Positions 1 to 64,000 of a stretch of 64,000 nucleotides of DNA are shown here, one piece after another; position 1 is the stretch's first letter; each line of letters begins with the position of its first letter. The DNA comes from Acidobacteriota bacterium (GTDB lineage Bacteria > Acidobacteriota > Thermoanaerobaculia > Multivoradales > Multivoraceae): assembly GCA_011525365.1 (NCBI GenBank), contig WTGQ01000002.1:2524773-2588772 (forward strand), read 5' to 3'. Made by a program: the position numbers and the translations under genes. Below the pieces are notes generated by a model. The model saw only the letters and a program-made list of their open reading frames with translations. It had not been told where the DNA came from and ran no database searches.

Positions 1-591
1 GAGCCGGTGGCTGATGTAGACCGCGGCCGCTCCCCGGCGCGCCACTCCCCGCACCTGGCGGAGCAAAGCCCGCGCCTCGCGTGGCGACAGCGCCGCCGTC
101 GGCTCGTCCAGAATCAGTAGCCGGGGCTCGAGCGCCAGCGCCTTCGCGATCTCGACCGCCTGGCGGGCGCCGAGGGACAGCTCCGAACAACGGGCATCGG
201 GATCGACGTCCATCTCCAGCAGGCCGAGCAGACGCCGCGCCTCCCGCTCTTCCCAACGCCGGCGGACGATCCCCCGCCGGGACCAGCCGGCGCCGAGAAA
301 GAGGTTCTCGCGCACGCTCAATTGCGGCACCAGGCTGAGCTCCTGGTGGATCACCGCGATTCCTCGTTCGCGCGCATCCGCGGGCGACGCGAACGCGGCG
401 GCTTCGCCCTCGAACTCGATGCGGCCACCGTCCGGCCGTTCGGCGCCCGAGACGATCCGGATCAGGGTGCTCTTGCCGGCGCCGTTCTCGCCGACCAGGC
501 CCAGCACCTCGCCGGCGCGCACCGCCAGGCTCACCCCGCGAAGGGCGTCCACGCCCGGGTAGCTCTTGCTGATCCGATGGAGTTCGAGCAA
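1..591 (-). CDS. sugar ABC transporter ATP-binding protein, 5' portion; the gene continues past the window start
   Basis: Reverse-strand translation of 1-600 gives Walker [10 protein letters not shown], the ABC signature LSLGARQ and Walker [12 protein letters not shown]. It is absent from the ORF track because it runs off the window. The start, around 591, is not resolved. Confidence 0.75.
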
Positions 592-614
592 GTGGCTACC
601 GGCAGGCCGAGGCC

Positions 615-1592
615 CTAGTCGAGTGTCGGATCCTGCTCGGCGTCGGCCTGCCGGTAAAGCTCCGTCGGGATCAGGTGGACACGCTCGAAGTCCTCGCCGT
701 CGAGGTAGCGCACGATGTTCTGCACCGTCATGACGCCCATCCGGTCCGGGTACTGGATCGGATCGGCGTAGATCTTCCCGTCCCGGATCGCTTCCCGTCC
801 CGCGATCTCGCCGTCGAAGCCGACGATCCTGACCTGATCCGCGCGTCCTGCCTGCTCCAGCGCGGTGCGCGCGCCCAACGCCGAGGGATCGTTGATCGCG
901 AACACGCCGGCGAGGTCCGGATAGGCCTGGATGCCGTCCGCCATCGCCCGGTAACCCTCGTCGCGCAGGCCACCGCCCTCGAGTTCGGCCACGATCTCGA
1001 TCCGTCCCTCGGTCCGATCGCGGTTGTACTCGCCGATCGCGTGACGGAAGCCGTCCACGCGCAGGACGCAGGAGTTGGCTTGCTTGAAGTGCAGCACCAA
1101 CACCTCGCCGCCGGCCTCTCCGAGCGCCTCGATCATCGCTTCGCCGGCCAGCAGCCCGCCCTGATAGTTGTCGGTGCCGACGTGACCGGCGATCTCGACA
1201 CCCTCGGCGACGGCCTGGAGGTCGGACGTGAACACCGGAACCCCGGCTTCGTTCGCCCGCCTCACCGCGGGGCCAATGGCGATCCGGTCCACCGGGTTGA
1301 GGACGATCGCGGCGACGCCGGAAGCCAGGAAGTTGTCGACCTGCTGCGACTGCCGGTTCACGTCGCGCTCGGCATCGGTGACCACGACGTCGAAGCCGTG
1401 GCGCTCGGCCTCGGCGGTCAGGTTGTCGGCGATGATCTTGAAGAACGGATTCTTGAGCGTCATCGCCGAATAGCCGATCGTCCCCCGCGCGACGCTGCCG
1501 ATTCCGTCGCTCCCGTCCATGCCGCCGCCACAGGCGCCGAGCGCGGCCAGCACAATCGCCGCCGCAGTTCCCACGAGCAAGCGCTTCATCAT
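615..1592 (-). CDS. sugar ABC transporter substrate-binding lipoprotein (periplasmic binding protein, RbsB/LacI-type fold)
   Basis: ORF 615..1727 trimmed to the MMKRLL start. It has a signal peptide with lipobox LAALGAC and is RbsB-like throughout ([30 protein letters not shown]). Confidence 0.8.
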
Positions 1593-1640
1593 CGGCAGAT
1601 TGTGACACGCAACCCGGAGGAGCCGGATAGAGTCACGCGG

Positions 1641-3530
1641 ATGACCGAAACCGGTGTGTCCTCGTCGGCCGCGGCTCAGCCGCTGCTTCGGATCCGCGAA
1701 CTCCGGACCTACTTCCACGGCAAGCACGAGACGGTCCGCGCGGTCGACGACATCGATCTGACGATCCAGGAGGGCGAGACGCTCGGGCTGGTCGGCGAAT
1801 CGGGTTCGGGCAAGTCAGTGACCTCGCTGTCCGTGATGCGCCTGCTCGAGAGCACCGCGAACATCGAGAGCGGGGAGATCGCCTGGTTCGGCCGGGACCT
1901 GGTTCATTTGCCGAACCGCGACATGCGGAACCTGCGCGGCAAGGACATCGGGATGATCTTCCAGGAGCCGGGCACTTCGCTGAACCCGGTCTTCAGGGTT
2001 GGCGACCAGGTCGGAGAGGCGCTCCGCGTCCATCTCGGGATGAGCCGCCAGGAAGCGCGCCGGCGGACGATCGAGCTGTTCGAGGAAGTCGGCATCCCGG
2101 AACCGGAACGCCGTGTGGACAACTATCCGCACGAGATGTCGGGCGGCCAGAAGCAGCGGGTCATGATCGCCATGGCGCTTTCGTGCAATCCGAAGCTCCT
2201 GATCGCGGACGAGCCGACGACCGCGCTCGACGTCACGATCCAGGCCCAGATCCTGGACCTGATCCGCCGCCTGCGCGACGAGCGCGGCATGTCCATCCTG
2301 TTCATCAGCCACGACCTGGGGGTGATCGCCGAGATCGCCGACCGGATCGCAGTCATGTTCCGCGGTCGGATCGTCGAACGCGGCCGGGTGACCGAAGTGT
2401 TCAACGACCCGCGGCATCCCTACACCAAGGGGCTGCTGGCCTGCCGTCCGCACCTCGACCGCGACTTCCGGCGCCTGCCTACCGTCGCGGACTTCATGGA
2501 CGTGGAAGAGGATGACGGCGAGGGCGAGATCCGGATCACCGAACGCGAAATCACCGAAGACTCGCTGAATGAACTGGTCGGCCGCGGGCGCGGCCGCCTG
2601 CTCCATCCGCGCACCGCGCTCGAGAGCCTGGGTTACGCGGAGGATCCGGGACCCGGCGAACTCGTGCCAGGCGACACGGAACCGCTGCTCGAGGTGCGCG
2701 ACCTCAAGGTCTACTACCCGATCCGGAGCGGCTTCCTGCGCCGGCAGGTGGGCGACGTCCGCGCGGTCGACGGCATCTCCTTCGACGTCTATCCTGGCCA
2801 GACGCTCGGGCTGGTCGGAGAGTCCGGCTGCGGAAAGACGACGACGGGGCTGGCTCTGCTGCGCCTGATCGACATCACCGCCGGCACAGTCCGGTTCGAG
2901 GACCAGGACGTCACGGCGATCCCGTCGGGTCGTCTGCGGGCGCTGCGCGGCCAGATGCAGATCATCCTCCAGGATCCCTACTCGTCGCTCAACCCGCGGA
3001 TGACGGTCGAGGCGATGCTCAGCGAGGCGATGGCGATCCACAAGATCGGCGACAGCCGCAGCGACCGCCGCGACCGCGCGGCCCGGCTGCTCGAGGAGGT
3101 CGGCATGGAGACCGTCCACCTGCGCCGCTACCCGCACGAGTTCTCCGGCGGCCAGCGCCAGCGGATATCGGTTGCCCGCGCGCTGGCGGTCCAGCCCAGG
3201 CTGATCATCTGCGACGAATCGGTTTCCGCCCTCGACGTCTCGGTGCAGGCGCAGGTCCTGAACCTGCTCAAGGACCTCCAGGAGGAGCGCGGCCTGACCT
3301 ACATCTTCATCAGCCACGACCTGTCGGTGGTGAAGTTCATGTCCGACATGATGGCGGTCATGCTCGACGGCAGGATCGTCGAACAGGGGCCGTCGGAGGC
3401 GATCTACGCGGCGCCTCGCGAGGACTACACCCGCCGGCTGATCGACGCCGTCCCCGACGACTCGATCGCCAACATCGAACGCCGGCAGCAGCAGCGGAGA
3501 GAAGCGCGGAGCATGCGCGAGGCCAACTGA
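1641..3530 (+). CDS. ABC transporter ATP-binding protein with two fused ATPase domains (DppD/DppF- or GsiA-like)
   Basis: In-frame ATG at 1641. The upstream part of ORF 675..3530 is antisense to the binding-protein gene. It has two Walker A motifs ([16 protein letters not shown]), two signature motifs ([16 protein letters not shown]) and two Walker B motifs ([16 protein letters not shown]). Confidence 0.85.
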
Positions 3531-3564
3531 AGCGCCGGTCGAGCCGGGCCGAGCAAGCACCGAC

Positions 3565-4947
3565 ATGAGCAGCAACGGCAGTCGCTTTCCGGAAGCCCTC
3601 GTCCTCATCTTCGCGATGATCGTGGCCGCGCAGGTGCTGACCTACCTGCTGCCGGCCGGCGAGTACGAGCGCGACGGCCGCCAGGTGCTGGCCGGCACTT
3701 ACCATGCGGTGGAAGCCGCGCCTTTGCCCTGGCATGCCGCCCTGACCAAGGTGCCCCGCGGGCTCGAAGCTGCCGCCGAGATCATTTTCTTCGTCTTCCT
3801 GGTCGGCGGCGCGATCGCGGTCATCCGCGCCACCGGCGCGATCGACGCCGCGATCGGTGCCGCGATCAGGGCCCTTGGCGGGCGGCCGATCCTGCTCGTC
3901 GGCGGCATGACGACCCTGTTCGCGGTCGGCTCGTCGACCATCGGCATGGCCGAGGAGTACATGCCCTTCGTTCCGATCCTGGTTGCGATGTGCATCGCGC
4001 TCGGGATGGACGCTGTCGTGGCTCTCGGCATGGTCTACCTCGGCGCCGGGATTGGCTACGGCACCGCGGCGATCAACCCCTTCACGGTGATGATCGCCAA
4101 GGACATCGCAGGTCAGGACCCCGGCACCGGTTTCGGGCTTCGATGGGCGCTGCTGGCGGTCATGCTGGTGATCGGGATCCACCACATCCTGCGCTACGCG
4201 CGCCGCATCGAAGACGACCCGGAACGGAGCCTGGTGCGTGACATCGACTACTCCGGCGGCGGGCACAAACTGAGCGCCGCCGATCTCACGCCGGCCCGGC
4301 TCGGGATCCTGGGCAGCTTCGCCGCGATGATCGGTGTCTTCATCTGGGGCGTCAACGTGCACGGCTGGTACCTGGTCGAACTCGCGGCGCTCTTTCTGGG
4401 CGTGACGATCATCTCGGCCGTTCTCGGCCGGGTGTCGGCGAACCGGACCGCCAGGGCCTTCACCAGCGGCGCCGCGGAACTGACCGGGACCGCGCTGCTG
4501 ATCGGCTTCGCGCGCACGATCGAGGTCGTGCTCTCGGACGCGCGGGTCATCGACACCGTGATCCACGGCATCGCCTCGCTGCTCGAGCGGGCGGAAGCCC
4601 TGGGTTCCGGCGCCGCCGTCGTCGCCGCCTGGGGCATGCTGGCCGTGCAGAGCGTCTGCAACTTCCTGATTCCCTCAGGCAGCGGTCAGGCCTACGTGAC
4701 GATGCCGATCATGGCGCCGCTCGCCGACCTCACCGGGGTCGGCCGCGAGACCTCCGTGCTCGCCTACCAGCTCGGCGACGGGTTGATGAACCTGATCGTC
4801 CCCACGAACGCCCTGCTGATGGGCATGCTGCTCCTGGCGCGCATCCCCTACCAGCGCTGGCTGCGGTTCATCCTGCCCGCGATGGTCAAGCTCTACGTCG
4901 TCGCGATGCTCATCCTCGCGGTGGCGGCGCTGATGCGGTTCGAGTAG
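3565..4947 (+). CDS. YfcC family (DcuC-like) integral membrane transporter
   Basis: Collinear similarity, recalled from memory, to E. coli YfcC: PEALVLIFAMIVA, FLVGGAIAVIRATGAIDA, NFLIPSGSGQAYVTMPIMAPLADLTGV, AYQLGDG. It has many transmembrane segments. Confidence 0.8.
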   Translation: MSSNGSRFPEALVLIFAMIVAAQVLTYLLPAGEYERDGRQVLAGTYHAVEAAPLPWHAALTKVPRGLEAAAEIIFFVFLVGGAIAVIRATGAIDAAIGAAIRALGGRPILLVGGMTTLFAVGSSTIGMAEEYMPFVPILVAMCIALGMDAVVALGMVYLGAGIGYGTAAINPFTVMIAKDIAGQDPGTGFGLRWALLAVMLVIGIHHILRYARRIEDDPERSLVRDIDYSGGGHKLSAADLTPARLGILGSFAAMIGVFIWGVNVHGWYLVELAALFLGVTIISAVLGRVSANRTARAFTSGAAELTGTALLIGFARTIEVVLSDARVIDTVIHGIASLLERAEALGSGAAVVAAWGMLAVQSVCNFLIPSGSGQAYVTMPIMAPLADLTGVGRETSVLAYQLGDGLMNLIVPTNALLMGMLLLARIPYQRWLRFILPAMVKLYVVAMLILAVAALMRFE

Positions 4948-4967
4948 CCGCCGCCGGCCCGACCGCG

Positions 4968-5819
4968 CTACAGGTTCAGCTTCGCCGGCAGGTACCGGTC
5001 GATCAGCCCCTGGTAGTAGGGCCGCAGTTCTGCGGCATCCGGTGGACGATCGCTCTTGGAGTACAGGTCGTAGCCGTTGAAGAGCCGTACCCAGACGAAC
5101 ATCTCGCGGTCACGGTCGTTCATCAACTCCCGGTACGCGCCTTCGCGGTGACACGAATAGAAGGAGTGGTAGCGGATCATGTAGAGGGCCGGCTCCGGCA
5201 GGTAGTCGCTCAGCACCTGGTAGAGGTATTCGTCGTGCCCCCAGGACAGGTGAACCCGGTCCAGGCCGCAGCCCGGTTCGTACACCCCGAGAGGTGTCGA
5301 GTAGGTCGGATTCGCCGTGTCCGGGTTGCCCTCGAACAGCTCCGGATAGACGATCCGGTCTGAGAACGCACAGCCGACCGGGAACGTGTCGCCGACCACC
5401 GCCCATTGCGGCTCGCCCCACAGGCAGAGCACCTTGCCCAGGTCGTGTATCAGTCCGGCGAGCACGAACCAGTCCGGGTGGCCGTCGGCCCGGATCGCCT
5501 CCGCCGTCTGCAGCAAGTGGTCGAGCTGGGAGAGGTCCAGATCCGGATCCGAGTCGTCCACGAGAGTGTTCAGGAACTCGAGCGCCTCCCACGCCGGGAG
5601 TTCAGCCCGGTCGAGCGTGAGGTACTCCGCCTTCTTGTCCTGCACGAAGTCCCAGGTCTGGTTCCGGTGATTCAGCCGGTAGAACTCGCGCACCGTGTCG
5701 CGGGGGGGCGCCTCGAAGTCCCGGTAGTCCTCCCGCCGTTTGCCGCCCGACTCCACCGGCGTCGGATAGAGTTCGGCAACGAAGTCGTCCCAGTCGTCGA
5801 GTCGCTCGAGCGGCGCCAT
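4968..5819 (-). CDS. myo-inositol oxygenase (MIOX family, HD-domain di-iron oxygenase)
   Basis: Near-collinear match to animal MIOX motifs recalled from memory: [66 protein letters not shown]. The ORF 4968..5852 begins at a TTG, so I trimmed it to the ATG at 5819. Confidence 0.85.
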
Positions 5820-5875
5820 TGGCGATACGCTAACAGGCCGACGCCCCACCAACCTGGGGAGGACCCGACCCGAGA

Positions 5876-6229
5876 GTGCCCTACATGGTCTACAAGCTCC
5901 TGCACGTGCTGGGAGCGGTCATGGTGCTTGCCGCCGCGGGCGGCGTGGCGGTTCACGCCGCAAACGGCGGTCGCAGGGAGGACAACCAACTGCGCGGCCT
6001 GCTCGCCGCCATGCACGGAGTCGGCCTGGTCCTGAGCGTCGTAGCCGGTTTCGGGATGCTCGGCGCCAGCCTGCCCGGTTGGGCCTGGGTGAAGCTGGTC
6101 ATCTGGTTGTGCTTTGGCGCCGCACTCACGCTGCCCTACCGCAACCAGGCCCTGGCCAAGCCTTTGGTCGTCATCCTGCCGCTGCTGGCGGCGGTCGCTG
6201 CCTACCTGTCGCTGTACAAGCCGTTCTGA
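5876..6229 (+). CDS. small integral membrane protein of unknown function
   Basis: A 117-aa ORF with three to four hydrophobic segments and high-GC codon bias. I found no recognisable family. Confidence 0.45.
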
Positions 6230-6357
6230 GTAGCTGACAGGGAGCGCTGGGGGCTCCGGTCAGATTCCCGTCAGGGAAAGGTCAGGCCACCGGCCCTGCC
6301 CCCGCGGCGAGAATCAGGAATCCGGGTCAAACCCCGGCTGTTTCCATTCGTAGATAT

Positions 6358-6438
6358 GAACGGGTCTGTGCCACAAAGGGGCAAGGCACGGACCCGTTCG
6401 GCGCCGGGCGGCGCGAGCGTGTCGTACCGCCCGGCGCC
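6358..6438. terminator. two consecutive GC-rich hairpins between convergent genes, likely bidirectional terminators
   Basis: GAACGGGTCTGTGCC-12 nt-GGCACGGACCCGTTC forms a 15-bp stem with one G·U pair. It is followed by GGCGCCGGGCGG-15 nt-CCGCCCGGCGCC, a 12-bp perfect stem. There are no T-runs, as expected for a high-GC genome. Confidence 0.4.
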
Positions 6439-6470
6439 ACCTTCGCTCCGGCGACGCTTCGTACCGGGCC

Positions 6471-7367
6471 TCACAGGAAGATGCAGGTCGGACAGTCGCC
6501 CGCTGCCGCCGCCAGCGCCCGGTCCGCCTCGCACTGGTACTCCGGGCTGCTCGACCGATAGCTCCGCGTGTCGCCGCATAGCATCGTCTCGCGTTTCCAG
6601 TCGTCGTCGCCCGACCAGCGATACGGCAGCATCTTCACGGCGCCCGGCTGCTCCAGCTCCCCAACGGCCGTGAGCGCGGCGGCGACGATCTCCCGCTGCA
6701 GCGCCGGGTCCTGCGCCTTCCCTGCCGTATGACCGAGGGGATAGTCGAGGAAGACGGCGCGCGGAGGATTGACCGAGCGGGTGATCGAGAGAGCGGAAGT
6801 CAGCGACGTCGTCGGAATCCCGTCCGCCTCGACCCGGCGCGCTATCAGTCCCACGGACTGATGGCAGACCGGTCACACGGGGACGAGCAACGCCAGGTCG
6901 ACCTCGTCCTCAGCGAGCCGGCGGCTGATCTCCGGCGCCAGTGCATCCCGAACGCGGCGGGCCGAGTAGATCCCTCCCATGAAGGCGTAGGCGCGCGGCG
7001 ACAGTTCCCCGATCACGCCCTCCGCCACGAGGGTCCGCAGCGTGTCGACCGGAAAGACGACGTTCGGGTCCGCACGCGCGTCGGTTTGGTCGTAGGCGAA
7101 GTGGCTCGTCCGCAGTTCCGAAACGGGAACCGACGTATCGATCACACGCAGCGAGATGTCGTCCCGATGATGGAAGGCGACCTGGCCCGCCCGATACACA
7201 CCACCGGAGCCCACCAGCCCCACTCGGCACTCGCGGAGAGGCTTCGCCAGCTCGGTCCAGGGCGGTGGGCCATCGTTGCGCACCCATCGATAGGGATCGT
7301 GGCCCAGGCTCGAGTAGAGGTCGCGCGTACGGACGATGTGGTCCACCGGCGGTCGTCGTGTCGTCAT
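6471..7367 (-). CDS. glycine/sarcosine/betaine/D-proline reductase component-B family selenoprotein (PrdB-like). The in-frame UGA at 6873..6875 is read as selenocysteine.
   Basis: ORFs 6873..7403 and 6471..6854 are in the same frame and separated only by TGA. The joined protein is ...DEVDLALLVPV-U-PVCHQSVGLIARRVEADGIPTT... This is collinear with PrdB recalled from memory: NcmFPiDrvrELaaEGvIG...FMGG, then DAaILTaG-U-GTChR...AGIPT, then PLgdP. The ATG at 7367 has a GGGAGA Shine-Dalgarno sequence 7 nt upstream. Confidence 0.75.
6844..6862 (-). promoter_or_regulatory. candidate bacterial SECIS stem-loop immediately 3' of the in-frame UGA
   Basis: The mRNA reads UGA-CCGGUCUGCC-AUCAGUCC-GUG-GGACUGAU. 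That is an 8-bp perfect stem starting 11 nt after the UGA, which matches the spacing bacterial SelB needs. Confidence 0.5.
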
Positions 7368-7420
7368 GCCCCATTCTCCCTGGTTCACGCCATTCTGCCC
7401 CAAGATAGGATGCCCGCTGC

Positions 7421-7849
7421 ATGACGACCGAGGACTGCCGAGCGAGCGGCCGGCTCAACCTCCCCGAATCCGAGTGGCGGGCAAGACTCGGCGACGAGGA
7501 GTTCCGGGTTCTGCGGCGGGAGGCAACCGAACGCCCCTTCACTTCGGCGCTCAACCACGAGGGCCGGAGCGGCATCTTCCTCTGCGCCGGCTGCGGCGCG
7601 GAGTTGTTCCGGTCGGGTGCGAAGTTCGAGAGCGGCACCGGCTGGCCCAGCTTCTTCGAGCCCATCGCCGGAGCCGTCGACACGAAGCGGGACTTCAAGC
7701 TGATCGTCCCCCGAACCGAGTACCACTGCTCCCGCTGCGGCGGGCACCAGGGCCACGTCTTCAGCGACGGACCGGAGCCAACCGGCCTGCGTTACTGCAA
7801 CAACGGCGTCGCCCTGCGCTTCCGGCCGGCGCCGGAAAGCGAGCCGTAA
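7421..7849 (+). CDS. msrB: peptide-methionine (R)-S-oxide reductase MsrB
   Basis: Two zinc-knuckle CxxC pairs (CAGCGAEL and CSRCGGHQGHVF) and the catalytic Cys in RYCNNGVAL, which is Cys rather than Sec. Length 142 aa. Confidence 0.9.
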   Translation: MTTEDCRASGRLNLPESEWRARLGDEEFRVLRREATERPFTSALNHEGRSGIFLCAGCGAELFRSGAKFESGTGWPSFFEPIAGAVDTKRDFKLIVPRTEYHCSRCGGHQGHVFSDGPEPTGLRYCNNGVALRFRPAPESEP

Positions 7850-7886
7850 ACCCGACACGACCCCCAAGGCGGGGAGGAGTAAGACG

Positions 7887-9500
7887 ATGTCGACCAAAGC
7901 GACAACCCGCCGAGCCGGCGGAGCGATCCTCGGGGCCGGCCTCGCGCTGACGCTTGCGTGCGGCGGTGAGCAGGTCGAGCCCCTCACCACGACCGTCAAC
8001 ACGGAGCTCGGCGCGGTCGAAGGCCAGGCGCTCGAGTCCGGAGTCTTCAAGTTCGCCGGTATCCCGTTCGCGGCGCCGCCGGTTGGCGACCTCCGCTGGC
8101 AGGCGCCCCAGCCGGCTGCCGCCTGGGAGGGCAGCCGCGACGCCACGCGGTTTTCCGGTAGCTGCTGGCAGCCACTCTCCCCACCCGGTTCCTTCTACGA
8201 CACCGGCGAGATCGAGCGCAGCGAGGACTGTCTCTACCTGAACGTCTGGACCGGCGCCGAACACGCCGAAGCAGCTCTTCCGGTCATGGTGTGGATCCAC
8301 GGAGGCGGCCTCCAGACCGGCTCTGGCAGCACTCTGCTGTACGACGGGGAGAGTCTGGCCGAGCGCGGCGTCGTGCTGGTGACGATCAACTACAGGCTCG
8401 GACCGATGGGCTTCCTGGCTCACGCGGAACTCTCGGCCGAAACCGAGTCGGGAGCGTCGGGGAACTACGGCATCCTGGATCAGGTCGCCGCGCTCCAGTG
8501 GGTCCAGGCGAACATCACCGCCTTTGGCGGAGACCCGGGCCGGGTCACGATCTTCGGCGAGTCGGCCGGTTCGTGGAGCGTCAACTACCTGACCGCGACG
8601 CCGCTCGCCGCGGGGCTGTTCCACCGCGCGATCGGGCACAGCGGCGGCATCTTCTGGCCCATGCCGCAGCTTGGAGACGCGGAGTCCGAAGGTGCGCGCG
8701 TCGCGGAGCGCCTCGGCGCCGGCGACCTCGCGGCCATGCGCGCCGCCACCGCCGAGGAGGTCTACGAAGCGGCCGGTGCGTCCGAAGCGCTTGTCTTCGT
8801 CGGCCTCAGCGACGGCCACGTGTTCCCGCGCGACATCCACGATCTGTTCGCCACCGGCGAGCAGAACGACGTCGACACGATCGTCGGCTTCAACAGCGAC
8901 GAGGGGACCGCCCTGTTCGCCGGTCCCGCCGGAACCACCGTCGCCGACTACCGGCAGTTGCTCGCGGACACCTATGGCGAGCACGCCGACGCGATGTTCG
9001 CCGTCTACCCCGCCGAGACCGACGAACAGGCACGGATCGCCGCCTACGAGAACACGGCCGACCAGTTCTTCGCCTGGCAGATGCGGACCTGGGCCAGGCT
9101 GCAGAACCGCACCGGACAACGACCCGTTCGAATGTACTTCTTCTCCCGGGTACCACCATGGGACGAGGCGGACACCTACGGTTCGTACCACGCGGCGGAG
9201 ATCGCCTACGCCTTCGACAACCTCCACCTCAGCGGCGAGTTGAGGGACGACATCGGCCCCTTCAACCACGCCTGGGACGAGACCGACCGGGCGCTCGCGG
9301 ACACGATGGCGAGCTACTGGGTGAACTTCGCGGCCACCGGCGACCCCAACGGCGACGGCCTGCCCGACTGGCCCGTCTACGATCCGGATGCCGACGGCGT
9401 CCTCGAACTGGGCGACAAGATCGGCGTCATCCAGGGCCTGCTCAAGGATCGGCTGGACGCCTTCGACGCCTACTACGAGGACCTGCGCGGGAACGGGTAG
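7887..9500 (+). CDS. carboxylesterase type B family lipoprotein (para-nitrobenzyl esterase-like)
   Basis: Lipobox LTLACGG. Type-B esterase motifs EDCLYLNVW, the nucleophile elbow GESAGSWSV and VMVWIHGGG. GGAGGAG Shine-Dalgarno sequence. Confidence 0.9.
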   Translation: MSTKATTRRAGGAILGAGLALTLACGGEQVEPLTTTVNTELGAVEGQALESGVFKFAGIPFAAPPVGDLRWQAPQPAAAWEGSRDATRFSGSCWQPLSPPGSFYDTGEIERSEDCLYLNVWTGAEHAEAALPVMVWIHGGGLQTGSGSTLLYDGESLAERGVVLVTINYRLGPMGFLAHAELSAETESGASGNYGILDQVAALQWVQANITAFGGDPGRVTIFGESAGSWSVNYLTATPLAAGLFHRAIGHSGGIFWPMPQLGDAESEGARVAERLGAGDLAAMRAATAEEVYEAAGASEALVFVGLSDGHVFPRDIHDLFATGEQNDVDTIVGFNSDEGTALFAGPAGTTVADYRQLLADTYGEHADAMFAVYPAETDEQARIAAYENTADQFFAWQMRTWARLQNRTGQRPVRMYFFSRVPPWDEADTYGSYHAAEIAYAFDNLHLSGELRDDIGPFNHAWDETDRALADTMASYWVNFAATGDPNGDGLPDWPVYDPDADGVLELGDKIGVIQGLLKDRLDAFDAYYEDLRGNG

Positions 9501-9630
9501 GGGCGCCTTTGTGCTAGCGTCCCGCCATCAGGCAGTGGGTGCAGAGCTCACGCGGCGAACCAGGATGCGCCTGTAGTTCTCGTGCGTGGATCCACAGTGG
9601 AACCCCAAGGCCGAGAAACAGGAGCAGCAG

Positions 9631-9894
9631 ATGGCAACGAGAATCTACGTGGGGAACCTCCCCTTCGACACGACGGAAGAGGCGGTTCGCGCGCTGTTCC
9701 AGGCTCATGGCGAGGTGTCAGAAGTTTCGCTGATCAACGACCGTGAGACCGGCCGGCCGCGGGGCTTTGGCTTCGTCGAGATGGCGTCCGGAGGCCAGGA
9801 GGCCATCTCCGCTCTGGACCGGCAGCAGTTCGGCGGTCGCACCCTTCGCGTCAACGAAGCCCGCCCGCGCGAGGAACGCCGGCCTCGCTGGTAG
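9631..9894 (+). CDS. RNA-binding protein with a single RRM domain
   Basis: RNP2 IYVGNL and RNP1 RGFGFVEM. ATG at 9631 with an AGGAG Shine-Dalgarno sequence. Length 88 aa. Confidence 0.85.
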   Translation: MATRIYVGNLPFDTTEEAVRALFQAHGEVSEVSLINDRETGRPRGFGFVEMASGGQEAISALDRQQFGGRTLRVNEARPREERRPRW

Positions 9895-9902
9895 CTCGTC
9901 AG

Positions 9903-10631
9903 CTACATCTGCGGGTAGAAGAACTGAGCCACGACAACGTCGGCCTGGGGCGACGGCTTCAGTTCGATGATGTCGTCGCGGGAGCCGCCCTTCGTCATCC
10001 TGAAGGACGCGTTCACGCGCTCCGGAGCGTCCCAGAGCACGATCGCGAACTCACCGTTCTTCTCGACCGGACCGCTCGCCTGGAACGAGCCGTCACCGGA
10101 GGTGATCGTGACCTCGCCGCCGCCCTTGACCGGCTTGCCACGCCTGTCCTGGACCCGTCCCGCCAGCACCGTGCGGATGCCCGGCGACTCCATCGACTCA
10201 CCCTCCCGGAAGAGGATCGGATAGAGCTGCTGGGATCCGTCCCGCTGGACCGCGACGCGCGCTATGACCGAACGGAAGCCGCTGCGCTCGAAGGTGACCC
10301 GAACGGTGATCCCTTCGTAATCGTCCCGGCTGAAGATCCGGCCCATGTTGCGCAGAAGGTAGGTACCGGTCTTGCGGCCCTTGGCCCGTAGCCGTGGCGC
10401 GGGCATGTGGTCGTTCTGGAACCAGATGTCCACATCCGGCAGCGGGTTCCCGCTCGAGTCGAGAATCGTGCCGAAGACGCGCGTGTTGTCCCGGCCGCCG
10501 ACCGCGCCGGTCACGTCACCGCCGCGCAGGTCGGCGCCGACATTGGCAGGCCCCGGATCCTGGGCCAGAGCGGGGACCGCCAGCACGAGCAGCGGGATGA
10601 ACAGGAGCGGAGAAAGGAGTCTCTTCGGCAT
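9903..10631 (-). CDS. secreted protein with two carboxypeptidase-regulatory-like (Ig-like beta-sandwich) repeats
   Basis: Signal peptide MPKRLLSPLLFIPLLVLAVPALA. Two repeats of the G-x-[IV]-x-D-x-x-G-x-P-[LV] type. Confidence 0.55.
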   Translation of the reverse strand: MPKRLLSPLLFIPLLVLAVPALAQDPGPANVGADLRGGDVTGAVGGRDNTRVFGTILDSSGNPLPDVDIWFQNDHMPAPRLRAKGRKTGTYLLRNMGRIFSRDDYEGITVRVTFERSGFRSVIARVAVQRDGSQQLYPILFREGESMESPGIRTVLAGRVQDRRGKPVKGGGEVTITSGDGSFQASGPVEKNGEFAIVLWDAPERVNASFRMTKGGSRDDIIELKPSPQADVVVAQFFYPQM

Positions 10632-10721
10632 TCTCGAGGCCCTCCGAACGGTTTTCGCGCAATGAGTCCGTACGCGCTCGCTACAGGCATCCCGGAACCT
10701 ATCAACAACTAGGATCGCCCG

Positions 10722-12110
10722 ATGCGGTCACCTGACACCGTTCCGGCAACGTCGCCGCGGCCGAGGCAGATCCTGGCGGCGGCAGCGATCGGTATCACGG
10801 CGGCCCTGCTGGTTCTGCGCTGGACGGCGCCGGACAACACGACCGCCCCTTCCGGCAGCGCATCCCGCGGCGTCCCGGCTCCCCTGCCAGCCCGCCCGGA
10901 GCCCGAGCCGCCGCCGCCCCTGCCTCGCGAACTCAGCGATGCTCTCGACCTGATGGCTCAGGGAAGACTCCGTGAAGCGCAGCGCCTGATGCTCAGCTTC
11001 GACGCCAGTCCTGCCGCCCTGGAACTGCTGCCCGACCATCGGGAGACCATGAACGCAATGCTGGAGCGCCTCGGGAAAGAGCCGGTCCTGCTGGCTGCCC
11101 TGGAGTTCGAGGGCGGCTTCGAGGATGCCGACCTCGACCGGCTTCGCCGAGCGCTTGGCTCACTGTCGCGCGAGCGGATGATCGCCCTCCGGCGTGACCC
11201 GCAGGCATCGCGCCACGTCGACGACGCGCGACGGCTGACCTCGGAGGTCGACGCGATCGAGGGACTGCTGGGCAGCGACCGGCTGGCGGCGCTCCGGCTG
11301 GCCCAGGACTTCGCGCGGCGACACCCGCGATTCGCGGCCGGCCTCGCCTTCGAGGATCGCGCCGCCGAGGCGATCGAGGAAACGGCCGGGCGGTTGATGG
11401 CGGCGAACCGCCTGGAAGAGGCCCGAACGCTGCTGCTCGAACTCAGATCGCTTCGCGGCGACTCGGCCGAGGAGGCCACGTCCGTCGATGCCAGGCTGGC
11501 TTCCATCGACTCGGTGTTCCAGCGACGGAGCGACCTGGACGCCGCGATCCGTGAGATCGAGATGCTGGGTCGGAAACGACCACACGAGGCGCTGGAGGTT
11601 CTCGCCGCCATGGGGCGGACACCCGAGAACGGTCGTCGTCTGGCCCAGGTGGAGTCCACTCTCAGGTTCCTGCTGGACGATCTCGACCAGGGAAGCCCCG
11701 CCGTCGAGATACTGGCCGCGAACGGTTCGAGCCTGGACCAGATCGAGTACGACCGCCGCGAGGATCTGGTGCTGCTGGTTCGCGCCCGGGACGACTACGA
11801 GGTGGTTTCGGTGCGTTTCTTCTGGCGTTGGTTCGACCGCGAAGGGGAAGGCGATGTCGTCGAGGCGATACTCAGGCCGGTCGACCCTGAGCCGGCGCCC
11901 GCCGCGGACGCCGCAGGCGACGCCAGAACCACCGAGATCGCCTTCAAGGCGACGGTTACACAGCCCGAACACGGGGGCCGGAGCATTCAGTTCTGGGCCG
12001 AGGCGACCGACCGTGGCGGCCGCGTCGCGAGAAGCGACGACCCGCCGAGACAACTCACTCCTGCGCGGCGCGGGTTCCTGCAGCGGCTCGGCCTTCGCCG
12101 CCGCCAGTGA
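10722..12110 (+). CDS. hypothetical protein with an N-terminal membrane anchor
   Basis: Transmembrane helix ILAAAAIGITAALLVL, a Pro-rich linker, then a helical Ala/Leu/Arg-rich body. I prefer it over the antisense ORF 11160..12146 because of consistent GC3 bias and the signal-anchor. Confidence 0.45.
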   Translation: MRSPDTVPATSPRPRQILAAAAIGITAALLVLRWTAPDNTTAPSGSASRGVPAPLPARPEPEPPPPLPRELSDALDLMAQGRLREAQRLMLSFDASPAALELLPDHRETMNAMLERLGKEPVLLAALEFEGGFEDADLDRLRRALGSLSRERMIALRRDPQASRHVDDARRLTSEVDAIEGLLGSDRLAALRLAQDFARRHPRFAAGLAFEDRAAEAIEETAGRLMAANRLEEARTLLLELRSLRGDSAEEATSVDARLASIDSVFQRRSDLDAAIREIEMLGRKRPHEALEVLAAMGRTPENGRRLAQVESTLRFLLDDLDQGSPAVEILAANGSSLDQIEYDRREDLVLLVRARDDYEVVSVRFFWRWFDREGEGDVVEAILRPVDPEPAPAADAAGDARTTEIAFKATVTQPEHGGRSIQFWAEATDRGGRVARSDDPPRQLTPARRGFLQRLGLRRRQ

Positions 12111-12169
12111 CCCTTCACGGACGTGAAACCATTGACTACCAGACACTTACCGGCGCCAGGCGCACTGGT

Positions 12170-13435
12170 ATGATGACCGCCGTGGCGAACGGTACCAGCG
12201 CCCCGAACAACGCCGGTGAAACACCTGCAGAGCCGGCGATACCCCAGCACCACGTCGAGACGACCGACCGGGACTTCCGCAGCCTCGGGCTGAATCCGGA
12301 GATCCTGGAGGTCCTGGCCGAAATCGGCTTCGAGCATCCGACGCCCATCCAGGCCGACGTGATCCCCGACGCGATCGCCGGCAGGGACCTGATCGGCCTG
12401 GCCGAAACCGGCTCCGGCAAGACAGCCGCCTTCGTCCTGCCGATCGTCCAGCGGCTCGGCCGGGGCAAGGGCGTGCGCGCGCTCGTCGTCTGCCCCACGC
12501 GCGAGATCGCCCTGCAGACCAAGGCCTTCCTCGACGTCTTTCGCAAGAGCCGGTTGCGAATCACCTCGGCCTGCCTGATCGGAGGCGTGAAGATCGGACC
12601 CCAGTTCGACCAGTTGCGCCGGGATCCCGACGTTTTGGTGGCAACGCCCGGGCGACTCCTGGACCACACCGAACGCGGCACGGTGAGCCTTCGCAACGTC
12701 GAGGAGCTCGTGCTGGACGAAGCAGACCACATGCTCGACCTCGGCTTCATGCCCCAGGTGCAGCGGATCGTGACCCAGGTGCCCAGCCGGCGGCACACGA
12801 TGCTGTTCTCGGCCACCATGCCGCCCCCGATCGAACGCCTGGCCCAGCGCTACATGGACGATCCCCTCCGGATCGACCTGGCGCCCCGCGGCGCCGCTTC
12901 CGGAATCGAACACCGCCTCTACCTGGTCGACGAGAAGGACAAGAAGAGCTGCGCCCTGGCGCTGCTCGACTCGGTCCCCGGATCGACCCTCGTCTTCACC
13001 AAGCGCCGGTCCGACGCCGAGTGGCTGTGCCGGGTGCTGGAGCGGGGACGGCACAGCGTCGCGCGCATCCACTCGGACCGCTCGCAGAAGCACCGGGTCG
13101 ACGCCCTCGAGAGTTTCCGCGCTGGTCATCATCGCATCCTGGTGGCAACGAACATCGCGGCCCGCGGCATCGACGTCCAGGGCATCGAGCACATCCTGAA
13201 CTACGACCTTCCCGATACCGCCGAGGACTACATCCACCGCGCCGGCCGCACCGCACGCGGCGCCGCCGAAGGGGTCGTGTCGTCGATCGGTACCTGGCTC
13301 GACAAGCCGATCGTCCGCCAGATAGAGCTGGCGCTCGGTCACCCGCTGCCTCGCCGGGAAGTCGAGGGAGTGTCCCCTTACCGTGAAATGCGGTCGCTCA
13401 ACGAGCGCCGCCGGCGCTCTCCGCTGCGCCGCTGA
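12170..13435 (+). CDS. DEAD-box ATP-dependent RNA helicase (RhlE/DeaD-like)
   Basis: Q-motif PTPIQ, motif I AETGSGKT, motif II DEAD, motif III SAT, motif VI HRAGRTAR. Arg-rich C-terminal tail. Confidence 0.9.
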   Translation: MMTAVANGTSAPNNAGETPAEPAIPQHHVETTDRDFRSLGLNPEILEVLAEIGFEHPTPIQADVIPDAIAGRDLIGLAETGSGKTAAFVLPIVQRLGRGKGVRALVVCPTREIALQTKAFLDVFRKSRLRITSACLIGGVKIGPQFDQLRRDPDVLVATPGRLLDHTERGTVSLRNVEELVLDEADHMLDLGFMPQVQRIVTQVPSRRHTMLFSATMPPPIERLAQRYMDDPLRIDLAPRGAASGIEHRLYLVDEKDKKSCALALLDSVPGSTLVFTKRRSDAEWLCRVLERGRHSVARIHSDRSQKHRVDALESFRAGHHRILVATNIAARGIDVQGIEHILNYDLPDTAEDYIHRAGRTARGAAEGVVSSIGTWLDKPIVRQIELALGHPLPRREVEGVSPYREMRSLNERRRRSPLRR

Positions 13436-13443
13436 ACGCCGCC

Positions 13444-15066
13444 GTGATCCCCATCCCGGATCTCCTGAACCGGGAGCCCTTTCTCGGCATCGACCGGAAG
13501 GCTCTGTCGGACCTGCTTGGCCTCGCCATTCTCGGCCGGGAGATCGGCACCGAGTTCCATGACCTGATGGCGGAGGCGGAGACGCCGCCCACGACGTGGC
13601 GGCCGGAGTTCTTCGAGCAGGACCTGTTCATCGACCGCCTGATCGCGGAGAGCTTCGAGGTCGCAATGGACGGCGTCCAGTACCCGATCAACCAGCGCTT
13701 TCTCCGACGCGCGCTATCCGCTACCCCGACCGATCTGCGGACGATCGAGTTCCGGCAGTCGATCCTGCGCGAGATGGACGAGAACGAAGAGATCCTGGCG
13801 TCAGCCAAACGACTCTACCGCGAGCTGTTCGCCCTGCTTTCGCTTCACCGTACGCCCCGTTATCACCGCATCGTCGACACCGCGGCCCACAACCTGGACA
13901 TCCTGAAGCAGAGCCGTCTCGTCATCGACCTGATGCACGACCGGTTCGGATCCGCCCGTTCCGGTCTCAGACGCCTCCACCAGGGGGCGGCCGCAATCCA
14001 CGAGACGGAGGAGTACAAGACCCTCGCCGCCCTGCTGGACTACGAGGACCAGCTCGCCCAACTGAACCTCGACATCTCCCTGGGCGGCGACGGCCGTATC
14101 CGCCGGGTCGAGGTGCGTTCCCTCGACGAGTGCAGCGACAACCGCTTCTGGACGCGACCGATCAAGCGCTTCTGGGGCCGGCTCCAACTCGGGATCGGCG
14201 GCTACTCGATGACGAACCGGGAACTCCTGAACCGGGTGATCGAGCGGGTCTACGTCTCCCTGTCTCCGGCCCTGATCCCGCTGATCCAGATGCTTGGCCA
14301 ACTGGAGCTCTACCTGGCGGTGCGGGCGTTGAGGGACCGCGCCGCCGGACGCGGCCTCGAGATGTGCATTCCTGAACTCCTGCCCGACCACGACACCGGC
14401 CCGGCGTTCGCCTGCGAGAACCTGTGGAACCCTCTGCTGCTGCACCAGGAACAGGCGCCCGTCCCCTGCACGGTGAGCACCGCCGGCAGCGTGCCGATCA
14501 CGGTCGTGACCGGGCCCAACTCGGGCGGCAAGACGCGGCTGATCCAGGCGATCGCGCTCGCCCAGCTACTCGCCCAGTCGGGCCTCTACGCGCCGTGCAC
14601 CCGCGGCCGCCTGCGGGTGCAGAACGGGCTCTTCGTCTCCCTGATCGAACGCGAGAGCGCGGACCAGGTAGAGGGCCGCCTGGGCCGGGAACTCGTGCGC
14701 ATCCGCACCCTGTTCGAGGAGATGGAGCACGGCTCGATGGTCATCCTGGACGAGCTCTGCTCGGGCACGAACCCGTCGGAGGGCATCGAGGTCTTCACCC
14801 TGGTCCTGCAGTTGCTCCGGCGGGTCGATCCGGTGGCCTACGTCACGACTCACTTCCTCGACCACGCCCGTTCCCTGGAGGAGAACCACCACGAACTGGG
14901 CCTGGAGTTTCTCCAGGTGGAGCTCGACGAAGCCCGCCGGAGCACCTACCAGTTCAACGCCGGCGTCGCCAGGACCTCCCTGGCCGCGCTCACCGCCGAA
15001 CGCCTCGGGGTTACCTTCGAGAACCTCTCGACGGCCGTCGACCGCCGCCGGACAAAGGCGAGCTAA
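13444..15066 (+). CDS. MutS domain V (ABC-type ATPase) protein lacking the mismatch-recognition domains
   Basis: C-terminal Walker A TGPNSGGKT and MutS-type Walker B/D-loop ILDELCSGTNPSEG. The N-terminal 330 aa or so are unassignable. Confidence 0.7.
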   Translation: MIPIPDLLNREPFLGIDRKALSDLLGLAILGREIGTEFHDLMAEAETPPTTWRPEFFEQDLFIDRLIAESFEVAMDGVQYPINQRFLRRALSATPTDLRTIEFRQSILREMDENEEILASAKRLYRELFALLSLHRTPRYHRIVDTAAHNLDILKQSRLVIDLMHDRFGSARSGLRRLHQGAAAIHETEEYKTLAALLDYEDQLAQLNLDISLGGDGRIRRVEVRSLDECSDNRFWTRPIKRFWGRLQLGIGGYSMTNRELLNRVIERVYVSLSPALIPLIQMLGQLELYLAVRALRDRAAGRGLEMCIPELLPDHDTGPAFACENLWNPLLLHQEQAPVPCTVSTAGSVPITVVTGPNSGGKTRLIQAIALAQLLAQSGLYAPCTRGRLRVQNGLFVSLIERESADQVEGRLGRELVRIRTLFEEMEHGSMVILDELCSGTNPSEGIEVFTLVLQLLRRVDPVAYVTTHFLDHARSLEENHHELGLEFLQVELDEARRSTYQFNAGVARTSLAALTAERLGVTFENLSTAVDRRRTKAS

Positions 15067-15067
15067 C

Positions 15068-15760
15068 TCAGTACGGAACGCCGGTCGCCCGGCAGACGAA
15101 CCGCATCAGTGGTGAGGCGGCGGCGCAGAGGCCCGTGAACTCGTCCAGAAAGCCGCCGCCGAGCAGCCGCGTCTGATTGAGACGCGCGACGGCCATGAAG
15201 GACTTGCGCTTGATGTCGTCGATACGTGGATGATCCGCATCGAAGCCTCGCGGAGCCCGTTTCAGACTCTCACCGCCCAGTTCAAGCTCCCCGCCGAGCC
15301 CCGGATTCCCGGTGACCTCGGCCCAACCGTCCGCGTCTTCCACGATCTGCCGCCGGATCGTCCGCAGCGCCTCCGGGTGGGGCCGCCACATCCCGCCGCC
15401 CATGAACACGCTGCCCGGTTCGATGTGGAGGTAGAAGCCGGGCGCATGGGCGTCGCGATGCTGCTCGTGGCGGAAGTGGATGCCGATGTGAGTCTTGTAG
15501 GGCCGCTTGTCGCGAGAGAAGCGCACGTCCCGGTGGATGCGGAACAGGGAACCGCCGACCTTCTTCGGCACCGCCAGAAAGTGGCTCGAGACCTCGTCGA
15601 TCCGGGTCCCGAAGTCGCTGATGAACTGAAGTGCCGGCTCGCGCACGACACTTTCATAGCGCTCGCCGTTGGCCGTGAACCAGTCGCGCTCGTTGTTCTC
15701 CGCGAGTTCGCGCAGAAAGGCGAAGGTCTGTCTCGAAAACGGGTTCTTCCATCGCTCCAT
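15068..15760 (-). CDS. DUF2461 / TIGR02453 family protein
   Basis: Characteristic N-terminus [21 protein letters not shown] and about 230 aa in length. Confidence 0.65.
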
Positions 15761-15843
15761 CGTCGCCTGCTCCTGTGCCTTCGGGGCCGGACTCTCGCTG
15801 CGGAGCGAAGTGTATTCTCGGATGCTTCAACAAGGAGACCCGA

Positions 15844-16590
15844 ATGGACATTTTCGTCGCCGAGCTGGTCGGCACCGCGCTCCTGATCATCCTGGGCGAT
15901 GGCGTCGTGGCCAACGTGGTCCTCGCCCGGACCAAGGGGAACGACAGCGGCTGGATCGTCATCGCGACCGGCTGGGGGCTCGCCGTAGCGCTGGCGGTCT
16001 ACTGCGTCGGCCGGGTCAGCGGCGCGCACATCAACCCGGCCGTCAGCGTCGGCCTGTGGTCGATCGGCGAACTCGAGACGGCCCTGCTGCCGACCTACAT
16101 CGGCGCCCAGTTGCTCGGCGCCTTCGCCGGCGCGGTCATCGTCTACCTCACCTACCGTCCCCACTGGGCGGTCACGTCGGATCAGGCGGCGAAGCTCGGA
16201 GTCTTCTGCACCGCTCCGGAGATTCCGCGGCGCCGCGGCGCGAACTTCGTGACCGAAGTGGTCGGCACCGCCGTCCTGGTCTTCGGTGTCCTGGCCATCG
16301 CCGCCAACGCCTCCGAACTCGCCGGCGAGATCGACCTGTCGGCGGTGTTCGCCACGGGCATCAACCCCCTCCTCGTCGGCTTCCTGGTCTGGGGAATCGG
16401 CCTCTCGCTGGGCGGCCCCACGGGCTACGCGATCAACCCGGCGCGCGATCTGGGCCCCCGCATCGCCCACGCGGTCCTGCCGATCCCGGGCAAGGGCGGC
16501 TCCGACTGGGGCTACGCCTGGGTGCCGGTGGCGGGTCCGCTCGCCGGCGGAGTGCTCGGCGCTCTGGCCTTCCGCGGTCTCGGCTGGTAG
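15844..16590 (+). CDS. glpF: aquaglyceroporin / glycerol uptake facilitator
   Basis: MIP-family NPA boxes HINPAVS and [10 protein letters not shown]. Six transmembrane segments. AGGAG Shine-Dalgarno sequence before the ATG at 15844. Confidence 0.9.
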
Positions 16591-16601
16591 ACCCGGCAGA
16601 C

Positions 16602-18089
16602 ATGAACTACATCCTCGCCCTGGATCAGGGCACCACGTCCAGTCGTTCCATCCTGTTCGAGCACCAGGGAACTGCCGCCGCTTCCGCGCAGCGCGAGTTC
16701 CCGCAGCTCTACCCGTCGCCCGGTCACGTCGAGCACGATCCGGAAGCGATCTGGAAGTCCCAGCTCGCCACCGCCCGCGCCGCCATACGGGGAGCTTCCG
16801 CCTCCGCCGCCGAAATCGCCGCCATCGGCATCGCGAATCAGCGGGAGACGGTCGTGCTATGGGAGCGCGACAGCGGCAAGCCGATCGACAACGCGATCGT
16901 CTGGCAGAGTCGCATCACCGCGCCGCTCTGCGAGCGACTGAAGCAGCAGGGACACGAGGACCTGTTTCGCAATAGAACCGGCCTGGTGCTCGATCCGTAC
17001 TTCTCGGGCACGAAGATCGCGTACCTGCTCGACAAGCACAAGCTCCGCGCCCGCGCCCGCCGCGGCGAGATCCTGGCCGGAACGATCGACACGTTCCTGC
17101 TCTGGCGCCTGACCGGCGGCGAAGTCCACGCCACGGACGCGAGCAACGCCTCGCGCACGCTGCTGTTCGACATCCACAACCTGGACTGGGACGACGAGTT
17201 GCTCGGCATGCTGCGCGTGCCTCGCGCCATGCTGCCCGAAGTGCGGGACTCGAGCGGCGACTTCGGGCGAACGGACCGGCGCCTGTTCGGGCGGCGGATT
17301 CCGATCGCCGGCATCGCCGGCGACCAGCAGGCGGCCACCTTCGGACAGGGCTGCTTCCGGCGCGGCATGGTGAAGAACACCTACGGCACCGGCTGCTTCA
17401 TCCTGATGAACACCGGGAGCCGCGCGGTTTCGTCGAAGAACGGCCTCCTCACCACCGTCGGCTGGGTGCGGGCCGGCAAGCCCACGTACTGTCTCGAGGG
17501 ATCGGTGTTCGTCGGCGGCGCCGCCGTCCAGTGGCTGCGGGACGGATTGGGACTCATCGAACGTTCGGAACAGATCGAGGAACTGGCCGCGAGCGAGCCG
17601 GACAGCGGCGGCGTCTACCTGGTCCCGGCGTTCGTCGGCCTCGGCGCACCGCACTGGGATCCCTATGCCCGGGGTCTGCTCATCGGACTCGAGCGTTCGA
17701 CCACCGCCGGCCACGTGGCCAGAGCCACTGTCGAGTCCATGGCATACCAGAGCCTCGACGTCGTCCGAGCCATGGAGGCCGACGCCGGTTCACGGATGCG
17801 CGAACTCCGGGTCGACGGTGGCGCCGCGGTCAACGACACCCTGATGCAGTTCCAGGCGGACCTGCTCGGCAAGCGGGTACAGCGGCCGGTCGTCGCGGAA
17901 ACAACGGCGCTCGGCGCCGCCTACCTCGCCGGACTCGCCGTCGGCTTCTGGAGCGACCAGGCCGACGTGACGAGCAACTGGGCGCTCGACCGCGAGTTCG
18001 AACCGCGCTCGACACCCGCGGGGCGCCGCCGTCTCGCCGCCAGCTGGCAGCGGGCGGTCGAGAGATCGCGGGCCTGGGCCGAGACCTAG
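16602..18089 (+). CDS. glpK: glycerol kinase
   Basis: N-terminus [17 protein letters not shown]-family motifs throughout ([30 protein letters not shown]). Lies 11 nt after glpF. Confidence 0.95.
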
Positions 18090-18138
18090 CTGCGGTACGC
18101 TCTCGCCCCTCGAACCGACCACGCATCCGGAGATCGCA

Positions 18139-18966
18139 ATGACCGACGTAGCCGCCCGCCCCCGCCTCACCGTTGACATCGAAGCCGGCGTCGCCGATGT
18201 ACGTCTCGACCGCGCGGACAAACTCAATGCGCTGGACGGAGCGATGTTCGACGCCCTCGGCGGCACCGCCCAGGAGCTGGCCGAAGACTCGTCCGTGCGC
18301 GCCGTCGTGCTCTCCGGCAACGGCCGCGCTTTCTGCGCCGGCCTCGACTTCGGCAGCTTTCGCGCCATGCAGCAGAGCGGCGACGGACCATCCTCGACGC
18401 GCGAACTGGTGCAGCGGACCGACGAGAATCCCGCCAACCGCGCGCAGTTCGCGGCCTGGGGCTGGCACGCGATGCCCGTTCCCGTCATTGCGGCCGTTCA
18501 CGGTGTGGCCTACGGCGGCGGCTTCCAGATCGCGCTGGGCGCCGATCTCCGCGTCGTCCACCCGGAAGCCAGGCTCTCGGTGCGCGAGATCGTCTGGGGT
18601 CTGATCCCCGACATGGCTGGTCCCCAGTTGCTGCGGCACCTGGTGCGCGCCGACATCGCCAAGGAGCTGACCTTCACCGGACGCGTGATCAGCGGCGTCG
18701 AGGCCGCGGAACTCGGCCTCGTCACCCGCCTGTCCGAGAATCCGCTCGATGACGCCCTCGCCCTGGCGCGCGAGATCGCCGGCAACTCGCCGCACGCGAT
18801 CCGCGCCGCCAAGCAGGTGCTCGACACCGCCTCGACGGCCAGCGTTCGCGAAGGGCTCGAGACCGAGGAGCGGCTGCAAGTCGGTCTGATCGGCTCTCCG
18901 AATCAGGTCGAGGCGGTGATGGCGAACATGGAGAAGCGGGCGCCTAACTTCGCCGACGTCGACTGA
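18139..18966 (+). CDS. enoyl-CoA hydratase/isomerase (crotonase) family protein
   Basis: Crotonase fold motifs VVLSGNGRAFCAGLD and AAVHGVAYGGGFQIAL. Confidence 0.85.
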   Translation: MTDVAARPRLTVDIEAGVADVRLDRADKLNALDGAMFDALGGTAQELAEDSSVRAVVLSGNGRAFCAGLDFGSFRAMQQSGDGPSSTRELVQRTDENPANRAQFAAWGWHAMPVPVIAAVHGVAYGGGFQIALGADLRVVHPEARLSVREIVWGLIPDMAGPQLLRHLVRADIAKELTFTGRVISGVEAAELGLVTRLSENPLDDALALAREIAGNSPHAIRAAKQVLDTASTASVREGLETEERLQVGLIGSPNQVEAVMANMEKRAPNFADVD

Positions 18967-18991
18967 AAGCGGAGGCGGCTGACTCCTGCCG

Positions 18992-21229
18992 CTACTCCAG
19001 GTGCCAGCCGTGGCTGCCCTGGAGCAGCGCCCGCTGGGAGTCGAACGGCTCGCTGCCGGCCCCCGGCTCGACTCGCGTGTAGCTGCCGTCCGGCTCCAGA
19101 CGCCGGCAGTTCGCCGTGTCGACCAGGTGCGGCGCCAGGATGTCCCGGAGCGCCGCCTGCCGCAGGTCCGGATCCAGGATCGGACACAGCAGTTCGACCC
19201 GGCCGTTCAGGTTGCGAGGCATCAGGTCGGCGCTGCCGGTGAACAGCTCCTCGTCGCCGCCGTTCCGGAAGTAGTACAGCCGCGAGTGCTCGAGGAACCG
19301 GCCGACGATCGAGGTCACCGAGATGTTCTCGGACAGACCAGGCACGCCCGGACGCAGACAGCAGATCCCACGCACCTGCAGCAGCACGTCGACGCCGGCC
19401 TGGGAGGCGCGGTACAGCGCGTCGATGCACTCGCGGTCGACCAGCGAGTTCATCTTGAAGATCAGGCGTCCGTCACCGCGCAGCCGGTGGCCCTCGATCT
19501 CCCGGTCGATTCGCCGGACGAGTTCACGGCGCATCTGGTGCGGCGCGACCAGGAGGCGACTGTAGCGCTCCTCACGGGCGTATCCGGTGATCGCGTTGAA
19601 CAGTTTGGCCACGTCCGAAGTGATCTCGGCGTCATCCGTCAGCAGTCCGATGTCCGTATAGATGCGGGCGGTCACCGGGTTGTAGTTGCCGGTCGCGAGG
19701 TGCGCGTAGGAGTGCAGCTTGCCCGCCTCCCGACGCACCACGAGGCACATCTTGGCGTGGGTCTTGAGCCCCATCACGCCGTACACGACATGAACGCCGG
19801 CGGCTTCCAGCGCCCGCGCCCAGCCGATGTTGTACTCCTCGTCGAAGCGCGCCTTCAACTCGACCAGGACCGAGACCTGTTTGCCCTTCTCCCGCGCCTC
19901 CATCAGGGCCTCGACGACGGGTGAGTTCGCTCCAACACGGTAGAGGGTCTGCTTGATCGCGATCACGTCCGGATCGGCCGCCGCCTCCTGCAGCAGCCGA
20001 ACGACCGGGGAGAAGCTGTCGTACGGGTGATAGAGGAGGTGATCGCGCCGCCGGATCGCCTCGAAGAGGGACTCGTCGCTCCTGAGCGCGGCATGGCGCA
20101 CGGGGCGGATGGTGCTGTCACGGAGTTCGGGCAGATCGAGGAACGCGATCTCGCTCAGGTCGGCCAGGCCGAGCGGCGACGGCAACGTGTCCACCTGGAA
20201 TCGTGCCAAACCCATGTTCCGCTCCAGAATCGCCCGGATGCGCTTCGGCATGTCCTCGCGTACCTCCAGGCGCACGACGGAGCCGAAGTGCCTCTGCCCG
20301 ACGACCTCGACGATCGCCGTCAGCAGATCGCCCGCCTCGTCCTCCTCCACCTCCAGGTCGGCGTCCCGCGTGACCCGGAAAGGGTAGGCGGCCGCGACCT
20401 CGAAGCCAGGGAACAGCAGGTCGAGATTGGCCGCGATCAGCTCCTCGATCCACACGAACCTGCCCCGCCCCGACTCCAGGCCCAGCTCGTCGCGGCTGCT
20501 GCCTGGCGCCCGCACCAGACGCGGCAGTACCTGCGGCACCTTGACGCGGGCGAAGCGCTCACCGTGACTGCCGTCGTCGATGACCACCGCCAGATTCAGG
20601 CTCAGGTTCGAGACGTGAGGAAACGGATGGCTCGGGTCGAATGCCAGCGGCGTCAAAACGGGGAAGATGTCGCGCTTGAAGTACGACCGCAGCTTGCGCT
20701 TCTTCTTGTCCGAAAGGGAGTCGTACGAGACGATCTTGATCCCCGCTTCGTTCAGTTTGGGCAGCAGGTCGTCATGCCAGCAGCCGTAGACCAGCCGGCG
20801 TTCGCGCTCGAGATGGGAGCGGATGCCGGCCAACTGCTCGGACGGCGTCATTCCGTCCGGCGGCGCTTCCAGCGCGCCGCGTTCGAGTTGCCGCACCAGA
20901 CCCGCGACGCGAACCATGAAGAACTCGTCCAGGTTGCTGCCGTAGATCGAGAGGAACTTGACCCGCTCGAGCAGCGGATGCCGGGAATCGCGAGCCTCTT
21001 CGAGCACCCGGCTGTTGAAGCGCAGCCAACTCAGCTCCCGGTTGATGTAGTGCTCGGCGAGACCCGGCACGATGGCCGGCGTCCGCCGTTTCGCGGGCGG
21101 ATCCGCTTCTGCATCCAATGGTTCGGCCACCTCCAATGGTTCGGCCGGCACCGTCGCCGTCGACGGCTCGATCAGGTCTTCAGCGGACGCAGCCTCTGGA
21201 TTCATCGAAGTAACAGCCGGGGTCGCCAC
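18992..21229 (-). CDS. ppk: polyphosphate kinase 1
   Basis: PPK1 N-domain ELSWLRFNSRVLEEA...LSIYGSNLDEFFMVRV. PLD-like HKD-type C-domains. About 700 aa. The true start may be an internal Met. Confidence 0.9.
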   Translation of the reverse strand: MATPAVTSMNPEAASAEDLIEPSTATVPAEPLEVAEPLDAEADPPAKRRTPAIVPGLAEHYINRELSWLRFNSRVLEEARDSRHPLLERVKFLSIYGSNLDEFFMVRVAGLVRQLERGALEAPPDGMTPSEQLAGIRSHLERERRLVYGCWHDDLLPKLNEAGIKIVSYDSLSDKKKRKLRSYFKRDIFPVLTPLAFDPSHPFPHVSNLSLNLAVVIDDGSHGERFARVKVPQVLPRLVRAPGSSRDELGLESGRGRFVWIEELIAANLDLLFPGFEVAAAYPFRVTRDADLEVEEDEAGDLLTAIVEVVGQRHFGSVVRLEVREDMPKRIRAILERNMGLARFQVDTLPSPLGLADLSEIAFLDLPELRDSTIRPVRHAALRSDESLFEAIRRRDHLLYHPYDSFSPVVRLLQEAAADPDVIAIKQTLYRVGANSPVVEALMEAREKGKQVSVLVELKARFDEEYNIGWARALEAAGVHVVYGVMGLKTHAKMCLVVRREAGKLHSYAHLATGNYNPVTARIYTDIGLLTDDAEITSDVAKLFNAITGYAREERYSRLLVAPHQMRRELVRRIDREIEGHRLRGDGRLIFKMNSLVDRECIDALYRASQAGVDVLLQVRGICCLRPGVPGLSENISVTSIVGRFLEHSRLYYFRNGGDEELFTGSADLMPRNLNGRVELLCPILDPDLRQAALRDILAPHLVDTANCRRLEPDGSYTRVEPGAGSEPFDSQRALLQGSHGWHLE

Positions 21230-21269
21230 GGTAACCGTTGATTCTACACCGGTTTCGGGCTTTCCGGTG

Positions 21270-23228
21270 TCACTCCGGAGGGCGGCGCCTGACCACGACG
21301 AAGGTCACGTCGTCCGCGGGAACTCCCTGCGGTGACAGCTCTTCCACCCAGCGCTCGAACTCGGCCACCGCGTCCTCGGCCGAATGCTGGCCGACCTCGC
21401 GCCAGCGCTCGGCTACCGCCGGGTAACCGACCGGCTCGCCGTCCTCCTTCAGCATCTCGGGCAGCCCGTCGCTCATCAGCAAAGCCCCGTCGCCGGGCTC
21501 GAGGCGCACGCGGCGACGCTCGTAGGATGCAGTGGCCAGCGTGCCGAGCGGAACGCCCGAAGTCATGATCTCCTCGACCTCGCCGGAAGGGCAGCGGCTG
21601 ATCAGAACCGGCGGCATCCCCGCCGACGCCAGTTCCAGGCTGCCTTCCCGATACCGTGCCAGCACCAGCGCCATGGACCGCCGGCCCAGGTTCATCGAGC
21701 GGATCGTCGCCGTCGAGCGGGACAGGAAGTCGGCCAGGTCGAGGCCCATGTCCGCCGACGCCAGCAGCGTCTTGACCACGGTCACCATGGTGCCCGCCCG
21801 GGCACCGTGGCCGGTCGCGTCGCCGACCGCGATGGTAAGCGAACCGTCCTGCCGCGGCCGGCTGAAGTCGTAGTAGTCGCCCCCCACCTCCGACGCGGTG
21901 CGCAGGAAAGCGGCAATCTCCAGGTCGGGGTGCTCAGGGAGGGCAGTGGGCAGCAGCGAGAGCTGGAACCTCCGGGCCTCCTCGAGTTCGCTGGTCTGCC
22001 GCTCGTTTTCCGCCTCCAGCAGGCGCCGGTCGACCTCCTGCTGGCGCCGGTACCTTTCCTGTTCGAGCAACTGCTGCCGGCTCTTCTCCTGGTCGCGGGC
22101 CATGCGGTTGAACGCTTCGCCCAGTTTGCCGACCTCATCCCGGCCGCCGAGTCGCGCCCGAGCCGCGGCGTCGCCGCGGGCCAGCCGGTCGACCTGCCTG
22201 GTCAGGTGACTGAGCCTCCGTGTCAAGCGGTTCGAGAGCGGCGCCACCGCCAGCAGCGACAGGCTGAGGATCCCCACGCCGACGCCGAGGTTGCGAAGCG
22301 AGGCGTTCCTCATTTCGGCCAGGGAGGGGCCGATTGGACGCACGATGCCGTAGATCAACTCGCCTCCCGCGGCGGCCTGCGTGGCGACCACCCATTCGCT
22401 CATGCCCTGGCAAAGGTCTTCGTGCCCCGCGGCGAGCGCCTCGAGGAGGGGTTCGTCGCCGGCGCAGTGCACTTCGCCGAGGAGGTCCAGTTCCTCCGGC
22501 TCGGAGGTGAAGATCTCGCCCTCCGCGTCCAGTGCGAACGGCACCGCGCCGCCGCTGCGCGGAATGCGCCGCAGGACGTCTCGCATCAGGTTCTCCGGCC
22601 GGATCGCGGCTTCCAGGTGCGCCACGACGTCGCCGTCCCGATGGACGGGAGTAGAGACGGGACCACCGAAGACCCGCGCGGTCCAGTCCCGGGCCCTGCG
22701 CGCCCACTCGAGGTCCGCCTCGTCGTCCTCCACCTCGCCCCGTTCGACCATGGGTCGTTCACCCGGGCGGCCACCGGTCGGCAGACGTTCCGGACCGCCC
22801 CTTCGTGACCAGAAGACGCGCCGGCCCTCAATGCCCCGGAGCCCCCTTGGACCGGGGCCATCGGGATTCCGGCCCGGCTCGCCACCCGATTCCCGCTCCA
22901 GCGTGACCGCGGGAACGAGTTCGAGCCCATCGACGAAGTCCGCGCCATCGCCCATGGTGCTCCAGAGAAACTCCACGAGGGCCTCCGGGTCGGCGTACTG
23001 GGGATCGTCGAAGGGCAGCATCGTGCCAAGCCTCCGCATGTACCCCTGTACATCGTCCCTGGTGCGGAGGAGGCCAACCGATATCTGCCTCGTGACCTCG
23101 AGAGACTCCGCCTCGACCGCGGCCCGGAATGCCCTTGCCGAGGAAACGTACGTGTAACCGACGATGCCAGCCAGAGGCAGGACCGCCAGCACCAGAAAGG
23201 CAAGGATGAGTTGGCTGCGCAGCTTCAT
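21270..23228 (-). CDS. membrane sensor with HAMP domain and PP2C/SpoIIE-type Ser/Thr phosphatase domain
   Basis: N-terminal transmembrane helix, periplasmic segment, second transmembrane helix, HAMP domain, coiled coil, then PP2C motifs GDYYDF and VGDATGHGARAG. Confidence 0.8.
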   Translation of the reverse strand: MKLRSQLILAFLVLAVLPLAGIVGYTYVSSARAFRAAVEAESLEVTRQISVGLLRTRDDVQGYMRRLGTMLPFDDPQYADPEALVEFLWSTMGDGADFVDGLELVPAVTLERESGGEPGRNPDGPGPRGLRGIEGRRVFWSRRGGPERLPTGGRPGERPMVERGEVEDDEADLEWARRARDWTARVFGGPVSTPVHRDGDVVAHLEAAIRPENLMRDVLRRIPRSGGAVPFALDAEGEIFTSEPEELDLLGEVHCAGDEPLLEALAAGHEDLCQGMSEWVVATQAAAGGELIYGIVRPIGPSLAEMRNASLRNLGVGVGILSLSLLAVAPLSNRLTRRLSHLTRQVDRLARGDAAARARLGGRDEVGKLGEAFNRMARDQEKSRQQLLEQERYRRQQEVDRRLLEAENERQTSELEEARRFQLSLLPTALPEHPDLEIAAFLRTASEVGGDYYDFSRPRQDGSLTIAVGDATGHGARAGTMVTVVKTLLASADMGLDLADFLSRSTATIRSMNLGRRSMALVLARYREGSLELASAGMPPVLISRCPSGEVEEIMTSGVPLGTLATASYERRRVRLEPGDGALLMSDGLPEMLKEDGEPVGYPAVAERWREVGQHSAEDAVAEFERWVEELSPQGVPADDVTFVVVRRRPPE

Positions 23229-23230
23229 CG

Positions 23231-24067
23231 TCAGGTTGAACCCGATCCAGTTTCGCCATCTTCCCTCGCGGCCTCGGCCGAGAGGGCCGGCTGCCGCACC
23301 AACCTGCCGTCCTTGCGGCGACCTGAGAGCGAACTGACCACGCCGTGCAGCGCCCGCACCTCGTGTTCCCTGAGTTCGGCGCGGTGAAGGATGCTCCTCA
23401 AGTTGCGAACCATGATGCCACGCTTCTCCGCCACTCGCAGGAAGCCGGAGGCGTCGAGTTCCTGCTCCAGGTGCTCGAACAGGTTCACGAGTTGCGCCGA
23501 CGTCGCCGGCGGCGTCGCCGAAGCCTGTTCGCGGAGCGTCGCGGCGCCGTACTCAGCCTCGAACCAGGCATAGGCGACCAGCAACACGGCCTGGGCCAGA
23601 TTGAGGGACGAGTATCCGGCGTTCAGCGGTATGTGGACGATGTGCGAGGCCAGAGCGACATCGTCGTTGTCGAGACCGGCCCGCTCCGGACCGAATAGCA
23701 CCCCGGATCGCTGTCCCGCCGCGGCGTCGTCCCTGATCTCGCAGGCCAGTTCCCGCGGCCCGATTACCGGCTTGAGCATGTCCCGCCGGCGGGCAGTCGT
23801 CGCGTACACGCGGTGCAGGTCGGCGACCGCCGCCGCGGTGCTCTCGAAGACCCGCGCCCGGTCGATGACGTCGCGCGAGGCGCCGGTCGCCATCGCCTGC
23901 GCCCGGTCGTTCGGCCAACCGTCGCGCGGCGAAACCAGTCGCAGCTCGGTCAGCCCGCAGTTCAGCATCGCCCGCGCCGCGGCGCCGACGTTCTCGCCCA
24001 TCTGAGGGCCGACCAGCACGATCACGGGCGACTGCGAGGACGCCGCGGCGTTGCGCTCCCGAACCAC
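23231..24067 (-). CDS. SpoU/TrmH-family RNA 2'-O-methyltransferase (TrmJ-like)
   Basis: ENVGAAARAM and NLAQAV SPOUT motifs. Lies 3 nt upstream of the phosphatase gene on the same strand. Confidence 0.8.
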   Translation of the reverse strand: MVRERNAAASSQSPVIVLVGPQMGENVGAAARAMLNCGLTELRLVSPRDGWPNDRAQAMATGASRDVIDRARVFESTAAAVADLHRVYATTARRRDMLKPVIGPRELACEIRDDAAAGQRSGVLFGPERAGLDNDDVALASHIVHIPLNAGYSSLNLAQAVLLVAYAWFEAEYGAATLREQASATPPATSAQLVNLFEHLEQELDASGFLRVAEKRGIMVRNLRSILHRAELREHEVRALHGVVSSLSGRRKDGRLVRQPALSAEAAREDGETGSGST

Positions 24068-24086
24068 AGCCCCCTAGGCTACACAG

Positions 24087-26243
24087 GTGACTGGCGCGAG
24101 CCTGGCGGACCGGTTGCCCGAAACCCCGGGCACGTTCTCATCCGACCTCATCCTGGAACGCTTCCTCGAGTGGGTCTCCGGGCTCGGCTTCGAGTTGTTC
24201 CCCGCCCAGGAAGAGGCGCTGGTCGACGTCATGGCGGGCAGGCACGTGGTCCTCGACACGCCGACCGGTTCGGGCAAGTCGCTGGTCGCGATGGCGATGC
24301 TGTGGAAGGGCCTGTGCGAGGGCAGGACGGGCTTCTACACGGCGCCGGTCAAGGCCCTGGCTTCCGAGCAGTTCTTCCGCATGTGCAACGAGTTCGGCGC
24401 CGAACGGGTAGGCATGCTGACCGGCGACGCCGCCATCAACCCGAAGGCGCCGATCGTCTGCTGCACAGCCGAGGTGCTGGCGAACATGGCGCTCCGGCAG
24501 GGCGCGGAGCTTCCCGTCGACTACGTGGTGATGGACGAGTTCCACTTCTACGCGGACCCGGAGCGCGGCGTCTCGTGGCAGGTGCCCCTGATCACGCTTC
24601 CCGACACGACCTTCCTCCTGATGTCGGCGACGCTCGGCAACATGGCGCCGATCAGCGAGGCCCTCGAGCGCGCGACAGGCCGCCCCGTGGCGCTCATCAA
24701 CAGCAGGGATCGGCCGGTACCGCTCGAGTACGAGTACCGGAAGACGCCGCTGCATCTCACGATCGAGGAACTCGCGAGCGCGGGCCGGGCGCCGGTTTAC
24801 GTCGTCAACTTCACCCAGCAGGACTGCGCGCGGCTCGCCCAGAACCTGACCAGCCTGAGACTCTGTTCGCGGGAGGAGAAGAAGGCGATCTTCAGGGAGA
24901 TCGGGGACTTCCGCTTCGACACGGCCTACGGCAAGGAGATGCGGCGCTTCCTCGGCTTCGGCATCGGCGTCCACCACGCCGGGTTGCTGCCGAAGTACCG
25001 GTTGCTTGTCGAGAAGCTCGCCCAGTCGGGGCTGCTCAAGGTGATCGCCGGTACGGACACGCTGGGCGTGGGCGTCAACGTGCCGATCCGCACCGTCCTC
25101 TTCCGCCAGCTCTGCAAGTTCGACGGCGAGAAGGACACGATCCTGAAGGTACGGGACTTCCAGCAGATCGGCGGTCGCGCCGGCCGCAAGGGGTTCGATG
25201 AGCTGGGCTGGGTGGTCTGCCAGGCGCCGGCGCACGAGATCGAGAACCGGCGCAGGAGCCTGAAAGCCAGCGCCTCGCCGCGCGGGAGAGGCCGCAAACC
25301 GGTCCGCAAACGGCCGCCGCCGCGCGGTTTCGTGCCCTGGGACGAACGCACCTTCGAGCGGCTCGTGACCAGCCCCCCCGAGACGCTGGAATCCCGCTTC
25401 CGGCTCCGTCACGGCATGGTGTTCGACCTGATCCAGGCCGACGAGTCGTTTCGCGACTGCGGGCGCCACACGAACTTCGGCTCGCTGCGACGTTTGATCG
25501 CCGCCTGCCACGAAACCACCGCAACCAGGGCCCGTCTGATCGGCCAGTCAGCCGAACTCGTGCGGGCGCTGCACCGCGCCGGCATCCTGCGGATGACAGC
25601 GCGGTCCGGCGGCGGCTACCTCGTCGAGGCCGACCGGGAACTGCAGATCGAGTTCTCGATGCACCAGAACCTGTCGCTCTACCTCGTCTCGACCCTGGAG
25701 CTGCTCGACCGCGACGACCCGGACTACGCCCTGGACCTGCTCAGCCTGGTCGAGGCGATCCTGGAGGATCCCGGGATCGTGCTCCGGCGTCAGGCCGCGA
25801 AGCTTCGGGACGAACTCGCGGCGCGGCTCAAGGCGAAACGGGTGCCGTTCGAGGAACGGAGGGAACGGCTGCGGGAGGTCACCCATCCTCGACCCCTGGT
25901 CGACCTGATCGAACCGACCTTCGATGAGTTCCGGCGTACCCATCCGTGGGTGCGCGGCGACTCGATCCGGCCGAAACGGGTCGGCCGCGAGGTCTACGAG
26001 GACTTCCTGAGCTTCGACGACTTCATCAGACGCTACGACCTGCAGCGGTCCGAGGGCATCGTTCTGCGCTACCTGAGCCGGCTGTTCAAGGTCCTGAGTC
26101 GCGGCGTTCCGGACCGTTTCAAGACGGACGCGGTGTTCGACCAGCTCAGCTACTTCCACGCACTCCTCACGCGCGTCGACAGCAGCCTGCTCAGCGAGTG
26201 GGAACGGCTGTGGTCGCTCGAAGACCAGGCGGGCGGCTCGTAG
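24087..26243 (+). CDS. DEAD/DEAH-box helicase with a long C-terminal extension
   Basis: Walker A DTPTGSGKS, DEFH box, SAT-like MSATLGN, and helicase C-domain with QQIGGRAGRKG. The C-terminal 300 aa resemble the DUF3516-type extensions of actinobacterial helicases. I recall this family from memory and am not certain of it. Confidence 0.7.
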   Translation: MTGASLADRLPETPGTFSSDLILERFLEWVSGLGFELFPAQEEALVDVMAGRHVVLDTPTGSGKSLVAMAMLWKGLCEGRTGFYTAPVKALASEQFFRMCNEFGAERVGMLTGDAAINPKAPIVCCTAEVLANMALRQGAELPVDYVVMDEFHFYADPERGVSWQVPLITLPDTTFLLMSATLGNMAPISEALERATGRPVALINSRDRPVPLEYEYRKTPLHLTIEELASAGRAPVYVVNFTQQDCARLAQNLTSLRLCSREEKKAIFREIGDFRFDTAYGKEMRRFLGFGIGVHHAGLLPKYRLLVEKLAQSGLLKVIAGTDTLGVGVNVPIRTVLFRQLCKFDGEKDTILKVRDFQQIGGRAGRKGFDELGWVVCQAPAHEIENRRRSLKASASPRGRGRKPVRKRPPPRGFVPWDERTFERLVTSPPETLESRFRLRHGMVFDLIQADESFRDCGRHTNFGSLRRLIAACHETTATRARLIGQSAELVRALHRAGILRMTARSGGGYLVEADRELQIEFSMHQNLSLYLVSTLELLDRDDPDYALDLLSLVEAILEDPGIVLRRQAAKLRDELAARLKAKRVPFEERRERLREVTHPRPLVDLIEPTFDEFRRTHPWVRGDSIRPKRVGREVYEDFLSFDDFIRRYDLQRSEGIVLRYLSRLFKVLSRGVPDRFKTDAVFDQLSYFHALLTRVDSSLLSEWERLWSLEDQAGGS

Positions 26244-26246
26244 CGG

Positions 26247-26924
26247 TCACCGCCTCCGCCCAACGCCGAGTTTCGGACACCACTCCTCGACCGGACAGCG
26301 GGAACACCAGGGGCTCACCGGCAGGCACAGCTTCTGGCCGAAGCTGACCAGAGTCTTGTTCAGGCCGATCCACTGGCTGCGCGGCAGCTTCCGGCGCAGA
26401 GCCATCTCCGTCTCGAGCGGAGTCGTAGTGTCCACGTAGCCCCAGAGGTTCGTGATCCGGTGCACGTGGGTGTCGACGCAGATACCGGGGCGGCGAAACC
26501 CCTCGGTGACGACCAGGTTCGCCGTCTTGCGGCCGACACCGGGAAGTTCGACCAGCTCCTCGACCGTCCTGGGCACATCACCGCCGAACCGCTCGCGCAG
26601 CACCGTCATCGCGAGCTTCAGGTTCTTCGCTTTCGTCCGGTAGAAGCCGACCGGAAAGATGAGCCGCTCCAGCTCCTCGAGCGGCAGGCCGCCGATCTCT
26701 TCCGGTGTCGACGCCGCCTCGAACAACCGCCTCGTTGCCCCCGCCGTCGCCTCGTCCTTGGTCCGCGCGCTCAGGATCGTCGACACCAGCACCTTGAAGG
26801 GATCGCGCTCGGTCTCCGCGATCAGCGTCACGATCGGCAACTCCGAGCCTTCCAGACGCCGCCGGATGCGGCGAAGCATCGCCGCCAGGCGGCGATTCGT
26901 CGGCGGCGGCGGCGGCGCGGGCAC
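26247..26924 (-). CDS. nth: endonuclease III
   Basis: HhH-GPD motifs LPGVGRKTANLV, catalytic Lys/Asp, and the [4Fe-4S] cluster CLPVSPWCSRCPVEEWC. The true start may be the internal MLRRI. Confidence 0.9.
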   Translation of the reverse strand: MPAPPPPPTNRRLAAMLRRIRRRLEGSELPIVTLIAETERDPFKVLVSTILSARTKDEATAGATRRLFEAASTPEEIGGLPLEELERLIFPVGFYRTKAKNLKLAMTVLRERFGGDVPRTVEELVELPGVGRKTANLVVTEGFRRPGICVDTHVHRITNLWGYVDTTTPLETEMALRRKLPRSQWIGLNKTLVSFGQKLCLPVSPWCSRCPVEEWCPKLGVGRRR

Positions 26925-26972
26925 GGCGCCCGCGAGAATACCGTCGCTCGTCCCGACTGTTACCTTGGTGCG

Positions 26973-27872
26973 ATGAATGTGGCCTTGAGCGGCGCCTCGG
27001 GACTCATCGGCAGCGCTCTCGCCGACAGTCTGGAGGCCGCGAGTGGTCGTTGCCGCAGGCTCGTGCGCCGCACGCCGTCCAGGCCGGACGAACTCGAGTG
27101 GCGACCCGAACGCGGCCTGGCCGAATCACCGGCCGCCGAGGGCCTCGACGCGCTGATTCACCTAGCGGGGGAGAACGTCGCCGCCGGCCGATGGACCGCC
27201 GCGCGCCGAAGCAGGATCAGCGCCTCGCGCGGCCCCGCGACCCGGCGGCTCGTCGAGTCGCTGAGCCGTCTCGAACAGCCCCCGCGGGTCTTCGTCTGCG
27301 CTTCCGCGGTCGGTTACTACGGCGACCGGGGCGACGAGTTGCTGGACGAGGACTCGACGTCCGGGGCCGGCTTCCTCGCCTCGGTGTGCCGCGAGTGGGA
27401 AGCCGCCGCCCTGACCGCGGGCGCGGTTTGCCGGCGCGTCGTGATCCTCCGGTTCGGGGTCGTGCTCTCGGCGCGTGGCGGCGCCCTGGCCAGAATGCTG
27501 CCGCCCTTCCGGCTGGGCTTGGGCGGCCGGCTCGGATCGGGGCGGCAGTACCTCCCCTGGATCCACATCGACGACGCGGTGACCGCGATCCGCCACGTGA
27601 TGGAGCGCGACATCCGCGGACCCGTGAACCTGGTCGCTCCGGAACAGGTCACGAACGCGCACCTGACCAGGACCATCGCCGCCACGCTGGGGCGTCCGGC
27701 TCTGCTCCCGGTGCCTTCGCCGGCCCTCCGCCTGGCCTTCGGTGAGATGGCTCAGGAGACGCTGCTTGCCAGCGCCCGCGTCCTTCCCGCGGTCCTGCAG
27801 GAGACCGGCTTCTCCTACCGGTGTCCAACCCTGGACGCGGCAATCGATCACGAGCTGTCGCCCGACCCGTAG
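26973..27872 (+). CDS. TIGR01777 (YfcH-like) NAD-dependent epimerase/dehydratase family protein
   Basis: Rossmann N-terminus ALSGASGLIGSAL and the DUF1731-type C-terminus. ATG at 26973. The upstream part of ORF 26460..27872 is antisense to nth. Confidence 0.8.
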   Translation: MNVALSGASGLIGSALADSLEAASGRCRRLVRRTPSRPDELEWRPERGLAESPAAEGLDALIHLAGENVAAGRWTAARRSRISASRGPATRRLVESLSRLEQPPRVFVCASAVGYYGDRGDELLDEDSTSGAGFLASVCREWEAAALTAGAVCRRVVILRFGVVLSARGGALARMLPPFRLGLGGRLGSGRQYLPWIHIDDAVTAIRHVMERDIRGPVNLVAPEQVTNAHLTRTIAATLGRPALLPVPSPALRLAFGEMAQETLLASARVLPAVLQETGFSYRCPTLDAAIDHELSPDP

Positions 27873-27921
27873 AATCCGGGAAGCGAAACGCTACCCGGCG
27901 TTGTTGTAGACCGCTACCACC

Positions 27922-28647
27922 ATGGCCTTCAAGCTCGAGCGACGCGAGACCACCCGGTCGAAGTTCGCACCCGGTTCCCTCCATCTCGGTGGATCGCCAT
28001 ACGAGTTGGAGCCCGAGAACCGGACCCCACTGCGAATCGCGGTCATCGCGACGATCGCCTTCCACGCGCTGCTGTTCGTCATCAGCTTCCCCAGCATGAG
28101 GCCGCGGGCACTCCAGGCCGCACAGTCACCGAAGGCGTTCGTCGTCCAGGCCGTGCGCTTCAAGCCGCCGCCACCCGCCAAGGCGGAGCCCATTCCCCAG
28201 CGAAAGACGAAGAAGATCCCGATTCCCGACCCGACCCCCGACGAGCCCGAGCCGCTGATCCGGGAAGAGCTCCTCGAAGCGCCGCAACTGGAGATCGATG
28301 GCATCGCCGACGTCCTGTTCGACCTTCCAGAAGCCCCCTCCCCCGCCGGACCGCCCGGCACCATGTGGGTCGAAGGCGATGTCCTGCCCCCCAAGAAGAC
28401 CTACGCTCCGCTGCCCAACTACACCGAGGAGGCGCGTCAGGCGCGCATCCAGGGCGTCGTCATCCTGCAGGCCGTCGTCGATACCCTGGGCCAGGTCGGC
28501 TACGTCAAGGTGCTCAAGGGCCTGCCGGAGGGTCTCACCGAGTCCGCCGTCCAGGTCGTTCAGGAGTGGCGCTACGAACCCGCCACCCTGAACGGCGAAC
28601 CGGTCCCGGTCTACATCAACCTGACCGTCAACTTCTCGCTGCAGTAG
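27922..28647 (+). CDS. TonB family protein (C-terminal TonB domain)
   Basis: Pro-rich spacer KPPPPAKAEP followed by the TonB C-domain NYTEEARQARIQGVVILQAVVDTLGQVGYVKVLKG...ESAVQVVQEWRYEPA. Confidence 0.7.
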   Translation: MAFKLERRETTRSKFAPGSLHLGGSPYELEPENRTPLRIAVIATIAFHALLFVISFPSMRPRALQAAQSPKAFVVQAVRFKPPPPAKAEPIPQRKTKKIPIPDPTPDEPEPLIREELLEAPQLEIDGIADVLFDLPEAPSPAGPPGTMWVEGDVLPPKKTYAPLPNYTEEARQARIQGVVILQAVVDTLGQVGYVKVLKGLPEGLTESAVQVVQEWRYEPATLNGEPVPVYINLTVNFSLQ

Positions 28648-28667
28648 GCGACCCGGCGGATAGCCAC

Positions 28668-28846
28668 GCCTGCGCCGAGGCCGGGAGGGAGGGTCCCAGC
28701 GGACGCTCGCGCCCTCTTGGTGGATGAGGAGACCTGGCGCTCGCTTCGGTCGGCTGCGCTCCGCTACGTGGTTGGTTGATGGACGGACATGGGCAGTCGC
28801 TGGCCTCTAGCCCGCTGGGACCCTCCCTCCCGGCCTCGGCGCAGGC
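28668..28846. repeat. 35-bp perfect inverted repeat pair flanking a 109-bp spacer (MITE-like or large hairpin)
   Basis: 28668-28702 GCCTGCGCCGAGGCCGGGAGGGAGGGTCCCAGCGG is the exact reverse complement of 28812-28846. The repeat itself is certain. Its nature is not. Confidence 0.7.
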
Positions 28847-28860
28847 TGGACGATGTCGGC

Positions 28861-28945
28861 GTTGTGTCACACCTATGCACCTCAACACGGTTTGTGTAAC
28901 ACTTCGAGGCCACAAGTGCGACACAAGCCTGTTTGTCGTACACAG
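28861..28945 (+). promoter_or_regulatory. array of four GTGTnACAC-type near-palindromic motifs upstream of the fic gene (operator-like)
   Basis: GTGTCACAC at 28864, GTGTAACAC at 28894, GTGCGACAC at about 28915 and GTCGTACAC at about 28934. Spacings are 30, 21 and 19 bp. The array ends about 40 bp before the fic ATG. Confidence 0.4.
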
Positions 28946-28986
28946 ACGTTCCACAAAGAGCGCGACGCCAGGAGTCAAGAAGCACG

Positions 28987-30102
28987 ATGTCTCCCGTCCA
29001 CTACCAACCCGGCAGCTTCCCGCCAGACGAGCGCCTCGACTGGGCCGAACTCGTACCGCTGATTGGCCCCACCACGGCTGCAATCGCCCGCTACGACGGC
29101 TTACTCGAAGCCGTGCCCAACCCCGATGTCCTGCTTGCGCCGCTCGGAACCCAGGAAGCCGTGCTCTCGTCCCGGATCGAGGGCACTCAGGCTACCGCCC
29201 GCGAGGTCCTAGAGTACGAGGCTGGACAGGAAGCGCCCTCTTCGGAGCGGAGGAACGACTTCGTCGAGGTCCTGAACTACCGACTCGCGATGCGCGAAGC
29301 AGAGCAGTTGCTGAGGAAGCTACCAATCTGCCTCAAAGTCGTTCGGCAAACGCATCGGGTTCTCCTTCGTGGAGCACGCGGCAAAGGGCGCGACCCAGGC
29401 GAGTTCCGCCGGTTACCGAACTGGATCGGCCCCCCCGACTGCACAGTCGAAGAGGCGCGCTTCGTGCCGATCGAGGCCGACAAGCTCATGGCCGGCCTCG
29501 ATCGATGGGAGAAGTACCTCCACGAGGAGACTCGGGACCAGTTAGTTCAGCTCGCTGTCATACACGCCGAGTTCGAGGCTCTGCACCCGTTCCTCGACGG
29601 TAACGGCCGTCTGGGTCGCATGCTCGTGCCTCTCTACCTCGCCGAGAAGAGCCTGATTCGGCGGCCGATGTTCTACATCAGTGCCTTCCTTGAAGCGAAT
29701 CGCGACGCCTACTACGAAGGACTCCTCGCAGTCTCCCGCGATGACGACTGGACAGGCTGGTGCCGCTTCTTCCTAGAGGCCCTGCGCACGCAAGCGGAGG
29801 ACAACATCGCCAAGGCGAGAAGAATCCTGAGTCTGTACGACCGGATGAAGCACCATGTAACCGACCTCACTCACTCCCAGTACGCCATCAGTTCGCTGGA
29901 CTTCATCTTTGAGTCTCCGGCGTTCAGCAGCACACGTTTCATCGCACACGAGAAGGTGCCCGCTCCCGCCGCTCGCCGCATCCTGAACGCACTCCGCGAT
30001 GACGGCGTGTTGAGAACGGTGCTCCCAGCCAGCGGCCGCCGGCCCGCGATCTTCGTCTTCGACGAACTCCTCGAAGTCGCCGAGGGTCGCGCGACCGAGT
30101 AA
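28987..30102 (+). CDS. Fic family protein (class II Fic with an N-terminal inhibitory helix)
   Basis: Fic motif HPFLDGNGRLGRM. Upstream (S/T)xxxE(G/N) inhibitory motif SSRIEG. ATG at 28987. Confidence 0.85.
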   Translation: MSPVHYQPGSFPPDERLDWAELVPLIGPTTAAIARYDGLLEAVPNPDVLLAPLGTQEAVLSSRIEGTQATAREVLEYEAGQEAPSSERRNDFVEVLNYRLAMREAEQLLRKLPICLKVVRQTHRVLLRGARGKGRDPGEFRRLPNWIGPPDCTVEEARFVPIEADKLMAGLDRWEKYLHEETRDQLVQLAVIHAEFEALHPFLDGNGRLGRMLVPLYLAEKSLIRRPMFYISAFLEANRDAYYEGLLAVSRDDDWTGWCRFFLEALRTQAEDNIAKARRILSLYDRMKHHVTDLTHSQYAISSLDFIFESPAFSSTRFIAHEKVPAPAARRILNALRDDGVLRTVLPASGRRPAIFVFDELLEVAEGRATE

Positions 30103-30125
30103 CCTCGCCGACTCAACAAACGCTG

Positions 30126-32985
30126 ATGAGACTAGCTTGGCAGGAGATCCGCCCACGCGCCGCCGCGTTCGCCCGCGACTGGGCCGACGCCGGCTACGAG
30201 AAGGGCGAGACGCAGAGCTTCTACAACGCCTTCTTCCGCATCTTTGGCGTCGAGCGGCGCAGCGTCGCCCGCTACGAGGAGCAGGTCAAGCGGCTGGACG
30301 ACTCGCAGGGGTTCATCGACTTGTTCTGGCCGGGCGTGCTGCTGGTCGAGCAGAAGAGCGCCGGCCGCGATCTCGTGGCGGCGCGCCGTCAGGCGCTGTC
30401 TTACTTCGACGCCCTCCCGGAGCGCGAGCGGCCTCGCTATCTGCTGTTGTGCGACTTCCAGAACTTCGAACTGCTCGACCTGGACGAAGGCGAGGAAGCG
30501 CGGTTCACGCTGGCCGAGTTGCCCTCCAACGTGGAGAAGTTCGGCTTCATCCTCGGGGTCCAGAAGCGGACCTTCCGCGACGAGGACCCGGTCAACGCGG
30601 AGGCCGCGAAGCTGATGGCGGATCTCCACGACCGGCTGCTCGAGGTCGGCTACGGCGGTCGGGAGCTGGAGTTGTTCCTTGTCCGGATCGTGTTCTGCCT
30701 GTTCGCCGACGACACGGGCATCTTCGAGCGGCGCGACATCCTGCTCGAGCTGCTGGAGCAGCGAACCTCACCGGACGGCAGCGACTTGGGCGGCAGGTTG
30801 GCGCATCTCTTCCAGGTCCTGAACACGCCCGAAGCCAGCCGTCAGGCGACCCTGGACGAGGACCTGGCCCGCTTCCCGTACATCAACGGCGACCTGTTCG
30901 CGGAGACCCTGCCGATCGCCGACTTCGACTCCGCGATGCGCAGAGCGCTGCTCGATGCTTGCCGCTTCGACTGGACCGAGATCTCGCCGGCGATCTTCGG
31001 GACGCTGTTTCAGTCGGTCATGGAACCGGAGGAGCAGCGGATCAAGGGCAGCCACTACACGTCGGAGGCGAACGTCCTGAAGGTCATCGAGCCGCTGTTC
31101 CTGGACGACCTGCGGGCCGAGTTCTTGAGGCTCCGGCGGAGCCGAGGCACGCGGCGCAACGCCGAACTCCATGCCTTCCGGCAGCGACTCGGCCGGATGC
31201 GTTTCCTCGATCCGGCCTGCGGTTGCGGCAACTTCCTGGTCATCGCCTACCGGGAACTGCGCCAGCTCGAGATCGAGGTGCTCCGGGAACTCTTCCCGTC
31301 GCGCCAGCTCGGCCTCCTTGCTGACGCTCTGTCCCTCGTGAACGTGGATCAGTTCCACGGCATCGACCTCGACGAGTTCCCGAAACGGATCACGGAGATC
31401 GCGCTCTGGATGATGGACCACATCATGAACAACAGGCTCAGCCTGGAGTTCGGGGAGGCCTACGCGCGGATCCCGCTGGAGAGCTCACCGCAGATCCCTG
31501 CGCGGTGACGCTCTGGAGGTCGACTGGGACGACGTCCTTCCGCCGGAAGAGTGCTCCTTCGTGCTCGGCAATCCGCCCTTCGGCGGTGCCAAGCACCAGA
31601 CCGAGGAACAGCGGGCGCAGGTGCATCGCATCGCGGATCTCGGCAAGAGCGGCGGCACCTTGGACTACGTCACGGCCTGGTTCCTGAAGGCCGGCGAGTA
31701 CCTGCACCAAGGAATCGAGACCCAGCGCCGGTCCAGGGATCCAGCTGCAGCCGCCAATACGGTCCGGCCGCTCCGGATCGGTTTCGTCGCCACGAACTCG
31801 ATCACTCAGGGCGAGCAGGTCGGCCAATTGTGGCCGTTGATCTTCGACCGTCTGGGACTCGAGATCGCTTTCGGCCACCGGACGTTCGCCTGGAAGTCGG
31901 ACATCAAGAAGAAGGCGAACGTCCATGTCGTGATCGTCGGCCTCACGCTAGCGACCGACACCCCCAAGGATCGTCGGTTGTTCTCTTATCCCGACGTCAA
32001 GGGGAGTGCCGAGGAGAGCCGCCACGCTGCGATCTCGCCGTATCTCGTTGACGCCGGCGGACTCGCCGACCCGCATCTCGTCGTGCGGGAGACGGCAGAG
32101 CCGCTCAACGGCTGGCCGCGTCTCGCTAGCGGCAGCCAGCCCATCGACGACAGGAACTACATCTTCACCGACGACCAGCGGGCTACGTTCCTGGAACAAG
32201 AACCCGGGGCCGCGAAGCACTTGCGCCCCTACGTTGGCGGCGGTGACTACATACAGCGCCACTCCCGTTGGATCCTCGCCCTTCAGGACGCCGAGCCAGA
32301 GGAACTAGCAGCCTTGCCCTTCGTGGTGCAGCGGATCAAGGCTGTCAGGGAGTTCAGGTCAAGGAGCAAGAGGAAGGGCACGCTCGCGATCGCCAACTCT
32401 CCCCGAAGCTACAACGTCGAAGTCCTGCCCACGTCGCCCTTCCTCATCGTCCCCGAGGTCAGCTCCGAGCGCCGCGACTACGTGCCGATCGGCTGGCTTG
32501 AACCCCCGACCATCCCGAGCAACACAGCCCGCATCATCGAGAATGCGACCAAGCCGCTCTTCGCCCTGCTGACCTCCGCCATGCACATGGCCTGGCTGCG
32601 CGTGATCGGCGGCCGCCTGGAGAGCAGGTACCGATACTCGATCGGCTTGGTCTACAACCCCTTCCCGGCGCCGGCGGCGGACGCGGAAGTGCTCAACGAG
32701 AAGCTCGCGCCCTTGGCCAACGCCGTACTCGCAGCCCGCGCAGCGCACCCCGGCGCAACGCTGGCCGAACTCTACGACCCGGACCTCATGCCCGACGACC
32801 TCCGCCGCGCCCACCAGGCCATCGACCGTGCCGTCGACCGCCTCTACCGCCCGCGCCGCTTCTTATCGGAGAACGAGCGGCTGGAGCACCTGCTCTCCCT
32901 CTACGAGAAAACGATCGCCCCCATCTCCGCCGCGGCCCAGCCCAAGCGAAAGCGACGCCGCCGGAGGACGGTCGCGCGCAGATAG
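30126..32985 (+). pseudogene. MmeI-family type IIL restriction-modification enzyme (endonuclease-methyltransferase-TRD fusion), disrupted by a frameshift near 31495-31510
   Basis: N-terminal PD-ExK FIDLFWPGVLLVEQKS. Methyltransferase motif I LDPACGCGNFLV. Motif IV GNPPFGG, with the preceding RGDALEVDWDDVL in the +1 frame. The first frame stops at 31506-31508, and the second frame is open upstream through the junction. Confidence 0.65.
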
Positions 32986-33052
32986 CCGGGGTTGGCGTCC
33001 TGGAGCAGTCGCGTTCAGTCGCCGACGGGAGGCTAGAGCTAGAGTCCGGTTC

Positions 33053-34492
33053 ATGTCCCAGCGGCCCCCTGGCACCGAGCCGATTCTCCTCGAGAATGCA
33101 GTGCGGTTGCGCCCGGCCACGGCGGTCGACAGTGGCACCTGCGAACGTGACGTCATCGCGCGGGCGGAGATTCGGCTCCTGCCGAAGCCGGGCCTCGCAC
33201 TCATCGCGGACGACACTCCTTTCCGCCTCGATTCGGCCAAGGAGCCCTGGACCCTGGTTCAACCCAAGACCTCTGGAGAGCTGTTCGACGTCACGCCGCA
33301 ACCATCTCCTTCATCGCCGCCGGAGGACAAACTCAGGCAGTTCTTTGAGATCTTCGAAGCCACCGGCCACGAAACCGTAAGTCGTCAATCGACAGCCGAC
33401 GCAAGGGAACCGACACGGTGGAACCTAGTGTTTCTACCCCGACGTGCGCCCATCGTCGTTGAAAGGCGTCGAGAAGCTGCCAAGCGACTTGAACTCGAGA
33501 TTCTCAACTTCCCCGTCTTCGGGGGTGACGCGACGAAGGCGGTGCAACTCCCTGGCGGAATCTACCGGATCGGCCATCTGGCGGTCGAAGCGGCACCCTG
33601 GAAGATCGAGTTCACCGAGAGGCCCGGGCTAGGCAGCGTCAGGGCGGAGTTGAATGCAAGCCGCGGGTTCGCAACGACCCACGAGGCAAGAATCGACAGA
33701 GCGGACGGCGGTCCAATCGAGAAAGAGGAAGCTCAGCGTCTCTTGGAAGCGCTCGACCGGTTTCTCTCCTTCACGCGAGGAGTCGGATGCGCCACCGCGG
33801 TTGTAAGGGCGTTCTCGGGTGACGACGCCGTCGTCTGGGAACAGTGGGGCTGTCGGCAGGTGGCGCCTTGGCGCCCTGAACCAGACTCCTGGTTCGACTT
33901 GGAGCATGGGCGAGTCCTTGCCGAGGCCTTCTCCGCCTTCCTTCGTACTTGGGAAACGTGCCACGAGAAGCGGGCCGCCCTTCGCGAGGCGATCTACTGG
34001 TACCTCACAGGACACTGGGAGAACAGTCGAGTGGACGGCGGCCTCATCCTGCTACAGGCGGCGATGGAGCGCCTTGCACATACCTTCTACCGCCCGAAGC
34101 GCTGGAAGGGAAAGGAGAGGGAGACAAGCGGGCAGTGGCTTCGGATGGCCCTTGAGCGAGCTGGAATCCCGGTGGAAGCGCCAGCCAGCTTCAAAGCCCT
34201 CGGCACGTTCGCCGACGGCTTGAGCTGCCCGAAGGGAGAGAAAAGAGACGCCGTGTTTGCGATGACGCAGGCGCGAAACAACGCCGTTCACCCAAGGAAG
34301 GAAACGGAAGTCGCGGGCAGCCTCTACTTCCAAGCCTGGACCCTGGCTCGTTCCTTCGTGGAGCTCATGGTACTAAGTGCCATCGGCTACCAAGGCCCCT
34401 TCGCCAATCGCCTGCGGGAGGGAAGGGTGGAACTCGTGCCCTGGGCGCAGACCAAGAAGCTCCAGTCGGCAATCACACACGGCGCCGAGTAG
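33053..34492 (+). CDS. hypothetical protein, 479 aa, with a C-terminal helical domain carrying a HEPN-like RNxxxH motif
   Basis: ATG at 33053. Lies 67 nt after the MmeI-like gene. The motif is AMTQARNNAVHPRKE inside a predicted all-helical C-terminal 180 aa or so. I recognise no family. Local GC (about 59%) is lower than the flanks. Confidence 0.45.
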   Translation: MSQRPPGTEPILLENAVRLRPATAVDSGTCERDVIARAEIRLLPKPGLALIADDTPFRLDSAKEPWTLVQPKTSGELFDVTPQPSPSSPPEDKLRQFFEIFEATGHETVSRQSTADAREPTRWNLVFLPRRAPIVVERRREAAKRLELEILNFPVFGGDATKAVQLPGGIYRIGHLAVEAAPWKIEFTERPGLGSVRAELNASRGFATTHEARIDRADGGPIEKEEAQRLLEALDRFLSFTRGVGCATAVVRAFSGDDAVVWEQWGCRQVAPWRPEPDSWFDLEHGRVLAEAFSAFLRTWETCHEKRAALREAIYWYLTGHWENSRVDGGLILLQAAMERLAHTFYRPKRWKGKERETSGQWLRMALERAGIPVEAPASFKALGTFADGLSCPKGEKRDAVFAMTQARNNAVHPRKETEVAGSLYFQAWTLARSFVELMVLSAIGYQGPFANRLREGRVELVPWAQTKKLQSAITHGAE

Positions 34493-34518
34493 TGGGTCGG
34501 CGATCCCGAGCAGCGGAG

Positions 34519-35421
34519 ATGGCTCTGTGTGCGGAAGACGCGTTGCTCGCCGCCATCGAGATCTACAACAAGCCTCGAGTCGCCTACCGCGAGCAGACGC
34601 TGGCGCTCCTCCTGGTGAATGCCTGGGAGATCCTCCTGAAGGCGCGTGTCGTTCAGATGCACGGCAACAATCTGGCGGCGATCTACAGGCGGGAGCGAGG
34701 GTCCAAGCGATTCAGAAGAGCCAGATCGGGGAGAATCCTCACGGTCAGCCTTAGAGAGGCCGCCGAGAAGGCTCAGGTGGCCGATCAGGTGCGAAGCAAC
34801 CTGGAGGGACTCTGCGAGATCAGGGACGAGGCGGCGCATCTGGGCAACCTAGGGTCCGAGTTCAGGGAACAGACGCTGAAGCTTGGTTCAGCGGCGGTTC
34901 GGAACTTCGTTGTAGCTGTTGGCCGATGGTTTGGCCGGCAGGTTGAGGCACCTCACTTCCTGCCGCTTGGCTTCCTCAATCAAGCGGATCTGGTAAGGCC
35001 GGCCAACGTGCGGCAGAGAGAACTCCTGGACTATCTGAGGAAGCTGACTTCGGACCAGACACCATCGGACTCCGGGTTCACCGTGAGCTTGCGTGTCGAC
35101 GTTCTGCTGAACCCGGAGTTCTCCGGCGGTGGCACGATCGGTGTCACGAACAACCCAGCCGCGCCGAAGGTGCACCTGACGGACACGCAAGCTCTCGAGC
35201 GGTATCCGCTGACGTACGAGGATCTCGTAGAGGAGTGCCGCGCCCTGATTCCGAACCTCAAGCAGAACCAGTCGTTTCACGAGGCGATGAAGACAGTGAA
35301 GAGTGACGCTAACCAAGCGCTCGAGAGGCGGCTGAATCCGCAGAAGCCCGGAGGTACGAGGAAGTTCTTCTACGCCAGGACGGCGCCGGGCCGTCTCCGG
35401 CACCTCCTGCGAGGTGACTGA
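34519..35421 (+). CDS. hypothetical protein, about 300 aa, with an N-terminal four-helix HEPN-like domain (Rx4H: EIRDEAAHLGN)
   Basis: The ORF 34492..35421 overlaps the stop of the upstream gene. The probable start is the ATG at 34519. It has a conserved-looking helix AIEIYNKP...LALLLVNAWEILLKA and an Rx4H motif. I can place it in no named family. Confidence 0.45.
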   Translation: MALCAEDALLAAIEIYNKPRVAYREQTLALLLVNAWEILLKARVVQMHGNNLAAIYRRERGSKRFRRARSGRILTVSLREAAEKAQVADQVRSNLEGLCEIRDEAAHLGNLGSEFREQTLKLGSAAVRNFVVAVGRWFGRQVEAPHFLPLGFLNQADLVRPANVRQRELLDYLRKLTSDQTPSDSGFTVSLRVDVLLNPEFSGGGTIGVTNNPAAPKVHLTDTQALERYPLTYEDLVEECRALIPNLKQNQSFHEAMKTVKSDANQALERRLNPQKPGGTRKFFYARTAPGRLRHLLRGD

Positions 35422-35494
35422 AGTGGCTGGCGCAGCGTTCGGCGTGGTCCGTTGGTCCGCGTAGGGGAGCCAGCCGACGCCGATGCCCGCCGGC

Positions 35495-36577
35495 CTAATC
35501 TCCGCCCGAACCCGTGCTCGCGCCCTGCCCCTTCTTCTCGTAGTACTCCTTCTCCAGCAGCCGGGCGCCGCGGAGGATGTTGCCCATCGCGTAGTTGCCT
35601 TCGTGGCAGGCGTACTCGTAGAGAAGGCCGTCGGTTCCCGGCCAGATGAGTTCGCCGCTATAGGGGGCAGCGTAGTCCGTGTCATGGACGGTGAACCCGT
35701 AGAGCAGGTCCCTCTCGCCGTGGCGGCTGAAGCGCTCGATGACCTTCAGGCCGTCGCGCGGGTCGCTCTGGCTGTCGAGGAAGTTGGTCGTCTCCACGAC
35801 CAGCGTGTCGCCTTCCCACCAGCCGATCGAGTCGCCGCCCATCGAACGGTACTCGGCTGGCGCGTGCTCGGCGTTCAGGCGGACCACCTTCGCCCAATGC
35901 ATCCACTCGACCAGGATCACGACGTGGTCCTCGGTCTGCGTGATCGTCTTCAGGTTGTTGTAGGGCAGTGAACGGACCGGCGTCGTGGCGACGCCGGTGT
36001 AGATGCAGCGGTCTCCGGGAGTCAACGTCTCGGGGCCATCGTAGGGATCGTCCCCGGCCTCGATCCACCAGGCGTCCCCGGTGTTCTTGTAGAGGTACGG
36101 GTTCACCCTGGCCCGCCGCGCCTTGCCGGCCTCGGTCAGTTCCGGCATACGGCCGTTCGGCGGGTCGATGAGGACCGATGTACGGTACTGGCCATCGATC
36201 GGATACGCCTGGTTGCCAAAGTCCAGCCAGAAGAAGTTGTAGCCGCCGACCGCGCCGGACGCGCCCGCGGAACCGTCGCCGCCAGCCGGGGGCGCCTCAC
36301 GGTCCGGGTCGCTGACCGCGTCCGCGCCCGCGCTGGCCGCCGCCATCCCGGCAGCGATCCGCTCCGCTTCCTCCGCGGTCATGAACTGTTTGTCGCCGAA
36401 GCGGGGATCCCGTTCGAACGGTGTCAGGTTGGCGACGTCGTAGTTGCCGGACAGGTCCGGCCGGCCGCTCGCCGTGCGCCGGATGTCGTCATCGCTGGCC
36501 GCCACGGCGGGCGTGGCGAGAAGCGACAGAAAGACGAGAACAACGAACAGGGTGGAGACGTTGCGACGAATCGGCAT
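35495..36577 (-). CDS. secreted hypothetical protein
   Basis: Signal peptide MPIRRNVSTLFVVLVFLSLLATPAVAAS. About 335-aa mature region with no recognisable family. Confidence 0.5.
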   Translation of the reverse strand: MPIRRNVSTLFVVLVFLSLLATPAVAASDDDIRRTASGRPDLSGNYDVANLTPFERDPRFGDKQFMTAEEAERIAAGMAAASAGADAVSDPDREAPPAGGDGSAGASGAVGGYNFFWLDFGNQAYPIDGQYRTSVLIDPPNGRMPELTEAGKARRARVNPYLYKNTGDAWWIEAGDDPYDGPETLTPGDRCIYTGVATTPVRSLPYNNLKTITQTEDHVVILVEWMHWAKVVRLNAEHAPAEYRSMGGDSIGWWEGDTLVVETTNFLDSQSDPRDGLKVIERFSRHGERDLLYGFTVHDTDYAAPYSGELIWPGTDGLLYEYACHEGNYAMGNILRGARLLEKEYYEKKGQGASTGSGGD

Positions 36578-36644
36578 GGTGGCTCTCCTTGCGGGGGAAT
36601 GGCTGCGCCGACACTACCGCAGGAGACCAGCGGAACGACGACGG

Positions 36645-37892
36645 TCAGCGCGGCGGCAGCCAGCCGCGCGGAGGGCGGAAGTACGCCTTGAAGTTCGCTT
36701 CCCGCCGACGCTCCGGGGACAGGTTCTCGAACACCCCGTAGACGAAGGTGCCGTGCTGGTGACTGTGAATCACCGGGTTGCCACGCCAGGCAGCCTCGCC
36801 GATCTCGCACGGCTGCTCCGGGAGACAGCTGCCCCGACTCTCAAGGTCCGCAACCTCGTACTGGAAGCCGATGAACCGCGCCCCGTGAGGCAGAAAGATT
36901 CCCAGGACCTGGCAGGACCGTTCAGGATCGAGGATGGGGCCCAGCAGTTCCTGGACTTCGGTGCGAACCTCATCCGGCAGCAACCGCAGCACGTCGTTAC
37001 CGGTTGGCTCGACGAGCGACCCGGCGTACACCCGAAAACGGACTGGCAACGAGTCCTCGACGATCTTCGCCACCCGCTCCATCCGCTCAACGAGATCAGG
37101 GGCGCAAGCGACGGTTTCGGCCGTTCTCGGCTCGGCGGGCCAGTTGCTCGCCACCGACCACTCGCCGGGGCCGCATTCCGGACAGGCGCCGGCCCGCAGC
37201 AGAGTGCGGTTCGGGAGCAGGCGGACCACCTCCGGTTCGGCCGCCGCCTCGGGTTCGCGCGCCGGTTCGGGCGCCGCGGCAGCAGGCCGCTTCTCCACCG
37301 GCGGGTCCACAACCGGCTGCTCCGCCACCGCCACAGGCTGCGCGGCGGGCGCCTCCGGAGGTTCCGGCGGCGGCTCCACTACCCGCGCCACGTTCTCACT
37401 GCGCAGCCGACGCGCCCGTTGCTCTGCCCGTCGTTCGGCGCGTCGCTGAGCCCGAGTCATCGCTCGCGCCGAGCCCGCGCTGACCGCCGCCGTGTCGACG
37501 CCCAGGCTTGAGTAGCCGACGTTCATCGGCGCCCAGAAGGGACCCGTGCGCTGGCGTGAGGTGAACCCGACCTGCGGCCGCTTCCCGTCTTCCAGCTTCA
37601 GGTAGGAGCTCACGATCATGAACCCCTCGCGCCGCAGTTCGACCTGCCACTCGCCTGCCGACAGACCGCTGACTTCCGCCATTCCGGATGCGTCGGTCAG
37701 CAGCGGCGGCGGTCCGCCAGAGCGATCGGGCTCGGCCAGGAAGACCATGACCGTAACCCCCGGCAACGGCTGCCCGGCGTCATCCGTGACCACCACCTGA
37801 AAGCCGTTGCTCCCGCTCCATTCCTGGGCCGGCGCCGGGGCGGCGGCCGTGAGGACGACCGCCAGCGCCAGGAGGGGCCGGCCGATCGTCAT
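36645..37892 (-). CDS. secreted protein with an N-terminal carboxypeptidase-regulatory-like domain and a Pro/Ala/Glu-rich linker
   Basis: Signal peptide MTIGRPLLALAVVLTAAAPAPAQ. GFQVVVTDDAGQPLPGVTVMVFL beta-sandwich motif. The C-terminal Cys-containing domain is unassigned. Confidence 0.5.
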   Translation of the reverse strand: MTIGRPLLALAVVLTAAAPAPAQEWSGSNGFQVVVTDDAGQPLPGVTVMVFLAEPDRSGGPPPLLTDASGMAEVSGLSAGEWQVELRREGFMIVSSYLKLEDGKRPQVGFTSRQRTGPFWAPMNVGYSSLGVDTAAVSAGSARAMTRAQRRAERRAEQRARRLRSENVARVVEPPPEPPEAPAAQPVAVAEQPVVDPPVEKRPAAAAPEPAREPEAAAEPEVVRLLPNRTLLRAGACPECGPGEWSVASNWPAEPRTAETVACAPDLVERMERVAKIVEDSLPVRFRVYAGSLVEPTGNDVLRLLPDEVRTEVQELLGPILDPERSCQVLGIFLPHGARFIGFQYEVADLESRGSCLPEQPCEIGEAAWRGNPVIHSHQHGTFVYGVFENLSPERRREANFKAYFRPPRGWLPPR

Positions 37893-38140
37893 CCAGGCCT
37901 CTCCGGGGGCGTCACGTTCTTTTCCGGCGGGCGTCGACGATCGCGCCAGGTGCCGGTCATCAGGGTCAGAAGCCCCAGGATCAACTCGTCGACGAAGGGA
38001 AGAACGTCGGGAACGAACAGGTCGATGAGAAAGACGATCGCAAGGACGACGAACAGCTGCGGGAAGCGCAGGCCGCCAAGGAAGGAGAATAGCGACGAGT
38101 TGCTGGAGCCGCGGCTCGGCGTCGTCTGATCGGCCATCAT
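37889..38140 (-). CDS. small membrane protein, 83 aa
   Basis: MMADQTT..., with a single strongly hydrophobic helix FPQLFVVLAIVFLIDLFV. Its stop overlaps the start of the downstream gene by 4 nt. Confidence 0.35.
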   Translation of the reverse strand: MMADQTTPSRGSSNSSLFSFLGGLRFPQLFVVLAIVFLIDLFVPDVLPFVDELILGLLTLMTGTWRDRRRPPEKNVTPPERPG

Positions 38141-38176
38141 TTCGGAGTCTATCTTCGGAGCGCTAACCTCCTCGCC

Positions 38177-38920
38177 GTGAACGAGCCGGCGATCGTCTAC
38201 CCAGCGCTTGCGCTCGCCGGCTGCATCGCAGGCGCCCTGAACGTGGTCGCGGGCGGCGGTTCGTTTCTCACACTGCCGATCCTCATCTTCTTCGGCCTCC
38301 CTCCCGGCGTTGCAAACGGCACGAACCGGGTCGCGATCCTGCTCCAGAACGTCGTCGCCTCCTGGGGCTTCCACCGCCACGGCGTTCTAGACCGGCGGGC
38401 GATCCTGTGGGCGGCCCTGCCGGCAACCGCCGGCGCCGGGCTGGGCGCCTGGGCGGCTCTCATCATCAGCGACGACGCGTTTCGCCGCGTGCTGGCGGCT
38501 CTGATGGTCGTGGTGACCCTCTGGACCCTGATCTCGCGGCGAGCGGAGCCCGAAGAGCAACCAGCGACGCTTCGGGTGGGCCTCCTCGCGCTCGGCTTCT
38601 TCGGCGTCGGCGTCTACGGCGGCTTCGTCCAGGCCGGCGTCGGGTTCTTCATCCTGGCCGCAACCTCGCTGGCCGGCCTGGACCTGGTCCGCGGCAACGC
38701 GGTGAAGGTGCTCAGCATCCTCTGCTTCACCGGCCTCTCACTGCTCCTGTTCGCGCTCTCCGGGCGGGTCGACTGGAGCTTCGGCCTCGCCCTCGCGGTC
38801 GGAAACATGGTCGGCGGCTGGCTGGGCGTGCGGCTCACCGTGCTCAAGGGTCACGCCTGGGTCCAGCGCGTGGTCACCGTCACCGTCGTCCTGTTCGCCG
38901 TCCGCCTCTGGTTCGGCTGA
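38177..38920 (+). CDS. TauE/SafE family sulfite-exporter-like membrane protein (DUF81)
   Basis: Duplicated four-transmembrane-segment repeat with GGGSFLTLPILIFFG and GVGFFILA motifs. Confidence 0.85.
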   Translation: MNEPAIVYPALALAGCIAGALNVVAGGGSFLTLPILIFFGLPPGVANGTNRVAILLQNVVASWGFHRHGVLDRRAILWAALPATAGAGLGAWAALIISDDAFRRVLAALMVVVTLWTLISRRAEPEEQPATLRVGLLALGFFGVGVYGGFVQAGVGFFILAATSLAGLDLVRGNAVKVLSILCFTGLSLLLFALSGRVDWSFGLALAVGNMVGGWLGVRLTVLKGHAWVQRVVTVTVVLFAVRLWFG

Positions 38921-38943
38921 GCCCGGGGCCACCCGGCGGCGCT

Positions 38944-39768
38944 ATGCTCCGCGCCGCATCGACGAACGACGGACGGGACGGAAGAAGGAGAACGACCTTG
39001 GCTTACGACGCATTCGACCTGAGCGGAACCGTGGCCCTCGTCACCGGAGGCAACTCCGGCATCGGCCTTGGCTTTGCCGAGGGACTGGCGCAGGCGGGCG
39101 CCGACGTCTGCATCTGGGGCACGAACGAGGAGAAGAACGCGAACGCGCGGGAGCAACTGGCGCGCCACGGCACGCGGGTGGAGGCCCTGCGCTGCGACGT
39201 CGGCGACGCCGATGCGGTGGCGGCCTCGTTCGCGCGGACCGTCGAGTTGCTCGGCAAGGTCGATTCCTGCTTTGCCAACGCCGGAATCGGCGGCCGGGGC
39301 ACGCCATTCGTCGACATGTCGATGGAGGAGTGGCGGCGCATCTTCCAGGTCAACATGGAGGGCGTCTTCCAGACCTTCCAGCAGGCGATCCGGCACATGG
39401 TCGAACGCGGCGAGGGCGGCTCCCTGATCGCGACCAGCAGCCTCTCGGCGGTCTTCGGCGCGCCGCGCAGCGAGCACTACGCGTCGACCAAGGCGGGGCT
39501 CAACGCGATGGTGCGTGGCCTGGCGGTCGAGCACGCGCGCCACGGCATCCGGGTCAACTCGGTCCTGCCCGGCTGGATCGCCACCGCCATGACCGAGCGG
39601 GCGATCAACTCGGAAGCGTTCCAGACGAAAGTCCTGCGGCGGGTTCCGGTGCGCCGCTGGGGCGTCGGCGAGGACTTCAGCGGCATCGCCGTCTATCTGG
39701 CGAGCAGGGCGTCGAGCTACCACACCGGCGACGAGTTCGTGATCGACGGCGGCTACGCCTGCTTCTAG
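38944..39768 (+). CDS. SDR family oxidoreductase
   Basis: TGGNSGIGLG cofactor motif, NAG, catalytic S...YxxxK (YASTKAG) and the PGWI motif. The start is either the ATG at 38944 or the TTG at about 38999. Confidence 0.85.
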   Translation: MLRAASTNDGRDGRRRTTLAYDAFDLSGTVALVTGGNSGIGLGFAEGLAQAGADVCIWGTNEEKNANAREQLARHGTRVEALRCDVGDADAVAASFARTVELLGKVDSCFANAGIGGRGTPFVDMSMEEWRRIFQVNMEGVFQTFQQAIRHMVERGEGGSLIATSSLSAVFGAPRSEHYASTKAGLNAMVRGLAVEHARHGIRVNSVLPGWIATAMTERAINSEAFQTKVLRRVPVRRWGVGEDFSGIAVYLASRASSYHTGDEFVIDGGYACF

Positions 39769-40226
39769 AGCGGAGCCGCGTCCTCCATCGAGCGGAAGAT
39801 CGGGACGACGACTTCCGGCATCCGGCAGTGGTTGCCGGACGCCTTGTCGACCCAGACGTGGTCGGTCCGGCCTTCGACCAGGACCCGCTCGTCGACCTCC
39901 ACTCGATAGCCGAAGCTCATCGCGCGGCTCTTCAGCCGATCGAGCCAGCAGACGACGCGAACCCTGTCGCCGTAGCGGGCGCCGCCGCGGTACTTCAGTT
40001 GCACTCCGGTGACCATCAGGTAGTAGCCCTCGTCCTCGATCTTCCGGTAGGCCATGCCAGCCGCGCGGCAGTGATGGGTGCGGGCGAGTTCGAGCCACAC
40101 GAGGTAGTTCGAGTGATGGACCACTGCCATCTGGTCCGTTTCCTTGTAACGGACCTCGACCTCGATCTCGCTGGCGGGTACCTCCCCGCCGGCGGCGTTC
40201 ACGGCAGTGCCTGTCATCCCGTTCAT
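39765..40226 (-). CDS. acyl-CoA thioesterase, YbgC/FadM (4HBT hotdog) family
   Basis: C-terminal 153 aa of ORF 39765..40724. It carries the hotdog catalytic-region motif DQMAVVHHSNYLVWLE. The ATG at 40226 overlaps the stop of the upstream GT2 gene (ATGA). Confidence 0.8.
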   Translation of the reverse strand: MNGMTGTAVNAAGGEVPASEIEVEVRYKETDQMAVVHHSNYLVWLELARTHHCRAAGMAYRKIEDEGYYLMVTGVQLKYRGGARYGDRVRVVCWLDRLKSRAMSFGYRVEVDERVLVEGRTDHVWVDKASGNHCRMPEVVVPIFRSMEDAAPL

Positions 40227-40924
40227 GTCGGCCCGCGACTGTAGCGGAGAACGGTGGCGATGATCTTCCAGCCGGCGCGAACAGTGCCCGAGACCGTGCC
40301 CGTGATCTTCGAGACGCCCGTCCGGCGGCGGTAGCTGACCGGCGCCTCGACGACCCGCAGACGCCGCCGCAGCGCCTTGACCTGCATCTCCGCCGTCCAG
40401 CCGAAGTTCGGGTCCCGCATGCCGAGCGACTCGAGCGCCTGCCACGAGACGGCGCGGAATGGCCCCAGGTCGGTATAGCGGTGGCCGTAGAGCAGGCGCA
40501 CGAGCAGGCAGGCGAACCGGTTGCCCCATCGCGCCTGCGGCAGCAGGGCGCCCGGTTCGGCCTCTCCCAGCACCCGGGAGCCGATGACCAGGTCCGCCTC
40601 GCCGCGCGCGATCGGCTCGACCAGCCGCGGCATCTCGTCGGCGTGATCCGAGTAGTCCGCGTCCAGGAAGACGACGATGTCCGGCGGACCGGTGCGCCGC
40701 AGGCGGTCGAGACCGGCCAGACAAGCGCTGCCGTAGCCCTGAACCGGCGCCGGCACGACCTCGGCGCCCGCTTCCCCGGCCCGCGCCGCCGTCGCGTCCC
40801 GCGAGTTGTTGTCGGCGACCACAACCCGGCGCACCAGGCCAGCCGGAATGTCGGCGAGCACCAGGCCGATCGACTCCTCCTCGTTGTAGGCGGGGATGAC
40901 GACGTCGATCGACGGCGCGATCAC
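40223..40924 (-). CDS. family 2 glycosyltransferase (DPM1/GtrB-like, soluble catalytic domain only)
   Basis: IDVVIPAYNEEESIG, DADYSDHADE (DxD) and GSRV motifs. The GTG start overlaps the upstream stop (GTGA). The Arg-rich N-terminal extension in ORF 40223..41491 is rejected. Confidence 0.7.
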   Translation of the reverse strand: MIAPSIDVVIPAYNEEESIGLVLADIPAGLVRRVVVADNNSRDATAARAGEAGAEVVPAPVQGYGSACLAGLDRLRRTGPPDIVVFLDADYSDHADEMPRLVEPIARGEADLVIGSRVLGEAEPGALLPQARWGNRFACLLVRLLYGHRYTDLGPFRAVSWQALESLGMRDPNFGWTAEMQVKALRRRLRVVEAPVSYRRRTGVSKITGTVSGTVRAGWKIIATVLRYSRGPT

Positions 40925-41787
40925 AGGGTGACGCCGAAGCGGTTCCGCAGTGCGAACGCGAACGCGAGGGAGAGGATCAGGAAGGCGATCAGCCAGTGCA
41001 CGTCGAGCAGCCCGAAGAACGAGATCGCGGCGGCGCTGTACCGCACGTCGATCCGCTCGATCGGTCCGCCGCGCGGCAACGAAGGCTCGGCCGGGTAGAG
41101 CAACTGGTCGAGAATCGCCGCCCTGCGCCTCGTCGGCGAGCGACGCACCCACCGCGCGCCGCCCTCCGCATCGGAAACGAAGACGCTCTTCGTGAACGCA
41201 CGACCGTCCGCGCGCACGACGAGTTCGTGCCGGCCCGGCTCGTTCGCCCGCAGCCGCCATACGACTTGCCGCAGGCTCGGCACCCAGACGCCGGCCGTCT
41301 CCACCGCGACGCCGGCCGGCGCCTCCAGCTCGACCAACGGGCGCGGCGCGGCTTGATCCCCGCCCGCGGCGGCCGGCTCCGCGGGCGCCAGGTCGACGAC
41401 AAGCAGCGTGCGCTCGCCCACTTCGAGCCCGTCGTAGCCGTAATGGAACTGCAACTGGGCGATCAGCAGCATGAAGGGCACGATCATCCACAGGAGCGGA
41501 ACCAGGTTCAGCCGCAGGTAGGTCAGGTTCTCGCGCAACAGCCGCAGTTGGGCCCGGAGCACCGCTCGCAGGTCGTCGTTGAACAGGCGCACCTCCAGCA
41601 GGTGGCCGAACAGTCGCCGCTTGACCGCGGCGATCGCCTCCTGGTTCGATGTCCAGCGGTAGACGAGCAGCGCGAGGATTCCCGACGCCAGCGACACGAG
41701 CGTCACCGGCAAGATCGGCGGCAGGGCCGCGAACGGCCCGAGCACAAGATCGAAGACGGCCCGCAGGGCGGCGTTGACGAGGGACAT
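40921..41787 (-). CDS. integral membrane protein of unknown function
   Basis: 288 aa with hydrophobic helices at both ends and a soluble middle. First gene of the membrane-protein / GT2 / thioesterase operon. Confidence 0.5.
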   Translation of the reverse strand: MSLVNAALRAVFDLVLGPFAALPPILPVTLVSLASGILALLVYRWTSNQEAIAAVKRRLFGHLLEVRLFNDDLRAVLRAQLRLLRENLTYLRLNLVPLLWMIVPFMLLIAQLQFHYGYDGLEVGERTLLVVDLAPAEPAAAGGDQAAPRPLVELEAPAGVAVETAGVWVPSLRQVVWRLRANEPGRHELVVRADGRAFTKSVFVSDAEGGARWVRRSPTRRRAAILDQLLYPAEPSLPRGGPIERIDVRYSAAAISFFGLLDVHWLIAFLILSLAFAFALRNRFGVTL

Positions 41788-41806
41788 GGGCGGCAGACGG
41801 ACGCCG

Positions 41807-42034
41807 TCAGGAGATGTAGCCCAGGCCGCGCAGCCGCTTCTCGATCTCCTCCCTCGACTCCGCGCCCTCGAGCTTGGCCAGCTCCTTCTCCAGCGCGTGG
41901 GTGATGAACTCCTCCACCGACGAGTAGCCCGCGATGTCGCTGTAGCGCTTCACCCGCGCAAGAAGGTCCTTGTCGAGCTTGATCTTGCCGCCGCCGAACA
42001 TCTTCCTCTCCTTCAGATCGAGTCTTGCCGCCAC
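41807..42034 (-). CDS. small ribbon-helix-helix-like DNA-binding protein, 75 aa
   Basis: KIKLDKDLLARVKRYSDIAGYSSVEEFITHALEKEL fits a beta-strand followed by two helices (CopG/Arc/ParD type). Confidence 0.4.
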   Translation of the reverse strand: MAARLDLKERKMFGGGKIKLDKDLLARVKRYSDIAGYSSVEEFITHALEKELAKLEGAESREEIEKRLRGLGYIS

Positions 42035-42042
42035 ACCCCGAG

Positions 42043-44049
42043 TCAGGGGGAGCCGGTAGCCGCTGCGCCGGATGCCGCCGTCAGCGGGAACTCCTCCACG
42101 CCGTACTCGGCCAGGATCGAGGCCGCCAGATCGGTAATGGCGGGGGCCGGCCTGGCAAGGGGCCGGCTGGTGAACAGCACCCCCGGCACGACCCGGTGAT
42201 CCATCATGTGATCGCCGCTCCAGGCGCCGTCGTTGTCCGAGAACACCTCGCCGACGACCTTCCCCGTCGCTGATTCGGTCGATCCCCGGTAGCCTTTGGC
42301 ATAGCCGATGATCAGGTCGGGGCCGACGGCCGCCGGCTCCTGGAAGGCATAGTCGGCGCGACGCTTGACCTCCGTGATCGCGCGTTCGCCCGTCGCGGGA
42401 TCGACCACGGCCAGCAGTTCCGTTCTCAGTTCCTCGATCAGCTCGAGCCTCTCCGCCGCGGTCACGACGCCCTCCCGCTCGCGGCCGCGCAGATTGACAT
42501 AAAGACCCGTGAAGCCGATGCCGTAGGCCCGGGTTCCCTCCCAGTCGACGTTGAGCAGGAAGTCCGGGTCGTTGTAGGCATCCGGGTCCTTCGCCCGCAG
42601 GTAGCCCTTCTCGAGCAGCCAGGCGTTCAGGTGGAAGGTACGCCGCCAGGAGGCGAAGCCATGGTCCGACATGGCGACGACAAGCGGCTCGTCCTCACCA
42701 CCGTCGCCCAGTCCCGCCGCCGCTTCGAGACGGTCGAGCGTCTGCCCGACGATCGCGTCGAGGCCTTCGTAAAGGGTCGGGATCAGGTCGGCATGGGCCG
42801 CGTCGGTTTCGGGATCGTAGGCCGGATGCTCCGGATCGCGCGAGCGCCAGCGCACATGGCCGATCAGGTCCACGTTGCCGAAGTAGTAGAAGAGGAAACC
42901 GCCGGGCTCCTCCAGGAATCGATCCAGCACGTAGCCGTACTGCTCCACCACTTCGTCGCCGGCGATCTTCGCCTGGGCCAGGAACTCCTCCGGAGTGAAC
43001 ACGCCTTCGGTCAGGGTCTTCGTGTCCTCGGGCATCCCTTCGGTGTAGAACCGGTCCACCTCCTGGGCGAGTTCGGCCGCGAAGTCGGGCGGCGTCGAGA
43101 TCGGGGCCGATGGGGCCATCGGATCGTGGTCGATGGGGCTCACGTAGAGCTCGAACTCCGGCTCCAGCGCCCGTAGGTACATACGGCAGATTCCCCGCAG
43201 GTGCTGGGTCGGCATCATCTCGAAGTCGACCTCGAGCCAGTCGCTCCACTCCCCGACCTGGAGCACGATCTGCTGATCGCCGAGTTCGATCTTGGCGCTC
43301 GCGGCCTCCGGATCGATGTAGACGGTGAAGGGCGCGGTCAACTGCTCCGGTTCCTGCAGCAGCGGATTCTCGGGGCCGAGCAGCTCCGCCTCGACGACGT
43401 TGTCGTAGATGTCCAGCTCGACGATGTCGCCGCCGCTGACCTCGCGGTCGGCGAAGAGTTCCGAGGTGTAGAACGAGAACGTGCCGTCCGTGCCGAGGAT
43501 GTCGCTCGTCCCCATCCCCGAAAGCTCGCGACTGGCCGTGCCCGAAACCGGGAAGTTCGCCGGCATGCGGATCACCTGCGTCCGCACACCGTGCTCCTCC
43601 AGCACCTCCCAGAACGGCGTGCCGTGCCGAAAGTGCGTGTACTCGCCGCTGGTGAGCGGGAACTGCCAGCGTCCCACCTTCAGGAACCGGCCTCCCGCGG
43701 ACGAACCGGCGGTAGAGGAGTACGGAATCAGCGTCTCCGGATCGGAGTGGAGGAAGTCGAAGATGCCGTGGCCGCCCGGGTCCATTCCGGTGATGAAGCT
43801 CGACCAGGCGACCGGGCTCTGCGGCGGGACCGTCGTCCGGAGTTGGGCGAAGGTGCCCATCGCCTCCAGCCGGGCGAAGTTCGGCAACCGACCCTCGTCG
43901 ATCAACTGGCGCGTCAGCGCGTGGTCCAGGCCGTCGAAGCCGAGAACGACGACCTTCGGCCCCCTGGAAGGGCCGACGCCTCCACCGCCGCAAGCGAGGA
44001 GCAGGGCGGCCGAGAGAACCGCCGCCGTCGCCAGACGTGAACGCTTCAC
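42043..44049 (-). CDS. type I phosphodiesterase / nucleotide pyrophosphatase family lipoprotein (alkaline-phosphatase superfamily)
   Basis: Lipobox LLLACGGG. AlkP-core motifs VVLGFDGLD, SPVAWSSFITG and AMSDHGF. Confidence 0.8.
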   Translation of the reverse strand: MKRSRLATAAVLSAALLLACGGGGVGPSRGPKVVVLGFDGLDHALTRQLIDEGRLPNFARLEAMGTFAQLRTTVPPQSPVAWSSFITGMDPGGHGIFDFLHSDPETLIPYSSTAGSSAGGRFLKVGRWQFPLTSGEYTHFRHGTPFWEVLEEHGVRTQVIRMPANFPVSGTASRELSGMGTSDILGTDGTFSFYTSELFADREVSGGDIVELDIYDNVVEAELLGPENPLLQEPEQLTAPFTVYIDPEAASAKIELGDQQIVLQVGEWSDWLEVDFEMMPTQHLRGICRMYLRALEPEFELYVSPIDHDPMAPSAPISTPPDFAAELAQEVDRFYTEGMPEDTKTLTEGVFTPEEFLAQAKIAGDEVVEQYGYVLDRFLEEPGGFLFYYFGNVDLIGHVRWRSRDPEHPAYDPETDAAHADLIPTLYEGLDAIVGQTLDRLEAAAGLGDGGEDEPLVVAMSDHGFASWRRTFHLNAWLLEKGYLRAKDPDAYNDPDFLLNVDWEGTRAYGIGFTGLYVNLRGREREGVVTAAERLELIEELRTELLAVVDPATGERAITEVKRRADYAFQEPAAVGPDLIIGYAKGYRGSTESATGKVVGEVFSDNDGAWSGDHMMDHRVVPGVLFTSRPLARPAPAITDLAASILAEYGVEEFPLTAASGAAATGSP

Positions 44050-46289
44050 GCTGCCGCTCCGGCCGCACCGCCTGCAAGGCCTGCCGGGTCGAAGACCGAC
44101 TCGCCCTCCATGTAGTCCGGCTTGTCGACTCCGAACAGGGCCAGCGCCGTCGGCGCCATGTCGAGCAGCGACAGGTCGTCCTCCCGGTCCACAGGCCGGC
44201 TGCTGAAGAAGACGCCGGGCACGAGCCGCGGATCGACGCAGTGGTCTCCGCTCCAGGCTTTCGTGTTGTCGGCGAAGAGCGGCCCCGCCACGACACCGAC
44301 GGCGCAGTCCCAGGACACCCGGTAGCCGTCGTTGTAGCCGACGATCAGGTCGGGGGCGTTGCCCTTGTAGGGACCCGTGTACAGGTCCTCGGCGTCGAAG
44401 GCGGCATTGATGCCGACGGCGCGCCGCTCCTCGTCGCGCAGGCCGGTCCAGGCCGCGATGAGTTCACGTTTGAGCGTCCTCGCCTCTTCGCCGGGCTTCA
44501 CGATGCCGGAAGCCTCCCGGCCCTCCAGGTTCAGGAACACGCCGGCGAGCCCGAGCGCATAGGCGCGCGTGCGCGACCAGTCCACGCCCTCCAGCCACTC
44601 CTCGCTTCCGTCCGCGTCCTCGCGAAGGACGAGGTAGCCATGGTCAAGCAGCCAGCGATTCAGGTTCACGCCGCGACGGAAGGAAGCGAAGCCATGGTCC
44701 GAGAGCACGATGAGAAGATCGTCGTCGCCCAGCTTCTCCATCACCCGGCCGACCAGGGCGTCGTTGTGCCGGTAGTGCTCCTCGATCGTCCGGCGCTGCT
44801 TGCCCGTCTTGCGGCCGTTCGCGGCCGGGTGTCCGTCTTCCATGTAACGCCAGAACATGTGCTGGATCCGGTCGGTGGCGTCGAAGACGCAGGTCAGGGA
44901 GCCCTTGCGCAGTCGCTCGAGCGCGGCGAAGAACATCTCCTCGCGCTCGCGGTCGATGTCGTACGACTGCTTGAGGAACGTCACGTCGTCGGTCACCCCC
45001 TCGTTGAGCGCCGTCGTGTCCTCGGCGAGGCCGAGGGTGGCGAAGTCGCCGAGCCGCTTGGACAGGTACGGAGCGTAGTAGGAGGGGTGGGAAATCGGCA
45101 TCGCCGGCTTCTCCGGATCGATGTGGATCGCGGTCAGGTAGAGGGACGTGTGCTTGCCCGCCTCCGTCAGCATCATCCGGGTCAGACCGTGGACCTTGAC
45201 TCCGGGCGCCGCCCGGAACTCCAGGCGGACCCAGTCCGAGAGCTGGCCCCGGCCAAGCTCGACTGTCTCGCCCGCCACTTCGACCGTCGCGGACCCGGCC
45301 TTGCGGTCGATCTGCACCGTCATCGGCAGACGAAGCGGCGGCGGCGGATCGCCCTCCAGGAAGCTGTTCTCCGGTCCCTCGATCACGCAGTCGAAGTGGT
45401 CGGGGCCGGCGCCGTTCGAGGTCAGCGGCACCCGGACACCGCCCTCGCGGATCGCCTCAGTCGCCGGCCGGGTCGTGTAGTAGAGAAAGGTCCCCTGGCT
45501 GCCGACCAGGTCCGGCACGCACATCGCAGCCAACTGGGCGCCGTAGAAACGGTCCGGCGGGAAGGTGATCGGAACCCGGAGCACCGTGCTCCAGATGTTT
45601 CGCTCGCCGAGCACGGTCCAGAACGGCTTCGACCGCCGCAGCATGCGGATCTCCGGCTTCTGTAGCGGGATCTTCCACTTGCCCAGCTTCAGGAACCGTT
45701 CCACCCGGCCGATGTGGGCCGAGGAGAGCTTCGGCAGGTAGCTGCGCAGGTCCCGGTCGAGGAAATCGAAGATGTTGTGCTTGCCCGGATTGGCGCCGGT
45801 CGCGAAGGTCGACCAGGCGACCGGGGACAGCGCCGGGTAGGTGCTGGCGATTCGCCGGTAGCTGCCCTGACTGCTGAGGCGCTTGAAGTTGGGCAGCCTG
45901 CCCTCCTTCATCATCCGCTCGGTCAGTCGAGGGTCCTGGCCGTCGAGTCCAACGAACACGAGTCGCTTGACGTGCGCCTTCGGCGGCTTCTTCCGCCGCA
46001 CCACCCGCCACAGGGTCCGCACCGGCCAGGCAAGCAGCGAGAGGAACGCAAGCGCCACCGTCGCCAGCAGCACCAGGAACGACGACATCAGCGCGAACCC
46101 CGCCCCCGGACCAATGTAGGCGGCCGCCGGCGCGGCGGCGAAGAGCGCCGCCAGAAGCGCCAGCGCGACGGTTGCAGGACGCGGAGCTGGCAACGGTTCC
46201 TCCAATAGTCGCGCGCCTGGGACACGGGGTGCCAGGCAGCGCGGAGCGGTGCGGAGCATACCAAGCCACGGGTAGCATCCCGGGGTCAT
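44046..46289 (-). CDS. type I phosphodiesterase / nucleotide pyrophosphatase family protein, membrane-anchored paralogue of the preceding gene
   Basis: Same motif set (VFVGLDGQD, SPVAWSTFATG, LSDHGF). Its stop overlaps the paralogue's start. The maximal ORF begins at 46289. The true start is probably internal (46259 or 46088), with the YIGPGAGFALMSSFLVLL transmembrane region retained. Confidence 0.7.
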   Translation of the reverse strand: MTPGCYPWLGMLRTAPRCLAPRVPGARLLEEPLPAPRPATVALALLAALFAAAPAAAYIGPGAGFALMSSFLVLLATVALAFLSLLAWPVRTLWRVVRRKKPPKAHVKRLVFVGLDGQDPRLTERMMKEGRLPNFKRLSSQGSYRRIASTYPALSPVAWSTFATGANPGKHNIFDFLDRDLRSYLPKLSSAHIGRVERFLKLGKWKIPLQKPEIRMLRRSKPFWTVLGERNIWSTVLRVPITFPPDRFYGAQLAAMCVPDLVGSQGTFLYYTTRPATEAIREGGVRVPLTSNGAGPDHFDCVIEGPENSFLEGDPPPPLRLPMTVQIDRKAGSATVEVAGETVELGRGQLSDWVRLEFRAAPGVKVHGLTRMMLTEAGKHTSLYLTAIHIDPEKPAMPISHPSYYAPYLSKRLGDFATLGLAEDTTALNEGVTDDVTFLKQSYDIDREREEMFFAALERLRKGSLTCVFDATDRIQHMFWRYMEDGHPAANGRKTGKQRRTIEEHYRHNDALVGRVMEKLGDDDLLIVLSDHGFASFRRGVNLNRWLLDHGYLVLREDADGSEEWLEGVDWSRTRAYALGLAGVFLNLEGREASGIVKPGEEARTLKRELIAAWTGLRDEERRAVGINAAFDAEDLYTGPYKGNAPDLIVGYNDGYRVSWDCAVGVVAGPLFADNTKAWSGDHCVDPRLVPGVFFSSRPVDREDDLSLLDMAPTALALFGVDKPDYMEGESVFDPAGLAGGAAGAAA

Positions 46290-46896
46290 GGAAGGGAAGA
46301 GTCTCTGGCGAAGGATCCGCTACGGTCGGCCCATCGTCGTCGTCTCCGGTCTTCCCCGTTCCGGCACCTCGATGGCGATGCGGATGCTCGAGGCCGGCGG
46401 CATGGAGATCGTGACCGACGGCGAGCGCGAGGCCGACGAAGACAATCCGCGCGGTTACTACGAGGACGAACGGGTCAAGGACCTCGGGAACGCTCCCGAC
46501 AAGTCCTGGCTCCGCGCCTCACGCGGCCGCGCGGTCAAGGTCATCTCCTTCCTGCTCAAGGACCTGCCGCCGAACCTGAACTACCGGGTCATCCTGATGC
46601 GGCGCGACCTCGGAGAAGTGCTGGCCTCGCAGCGCAAAATGCTCGACCGCCGGGGTGAAACGGACGACACACCCGACGAGCGGATGATGGAGTTGTGGCA
46701 GGACCAGCTCTGGCGGGTCAACTACCTGCTGCGGAAGGCGCCGCAGTTCGAGTGGGTCGAGATCGAGTACGGCGAGACGCTGCGGGACCCGGCAGCGGCG
46801 GCCACGCGAATCGCGGGACTCGTGGACGGCCTGGACGAAAGGGCGATGGCCGAAGTGGTCGATCCGGCGCTCTACCGGAACCGCGCCGCGCCCTAG
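46288..46896 (+). CDS. sulfotransferase family protein
   Basis: PAPS 5'-phosphosulfate-binding P-loop GLPRSGTSM and 3'-phosphate-binding RRDLGEVLAS. Length 202 aa. Confidence 0.7.
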   Translation: MEGKSLWRRIRYGRPIVVVSGLPRSGTSMAMRMLEAGGMEIVTDGEREADEDNPRGYYEDERVKDLGNAPDKSWLRASRGRAVKVISFLLKDLPPNLNYRVILMRRDLGEVLASQRKMLDRRGETDDTPDERMMELWQDQLWRVNYLLRKAPQFEWVEIEYGETLRDPAAAATRIAGLVDGLDERAMAEVVDPALYRNRAAP

Positions 46897-46906
46897 CGCG
46901 AGACTG

Positions 46907-48001
46907 CTAGTACACGCCCACCGTCGTCGCCGACGCCAGCCTCGCGAACGGCCTCACGCCGCTGACGCCGTCCCAGGGGTAGTCGACGTAGGGCTGCTCC
47001 CGCTCGCCCTCGTCGCGCTCGAGGAAGCCGGGCACGAAGAACTCGCGGGTCAGCGTCGTGAGCCGGACCCGGCCGGTGGCGCCGTAGTCGACGACCTGGT
47101 CCGGGGCGTCGGGGTCGACGACCTCGAGCACGGCCCGCGGCTGCGGAGCGTAGTAGGCAATCGTGTAGCCGTCGGCCGCCGTAACCGGCCGCGAGGCCGC
47201 CAGGCCCATCAGGGTGTTGCCGTACGTGGGAGTCATGTAGACGCCGTCGAGGAGTTCCTCGACCGCGAAGCGCGTCCACTGCGGCGTGAACTCCGTGCCG
47301 CCGGAGAAGATGCCCTTGATCCCCGTGTCGGCCAGGGTCTGACCGCGGTCCTCGAGCGCCAGGCAAAGGGACTCGAGCAGCTTCGGCGTCGCGAACATGG
47401 CCTGGATGTCGTGACCGGCAGAGAGCACCGCGAGTGCCTGGTCGATCACATGGTCCTTGTACGCCTCCAGGTGCTCCATCCAGCCCTTCTTGATCAGCTT
47501 GATCACCCAGCGCGGATCGAGGTCGACGCAGAAGCAGATCCCGCCCCGATACTGGCAGAGGTGCTCCACCGCCAGACGCAGGCGACGCGGGCCCGAGGGG
47601 CCCAGCATCAGCCAGTTGCTTCCCGGCGGGAAGTGCTCGTCCGGCAGGCTGGCGCTGAACAGCTCGTAGTCGGTCCGGAAGTCGTTGAGCGCCACCCGGC
47701 TCTTCGGGATGCCCGTCGTGCCGCCGGTCTCGAACACGTAGATCGGATCGTCGGCCATCGCCTTCGGCACCCAACGCCGCACCGGTCCGCCGCGCAGCCA
47801 CTCGTCCTCGAAGGGCGGGAACTTGCGCAGGTCCGCGTAGCAGGCGACGTCGCTGCGCGGGTCGAAGTCGAGCTTTGAGGCGAAGTCGAGCCAGAACGGC
47901 GTTCCGGTCTCCGGACTGAAGTGCCACTCCATCATGTCCCGAACGTGGGCATCGAGTCGTTCCCGGGCCTGGGCCTGGGCGTCAGCGCTGGCGACTTCCA
48001 T
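46907..48001 (-). CDS. adenylate-forming enzyme of the PaaK / F390-synthetase / LuxE acyl-protein-synthetase group (N-domain only, LuxE-sized)
   Basis: Phosphate-binding motif FETGGTTGIPK. 364 aa, with no C-terminal ANL subdomain. Its length and architecture match LuxE-type acyl-protein synthetases. Confidence 0.6.
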   Translation of the reverse strand: MEVASADAQAQARERLDAHVRDMMEWHFSPETGTPFWLDFASKLDFDPRSDVACYADLRKFPPFEDEWLRGGPVRRWVPKAMADDPIYVFETGGTTGIPKSRVALNDFRTDYELFSASLPDEHFPPGSNWLMLGPSGPRRLRLAVEHLCQYRGGICFCVDLDPRWVIKLIKKGWMEHLEAYKDHVIDQALAVLSAGHDIQAMFATPKLLESLCLALEDRGQTLADTGIKGIFSGGTEFTPQWTRFAVEELLDGVYMTPTYGNTLMGLAASRPVTAADGYTIAYYAPQPRAVLEVVDPDAPDQVVDYGATGRVRLTTLTREFFVPGFLERDEGEREQPYVDYPWDGVSGVRPFARLASATTVGVY

Positions 48002-48096
48002 CTGCTAACTCCAATCGGGTCGGTCCTGTGATCGCTGGCTTGAAGCGGCGGCAGACTACAGCACCAGCCGCCGCGGCGATTCCCCGGGCGGAACCG

Positions 48097-49812
48097 CTAG
48101 TCAGGCAGCGCGAAGACCCAGAGCACGCCGCCCTGCGGTACGTAGGTCCGGGTGCCGATCGCTCCGTCCAGGTGGTTCGTTCCGCGCTGGGCGTCGACGC
48201 CCCAGCCCGACTGGACGGCGATGTACTGCACGCCGTCGACCTCGTAGGACGTGGGAACGCCGGTGACGCCCGAGTTCGTGCGCTGGCGCCACAGGAGTTC
48301 TCCCGTGGCGGCGTCGAAGGCGCGGAAGTAGCGGTCACTGGTGCCGCCGGCGAAGACGAGACCGCCGGCTGTCGTCAGCACCGGCCCCCAGAGCTTGCGC
48401 TCGAACTCGACGGTCCAGACCTTCTCGCGCTTGTCGAGATCCCACGCCTGCAGCTCGCCGTAGTGCTCGGCGCCCTCCCGCGACACGAAACCTCCCTCCA
48501 TGCCCATGAAAGTGCGCCCCGGCCGGTAGTCCTCCTCGACGCCCTCGAGGTGGGAGCAGGTGTTCTCGTTGGCCGGGATGTAGAGCAGCCTGGTGTCCGG
48601 GTTCCATGCGGCCGGCGGCCAGTTCTTGGCGCCGGACCAGGACGGACAGAACACGGCTCGTTCGCCGGTGCCCGGGGTCTTCGCCGGGTCGTACTCGGGC
48701 CGCCCGGTCTCCGGATCGATCGACGTGAACACGTCCTGGTAGACGAACTTCGTCGCGTCCAGGAAGTCGATCGAGTCGGCGCTCCTCTCCAGCACCCAGA
48801 TGTAGGCGTTGCGGCCGGGATGGACCAGCGCCTTGCGCGTGCTGCCACCGCGCTCGACGTCGATCAGGAGCGGCGGATCGACCTCGTCCCAGTCCCAGCT
48901 GTCGTTCCAGTGGTACTGGTGATGCGCCCGGATCGCGCCAGTGTCGATGTCGAGGGCCAGTACCGAGGTCGAGTACAGGTTGTCGCCTGGACGCGCGTCG
49001 CCCATCCAGGGGCCGCCGTTGCCGGTGCCCCAGTACGTCAACCGGAGATCCGGGTCGTAGGTGCCGGTGACCCAGACGGAGACGCCGCCGGTGCGCCACG
49101 TGTCGCCGGGCCAGGTCTCGTGGCCGGGTTCGCCGGGGCCGGGAATCGTGTAGGTCTTCCAGAGTTCGTCGCCGCTGTCCGCGTCGTAGGCGGCGATGAA
49201 GCCGCGAACTCCCCACTCGCCGCCGGACACCCCGACGATCACCTTGCCCTCGACCGCCAGCGGCGCGAGCGTCATGTAGTAGCCGCGGGCGTAGTTCTCC
49301 ACCGCCGTCTCCCAGGCCACCCTTCCCGTCCGCGCGTCGAGAGCGAACAAGCGGGCATCTACGGTGGCGACGAACGCCCGCTCGCCCCACAGCGCGACGC
49401 CGCGGTTCGTCGGGTGCATCTGCTGCAGGTCCTCGGGGAGCTCCGGGACGAAGCGCCACAGCAGCTCGCCGGTTCGCGCATCGAGCGCCAGCACGCGGCT
49501 CCCCGGCGTCGTGATGAACAGCGTCCCGTCGTTGACGATCGGCGGCGCCTGGTGGCCCTCGTTGATGCTGGTCGAAAACGTCCAGGCCGGCGCGAGCGAG
49601 GCGACGTTCGAGGTGTCGATCCGGTCGAGCGGGCTGTAGCCCCAGCCGTCGTAAGTGCGCCGGTACATGAGCCAGTTCTCGGGCTCCGGCGAGATGAGCC
49701 GCTCCTGGGTGACTGCGCGGTAGGCGCGCTCCTGGCCGATCGCCGGCACCACCGCGGCGCCGAACATAAGGAGGGCGACCGTCCGTCGAAGAACTGCTTG
49801 CCGGTCCACCAT
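48097..49812 (-). CDS. PQQ-dependent dehydrogenase (eight-bladed beta-propeller, methanol/ethanol family)
   Basis: Signal peptide. NWLMYRRTYDGWGYSPLDRI, repeated W-motifs and DARTGELLW / DAATGELLW propeller repeats. No adjacent Cys-Cys pair. Confidence 0.9.
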   Translation of the reverse strand: MVDRQAVLRRTVALLMFGAAVVPAIGQERAYRAVTQERLISPEPENWLMYRRTYDGWGYSPLDRIDTSNVASLAPAWTFSTSINEGHQAPPIVNDGTLFITTPGSRVLALDARTGELLWRFVPELPEDLQQMHPTNRGVALWGERAFVATVDARLFALDARTGRVAWETAVENYARGYYMTLAPLAVEGKVIVGVSGGEWGVRGFIAAYDADSGDELWKTYTIPGPGEPGHETWPGDTWRTGGVSVWVTGTYDPDLRLTYWGTGNGGPWMGDARPGDNLYSTSVLALDIDTGAIRAHHQYHWNDSWDWDEVDPPLLIDVERGGSTRKALVHPGRNAYIWVLERSADSIDFLDATKFVYQDVFTSIDPETGRPEYDPAKTPGTGERAVFCPSWSGAKNWPPAAWNPDTRLLYIPANENTCSHLEGVEEDYRPGRTFMGMEGGFVSREGAEHYGELQAWDLDKREKVWTVEFERKLWGPVLTTAGGLVFAGGTSDRYFRAFDAATGELLWRQRTNSGVTGVPTSYEVDGVQYIAVQSGWGVDAQRGTNHLDGAIGTRTYVPQGGVLWVFALPD

Positions 49813-49814
49813 CG

Positions 49815-50378
49815 TCAGAACTCCCTCTCGAACCGGATCGTCGCGCTGAAGCCGCCGGCCGCCACGAGCACACCCTCTTCCGAGCGAAGCGGCAGCGACG
49901 GCAGCCGCCGCGGGGCCGGGCCCGAGATCACTTCGGCGCCGTCCCGCGGGTCGAACTCCGAGTCATGGCAGGAACAGACCAGGAACTCGGCCTCCTCGGA
50001 CCAGTCCTCGATATCGCAGCCGGTGTGGGTGCAGATGCCCGAGTAGGCGACGACGCCGTCTGCGGACGCTTCGCGCGTCTCCGGTGTCAGCGAATCGGGC
50101 TCGAAGCGCAGCAGCAGCACCTGGTTGAGGCGCGAACCGTCACGCACGGCCCCGGATGCAGGGTCCATCGCGTAACAGATGAGCTGCTCGCTCACCAGGG
50201 GAACGTCCTCGACCCGGATCGTCTCGCCCTGGCGCGCCCCGAAGGCGAAGACGAAGCGGTCCCCTTCGCGGGGTCGAGCCTTCCGCGGATCGTCGGATTG
50301 CGCGTGCAGCACGTTCAGGCCACGCACACCCAAACCCAGTGCCAGGGCCGATTTCAGAACGGTGCGACGGTCCTCCAT
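49815..50378 (-). CDS. Tat-exported Rieske [2Fe-2S] domain protein
   Basis: Twin-arginine signal RRTVLKSALALGLG. Rieske boxes CTHTGC and CSCHDSEF. Lies 2 nt upstream of the PQQ dehydrogenase on the same strand. Confidence 0.8.
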   Translation of the reverse strand: MEDRRTVLKSALALGLGVRGLNVLHAQSDDPRKARPREGDRFVFAFGARQGETIRVEDVPLVSEQLICYAMDPASGAVRDGSRLNQVLLLRFEPDSLTPETREASADGVVAYSGICTHTGCDIEDWSEEAEFLVCSCHDSEFDPRDGAEVISGPAPRRLPSLPLRSEEGVLVAAGGFSATIRFEREF

Positions 50379-50477
50379 GGCCGGCGAAGGCTAGCAGCCC
50401 CGGTGCTACGATTCCGCCGCTTCAGAACGCTCGATTCATCCTCCGGCCACCGACCCGGCCGCGACCAGGTAACCAGC

Positions 50478-51908
50478 ATGATCGACATCCCCGCCATCCG
50501 TTGGGGCAAGCCCTACGAGTCGCTCGAGAAGGCGACGATCGTTCACTTCGAGACCGGCGAGGAACTGGCGACGCTGCACCAGACCAACCCCGGCCTGGTC
50601 CAGCGGGACATGCGCCGCGCCCAGCGCGCCCGCGACATCCTGCGCGAGATTCCGTCCAGCGAACTGATCTCCATGGTGATCGAGGCCGCCGACCTCTACC
50701 TGAACGCGAACCTGCCCCTGGGCAGCGGCAGCCAGACCCCGGAGGACTTCGTCCACTACCAGTCGGCGACGACCGGCCTGCCCGAGCACATGTGCCGGGC
50801 GAACATGGACAAGAACCACTTCGTGCTGACGAACATGGGCGAGGTGCTGGAGGCGCTGACCCGCGGTCTCGACCTCGACATCCTGGCTCGGGGCCACGGC
50901 GTCGAGGAGCGCGGCGTGCCGGTCAGCTACCAGGCGCAGGCGCCGGTGATCGGCCTGGTGCTGCCGTCCAACTCGCCGGGCGTGCACACGCTGTGGATGC
51001 CGGTCATTCCGCTTCAGATCGGCCTCGTGTTCAAGCCCGGACCCCAGGAGCCGTGGACGCCGTACCGGATGACCGAAGCGTTCGCCCAGGCCGGCGTGCC
51101 TCGCGAGGCCATCTCGATCTACCCGGGCGAGGGCGACATCGGCGCGGCCGTCCTCGCCTCCTGTTCCCGCAGCATGATCTTCGGCGGCGCGGACACCGTC
51201 GCCCGTTACCAGAACGATCCCCGGGTCCAGCCGCACGGCCCCGGCTTCAGCAAGATCCTGCTCGGCGACGACGTCGTCGACGACTGGGAGCAGTACCTCG
51301 ACGTCATGGTCGACAGCGTGCTGGTCAACAGCGGCCGGAGCTGCATCTCCTGCTCCGGCGTCTGGGCCTCCCGCCACACGGAGGAGATCGCCCGGGCCCT
51401 CGCCGAGCGGCTGGCGCCGGTCTTGCCGAAACCGGCCGACGACCCGGAATCGCCCCTCGCGGCCTTCACCGTGCCCGGCATGGCGAAGGCGATCAACGGC
51501 ATGATCGACGCCCAGGTCGACGTTCCCGGCGTTCGCGACCTGACGTCGGAGATCCGCGGCAACGGCCGGCTCGACGAACGCGAACGCTGCGACTACCTGC
51601 TGCCAACCGTTCTCCACTGCGCCGACGCCGACATCGAAGCCGCAAACGTCGAGTACATGTTCCCCTTCGTCTCCGTCGTCGAGTGCCCGCAGCAGAAGAT
51701 GCTGAATGCGATCGGCGACACCCTGGTGTGCAGCGCGATCACCGGCGACGAAGGCTGGCGACGCCAACTGATCGACGCCACCCACGTCGACCGTCTGAAC
51801 CTCGGCCCGGTGCCGACGATTCAGCTCAACTGGCTGCAGCCCCACGAAGGCAACATCATCGACTTCCTGTTCCGGGCGCGTGCGTTTCAGGAGGCGGAGG
51901 TCGCGTAG
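50478..51908 (+). CDS. LuxC-like acyl-CoA reductase (aldehyde dehydrogenase superfamily)
   Basis: ATG at 50478 within ORF 49965..51908. ALDH-like fold with a Cys-containing catalytic loop NSGRSCISCSG. Size and organisation match the LuxC family. I recall this family from memory. Confidence 0.6.
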   Translation: MIDIPAIRWGKPYESLEKATIVHFETGEELATLHQTNPGLVQRDMRRAQRARDILREIPSSELISMVIEAADLYLNANLPLGSGSQTPEDFVHYQSATTGLPEHMCRANMDKNHFVLTNMGEVLEALTRGLDLDILARGHGVEERGVPVSYQAQAPVIGLVLPSNSPGVHTLWMPVIPLQIGLVFKPGPQEPWTPYRMTEAFAQAGVPREAISIYPGEGDIGAAVLASCSRSMIFGGADTVARYQNDPRVQPHGPGFSKILLGDDVVDDWEQYLDVMVDSVLVNSGRSCISCSGVWASRHTEEIARALAERLAPVLPKPADDPESPLAAFTVPGMAKAINGMIDAQVDVPGVRDLTSEIRGNGRLDERERCDYLLPTVLHCADADIEAANVEYMFPFVSVVECPQQKMLNAIGDTLVCSAITGDEGWRRQLIDATHVDRLNLGPVPTIQLNWLQPHEGNIIDFLFRARAFQEAEVA

Positions 51909-51963
51909 CGACCCGTCGGGCAGCACCATCTCCCACCCGCGCGTGGCTGTACGATCGCCCACC

Positions 51964-52821
51964 ATGCGCAAGCGGCTGGCTTCCGGCATCGAGCTCCGGA
52001 ACGCGAGTTCCGAGGAGGACTACGCCGCGATCGTCGATCTCCAGCGGCAGACCTGGGGCGACAGCTTCGACGACGCAGTGCCGCCGCCGATGCTGAAGAT
52101 CTCCCAGAAGATGGGCGGCGTGGTCGCCGGCGCCTACGACGAGGCCGGCCGGATGCTGGGCTTCATCTACGGCATGAGCGGCTTCCGCTTCGGGGAGCGC
52201 GCTCACTGGTCCCACATGCTGGCGGTGACGCGGGACGCGCGCGGCCTCGGCCTGGGCCGTGAGCTCAAGGCCTTCCAGCGTGAGCTCCTGCTGGAACTCG
52301 GCGTCGAGACCGTGTACTGGACCTACGACCCCCTGGTCGCCCGGAACGCGAACCTCAACCTGAACCGGCTCGGCGCGCTGCCGGTCGAGTACGTCGAGGA
52401 CATGTACGGCGAGGACACGGGCAGCATCCTGCACAGTGGACTGGGGACGGACCGCTTCATCGTCGCCTGGCCGATCGGCAGCGAGCGTGTGGCGGCCTTG
52501 ATGGAGGGGGGGCCGGCGGCCGGACCTACCCGGGACACGCCGCCTTTCCCCGTCGACGAGACGGTGGTCAACACCGCCTGGGTCGAGGTGCCGCCGAAGA
52601 TCGGCTCGATCCTGCGCGCCTCGCCGGAGGACGCCGCTGCCTGGCGGCGCCGCACCCGCACGCAGTTTCAGGAGCACCTGGAGGACGGCTACGCGGTCAC
52701 GGGGTTCACCTGGCGCGAAAACCCCGAGCCGGATGCCGGCGGGGACGCCGGCGCACCCAGTGTTTCGGACCGGCGCTACTACTACCGGCTCCAGAAGCTC
52801 GAAGGAACGGAGACGCAATGA
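51964..52821 (+). CDS. GNAT family N-acyltransferase
   Basis: Acyl-CoA binding motif RGLGLGRELK in the C-terminal half. The ATG at 51964 overlaps the downstream gene by 4 nt. Confidence 0.6.
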   Translation: MRKRLASGIELRNASSEEDYAAIVDLQRQTWGDSFDDAVPPPMLKISQKMGGVVAGAYDEAGRMLGFIYGMSGFRFGERAHWSHMLAVTRDARGLGLGRELKAFQRELLLELGVETVYWTYDPLVARNANLNLNRLGALPVEYVEDMYGEDTGSILHSGLGTDRFIVAWPIGSERVAALMEGGPAAGPTRDTPPFPVDETVVNTAWVEVPPKIGSILRASPEDAAAWRRRTRTQFQEHLEDGYAVTGFTWRENPEPDAGGDAGAPSVSDRRYYYRLQKLEGTETQ

Positions 52822-53942
52822 GCCTTCAGATCGACTCGATCACCCTGCGCGAGATTCGACTTCCCCTGGTCGAGCCATTCCGGATCTCGTCCGGCGTGAC
52901 GACGACCCGCCGCATCCTGCTGCTGGAGCTGATCGACGCGGACGGCGCCTCGACCTGGTCCGAGTGCGTCGCCGGCGACTTCCCGAACTACTCGCCCGAG
53001 AGCATCGACACGGCGACCCTGGCGATCCGCGAGTGGCTGGCGCCGCGCGTGCTGGGCCGGCACTTCGAGACGCCCGGCGACGTAGCCGAAGCTCTTTCCG
53101 CGGACCTCCGCGGCCACGAGATGGCCCAGGCCGCGATCGAGATGGGGGCCTGGGCGCTGGCGGCCACCAAGGCCGGACAGAGCCTCTCTTCGCTGCTCGG
53201 CGGCACCCGCCAGCGGATTGGCACCGGCATCTCGCTCGGCATCCAGAACTCCCCCGGGGAACTCGCCGACAAGGCCGGGAAGGCACTCGGCGAGGGCTAC
53301 CGGAAGATCAAGCTGAAGATCAAACCGGACCAGGATCTCGACTACCTGCACGCCGTCCGCGAGCGGCTCGGGCCGGATGCGCCGCTGATGGCCGACGCGA
53401 ACAACGCGTACACCCTGGACGACACGGACCACCTCGTCCAACTAGACGACCTCGACCTGGTCATGGTCGAGCAACCCCTGGCCTGGGACGACGTCGCCCG
53501 CCACGCCGAACTCCAGAGACGCATGCGGACCCCGATCTGCCTCGACGAATCGATCACGAACATCTCTCGCGCCGAGGACATGATCCGCCTCCGAAGCGGC
53601 CGGATCATCAACATCAAGCCGGGCCGGGTCGCCGGGTTCACGGCCTCGAAGGCCATCCACGACCTGTGCGAGTCAAACGACATCCCGGTCTGGTGCGGCG
53701 GCATGCTGGAAAGCGGCATCGGCCGCGCCTACAACGTCGCCCTGGCTTCGCTGCCGAACTTCACCATCCCCGGAGACGTGAGCCCCAGCAACCGCTACTG
53801 GGCGCGCGACATCGTGTCGCCGGAGTGGACGATGGACGGAGACGGCTGGGTCGACGTGCCGGACGGCCCCGGCCTCGGCGTGGAGGTCGACCGCGAGCGG
53901 ATCGAGGCTCTGACAGTGCAGCGGGAGACGCTGACGGCCTGA
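52818..53942 (+). CDS. enolase-superfamily o-succinylbenzoate synthase / N-succinylamino acid racemase (MenC/NSAR subgroup)
   Basis: KIKLKIKP (KxK), MADANNAY, VEQP and LDES metal ligands, and a second Lys. 374 aa. Confidence 0.85.
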   Translation: MSLQIDSITLREIRLPLVEPFRISSGVTTTRRILLLELIDADGASTWSECVAGDFPNYSPESIDTATLAIREWLAPRVLGRHFETPGDVAEALSADLRGHEMAQAAIEMGAWALAATKAGQSLSSLLGGTRQRIGTGISLGIQNSPGELADKAGKALGEGYRKIKLKIKPDQDLDYLHAVRERLGPDAPLMADANNAYTLDDTDHLVQLDDLDLVMVEQPLAWDDVARHAELQRRMRTPICLDESITNISRAEDMIRLRSGRIINIKPGRVAGFTASKAIHDLCESNDIPVWCGGMLESGIGRAYNVALASLPNFTIPGDVSPSNRYWARDIVSPEWTMDGDGWVDVPDGPGLGVEVDRERIEALTVQRETLTA

Positions 53943-53957
53943 CGAGATCGCCGGACC

Positions 53958-54428
53958 TCAGTACGTCAGCTTGTCCGGCTTCTCGTCCCATTCACGGAAC
54001 GCGACAGCCGCCTCGTCCTCCAGCAGCCGGATCATCGGGATGGACCGCTCTTCCATCGGAAGGTCGATCTCGCGGTAGATGTGGTCGTCGCTGAAGCCGA
54101 TCTCGCCAGCATCCTGGTGTCGGTTCGCGTAGAAGATCCGGTCGAGCCTTGACCAGTAGATCGCGGCCAGGCACATCGGGCACGGTTCGCACGAAGTGTA
54201 GATGTCACACCCCTCCAGCGTGAACGTCCCCAGCTTCGTACTGGCCGCACGGATCGCATTCATCTCCGCGTGGGCCGTCGGGTCGTTGTCCGACGTCACC
54301 GTGTTGAACGCCTCGGCGACGACCACGCCGTCCCGAACGACCACGGCGCCGAACGGAAAGCCGCGGCCCTCGCGTATGCCGCGCAGCGACAGCGCGATCG
54401 CGCGGCGCATGTGATCTGCGTGCGCCAT
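53958..54428 (-). CDS. CDA-fold nucleoside/base deaminase, GuaD-type (guanine deaminase / TadA-like)
   Basis: HAE and CEPCPMC zinc motifs. 156 aa. Collinear with B. subtilis GuaD recalled from memory (GFPFGAVVV, TSDNDPTAHAE, YTSCEPCPMC, IPM). Confidence 0.8.
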   Translation of the reverse strand: MAHADHMRRAIALSLRGIREGRGFPFGAVVVRDGVVVAEAFNTVTSDNDPTAHAEMNAIRAASTKLGTFTLEGCDIYTSCEPCPMCLAAIYWSRLDRIFYANRHQDAGEIGFSDDHIYREIDLPMEERSIPMIRLLEDEAAVAFREWDEKPDKLTY

Positions 54429-54454
54429 CTGACTGGACGCGGCCGAACCGCCGC

Positions 54455-55216
54455 CTACAGGCTCCAGCCGCCGTCGACGGTCACCGTGTGACCGGTCACG
54501 AACACGTTGCGCTCGATCAGGGCGAGGATCGCGTCGGCGCAGGTCTCGGGAGTCGCCACGCCCCTGAGCGGCGATCCCGCGCTCACGTGCTGCTGGGCCT
54601 TTTCGTAGTCCTCGTCGCCGAGCCCGCCGCGTAGCCAGCGGCCCTCGATGAAGCCCGGGGCGATCGTGTTGACCCGGATCTCGGGGCCGAGCACGCGCGC
54701 CAGCGACTTCGTCATCACGATGACCGCGGCCTTCGACGCGGCATACGGAATGCTGCTGCCGCCGCCGCCGATTCCGGCGATCGAAGCCACGTTGACCACG
54801 GCACCCTCGCCCGCCGCCCTCATGTGGGGCGCGGCCGCCCGCGTGCAGTTGAAGACACCGCGCAGGTTGGCGCCGAGGATGTCGTCCCAGACCTCGTCCG
54901 TCACGCCTTCCAGGTCGTCGTGGGCGATGAAACGGGTCATCCCCGCGTTGTTGACGAGGATGTGCAAAGCGCCGAAGGCCTCGACGGCTGATTCGATGAG
55001 ACGGCGGCAGTCGGCGTCCTTCCGCATGTCGGCCTGCACGGCGACGGCATTGCCACCACGGTCGCGGATGCCGCCGGCGATCCGCTCGGCGGCTTCGGCG
55101 CCGCTGTGGTAGTTGACGACGACCGACGCGCCCATGCTCGCCAGCAGTTCGGCCGTGGCCTCGCCGACGCCGGAGGACGAGCCGGTGACGACGGCGACCT
55201 TGCCTCCGATCTCCAT
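54455..55216 (-). CDS. SDR family oxidoreductase (FabG-like)
   Basis: TGSSSGVG, NNAG, YAASKAA and PG motifs. Confidence 0.85.
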   Translation of the reverse strand: MEIGGKVAVVTGSSSGVGEATAELLASMGASVVVNYHSGAEAAERIAGGIRDRGGNAVAVQADMRKDADCRRLIESAVEAFGALHILVNNAGMTRFIAHDDLEGVTDEVWDDILGANLRGVFNCTRAAAPHMRAAGEGAVVNVASIAGIGGGGSSIPYAASKAAVIVMTKSLARVLGPEIRVNTIAPGFIEGRWLRGGLGDEDYEKAQQHVSAGSPLRGVATPETCADAILALIERNVFVTGHTVTVDGGWSL

Positions 55217-55235
55217 CGGACCGCCCCGGCGAGGC

Positions 55236-56026
55236 CTAGCGGCCCTTCCAGTTCGGCGGCCGCTTCTCGGCGAACGCCCTCGGCCCCTCGATCAGGTCTT
55301 CCGACTGGTTCATCTGCGCCGTCCACGGGAAGATCGAGCCCGCCGCCTGCTCGAGCGCCATGCCGAGGCCCTTGTTCGCGGCCTCCTTGCTGGCGCGCAC
55401 CGACAGCGGCGCGCACTCCAGGATCTGCGCCGCCCAGGCCCGGGCCCGGTCGAGCAACTCGTCGTGAGGGCAGACCTCGTTGACGATCCCCAGTTCCTTC
55501 GCCTCCTGCGGCGTGATGTGGCGGCCGGTGAGCAGCATGCCCATTGCCTGGTGGTAGGGGATCTGCCGCGGCAGCCGGTGTACGCCCAGCGCTCCCGCCA
55601 TCAGGCCGACCCGGGGCTCGGGGAGCCCGAAAGTCGCCTTCTCGGAGGCGATGATGATGTCGCAGGCGAGGACCAGCTCGAAGCCGCCGCCGAGCGCGAA
55701 GCCGTTGACCGCCGCGATCATCGGCTTGTGTAGATCGAAGCGCGCCGTGATGCCGCCGAAACCGCCGCGCACGCCCTTCATCCCGGCCCGCACGACCTTG
55801 CTGCCGTGCTCGGCCTGGTACTTCAGGTCGTTGCCGGCCGAGAACGCGCGATCGCCCGCGCCGGTGAGGATCGCCACCCAGGCGTCGTCGTCGACCGCGA
55901 AGTCGTTGAACACCGAGTCGAGCTCCTGGCTCGTCGGCGGGTGGATCGCGTTCATCCGCTCCGGACGGTTGAGGGTCACTTCCCAGACGTGATCGTTCTT
56001 CTCGACCTGGAGAAACTCGTAGCTCA
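55236..56026 (-). CDS. enoyl-CoA hydratase/isomerase family protein
   Basis: Trimmed to the GTG at 56026 (AGGAG 8 nt upstream). Motifs are YEFLQVEKNDHVWEVTLNRPERMNA and AAVNGFALGGGFEL. Confidence 0.85.
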
Positions 56027-56140
56027 CTTGCCTGCTCCTGTTCGCTTGCGGGGCCGTTCTGCGGCCATTTGATGGAAGGGCGCGAGAGTAGCAGCAGTCC
56101 CGGCCCATTCTCCCCGCCACTTGTTAGCGTTCCACCTGAC

Positions 56141-57193
56141 ATGGCGCTCCTACCCTTGCCAGCCGGCGCCGGTCCGAAAAGCGATCCGTACCGGAGCGGC
56201 GAGTGGTCGTACAACCCCGACCTGAACCGGGTCGCGGCCGCGGCCGCCGACTGGCGAAGCCGCCACCAGCTCACCCCCGCCGCAGCGGACGAGACGAGCC
56301 GCGTTCTCCTGCTGGTCGACGAGCAGCGGGACTTCTGCCTGCCCGAGGGCGCCCTCTACGTCGGCGGCCGTTCGGGCCGCGGTGCGGTCGAAGACACGGG
56401 CCGCGTGGTCCGCTTCATCTACCGCAACCTCGGCAACCTGACCGAGATCGCATCCAGCCTCGACAGCCACACGCCGCAGCAGATCTTCTTCTCGTCCTTC
56501 TGGGTCGACGGCTCGGGCAGGCAGCTCGACGGCTACCGCGAAGTGCTCGCATCCGAGGTCGAAGCCGGCAAGGCGGTCCCCAACCCGGCTCTCGCCGGCT
56601 GGTTCGGCGACGGCACCGCGGAATGGCTCAGGCGCCAGGCCCTGGACTACTGCCAAAGACTCGAGGCGACCGGGAAGTACCGCCTCTACCTGTGGCCGCC
56701 GCACTGCTTCCTCGGCAGCGAGGGTCACGGCCTGGTCGGCGCGGTCCAGGAAGCCCGGTTGTTCTTCAGCTACGCCCGCGGCGCCGAGACGCCGATCCTG
56801 ATCAAGGGCACAAACCCCCTGACCGAGTACTACTCCGTCCTCGCGCCTGAGGTGCTGATCCGCCACGACGGCGAGGAACTCGATCGGCGCAACCAGGCGT
56901 TGATCGACCGGCTGCTTGGCGCCGACGCCGTGATCGTCGCCGGTCAGGCCGCGAGCCACTGCGTCCGCTACACCGTCGACGACCTGCTGGCCGAGATGCA
57001 GTCCCGCGGCGTCCCGGCAAGCCGGCTGCACGTGCTGGCCGACTGCATGTCGGCGGTCGCCGTGCCCGACCCCGCGACGCCCGGCGAGTTCCTCGCCGAC
57101 TTCACACCCGAGGTCGAAGCCTCAATGAAGCGCTGGCGGGAGGCCGGAGTCCACGTCGCGAGTTCGGAGGACGACGCCTCGGACTGGAGCTGA
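56141..57193 (+). CDS. isochorismatase-family cysteine hydrolase, nicotinamidase (PncA)-like, with a C-terminal extension
   Basis: LLLVDEQRDFC (Asp) and the catalytic Cys in AGQAASHCV. 350 aa. Lies next to nadE and pncB. Confidence 0.6.
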   Translation: MALLPLPAGAGPKSDPYRSGEWSYNPDLNRVAAAAADWRSRHQLTPAAADETSRVLLLVDEQRDFCLPEGALYVGGRSGRGAVEDTGRVVRFIYRNLGNLTEIASSLDSHTPQQIFFSSFWVDGSGRQLDGYREVLASEVEAGKAVPNPALAGWFGDGTAEWLRRQALDYCQRLEATGKYRLYLWPPHCFLGSEGHGLVGAVQEARLFFSYARGAETPILIKGTNPLTEYYSVLAPEVLIRHDGEELDRRNQALIDRLLGADAVIVAGQAASHCVRYTVDDLLAEMQSRGVPASRLHVLADCMSAVAVPDPATPGEFLADFTPEVEASMKRWREAGVHVASSEDDASDWS

Positions 57194-57197
57194 CCGC

Positions 57198-59291
<2,094 letters not shown>

Positions 59292-59337
59292 GCGGGATTA
59301 TGAACGACCGGCCGCCGAAGCGCCGTTCCCCGGCGGT

Positions 59338-60753
59338 TCAGGCCGAGCGGGCGGGCGGCGCGTGCGAGGCCGCCAGCCGGTCGCACTGCTCCATCAGGCT
59401 CGCCGTGACCTCGACCGGCGCCGGCCCGTGTGCCTCGAGGTCCTGCAACGCCGGCGGCAGTGAGGCCACCTCGCGCCCCGCCGTCTCACGAGCGGCGTCG
59501 AGCGCCGGCAGCGGCTCGATCAGCAGGCCGTCCTCCAGCACCGGCACGAGCAGATCGCGGCCCCCTGGATCGTCCAGGCCCGAGGCCTCCCCGCCCTCGT
59601 CGAGCGCGTGGATCACGTCCCGCTCCAAAGCCCCGGCCGCATCTCGGTAGCGCCGCACCTGCAGGCGTCCCGGCAGGGAGGCCTTGCCGACCCCGGCCCC
59701 GAACTTGAACACCGGCCGCCACGCTTCCTCGCCGCTCCGCCGGATCGCCGACAGCTTGTAGACGCCCCCCAGCGCACCCGCGCCCGCCGCCGTGACCAGT
59801 GCGGTGCCGACGCCCCAGATGTCGATTGCCGCGCCCGCCCGCCGCAACGCCAGAATCTTCTTTTCGTCGAGGTTGTCGCTGACGACGATGGCGACGTCCT
59901 CGAGCCCGGCCTCGTTGAGCCGCCGCCGCGCCGCGCGGCTCTGCAGCAGCAGGTCGCCCGAGTCGAGGCGGATGCCGAGCAGCCGCTGGCCGCGCCGCTC
60001 GAGCGCGCGCGCGGTGGCGATCGCGTGCTCGATCCCTCGCTCCACGTCGTAGGTATCGACCAGGAGAACGCAGTTGTTCGGCATCGTTTCGGCGAACGCG
60101 TCGAACGCCTCGGGTTCCGAGTCGAAGGCCTGGACCCAACTGTGGGCGTGGGTGCCCCGCACCGGAATGCCGAAGCGCTGTCCCGCCTCGACGTTCGACG
60201 TCGCGAAGCAGCCGCCGACGTAGGCCGCGCGGCTGGCGCTCAAACCGCCGTCGAAGCCCTGCGCCCGTCGCAAACCGAACTCCAGCACCGGCTGACCCGG
60301 CGCGGCGATGTGACAAAGCCGGGCTGCCTTCGTCGCCACCAGCGTCTGAAAGTTGAAGATGTTGAGCACGGGCGTCTCGATCAACTGGCCGACCAGCAGC
60401 GGCGCCTCGATTCGGAGCAGCGGTTCCCTCGCGAAGACGGCCGTGCCTTCCGGCACGGCCGCCAGCGAGACGGAGAGGTCGAGTGTCGGCAGCACCTCCA
60501 GGAAGTCCCGGCCGAACAGGGCTCGGCCGTCGCTTCCGGCAAGGCTTCGCAGATACTCCACGTCCTCGGCCTCGAAGCGAAGATCGAGGAGAAACTCCAC
60601 GACCTGCTCAAGTCCGGCCGCGACGGCGAAGCCGCCGTCGAACGGGGTATGGCGAATCGACAGGTAGAAGCTGGCCCGGTCCAGATGGCGACCGTGCCGC
60701 CAGTACCCCTGGGCCATCGTCAACTGGTAGAGGTCGGTCGTCAGAGCGCTCAC
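59338..60753 (-). CDS. pncB: nicotinate phosphoribosyltransferase
   Basis: N-terminus LTTDLYQLTMAQGYW and the NAPRTase fold motifs GTHAHSW and FGIRLDSGD. The GTG at 60753 has a GGAGG Shine-Dalgarno sequence. The upstream part of ORF 59338..61449 is rejected. Confidence 0.85.
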   Translation of the reverse strand: MSALTTDLYQLTMAQGYWRHGRHLDRASFYLSIRHTPFDGGFAVAAGLEQVVEFLLDLRFEAEDVEYLRSLAGSDGRALFGRDFLEVLPTLDLSVSLAAVPEGTAVFAREPLLRIEAPLLVGQLIETPVLNIFNFQTLVATKAARLCHIAAPGQPVLEFGLRRAQGFDGGLSASRAAYVGGCFATSNVEAGQRFGIPVRGTHAHSWVQAFDSEPEAFDAFAETMPNNCVLLVDTYDVERGIEHAIATARALERRGQRLLGIRLDSGDLLLQSRAARRRLNEAGLEDVAIVVSDNLDEKKILALRRAGAAIDIWGVGTALVTAAGAGALGGVYKLSAIRRSGEEAWRPVFKFGAGVGKASLPGRLQVRRYRDAAGALERDVIHALDEGGEASGLDDPGGRDLLVPVLEDGLLIEPLPALDAARETAGREVASLPPALQDLEAHGPAPVEVTASLMEQCDRLAASHAPPARSA

Positions 60754-62585
60754 GTCGGCGCCTCCAGCGGCTCGCGCGACGACCGGTGCTGGTACAGCTC
60801 GCCGTCCTCGAAGCCGAGCCGGCGGTAGTACTCGCGGGTGCCGACCGAGGAGATGACGGCGACCTGACCAAACCCGGCGCCGGCCGCGATGTCCAGCGCC
60901 TCGGCGATCAGGCGCCGGCCGAGGCCGACGTGCTGCGACCGTCCCTCGTCCCGCGCGCCCAGGCCGACGACCGCTCCGTAGACGTGAACCTCGCGGATGA
61001 TCGCCCTGTCCGCCAGCTCCGGGATGGAGACTCCGTCCATGCCGGCCGGCCCGGGTAGGCGAAGCCGCAGGAACCCCGCGATCCGGTCCTCCGCGGTCAC
61101 GAACTCGAGGAACGTCTCCCGGCCGCCTGACGCTTCGTAGTCCGTGCGCCGCAGGCGAAGCCGGCGAGGATCGACCTGCCGGCCGCCGACCTCGCGGGCG
61201 CGGATGTCCCGGCAGCGGACGCCGCGCGCCGACGCTTCGGCCTCGGCCACCTGACGCAGGTTCGTCGTGCGGTTGCCGGTCACGATGTCGGTGCCGGGAA
61301 TGTCGCGAATCACCCTGCTGAGGCGGCAGTAGCGCGGCGCTCCGCCCAGACCGTGGACGAGCACGTCGAGCAACTCGTCCGCCTCGTACGGACGCCACTC
61401 GCCGCGTCGGTGGTACGCCATCAGTTCCGCGCTCTCGATCAGGGAGCACGGATAGACCTTGAGTTCGTCCGGCCGCACGTCGGGATCCGCGAACAGCCGG
61501 TCGAAGTCCTCCCGGTCCCTGGCCGGCGTCGATCCGTGGAGATTCGGCATCCAGTGCGCCTGGATCTTGAAGCCGGCCTGGCGCAGGAGGCGCACGGCGC
61601 GCTGGGACCGGGCCGTGTCGTGGCCTCGGCCGTTCAGCGCCAGAACGTCGTCGTCCATGCTCTGGATGCCGATCTGGACCTTCGTCGCCCCGAGCCGCCG
61701 CATGCGCAGCGCCTCCGCCGCGTCGAGCCGGTCGGGCCGGGTTTCGAGCGACAACCCGACGCAGCGGACCGGCGAGGTCTCGTTCTCCCGCTGCGCCGCC
61801 AGCAGGTCGGCCCAGTCCGCGTTCTGCTCGCGCGCCTCCGCCGCCGCCCGCGGATGGACGGCGGTCCAGTCGGAAACGACCTGGTTGTAGCTGCGGCCGG
61901 CTGCCGCGTCCGACGAGTCGACCTCAGCGCCCCGCACCGTCTCCTCGAGCTGCCGGTAGTCCACCGCGGGATCGAAGGTCAGCAACGGATCCGCCCCCGG
62001 CCCGGACGACAGGTCGAAGAACTCATTCATCGCCTCCAGACAGCGCAGGATGAACCAGACCTGGTAGCCCTCCGGGTAGCTCGACCAGGTGCCGCCGAGG
62101 ACGATCAACTCCACCTTGTCGACCGGATGCCCGGTGTGGCGATAGGAGCGGAGGCGGGAGAAGGTCTGCCGGTAGGGATCGAACTGGTGTTCGGCGGCCC
62201 GCTGGGCGCCGGGCTCGGACGACAGGTAGCTCTTCGGCATCCGCACGTCGCTGGGGCAGAAGATGCACCGGCCCGGGCAGGGGTAGGGCTTGGTCAGCAC
62301 GGTCACCGGCGCCACGCCGCTCCTGGTGCGAACCGGCTTCATCCGCACCCGCTCGACGAACGCCTGCTCGCCCGCCGAACCGGGCCGGAGCGCGCGGTAG
62401 CCGCGGATCAACTCGCTCTTCGAGAAGAAACCCCTGCCGTTCTTCGGGTGGCGACGCAGCAGTTCCTCGAGATCACGCTCCCCGAAGCGTGACGCACTCT
62501 CGATGGCGCCGATGATCGCGTCGAGCTCCGCCGCGTGCTCTTCGGGCTCGAACGAGAAACGCTTCGGGGCTATTGTCGCCGCCAT
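60750..62585 (-). CDS. Elp3-like protein (radical SAM domain plus C-terminal GNAT acetyltransferase). Putative tRNA wobble-uridine modifying enzyme.
   Basis: Radical-SAM cluster motif YPCPGRCIFCP, TIM-barrel core, and a C-terminal GNAT with acetyl-CoA motif (RSQHVGLGRRLI). 611 aa. Its stop overlaps the pncB start. Confidence 0.75.
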   Translation of the reverse strand: MAATIAPKRFSFEPEEHAAELDAIIGAIESASRFGERDLEELLRRHPKNGRGFFSKSELIRGYRALRPGSAGEQAFVERVRMKPVRTRSGVAPVTVLTKPYPCPGRCIFCPSDVRMPKSYLSSEPGAQRAAEHQFDPYRQTFSRLRSYRHTGHPVDKVELIVLGGTWSSYPEGYQVWFILRCLEAMNEFFDLSSGPGADPLLTFDPAVDYRQLEETVRGAEVDSSDAAAGRSYNQVVSDWTAVHPRAAAEAREQNADWADLLAAQRENETSPVRCVGLSLETRPDRLDAAEALRMRRLGATKVQIGIQSMDDDVLALNGRGHDTARSQRAVRLLRQAGFKIQAHWMPNLHGSTPARDREDFDRLFADPDVRPDELKVYPCSLIESAELMAYHRRGEWRPYEADELLDVLVHGLGGAPRYCRLSRVIRDIPGTDIVTGNRTTNLRQVAEAEASARGVRCRDIRAREVGGRQVDPRRLRLRRTDYEASGGRETFLEFVTAEDRIAGFLRLRLPGPAGMDGVSIPELADRAIIREVHVYGAVVGLGARDEGRSQHVGLGRRLIAEALDIAAGAGFGQVAVISSVGTREYYRRLGFEDGELYQHRSSREPLEAPT

Positions 62586-62633
62586 GACGGGAACCTACTA
62601 CGGCGGCACCGGGCACTTGCGGGCAACGAGGCG

Positions 62634-63446
62634 ATGACGACCACGGCCGGCGAGACGGCCACCGGGACACCGTTCGAGGGGCGGGCTGCCCTGGTCACGG
62701 GCGGCGGCAGCGGCATCGGACTGGCAATCACCCGCGCCCTCGGCCGGGGCGGATGCGGCATCGCCCTCGGCGGCCGCCGCCGGGAGGTCGTGGAAGCCGC
62801 CGCCGCCGACCTGCGCGCGCTCGGCCTTCGCGCCGTCGCCGTCGCCGGCGACGTCTCGAGTGCGGACGGCGCGCGGCAGATGGTGGAAGAAGCGGCACGC
62901 GAACTCGACGGGCTGGACATCCTGGTCAACTGCGCAGGCGTCTACCGCGCCGGTCCGCTCGCCGACGAGGGCGACGAAGCCGAACCCGACCCGGTCGACC
63001 TCGTCGTCGACGTCGACCTGAAGGGCGTGCTGTTCGCGACCCGGGCCGCGATCCCCCATCTCCGCGCGGGTCGCGGCGGGGCCTCGATCGTCAACATCTC
63101 GTCGTCGCTCACCCAATCGCCGCTCGCCAACTGCTCCGTCTACACGGCCGCGAAGGCCGGCGTCGACGCGCTGACCCGCGGCCTCGCGGCCGAGCTTGCC
63201 GGCGACCGGATTCGCGTCAACGCGGTGCTTCCCGGGGTCGTGCGCACCCCGATCTTCGAGACGATCATGCCGCCGGACGAGGCCGCCGCCTTTCTCGACG
63301 GCTTCGGCGGCCAGGTGCCGCTGGGCCGCGTCGGCGAGCCGGACGACGTTGCCCGCGCCGTCGTCTTCCTGTGCGACCCGGCGAACGACTGGATCACCGG
63401 AGCCCTGCTCGCAGTCGACGGCGGGCTCAGCCTGGGCACACCGTAG
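62634..63446 (+). CDS. SDR family oxidoreductase
   Basis: TGGGSGIGLA, NCAG, YTAAKAG and PG motifs. ATG at 62634. Confidence 0.85.
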   Translation: MTTTAGETATGTPFEGRAALVTGGGSGIGLAITRALGRGGCGIALGGRRREVVEAAAADLRALGLRAVAVAGDVSSADGARQMVEEAARELDGLDILVNCAGVYRAGPLADEGDEAEPDPVDLVVDVDLKGVLFATRAAIPHLRAGRGGASIVNISSSLTQSPLANCSVYTAAKAGVDALTRGLAAELAGDRIRVNAVLPGVVRTPIFETIMPPDEAAAFLDGFGGQVPLGRVGEPDDVARAVVFLCDPANDWITGALLAVDGGLSLGTP

Positions 63447-63540
63447 CGCTCAACCAACCTGCCGGTGCGCCGGCCCTCTGGCCGGCATCCGGGCCGACGC
63501 CGCGAAGCGGCGAGGCAATACAGCCATACTCCCCTTCCCC

Positions 63541-64000
63541 ATGGGCCCGTCGACCCAAGCCGCCCTTCGCCGAATCAACAGCGACTTCTACAGCCGCCAC
63601 GCGGCCGAGTTCGACCGCACCCGCCACCCGGGCGGCTGGCCGGGCTGGCAGCGGGTTGTCGAGACGGCAGTGTCCCCCACTGGCCGCCCGCTACGTGTCC
63701 TCGACCTCGGCTGCGGCAACGGTCGCTTCGCCCTGTTTCTAACGCGGAAGCCCGAACTCCTTGGGCACACTCCGTTCACCTATCAAGGCATCGACCTCAG
63801 CAGCGAGCTGGTCGACCACGCCCGAGCGGCCACCGCCGACCTCGACCGCATCCGGTTCGAGGTCGACGACATCGAGAACTGCGCCCTCGACGAAGCGACG
63901 GTTGACCTCGTCACCCTCTTCGGCGTTCTCCACCACCTCCCGGGGTTCGACACGCGCCGCCGCACCCTCGAACGCGCCGCATCGGCCGTGGCGCCCGGCG
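63541..64000 (+). CDS. class I SAM-dependent methyltransferase (5' partial; continues past the window end)
   Basis: Motif I VLDLGCGNGRF and post-I acidic residue. The reading frame stays open to the end of the window. Confidence 0.55.
   Translation, partial: MGPSTQAALRRINSDFYSRHAAEFDRTRHPGGWPGWQRVVETAVSPTGRPLRVLDLGCGNGRFALFLTRKPELLGHTPFTYQGIDLSSELVDHARAATADLDRIRFEVDDIENCALDEATVDLVTLFGVLHHLPGFDTRRRTLERAASAVAPG

Follow-up and report, generated by a model that had tools for sequence, protein, structure and literature searches.

In our judgement, the window (the whole 64,000-nucleotide stretch of DNA analysed here) is likely to hold a catalytically intact long-form Elp3, a Trm9-like methyltransferase as its partner, and a lineage-specific elp3-pncB-nadE unit. 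A wider proposal is put forward tentatively, as somewhat less probable than its opposite. A wobble pathway of the eukaryotic/archaeal type, in which a stand-alone long-form Elp3 would form cm5U34 and a divergently encoded Trm9-like methyltransferase would convert it to mcm5U34, apparently without Trm112, may occur in several bacterial phyla with mostly uncultured members, namely Acidobacteriota, Myxococcota, Chloroflexota, Patescibacteria, and Spirochaetes, and PncB translation may in addition be hard-wired to that of Elp3 in the Ca. Multivorans family.

Elp3 identity, architecture, and distribution

An earlier note on this DNA had placed a 611-aa open reading frame at 60750-62585, which was confirmed on the minus strand with an ATG start. 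Judged from sequence, its product is a genuine Elp3 and a new member of a widespread long-form bacterial subfamily. The features of the gene are as follows:

60750..62585, minus strand: elp3, ATG start, 611-aa radical-SAM (rSAM)/KAT enzyme, long-form bacterial Elp3
62322..62585, minus strand: N-terminal extension, residues 1-88, with predicted helices at 14-30, 36-45, 56-66, and 73-81
62256..62279, minus strand: radical-SAM [4Fe-4S] motif C103-x3-C107-x2-C110 (PCPGRCIFCP), from sequence
61806..62021, minus strand: 72-aa insertion (residues 189-260) within the rSAM domain, specific to the subfamily, PDB alignments being split at 188/261
60786..61178, minus strand: KAT/GNAT domain, roughly residues 470-600, aligned to the KAT domains of MinElp3 and DmcElp3
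60918-60935, minus strand: acetyl-CoA motif Q551-H-V-G-L-G556 inside the KAT/GNAT domain, which also contains H534-V-Y536-G

In an NCBIfam HMM search, the whole protein scored 470.9 bits against the Elp3 model TIGR01211 (curated cutoff 350), and chance is ruled out for the assignment because of the E-value of 4.6e-141. The second-best family, the bacterial tRNA-modification radical-SAM family MnmL/YtqA (TIGR01212), shares the radical-SAM core and the C-terminal Radical_SAM_C region, but it reached only 39.9 bits (cutoff 180), its match was limited to residues 274-439, and it lacks a KAT domain. The HMM check suggested earlier for the Elp3 identity thus did not refute it. Solved Elp3s in the PDB match the window protein at E-values from 5e-103 to 4.5e-82, namely 5.1e-103 for MinElp3 (Methanocaldococcus infernus; PDB 6IA8, 6IAD, 6IAZ), 2.3e-99 for DmcElp3 (Dehalococcoides mccartyi; PDB 5L7J, 5L7L, 6IA6), and about 1e-84 for human, mouse, and yeast Elp3. 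When an AF2 model (pTM 0.87) was used as a Foldseek query against the PDB, the best 11 matches were all Elp3 (TMt 0.85-0.91), and the next match had E=4e-6. Proteins 92-94% identical to this one already carry the name Elp3 at NCBI; the annotation alone therefore adds little, as near-identical proteins have been so named by the NCBI pipeline.

The residues on which catalysis would depend are conserved throughout the subfamily. The Elp3-type motif YPCPGRCIFCP, reported earlier, is present with the cysteine spacing of DmcElp3, and C103, C107, and C110 are each kept in 81/81 relatives. E207, K302, and Y304 of MinElp3 are essential rSAM active-site and tunnel residues for cm5U formation (PMC13315578); they correspond to E281, K376, and Y378 of the window protein, each of which occurs in all 81 sequences. 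The C-terminal GNAT domain with an acetyl-CoA loop, likewise described earlier, is borne out by whole-length alignment to the KAT domains of solved Elp3s (to Min and Dmc through residue ~595) and by the QHxGxG motif, while Pfam GNAT models gave no match at E<=1e-3. Q551, H552, G554, G556, H534, Y536, and G537 are each found in 81/81 sequences.

The rSAM and KAT domains would act together to carboxymethylate the wobble uridine of some tRNAs at C5, giving cm5U34. Following the published Elp3 mechanism, the KAT domain would hydrolyse acetyl-CoA, and the acetate would pass via an internal tunnel to the rSAM site, where a 5'-deoxyadenosyl radical would take a hydrogen and the resulting acetate radical would add to U34.

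As far as the alignments tell, the long form is defined by an N-terminal helical extension, an insertion of ~67 aa, and loss of the Zn-Cys3 site. The second half of the extension is basic, and the whole of it is absent from DmcElp3; the TIGR01211 match begins at residue 74, which is model position 49. In the AF2 model, residues 11-80 have a mean pLDDT of 83-93 per block of 10, and two extension residues are kept across phyla (R64 in 79/81 and R86 in 81/81). A tRNA-binding role is probable for the extension by analogy with the MinElp3 N-terminus (PMC6367351). The insertion is missing in every solved Elp3 according to the PDB alignments. It has a median length of 67 aa, contains Y233-N234 in 80 of the 81 sequences, and is modelled by AF2 as a loop of low to moderate confidence with short helices at 233-243 and 247-253. 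At the place of the Zn-Cys3 motif CRCIRC, the window protein has CRDIRA, and none of the 81 relatives has Cys at position 460 or 463. Since eukaryotic Elp3 also lacks the motif (PMC6367351), it is no family-wide criterion for Elp3.

With regard to the characterised proteins, DmcElp3 is the closest in setting, being bacterial and stand-alone with no other Elongator subunits. It shares the PCPGxCI(F/Y)CP motif (PCPGKCIYCP in Dmc) with Cx3Cx2C spacing, the rSAM and KAT domains, QHxGxG, and the fold (TMt 0.89-0.91). However, DmcElp3 has only 459 aa, with neither N-terminal extension nor insertion, compared with the 611 aa, ~80-residue extension, and 72-aa insertion of the window protein, and it retains the CRCIRC motif that is CRDIRA here (PMC6367351). 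MinElp3, a biochemically reconstituted cm5U synthase, is the best sequence match, and both proteins have an N-terminal extension before the rSAM core, although the flexible Min N-terminus is not alignable to that of the window protein (PMC6367351). MinElp3 further differs in its Cx4Cx2C spacing, its Zn/disulfide cysteines C384 and C389, and the absence of the insertion. Eukaryotic Elp3 in Elongator (PDB 8PTX, 8ASW, 6QK7, 8AVG) has the same catalytic core and is also without Zn-Cys3, but it lacks the insertion and acts with Elp1, Elp2, and Elp4-6, partners that are not expected in bacteria. The N-termini of tRNA-bound human and yeast Elp3 are ordered (PMC6367351), and these two gave the highest TMq values with the window protein (0.76 and 0.73, respectively, by Foldseek).

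The view that Elp3 is rare outside Archaea and a handful of bacteria proved to be overstated. A scan of species-representative genomes with two subfamily-specific peptide patterns found the long form in at least 592 of them, with Acidobacteriota, Myxococcota, Chloroflexota, Patescibacteria, and Spirochaetes among the matches listed. A protein search returned at least 7999 clusters at E<1e-10, archaeal and eukaryotic Elp3 included. By these sequence searches, bacterial Elp3 is not limited to a handful of bacteria and is far commoner than implied by the structural literature, in which DmcElp3 is "a rare example". It appears that most bacterial Elp3 is of the uncharacterised long form, with its helical N-terminal module, an insertion with a Tyr-Asn pair, and a lost Zn site.

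The Trm9-like methyltransferase

Two genes lie divergently upstream of elp3 in the window:

62634..63446, plus strand: SDR oxidoreductase, divergent, 48 nt from the elp3 ATG
63541..64000, plus strand: class-I SAM methyltransferase, Trm9-like, 254 aa, of which the first 153 codons lie in the window and the remainder past its end

The SDR gene sits between elp3 and the methyltransferase gene as an insertion in the Multivoraceae lineage. The translation of the methyltransferase fragment is identical to L001 8281-9045 and to P0149.

The methyltransferase is a widely conserved genomic partner of long-form Elp3 across phyla. It lies divergently upstream of elp3 in 65 of the 81 loci, from several phyla (65/74 when loci with enough upstream flank are considered), and the reverse test of the pairing was positive for three of four homologues. 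The earlier note had missed this gene.

Trm9 converts the Elp3 product cm5U to mcm5U. The neighbouring methyltransferase is probably Trm9-like, with modest support from sequence, and the conversion of cm5U into mcm5U would be its probable role beside Elp3. Its product has the class-I SAM methyltransferase fold, and its best PDB profile match is Trm9 (5cm2_Z, E=2.7e-13). Trm9 ranked first in the PDB with two profiles, albeit by a small score margin and with a fold search that was not specific. The invariant Cys of the RYCH motif in the neighbouring methyltransferase may stand at the second Tyr of RYYH in Trm9, a tentative placement made outside the tool alignments. Residues essential for Trm9 activity include R29, D72, H116, and W145 (PMC4678810), and these residues of the yeast enzyme align to R28, D85, H132, and W161 of the methyltransferase. 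Two of these four, R28 and D85, show no variation and H132 varies very little, while W161 is invariant in alignment A3 and nearly so in A4. Essential residues of Trm9 (Trm9-Trm112 complex, PDB 5CM2) are aligned with the N-terminal TRxxPWP motif, the HH pair, the W, and the Asp that binds SAM. Yeast W168, R241, Y243, and N271 fall outside the aligned region, and a profile of the C-terminal part had no match in the PDB. In contrast to the Trm9-Trm112 system, no Trm112 gene lies near the elp3-methyltransferase pair: in 80 loci, no conserved small ORF that could encode this partner was found at a distance of up to 3.5 kb from the two genes. Three members are named TRM9 at JGI, while NCBI gives only "class I SAM-dependent methyltransferase".

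An archaeal precedent for the pairing is the clustering of the Elp3 and Trm9 genes in Sulfolobus solfataricus, and the Trm9 of archaea yields mcm5U (PMC6144793, PMC2584109). In the literature searched, mcm5U-type modification and an Elp3-Trm9 gene pair were described for eukaryotes and archaea, not for bacteria. The phylum-spanning pairing of Elp3 and methyltransferase predicts wobble cm5U/mcm5U in these bacteria, as in archaea and eukaryotes. This testable prediction is relevant to how the Elongator pathway evolved and to decoding in little-studied phyla.

The elp3-pncB-nadE unit

Downstream of elp3, the following features were identified:

60750..60753, minus strand: GTGA overlap of elp3 stop and pncB start (TGA 60752-60750, GTG 60753-60751)
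60761..60765, minus strand: Shine-Dalgarno GGAGG for pncB, within the coding end of elp3, 7 nt upstream
59338..60753, minus strand: pncB, encoding a 471-aa nicotinate phosphoribosyltransferase (TIGR01513, 493.5 bits with a cutoff of 297.4; Pfam matches to NAPRTase_N and NAPRTase)
59292..59337, minus strand: pncB-nadE spacer of 46 nt containing an inverted repeat (CCGCCG...CGGCGG) but no T-run
57198..59291, minus strand: nadE, encoding a 697-aa glutamine-dependent NAD+ synthetase (NF002730, 1016.7 bits with a cutoff of 473; CN_hydrolase and NAD_synthase)
56141..57193, plus strand: isochorismatase-like gene, convergent, a possible divergent nicotinamidase (PncA-like); public gene call, 350 aa; mechanical ORF start 56069

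The earlier observation that the elp3 stop overlaps the pncB GTG was correct. The GTG start is supported because position 1 of the TIGR01513 model aligns to residue 3. A 4-nt NTGA overlap recurs in 19/19 species loci of Multivoraceae (the family of Ca. Multivorans), whose Elp3 proteins are 67-92% identical; the overlapping pncB start codon varies among GTG, ATG, and TTG, and a GGAGG/GGAG-like element lies 6-9 nt ahead of the junction in most of these loci. From this geometry, elp3-pncB is read as a translationally coupled junction, conserved in Multivoraceae. Ribosomes ending elp3 could reinitiate at the overlapping pncB GTG, which would tie PncB synthesis to Elp3 translation.

The coupling had also been claimed for nadE, to which it does not extend. 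The nadE gene starts with ATG 46 nt past the pncB stop on the same strand, and the corresponding spacer in relatives ranges from about 6 to 193 nt, with no overlap ever seen. No terminator-like site was predicted in the 46-nt spacer, and nadE and elp3 share their orientation in 17 loci of Multivoraceae; nadE would probably be co-transcribed, with its own translation initiation. The lineage of Ca. Multivorans (Thermoanaerobaculia within the Acidobacteriota) would have an elp3-pncB-nadE transcription unit led by elp3. The isochorismatase-like gene is syntenic in 16 Multivoraceae loci, and its matches are weak (NF008623 29.4 bits; Pfam Isochorismatase 21.6 bits; E=1.2e-3 to Mycobacterium tuberculosis PncA, 3pl1).

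Beyond this family, the linkage fades. Among 61 distant loci, defined by Elp3 below 62% identity, a same-strand downstream pncB was found in only four and nadE beside Elp3 in none. Adjacency of pncB was also seen in some deeper Thermoanaerobaculia branches (L036, L038, L047, and L003). The pncB-linked loci cluster in the Elp3 tree, which is compatible with one or two origins. The NAD linkage is restricted to one acidobacterial lineage, and therefore provides no general evidence for a link between the tRNA wobble position and NAD. Of the operon link to NAD salvage noted earlier, the part that stands is a real and stably inherited arrangement, but not a general regulatory or metabolic hint. The elp3-pncB-nadE arrangement is most reasonably regarded as a housekeeping operon, inherited within and specific to this lineage, rather than a pathway connection. 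It offers a clean case of a conserved coupled junction and is currently no pointer to new biology.

Alternative explanations

A genuine functional or regulatory link between elp3 and pncB(-nadE), in which NAD(P)H-derived reducing power is matched to the radical-SAM cluster or translation and NAD pools are tuned with growth or acetyl-CoA status, is considered unlikely. It would account for an overlap and Shine-Dalgarno element held in all 19 loci despite the changing start codon and for the reach of pncB adjacency into the deeper branches, and nadE and the pncA-like gene appear to be later arrivals, which suggests operon growth. However, the linkage is missing from all other loci, including every non-acidobacterial phylum; the tree is compatible with one or two events and vertical inheritance thereafter; and by established enzymology the Elp3 reaction shares no substrate or cofactor with those of PncB or NadE. 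No regulatory RNA was found at the elp3 locus, and no paper on a link between bacterial Elp3 and NAPRTase, or other support, was found in the literature searched. Far less probable is a tRNA-directed role for the operon itself, with its NadE-type amidotransferase also amidating cm5U to ncm5U. The two reactions are chemically analogous, in that an adenylated carboxylate is amidated to a carboxamide in a glutamine-dependent manner; the co-orientation of nadE with elp3 in 17 loci fits; and the conversion of cm5U to ncm5U is listed as unknown (PMC6367351), with no enzyme for it known in eukaryotes. On the other hand, nadE scores at 1016.7 bits as an NAD+ synthase equivalog and lies beside genes for PncB and a PncA-like protein, which together make up a coherent NAD pathway, and its linkage to Elp3 never occurs outside Multivoraceae, where the spacer varies without overlap. 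The inherited housekeeping operon remains the preferred reading of the arrangement.

Elp3 itself could be conceived of mainly as a protein lysine acetyltransferase, with NAD salvage recycling sirtuin-released nicotinamide via PncA and PncB. The protein has a KAT/GNAT domain, a complete-looking Preiss-Handler set (PncA-like, PncB, NadE) adjoins it, and PMC9433433 recounts that Elp3 was historically proposed as a protein acetyltransferase. This idea is nevertheless highly improbable: all 81 sequences retain the rSAM active-site residues that serve the tRNA chemistry alone, and the conserved partner is Trm9-like rather than a sirtuin, no sirtuin gene being found in the 20 kb that surround elp3. 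Equally remote as NadE-catalysed amidation is the notion that the window protein is another radical-SAM/GNAT fusion with a different substrate. The ~70-aa insertion, the unmatched N-terminus, the lost Zn site relative to characterised Elp3s, and the silent Pfam GNAT models could be cited for it, but both sequence and fold match Elp3 over the full length, all other families follow at a very great distance, and every residue known as essential is conserved.

Identity and catalytic residues of the Elp3 protein

The elp3 gene is an ATG-initiated ORF in DNA of high GC throughout (0.63-0.72), and its coding-strand 3′ end reads ...GGAGGCGCCGACGTGA. An earlier note on this DNA had described the ORF, its cluster motif, and an overlap between its stop codon and the GTG of pncB, all of which are present exactly as claimed, with TGA and GTG sharing bases at 60752-60751. 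The features of elp3 and its downstream junctions are as follows.

60750..62585, minus strand: elp3, ATG-initiated ORF of 611 aa, containing KPYPCPGRCIFCPSD
60752-60750, minus strand: elp3 stop codon TGA
60753-60751, minus strand: pncB start codon GTG, overlapping the elp3 TGA
60765-60761, minus strand: perfect GGAGG, 7 nt upstream of the pncB GTG
57198-59291, minus strand (that of elp3 and pncB): nadE, glutamine-dependent NAD+ synthetase (NF002730, 1016.7 bits)

The HMM check proposed in the same note identifies the 611-aa protein clearly as Elp3: TIGR01211 gives 470.9 bits (cutoff 350, E=4.6e-141), whereas the second-ranked radical-SAM family, MnmL/YtqA, reaches 39.9 bits. In Pfam, the product matches Radical_SAM and Radical_SAM_C, and none of the GNAT models at E<=1e-3. 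A PDB search retrieved the archaeal Elp3 of Methanocaldococcus infernus (MinElp3, E=5e-103), the bacterial Elp3 of Dehalococcoides mccartyi (DmcElp3, E=2e-99), and the human, mouse, and yeast proteins (E ~1e-84). An AlphaFold2 model built from 74 homologues (pTM 0.87) was compared with the PDB by Foldseek; the top 11 matches are all Elp3 (TMt 0.85-0.91), and the 12th is lipoyl synthase (E=4e-6). The identification of elp3 as a member of a known enzyme family is correct, and the gene is already annotated by automated pipelines, since proteins of 92-94% identity are named 'tRNA uridine(34) ... radical SAM/GNAT enzyme Elp3' by NCBI.

The cluster motif has the spacing Cx3Cx2C, equal to that of PCPGKCIYCP in DmcElp3. 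It was reported that cm5U formation by MinElp3 requires E207, K302, and Y304 (PMC13315578), which correspond to E281, K376, and Y378 here in the PDB-search alignment. The C-terminal acetyltransferase domain with an acetyl-CoA motif, also claimed previously, is borne out by a KAT domain carrying Q551-H-x-G-x-G556 and H534-x-Y536-G. Across 81 aligned relatives, which were drawn from several phyla, the positions of the cluster, E281/K376/Y378, QHxGxG, and HxYG are all 100% conserved. Because these functional residues are intact, we infer that the published Elp3 mechanism, comprising acetyl-CoA hydrolysis by the KAT domain, a tunnel, and radical addition to U34 (PMC13315578, PMC6367351), applies to the window protein. 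Acetyl-CoA would be hydrolysed by the KAT domain once tRNA is bound, acetate would be carried through the interdomain tunnel, a hydrogen would be abstracted by the 5′-deoxyadenosyl radical, and the acetate radical would add to C5 of U34 to yield cm5U.

A long form of bacterial Elp3

Compared with CHARACTERISED Elp3s, the window protein and its relatives, referred to here as the long form, differ in an insertion, an N-terminal helical module, and the loss of the Zn-Cys3 site. Alignments to PDB Elp3s always fall into two stretches, 74-188 and 261-595, and residues 189-260 are therefore an insertion, which all solved archaeal, bacterial, and eukaryotic Elp3s lack. Its median length is 67 aa among the 81 relatives, 80 of which retain the Y233-N234 pair, and in the AlphaFold2 model a poorly ordered loop leads into two short helices. 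Residues 1 to ~88 are predicted to form a four-helix module (mean pLDDT per block of 10 residues, 83-93 over residues 11-80). This module lies outside the Elp3 HMM, as the TIGR01211 match starts at model position 49, and its second half, conserved in the 81 relatives, is strongly basic. The query-normalised TM-score is highest against tRNA-bound human (0.76) and yeast (0.73) Elp3, and the N-terminus of MinElp3 is known to bind tRNA (PMC6367351); by analogy, the N-terminal module probably binds tRNA as well. At the position of the Zn-Cys3 motif (CRCIRC in DmcElp3), the window protein has CRDIRA, and motif positions 2 and 3 are never Cys (0/81 relatives).

The nearest relatives, among the matches listed, come from metagenome-assembled genomes of Candidatus Multivorans, Holophagales, and Thermoanaerobaculia (Acidobacteriota), and an identical protein occurs on metagenome scaffolds of 2.2-3.9 Mb. 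A protein database search returned at least 7999 clusters at E<1e-10, with archaeal and eukaryotic Elp3 included. When species-representative genomes were scanned with the long-form-specific peptide patterns CIFCPSDV and DELK[IV]YPC, at least 592 long-form loci were confirmed, the best 80 of which include Acidobacteriota, Myxococcota, Chloroflexota, Patescibacteria, and Spirochaetaceae. DmcElp3 has been described as 'a rare example of bacterial Elp3s' (PMC6367351), and the earlier note had likewise considered Elp3 rare in bacteria; the literature says so, but the genome data do not. Going beyond that note, it is predicted from these comparisons that the window Elp3 represents a large, uncharacterised bacterial subfamily.

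The divergent methyltransferase neighbour

When ORFs within 4.5 kb of elp3 were clustered across loci, the neighbour that recurred most often was a class-I SAM methyltransferase of ~255 aa, whose gene lies on the opposite strand, upstream of elp3 at a median distance of 54 nt. By tblastn, it is upstream and divergent in 65/81 loci, which belong to Acidobacteriota, Myxococcota, Chloroflexota, Patescibacteria, and Spirochaetes; in 7 of the 16 negative loci, the sequence available upstream is shorter than 1.2 kb. Other recurring neighbours (ClpB-like etc.) occur in at most 6 loci each. The pairing was also examined in reverse with four methyltransferase homologues selected independently of Elp3, three of which have a divergently adjacent Elp3-type gene (Radical_SAM plus Radical_SAM_C, 549-606 aa). 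In the window, a 48-nt spacer lies between the elp3 ATG (62585) and the first of two upstream genes:

62634-63446, plus strand: SDR gene, inserted between elp3 and the methyltransferase gene in the Multivorans lineage
63541-64000, plus strand, continuing past the window end (8281-9045 in locus L001, which encodes the identical protein): methyltransferase gene, first 153 codons inside the window

No sigma-70-like promoter was detected in the 48 nt (62586-62633) between the divergent elp3 and SDR starts, which implies that promoters overlap the neighbouring coding regions or that leaders are very short. In two loci from Anaerolineae (Chloroflexota), L085 and L086, the Trm9-like gene is separated from elp3 by a DUF3566 gene and is directly followed by the gene of a second, different class-I methyltransferase (4315-5121).

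With regard to the identity of the methyltransferase, single-sequence Pfam, NCBIfam, and PDB searches with METHYLTRANSFERASE next to elp3 yielded generic class-I methyltransferase families only, and fold searches with its model did not discriminate among families. The score against CmoM was 25.6 bits (cutoff 366). With a profile of 28 sequences, Yarrowia Trm9 (5cm2_Z), an enzyme that converts cm5U to mcm5U, ranked first of 167 PDB matches (E=2.7e-13, 52.8 bits; next 45.8), and with 57 sequences it was again first (50.5 vs 46.6 bits). Eight residues are essential in yeast Trm9 (ScTrm9), namely R29, D72, H116, W145, W168, R241, Y243, and N271 (PMC4678810), and in the profile alignment four of them align with conserved positions of the bacterial family. 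R29 and D72 correspond to the invariant R28 and D85, H116 to the nearly invariant H132, and W145 to W161, which is invariant in one family alignment (A3) and nearly so in another (A4). H131, aligned with the non-essential H115, is also invariant. The remaining four (W168, R241, Y243, and N271) are located beyond the aligned region, and a profile of the C-terminal half gave no PDB matches at E<=10. Three family members are named TRM9 by JGI; the NCBI names are generic. No conserved small Trm112-like ORF was found near the elp3-methyltransferase pair, only shadow-frame artefacts.

An archaeal precedent exists in Sulfolobus solfataricus, where Elp3 and Trm9 genes cluster, and mcm5U is made by Haloferax Trm9-Trm112 (PMC2584109, PMC6144793). 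The most likely role of the methyltransferase, with slightly better than even confidence, is that of a Trm9-like enzyme acting on the product of Elp3; it is a candidate member of the Trm9 family. The conserved partner predicts, again beyond the earlier note, that cm5U/mcm5U wobble chemistry takes place in several bacterial phyla.

Linkage to NAD salvage and other features of the region

The pncB product is a 471-aa nicotinate phosphoribosyltransferase (TIGR01513, 493.5 bits) whose GTG start is well placed, as model position 1 aligns with residue 3. Translational coupling had also been claimed for nadE, but this gene, though on the same strand, starts with an ATG 46 nt past the pncB stop, and the intervening sequence contains a GC-rich inverted repeat that lacks a T-run. 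All fetched loci were searched by tblastn with the window PncB, NadE, PncA-like, and SDR proteins. The block of co-oriented elp3, pncB, and nadE plus a convergent PncA-like gene is present in every locus with Elp3 of at least 67% identity and a long enough contig (L004-L022, 19 species). The 4-nt NTGA overlap of elp3 and pncB occurs in 19/19 of these close loci, where pncB starts with GTG, ATG, or TTG, and in most of them a GGAGG/GGAG-like element lies 6-9 nt before the junction; the pncB-nadE spacer ranges from ~6 to 193 nt. The elp3-pncB coupling is real and stable, and, judging by the geometry of the junction, termination-reinitiation would probably tie PncB synthesis to elp3 translation.

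In 61 loci, Elp3 is less than 62% identical. Four of these (L003, L036, L038, and L047; all Acidobacteriota) have same-strand pncB directly downstream, nadE was found by tblastn in none, and in L043 the opposite strand carries a distant pncB-like gene. In a neighbour-joining Elp3 tree, L047 and L036 are placed immediately outside the Multivoraceae clade; L003 and L038 form a pair in another part of the tree but have upstream SDR synteny in common. The simplest reading is that the elp3-pncB adjacency had one origin, at most two, within Thermoanaerobaculia, and that nadE and the PncA-like gene joined afterwards, the block then being inherited vertically. No bacterial link between Elp3 and nicotinate phosphoribosyltransferase was found in the searched literature. 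The operon linkage to NAD salvage raised in the earlier note is thus genuine and conserved in all 19 close loci, but it is lineage-specific and lends no support to a general tRNA-NAD connection; the best explanation is a housekeeping operon inherited within this lineage.

An apparent Elp3-PncB fusion at L003 was not counted as evidence of a natural fusion, given a contig labelled 4x coverage and an obvious frameshift within pncB. The protein called there (P0076, L003 8001-10635) has 827 aa and joins Elp3 to the PncB N-terminus in a single frame, with no stop between; the frameshift occurs ~350 nt further on, and a real fusion is indistinguishable from an assembly error.

The PncA-like gene (56141-57193, plus strand), convergent on nadE, shows a faint isochorismatase/nicotinamidase likeness (M. 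tuberculosis PncA, E=1.2e-3). Its synteny with nadE extends to 16 related species, and a divergent PncA completing the salvage route may be its product. NAD+ riboswitches occur in Acidobacteria; Rfam gave no riboswitch or other family at the operon, the sole match being che1 at a chance-level E=0.81. Scans of 56-64 kb found no promoter-like site and a single terminator-like site, inside pncB, which is fewer than expected by chance.

Elsewhere in the window, ARAGORN proposed an 87-nt tRNA, but a whole-window Rfam scan at gathering thresholds found no tRNA or other family, so the call is probably spurious or marks an atypical gene. In addition, GC falls to 0.63-0.65 at ~28000-36000, compared with about 0.68-0.70 in the rest of the window, and this stretch holds a Fic-domain gene, a YopA-like gene, and an MmeI-family restriction-modification enzyme present as two adjacent ORFs (MmeI_N/hel/Mtase, then Mtase/TRD/C). 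It resembles either an acquired defence island or a disrupted gene.

28987-30102, 30126-31508, 31561-32985, and ~33053-34492, plus strand: genes in the lower-GC stretch
43919-44005, minus strand: candidate tRNA-Trp(CCA)

Topoisomerase VI is mainly an archaeal and eukaryotic enzyme. Its subunits B and A are encoded ~6-9 kb beyond elp3, outside the window (L001 1284-4135, window-equivalent ~68450-71300), and again at L003 602-3641, so that this gene neighbourhood is shared by a relative whose Elp3 is 61% identical.
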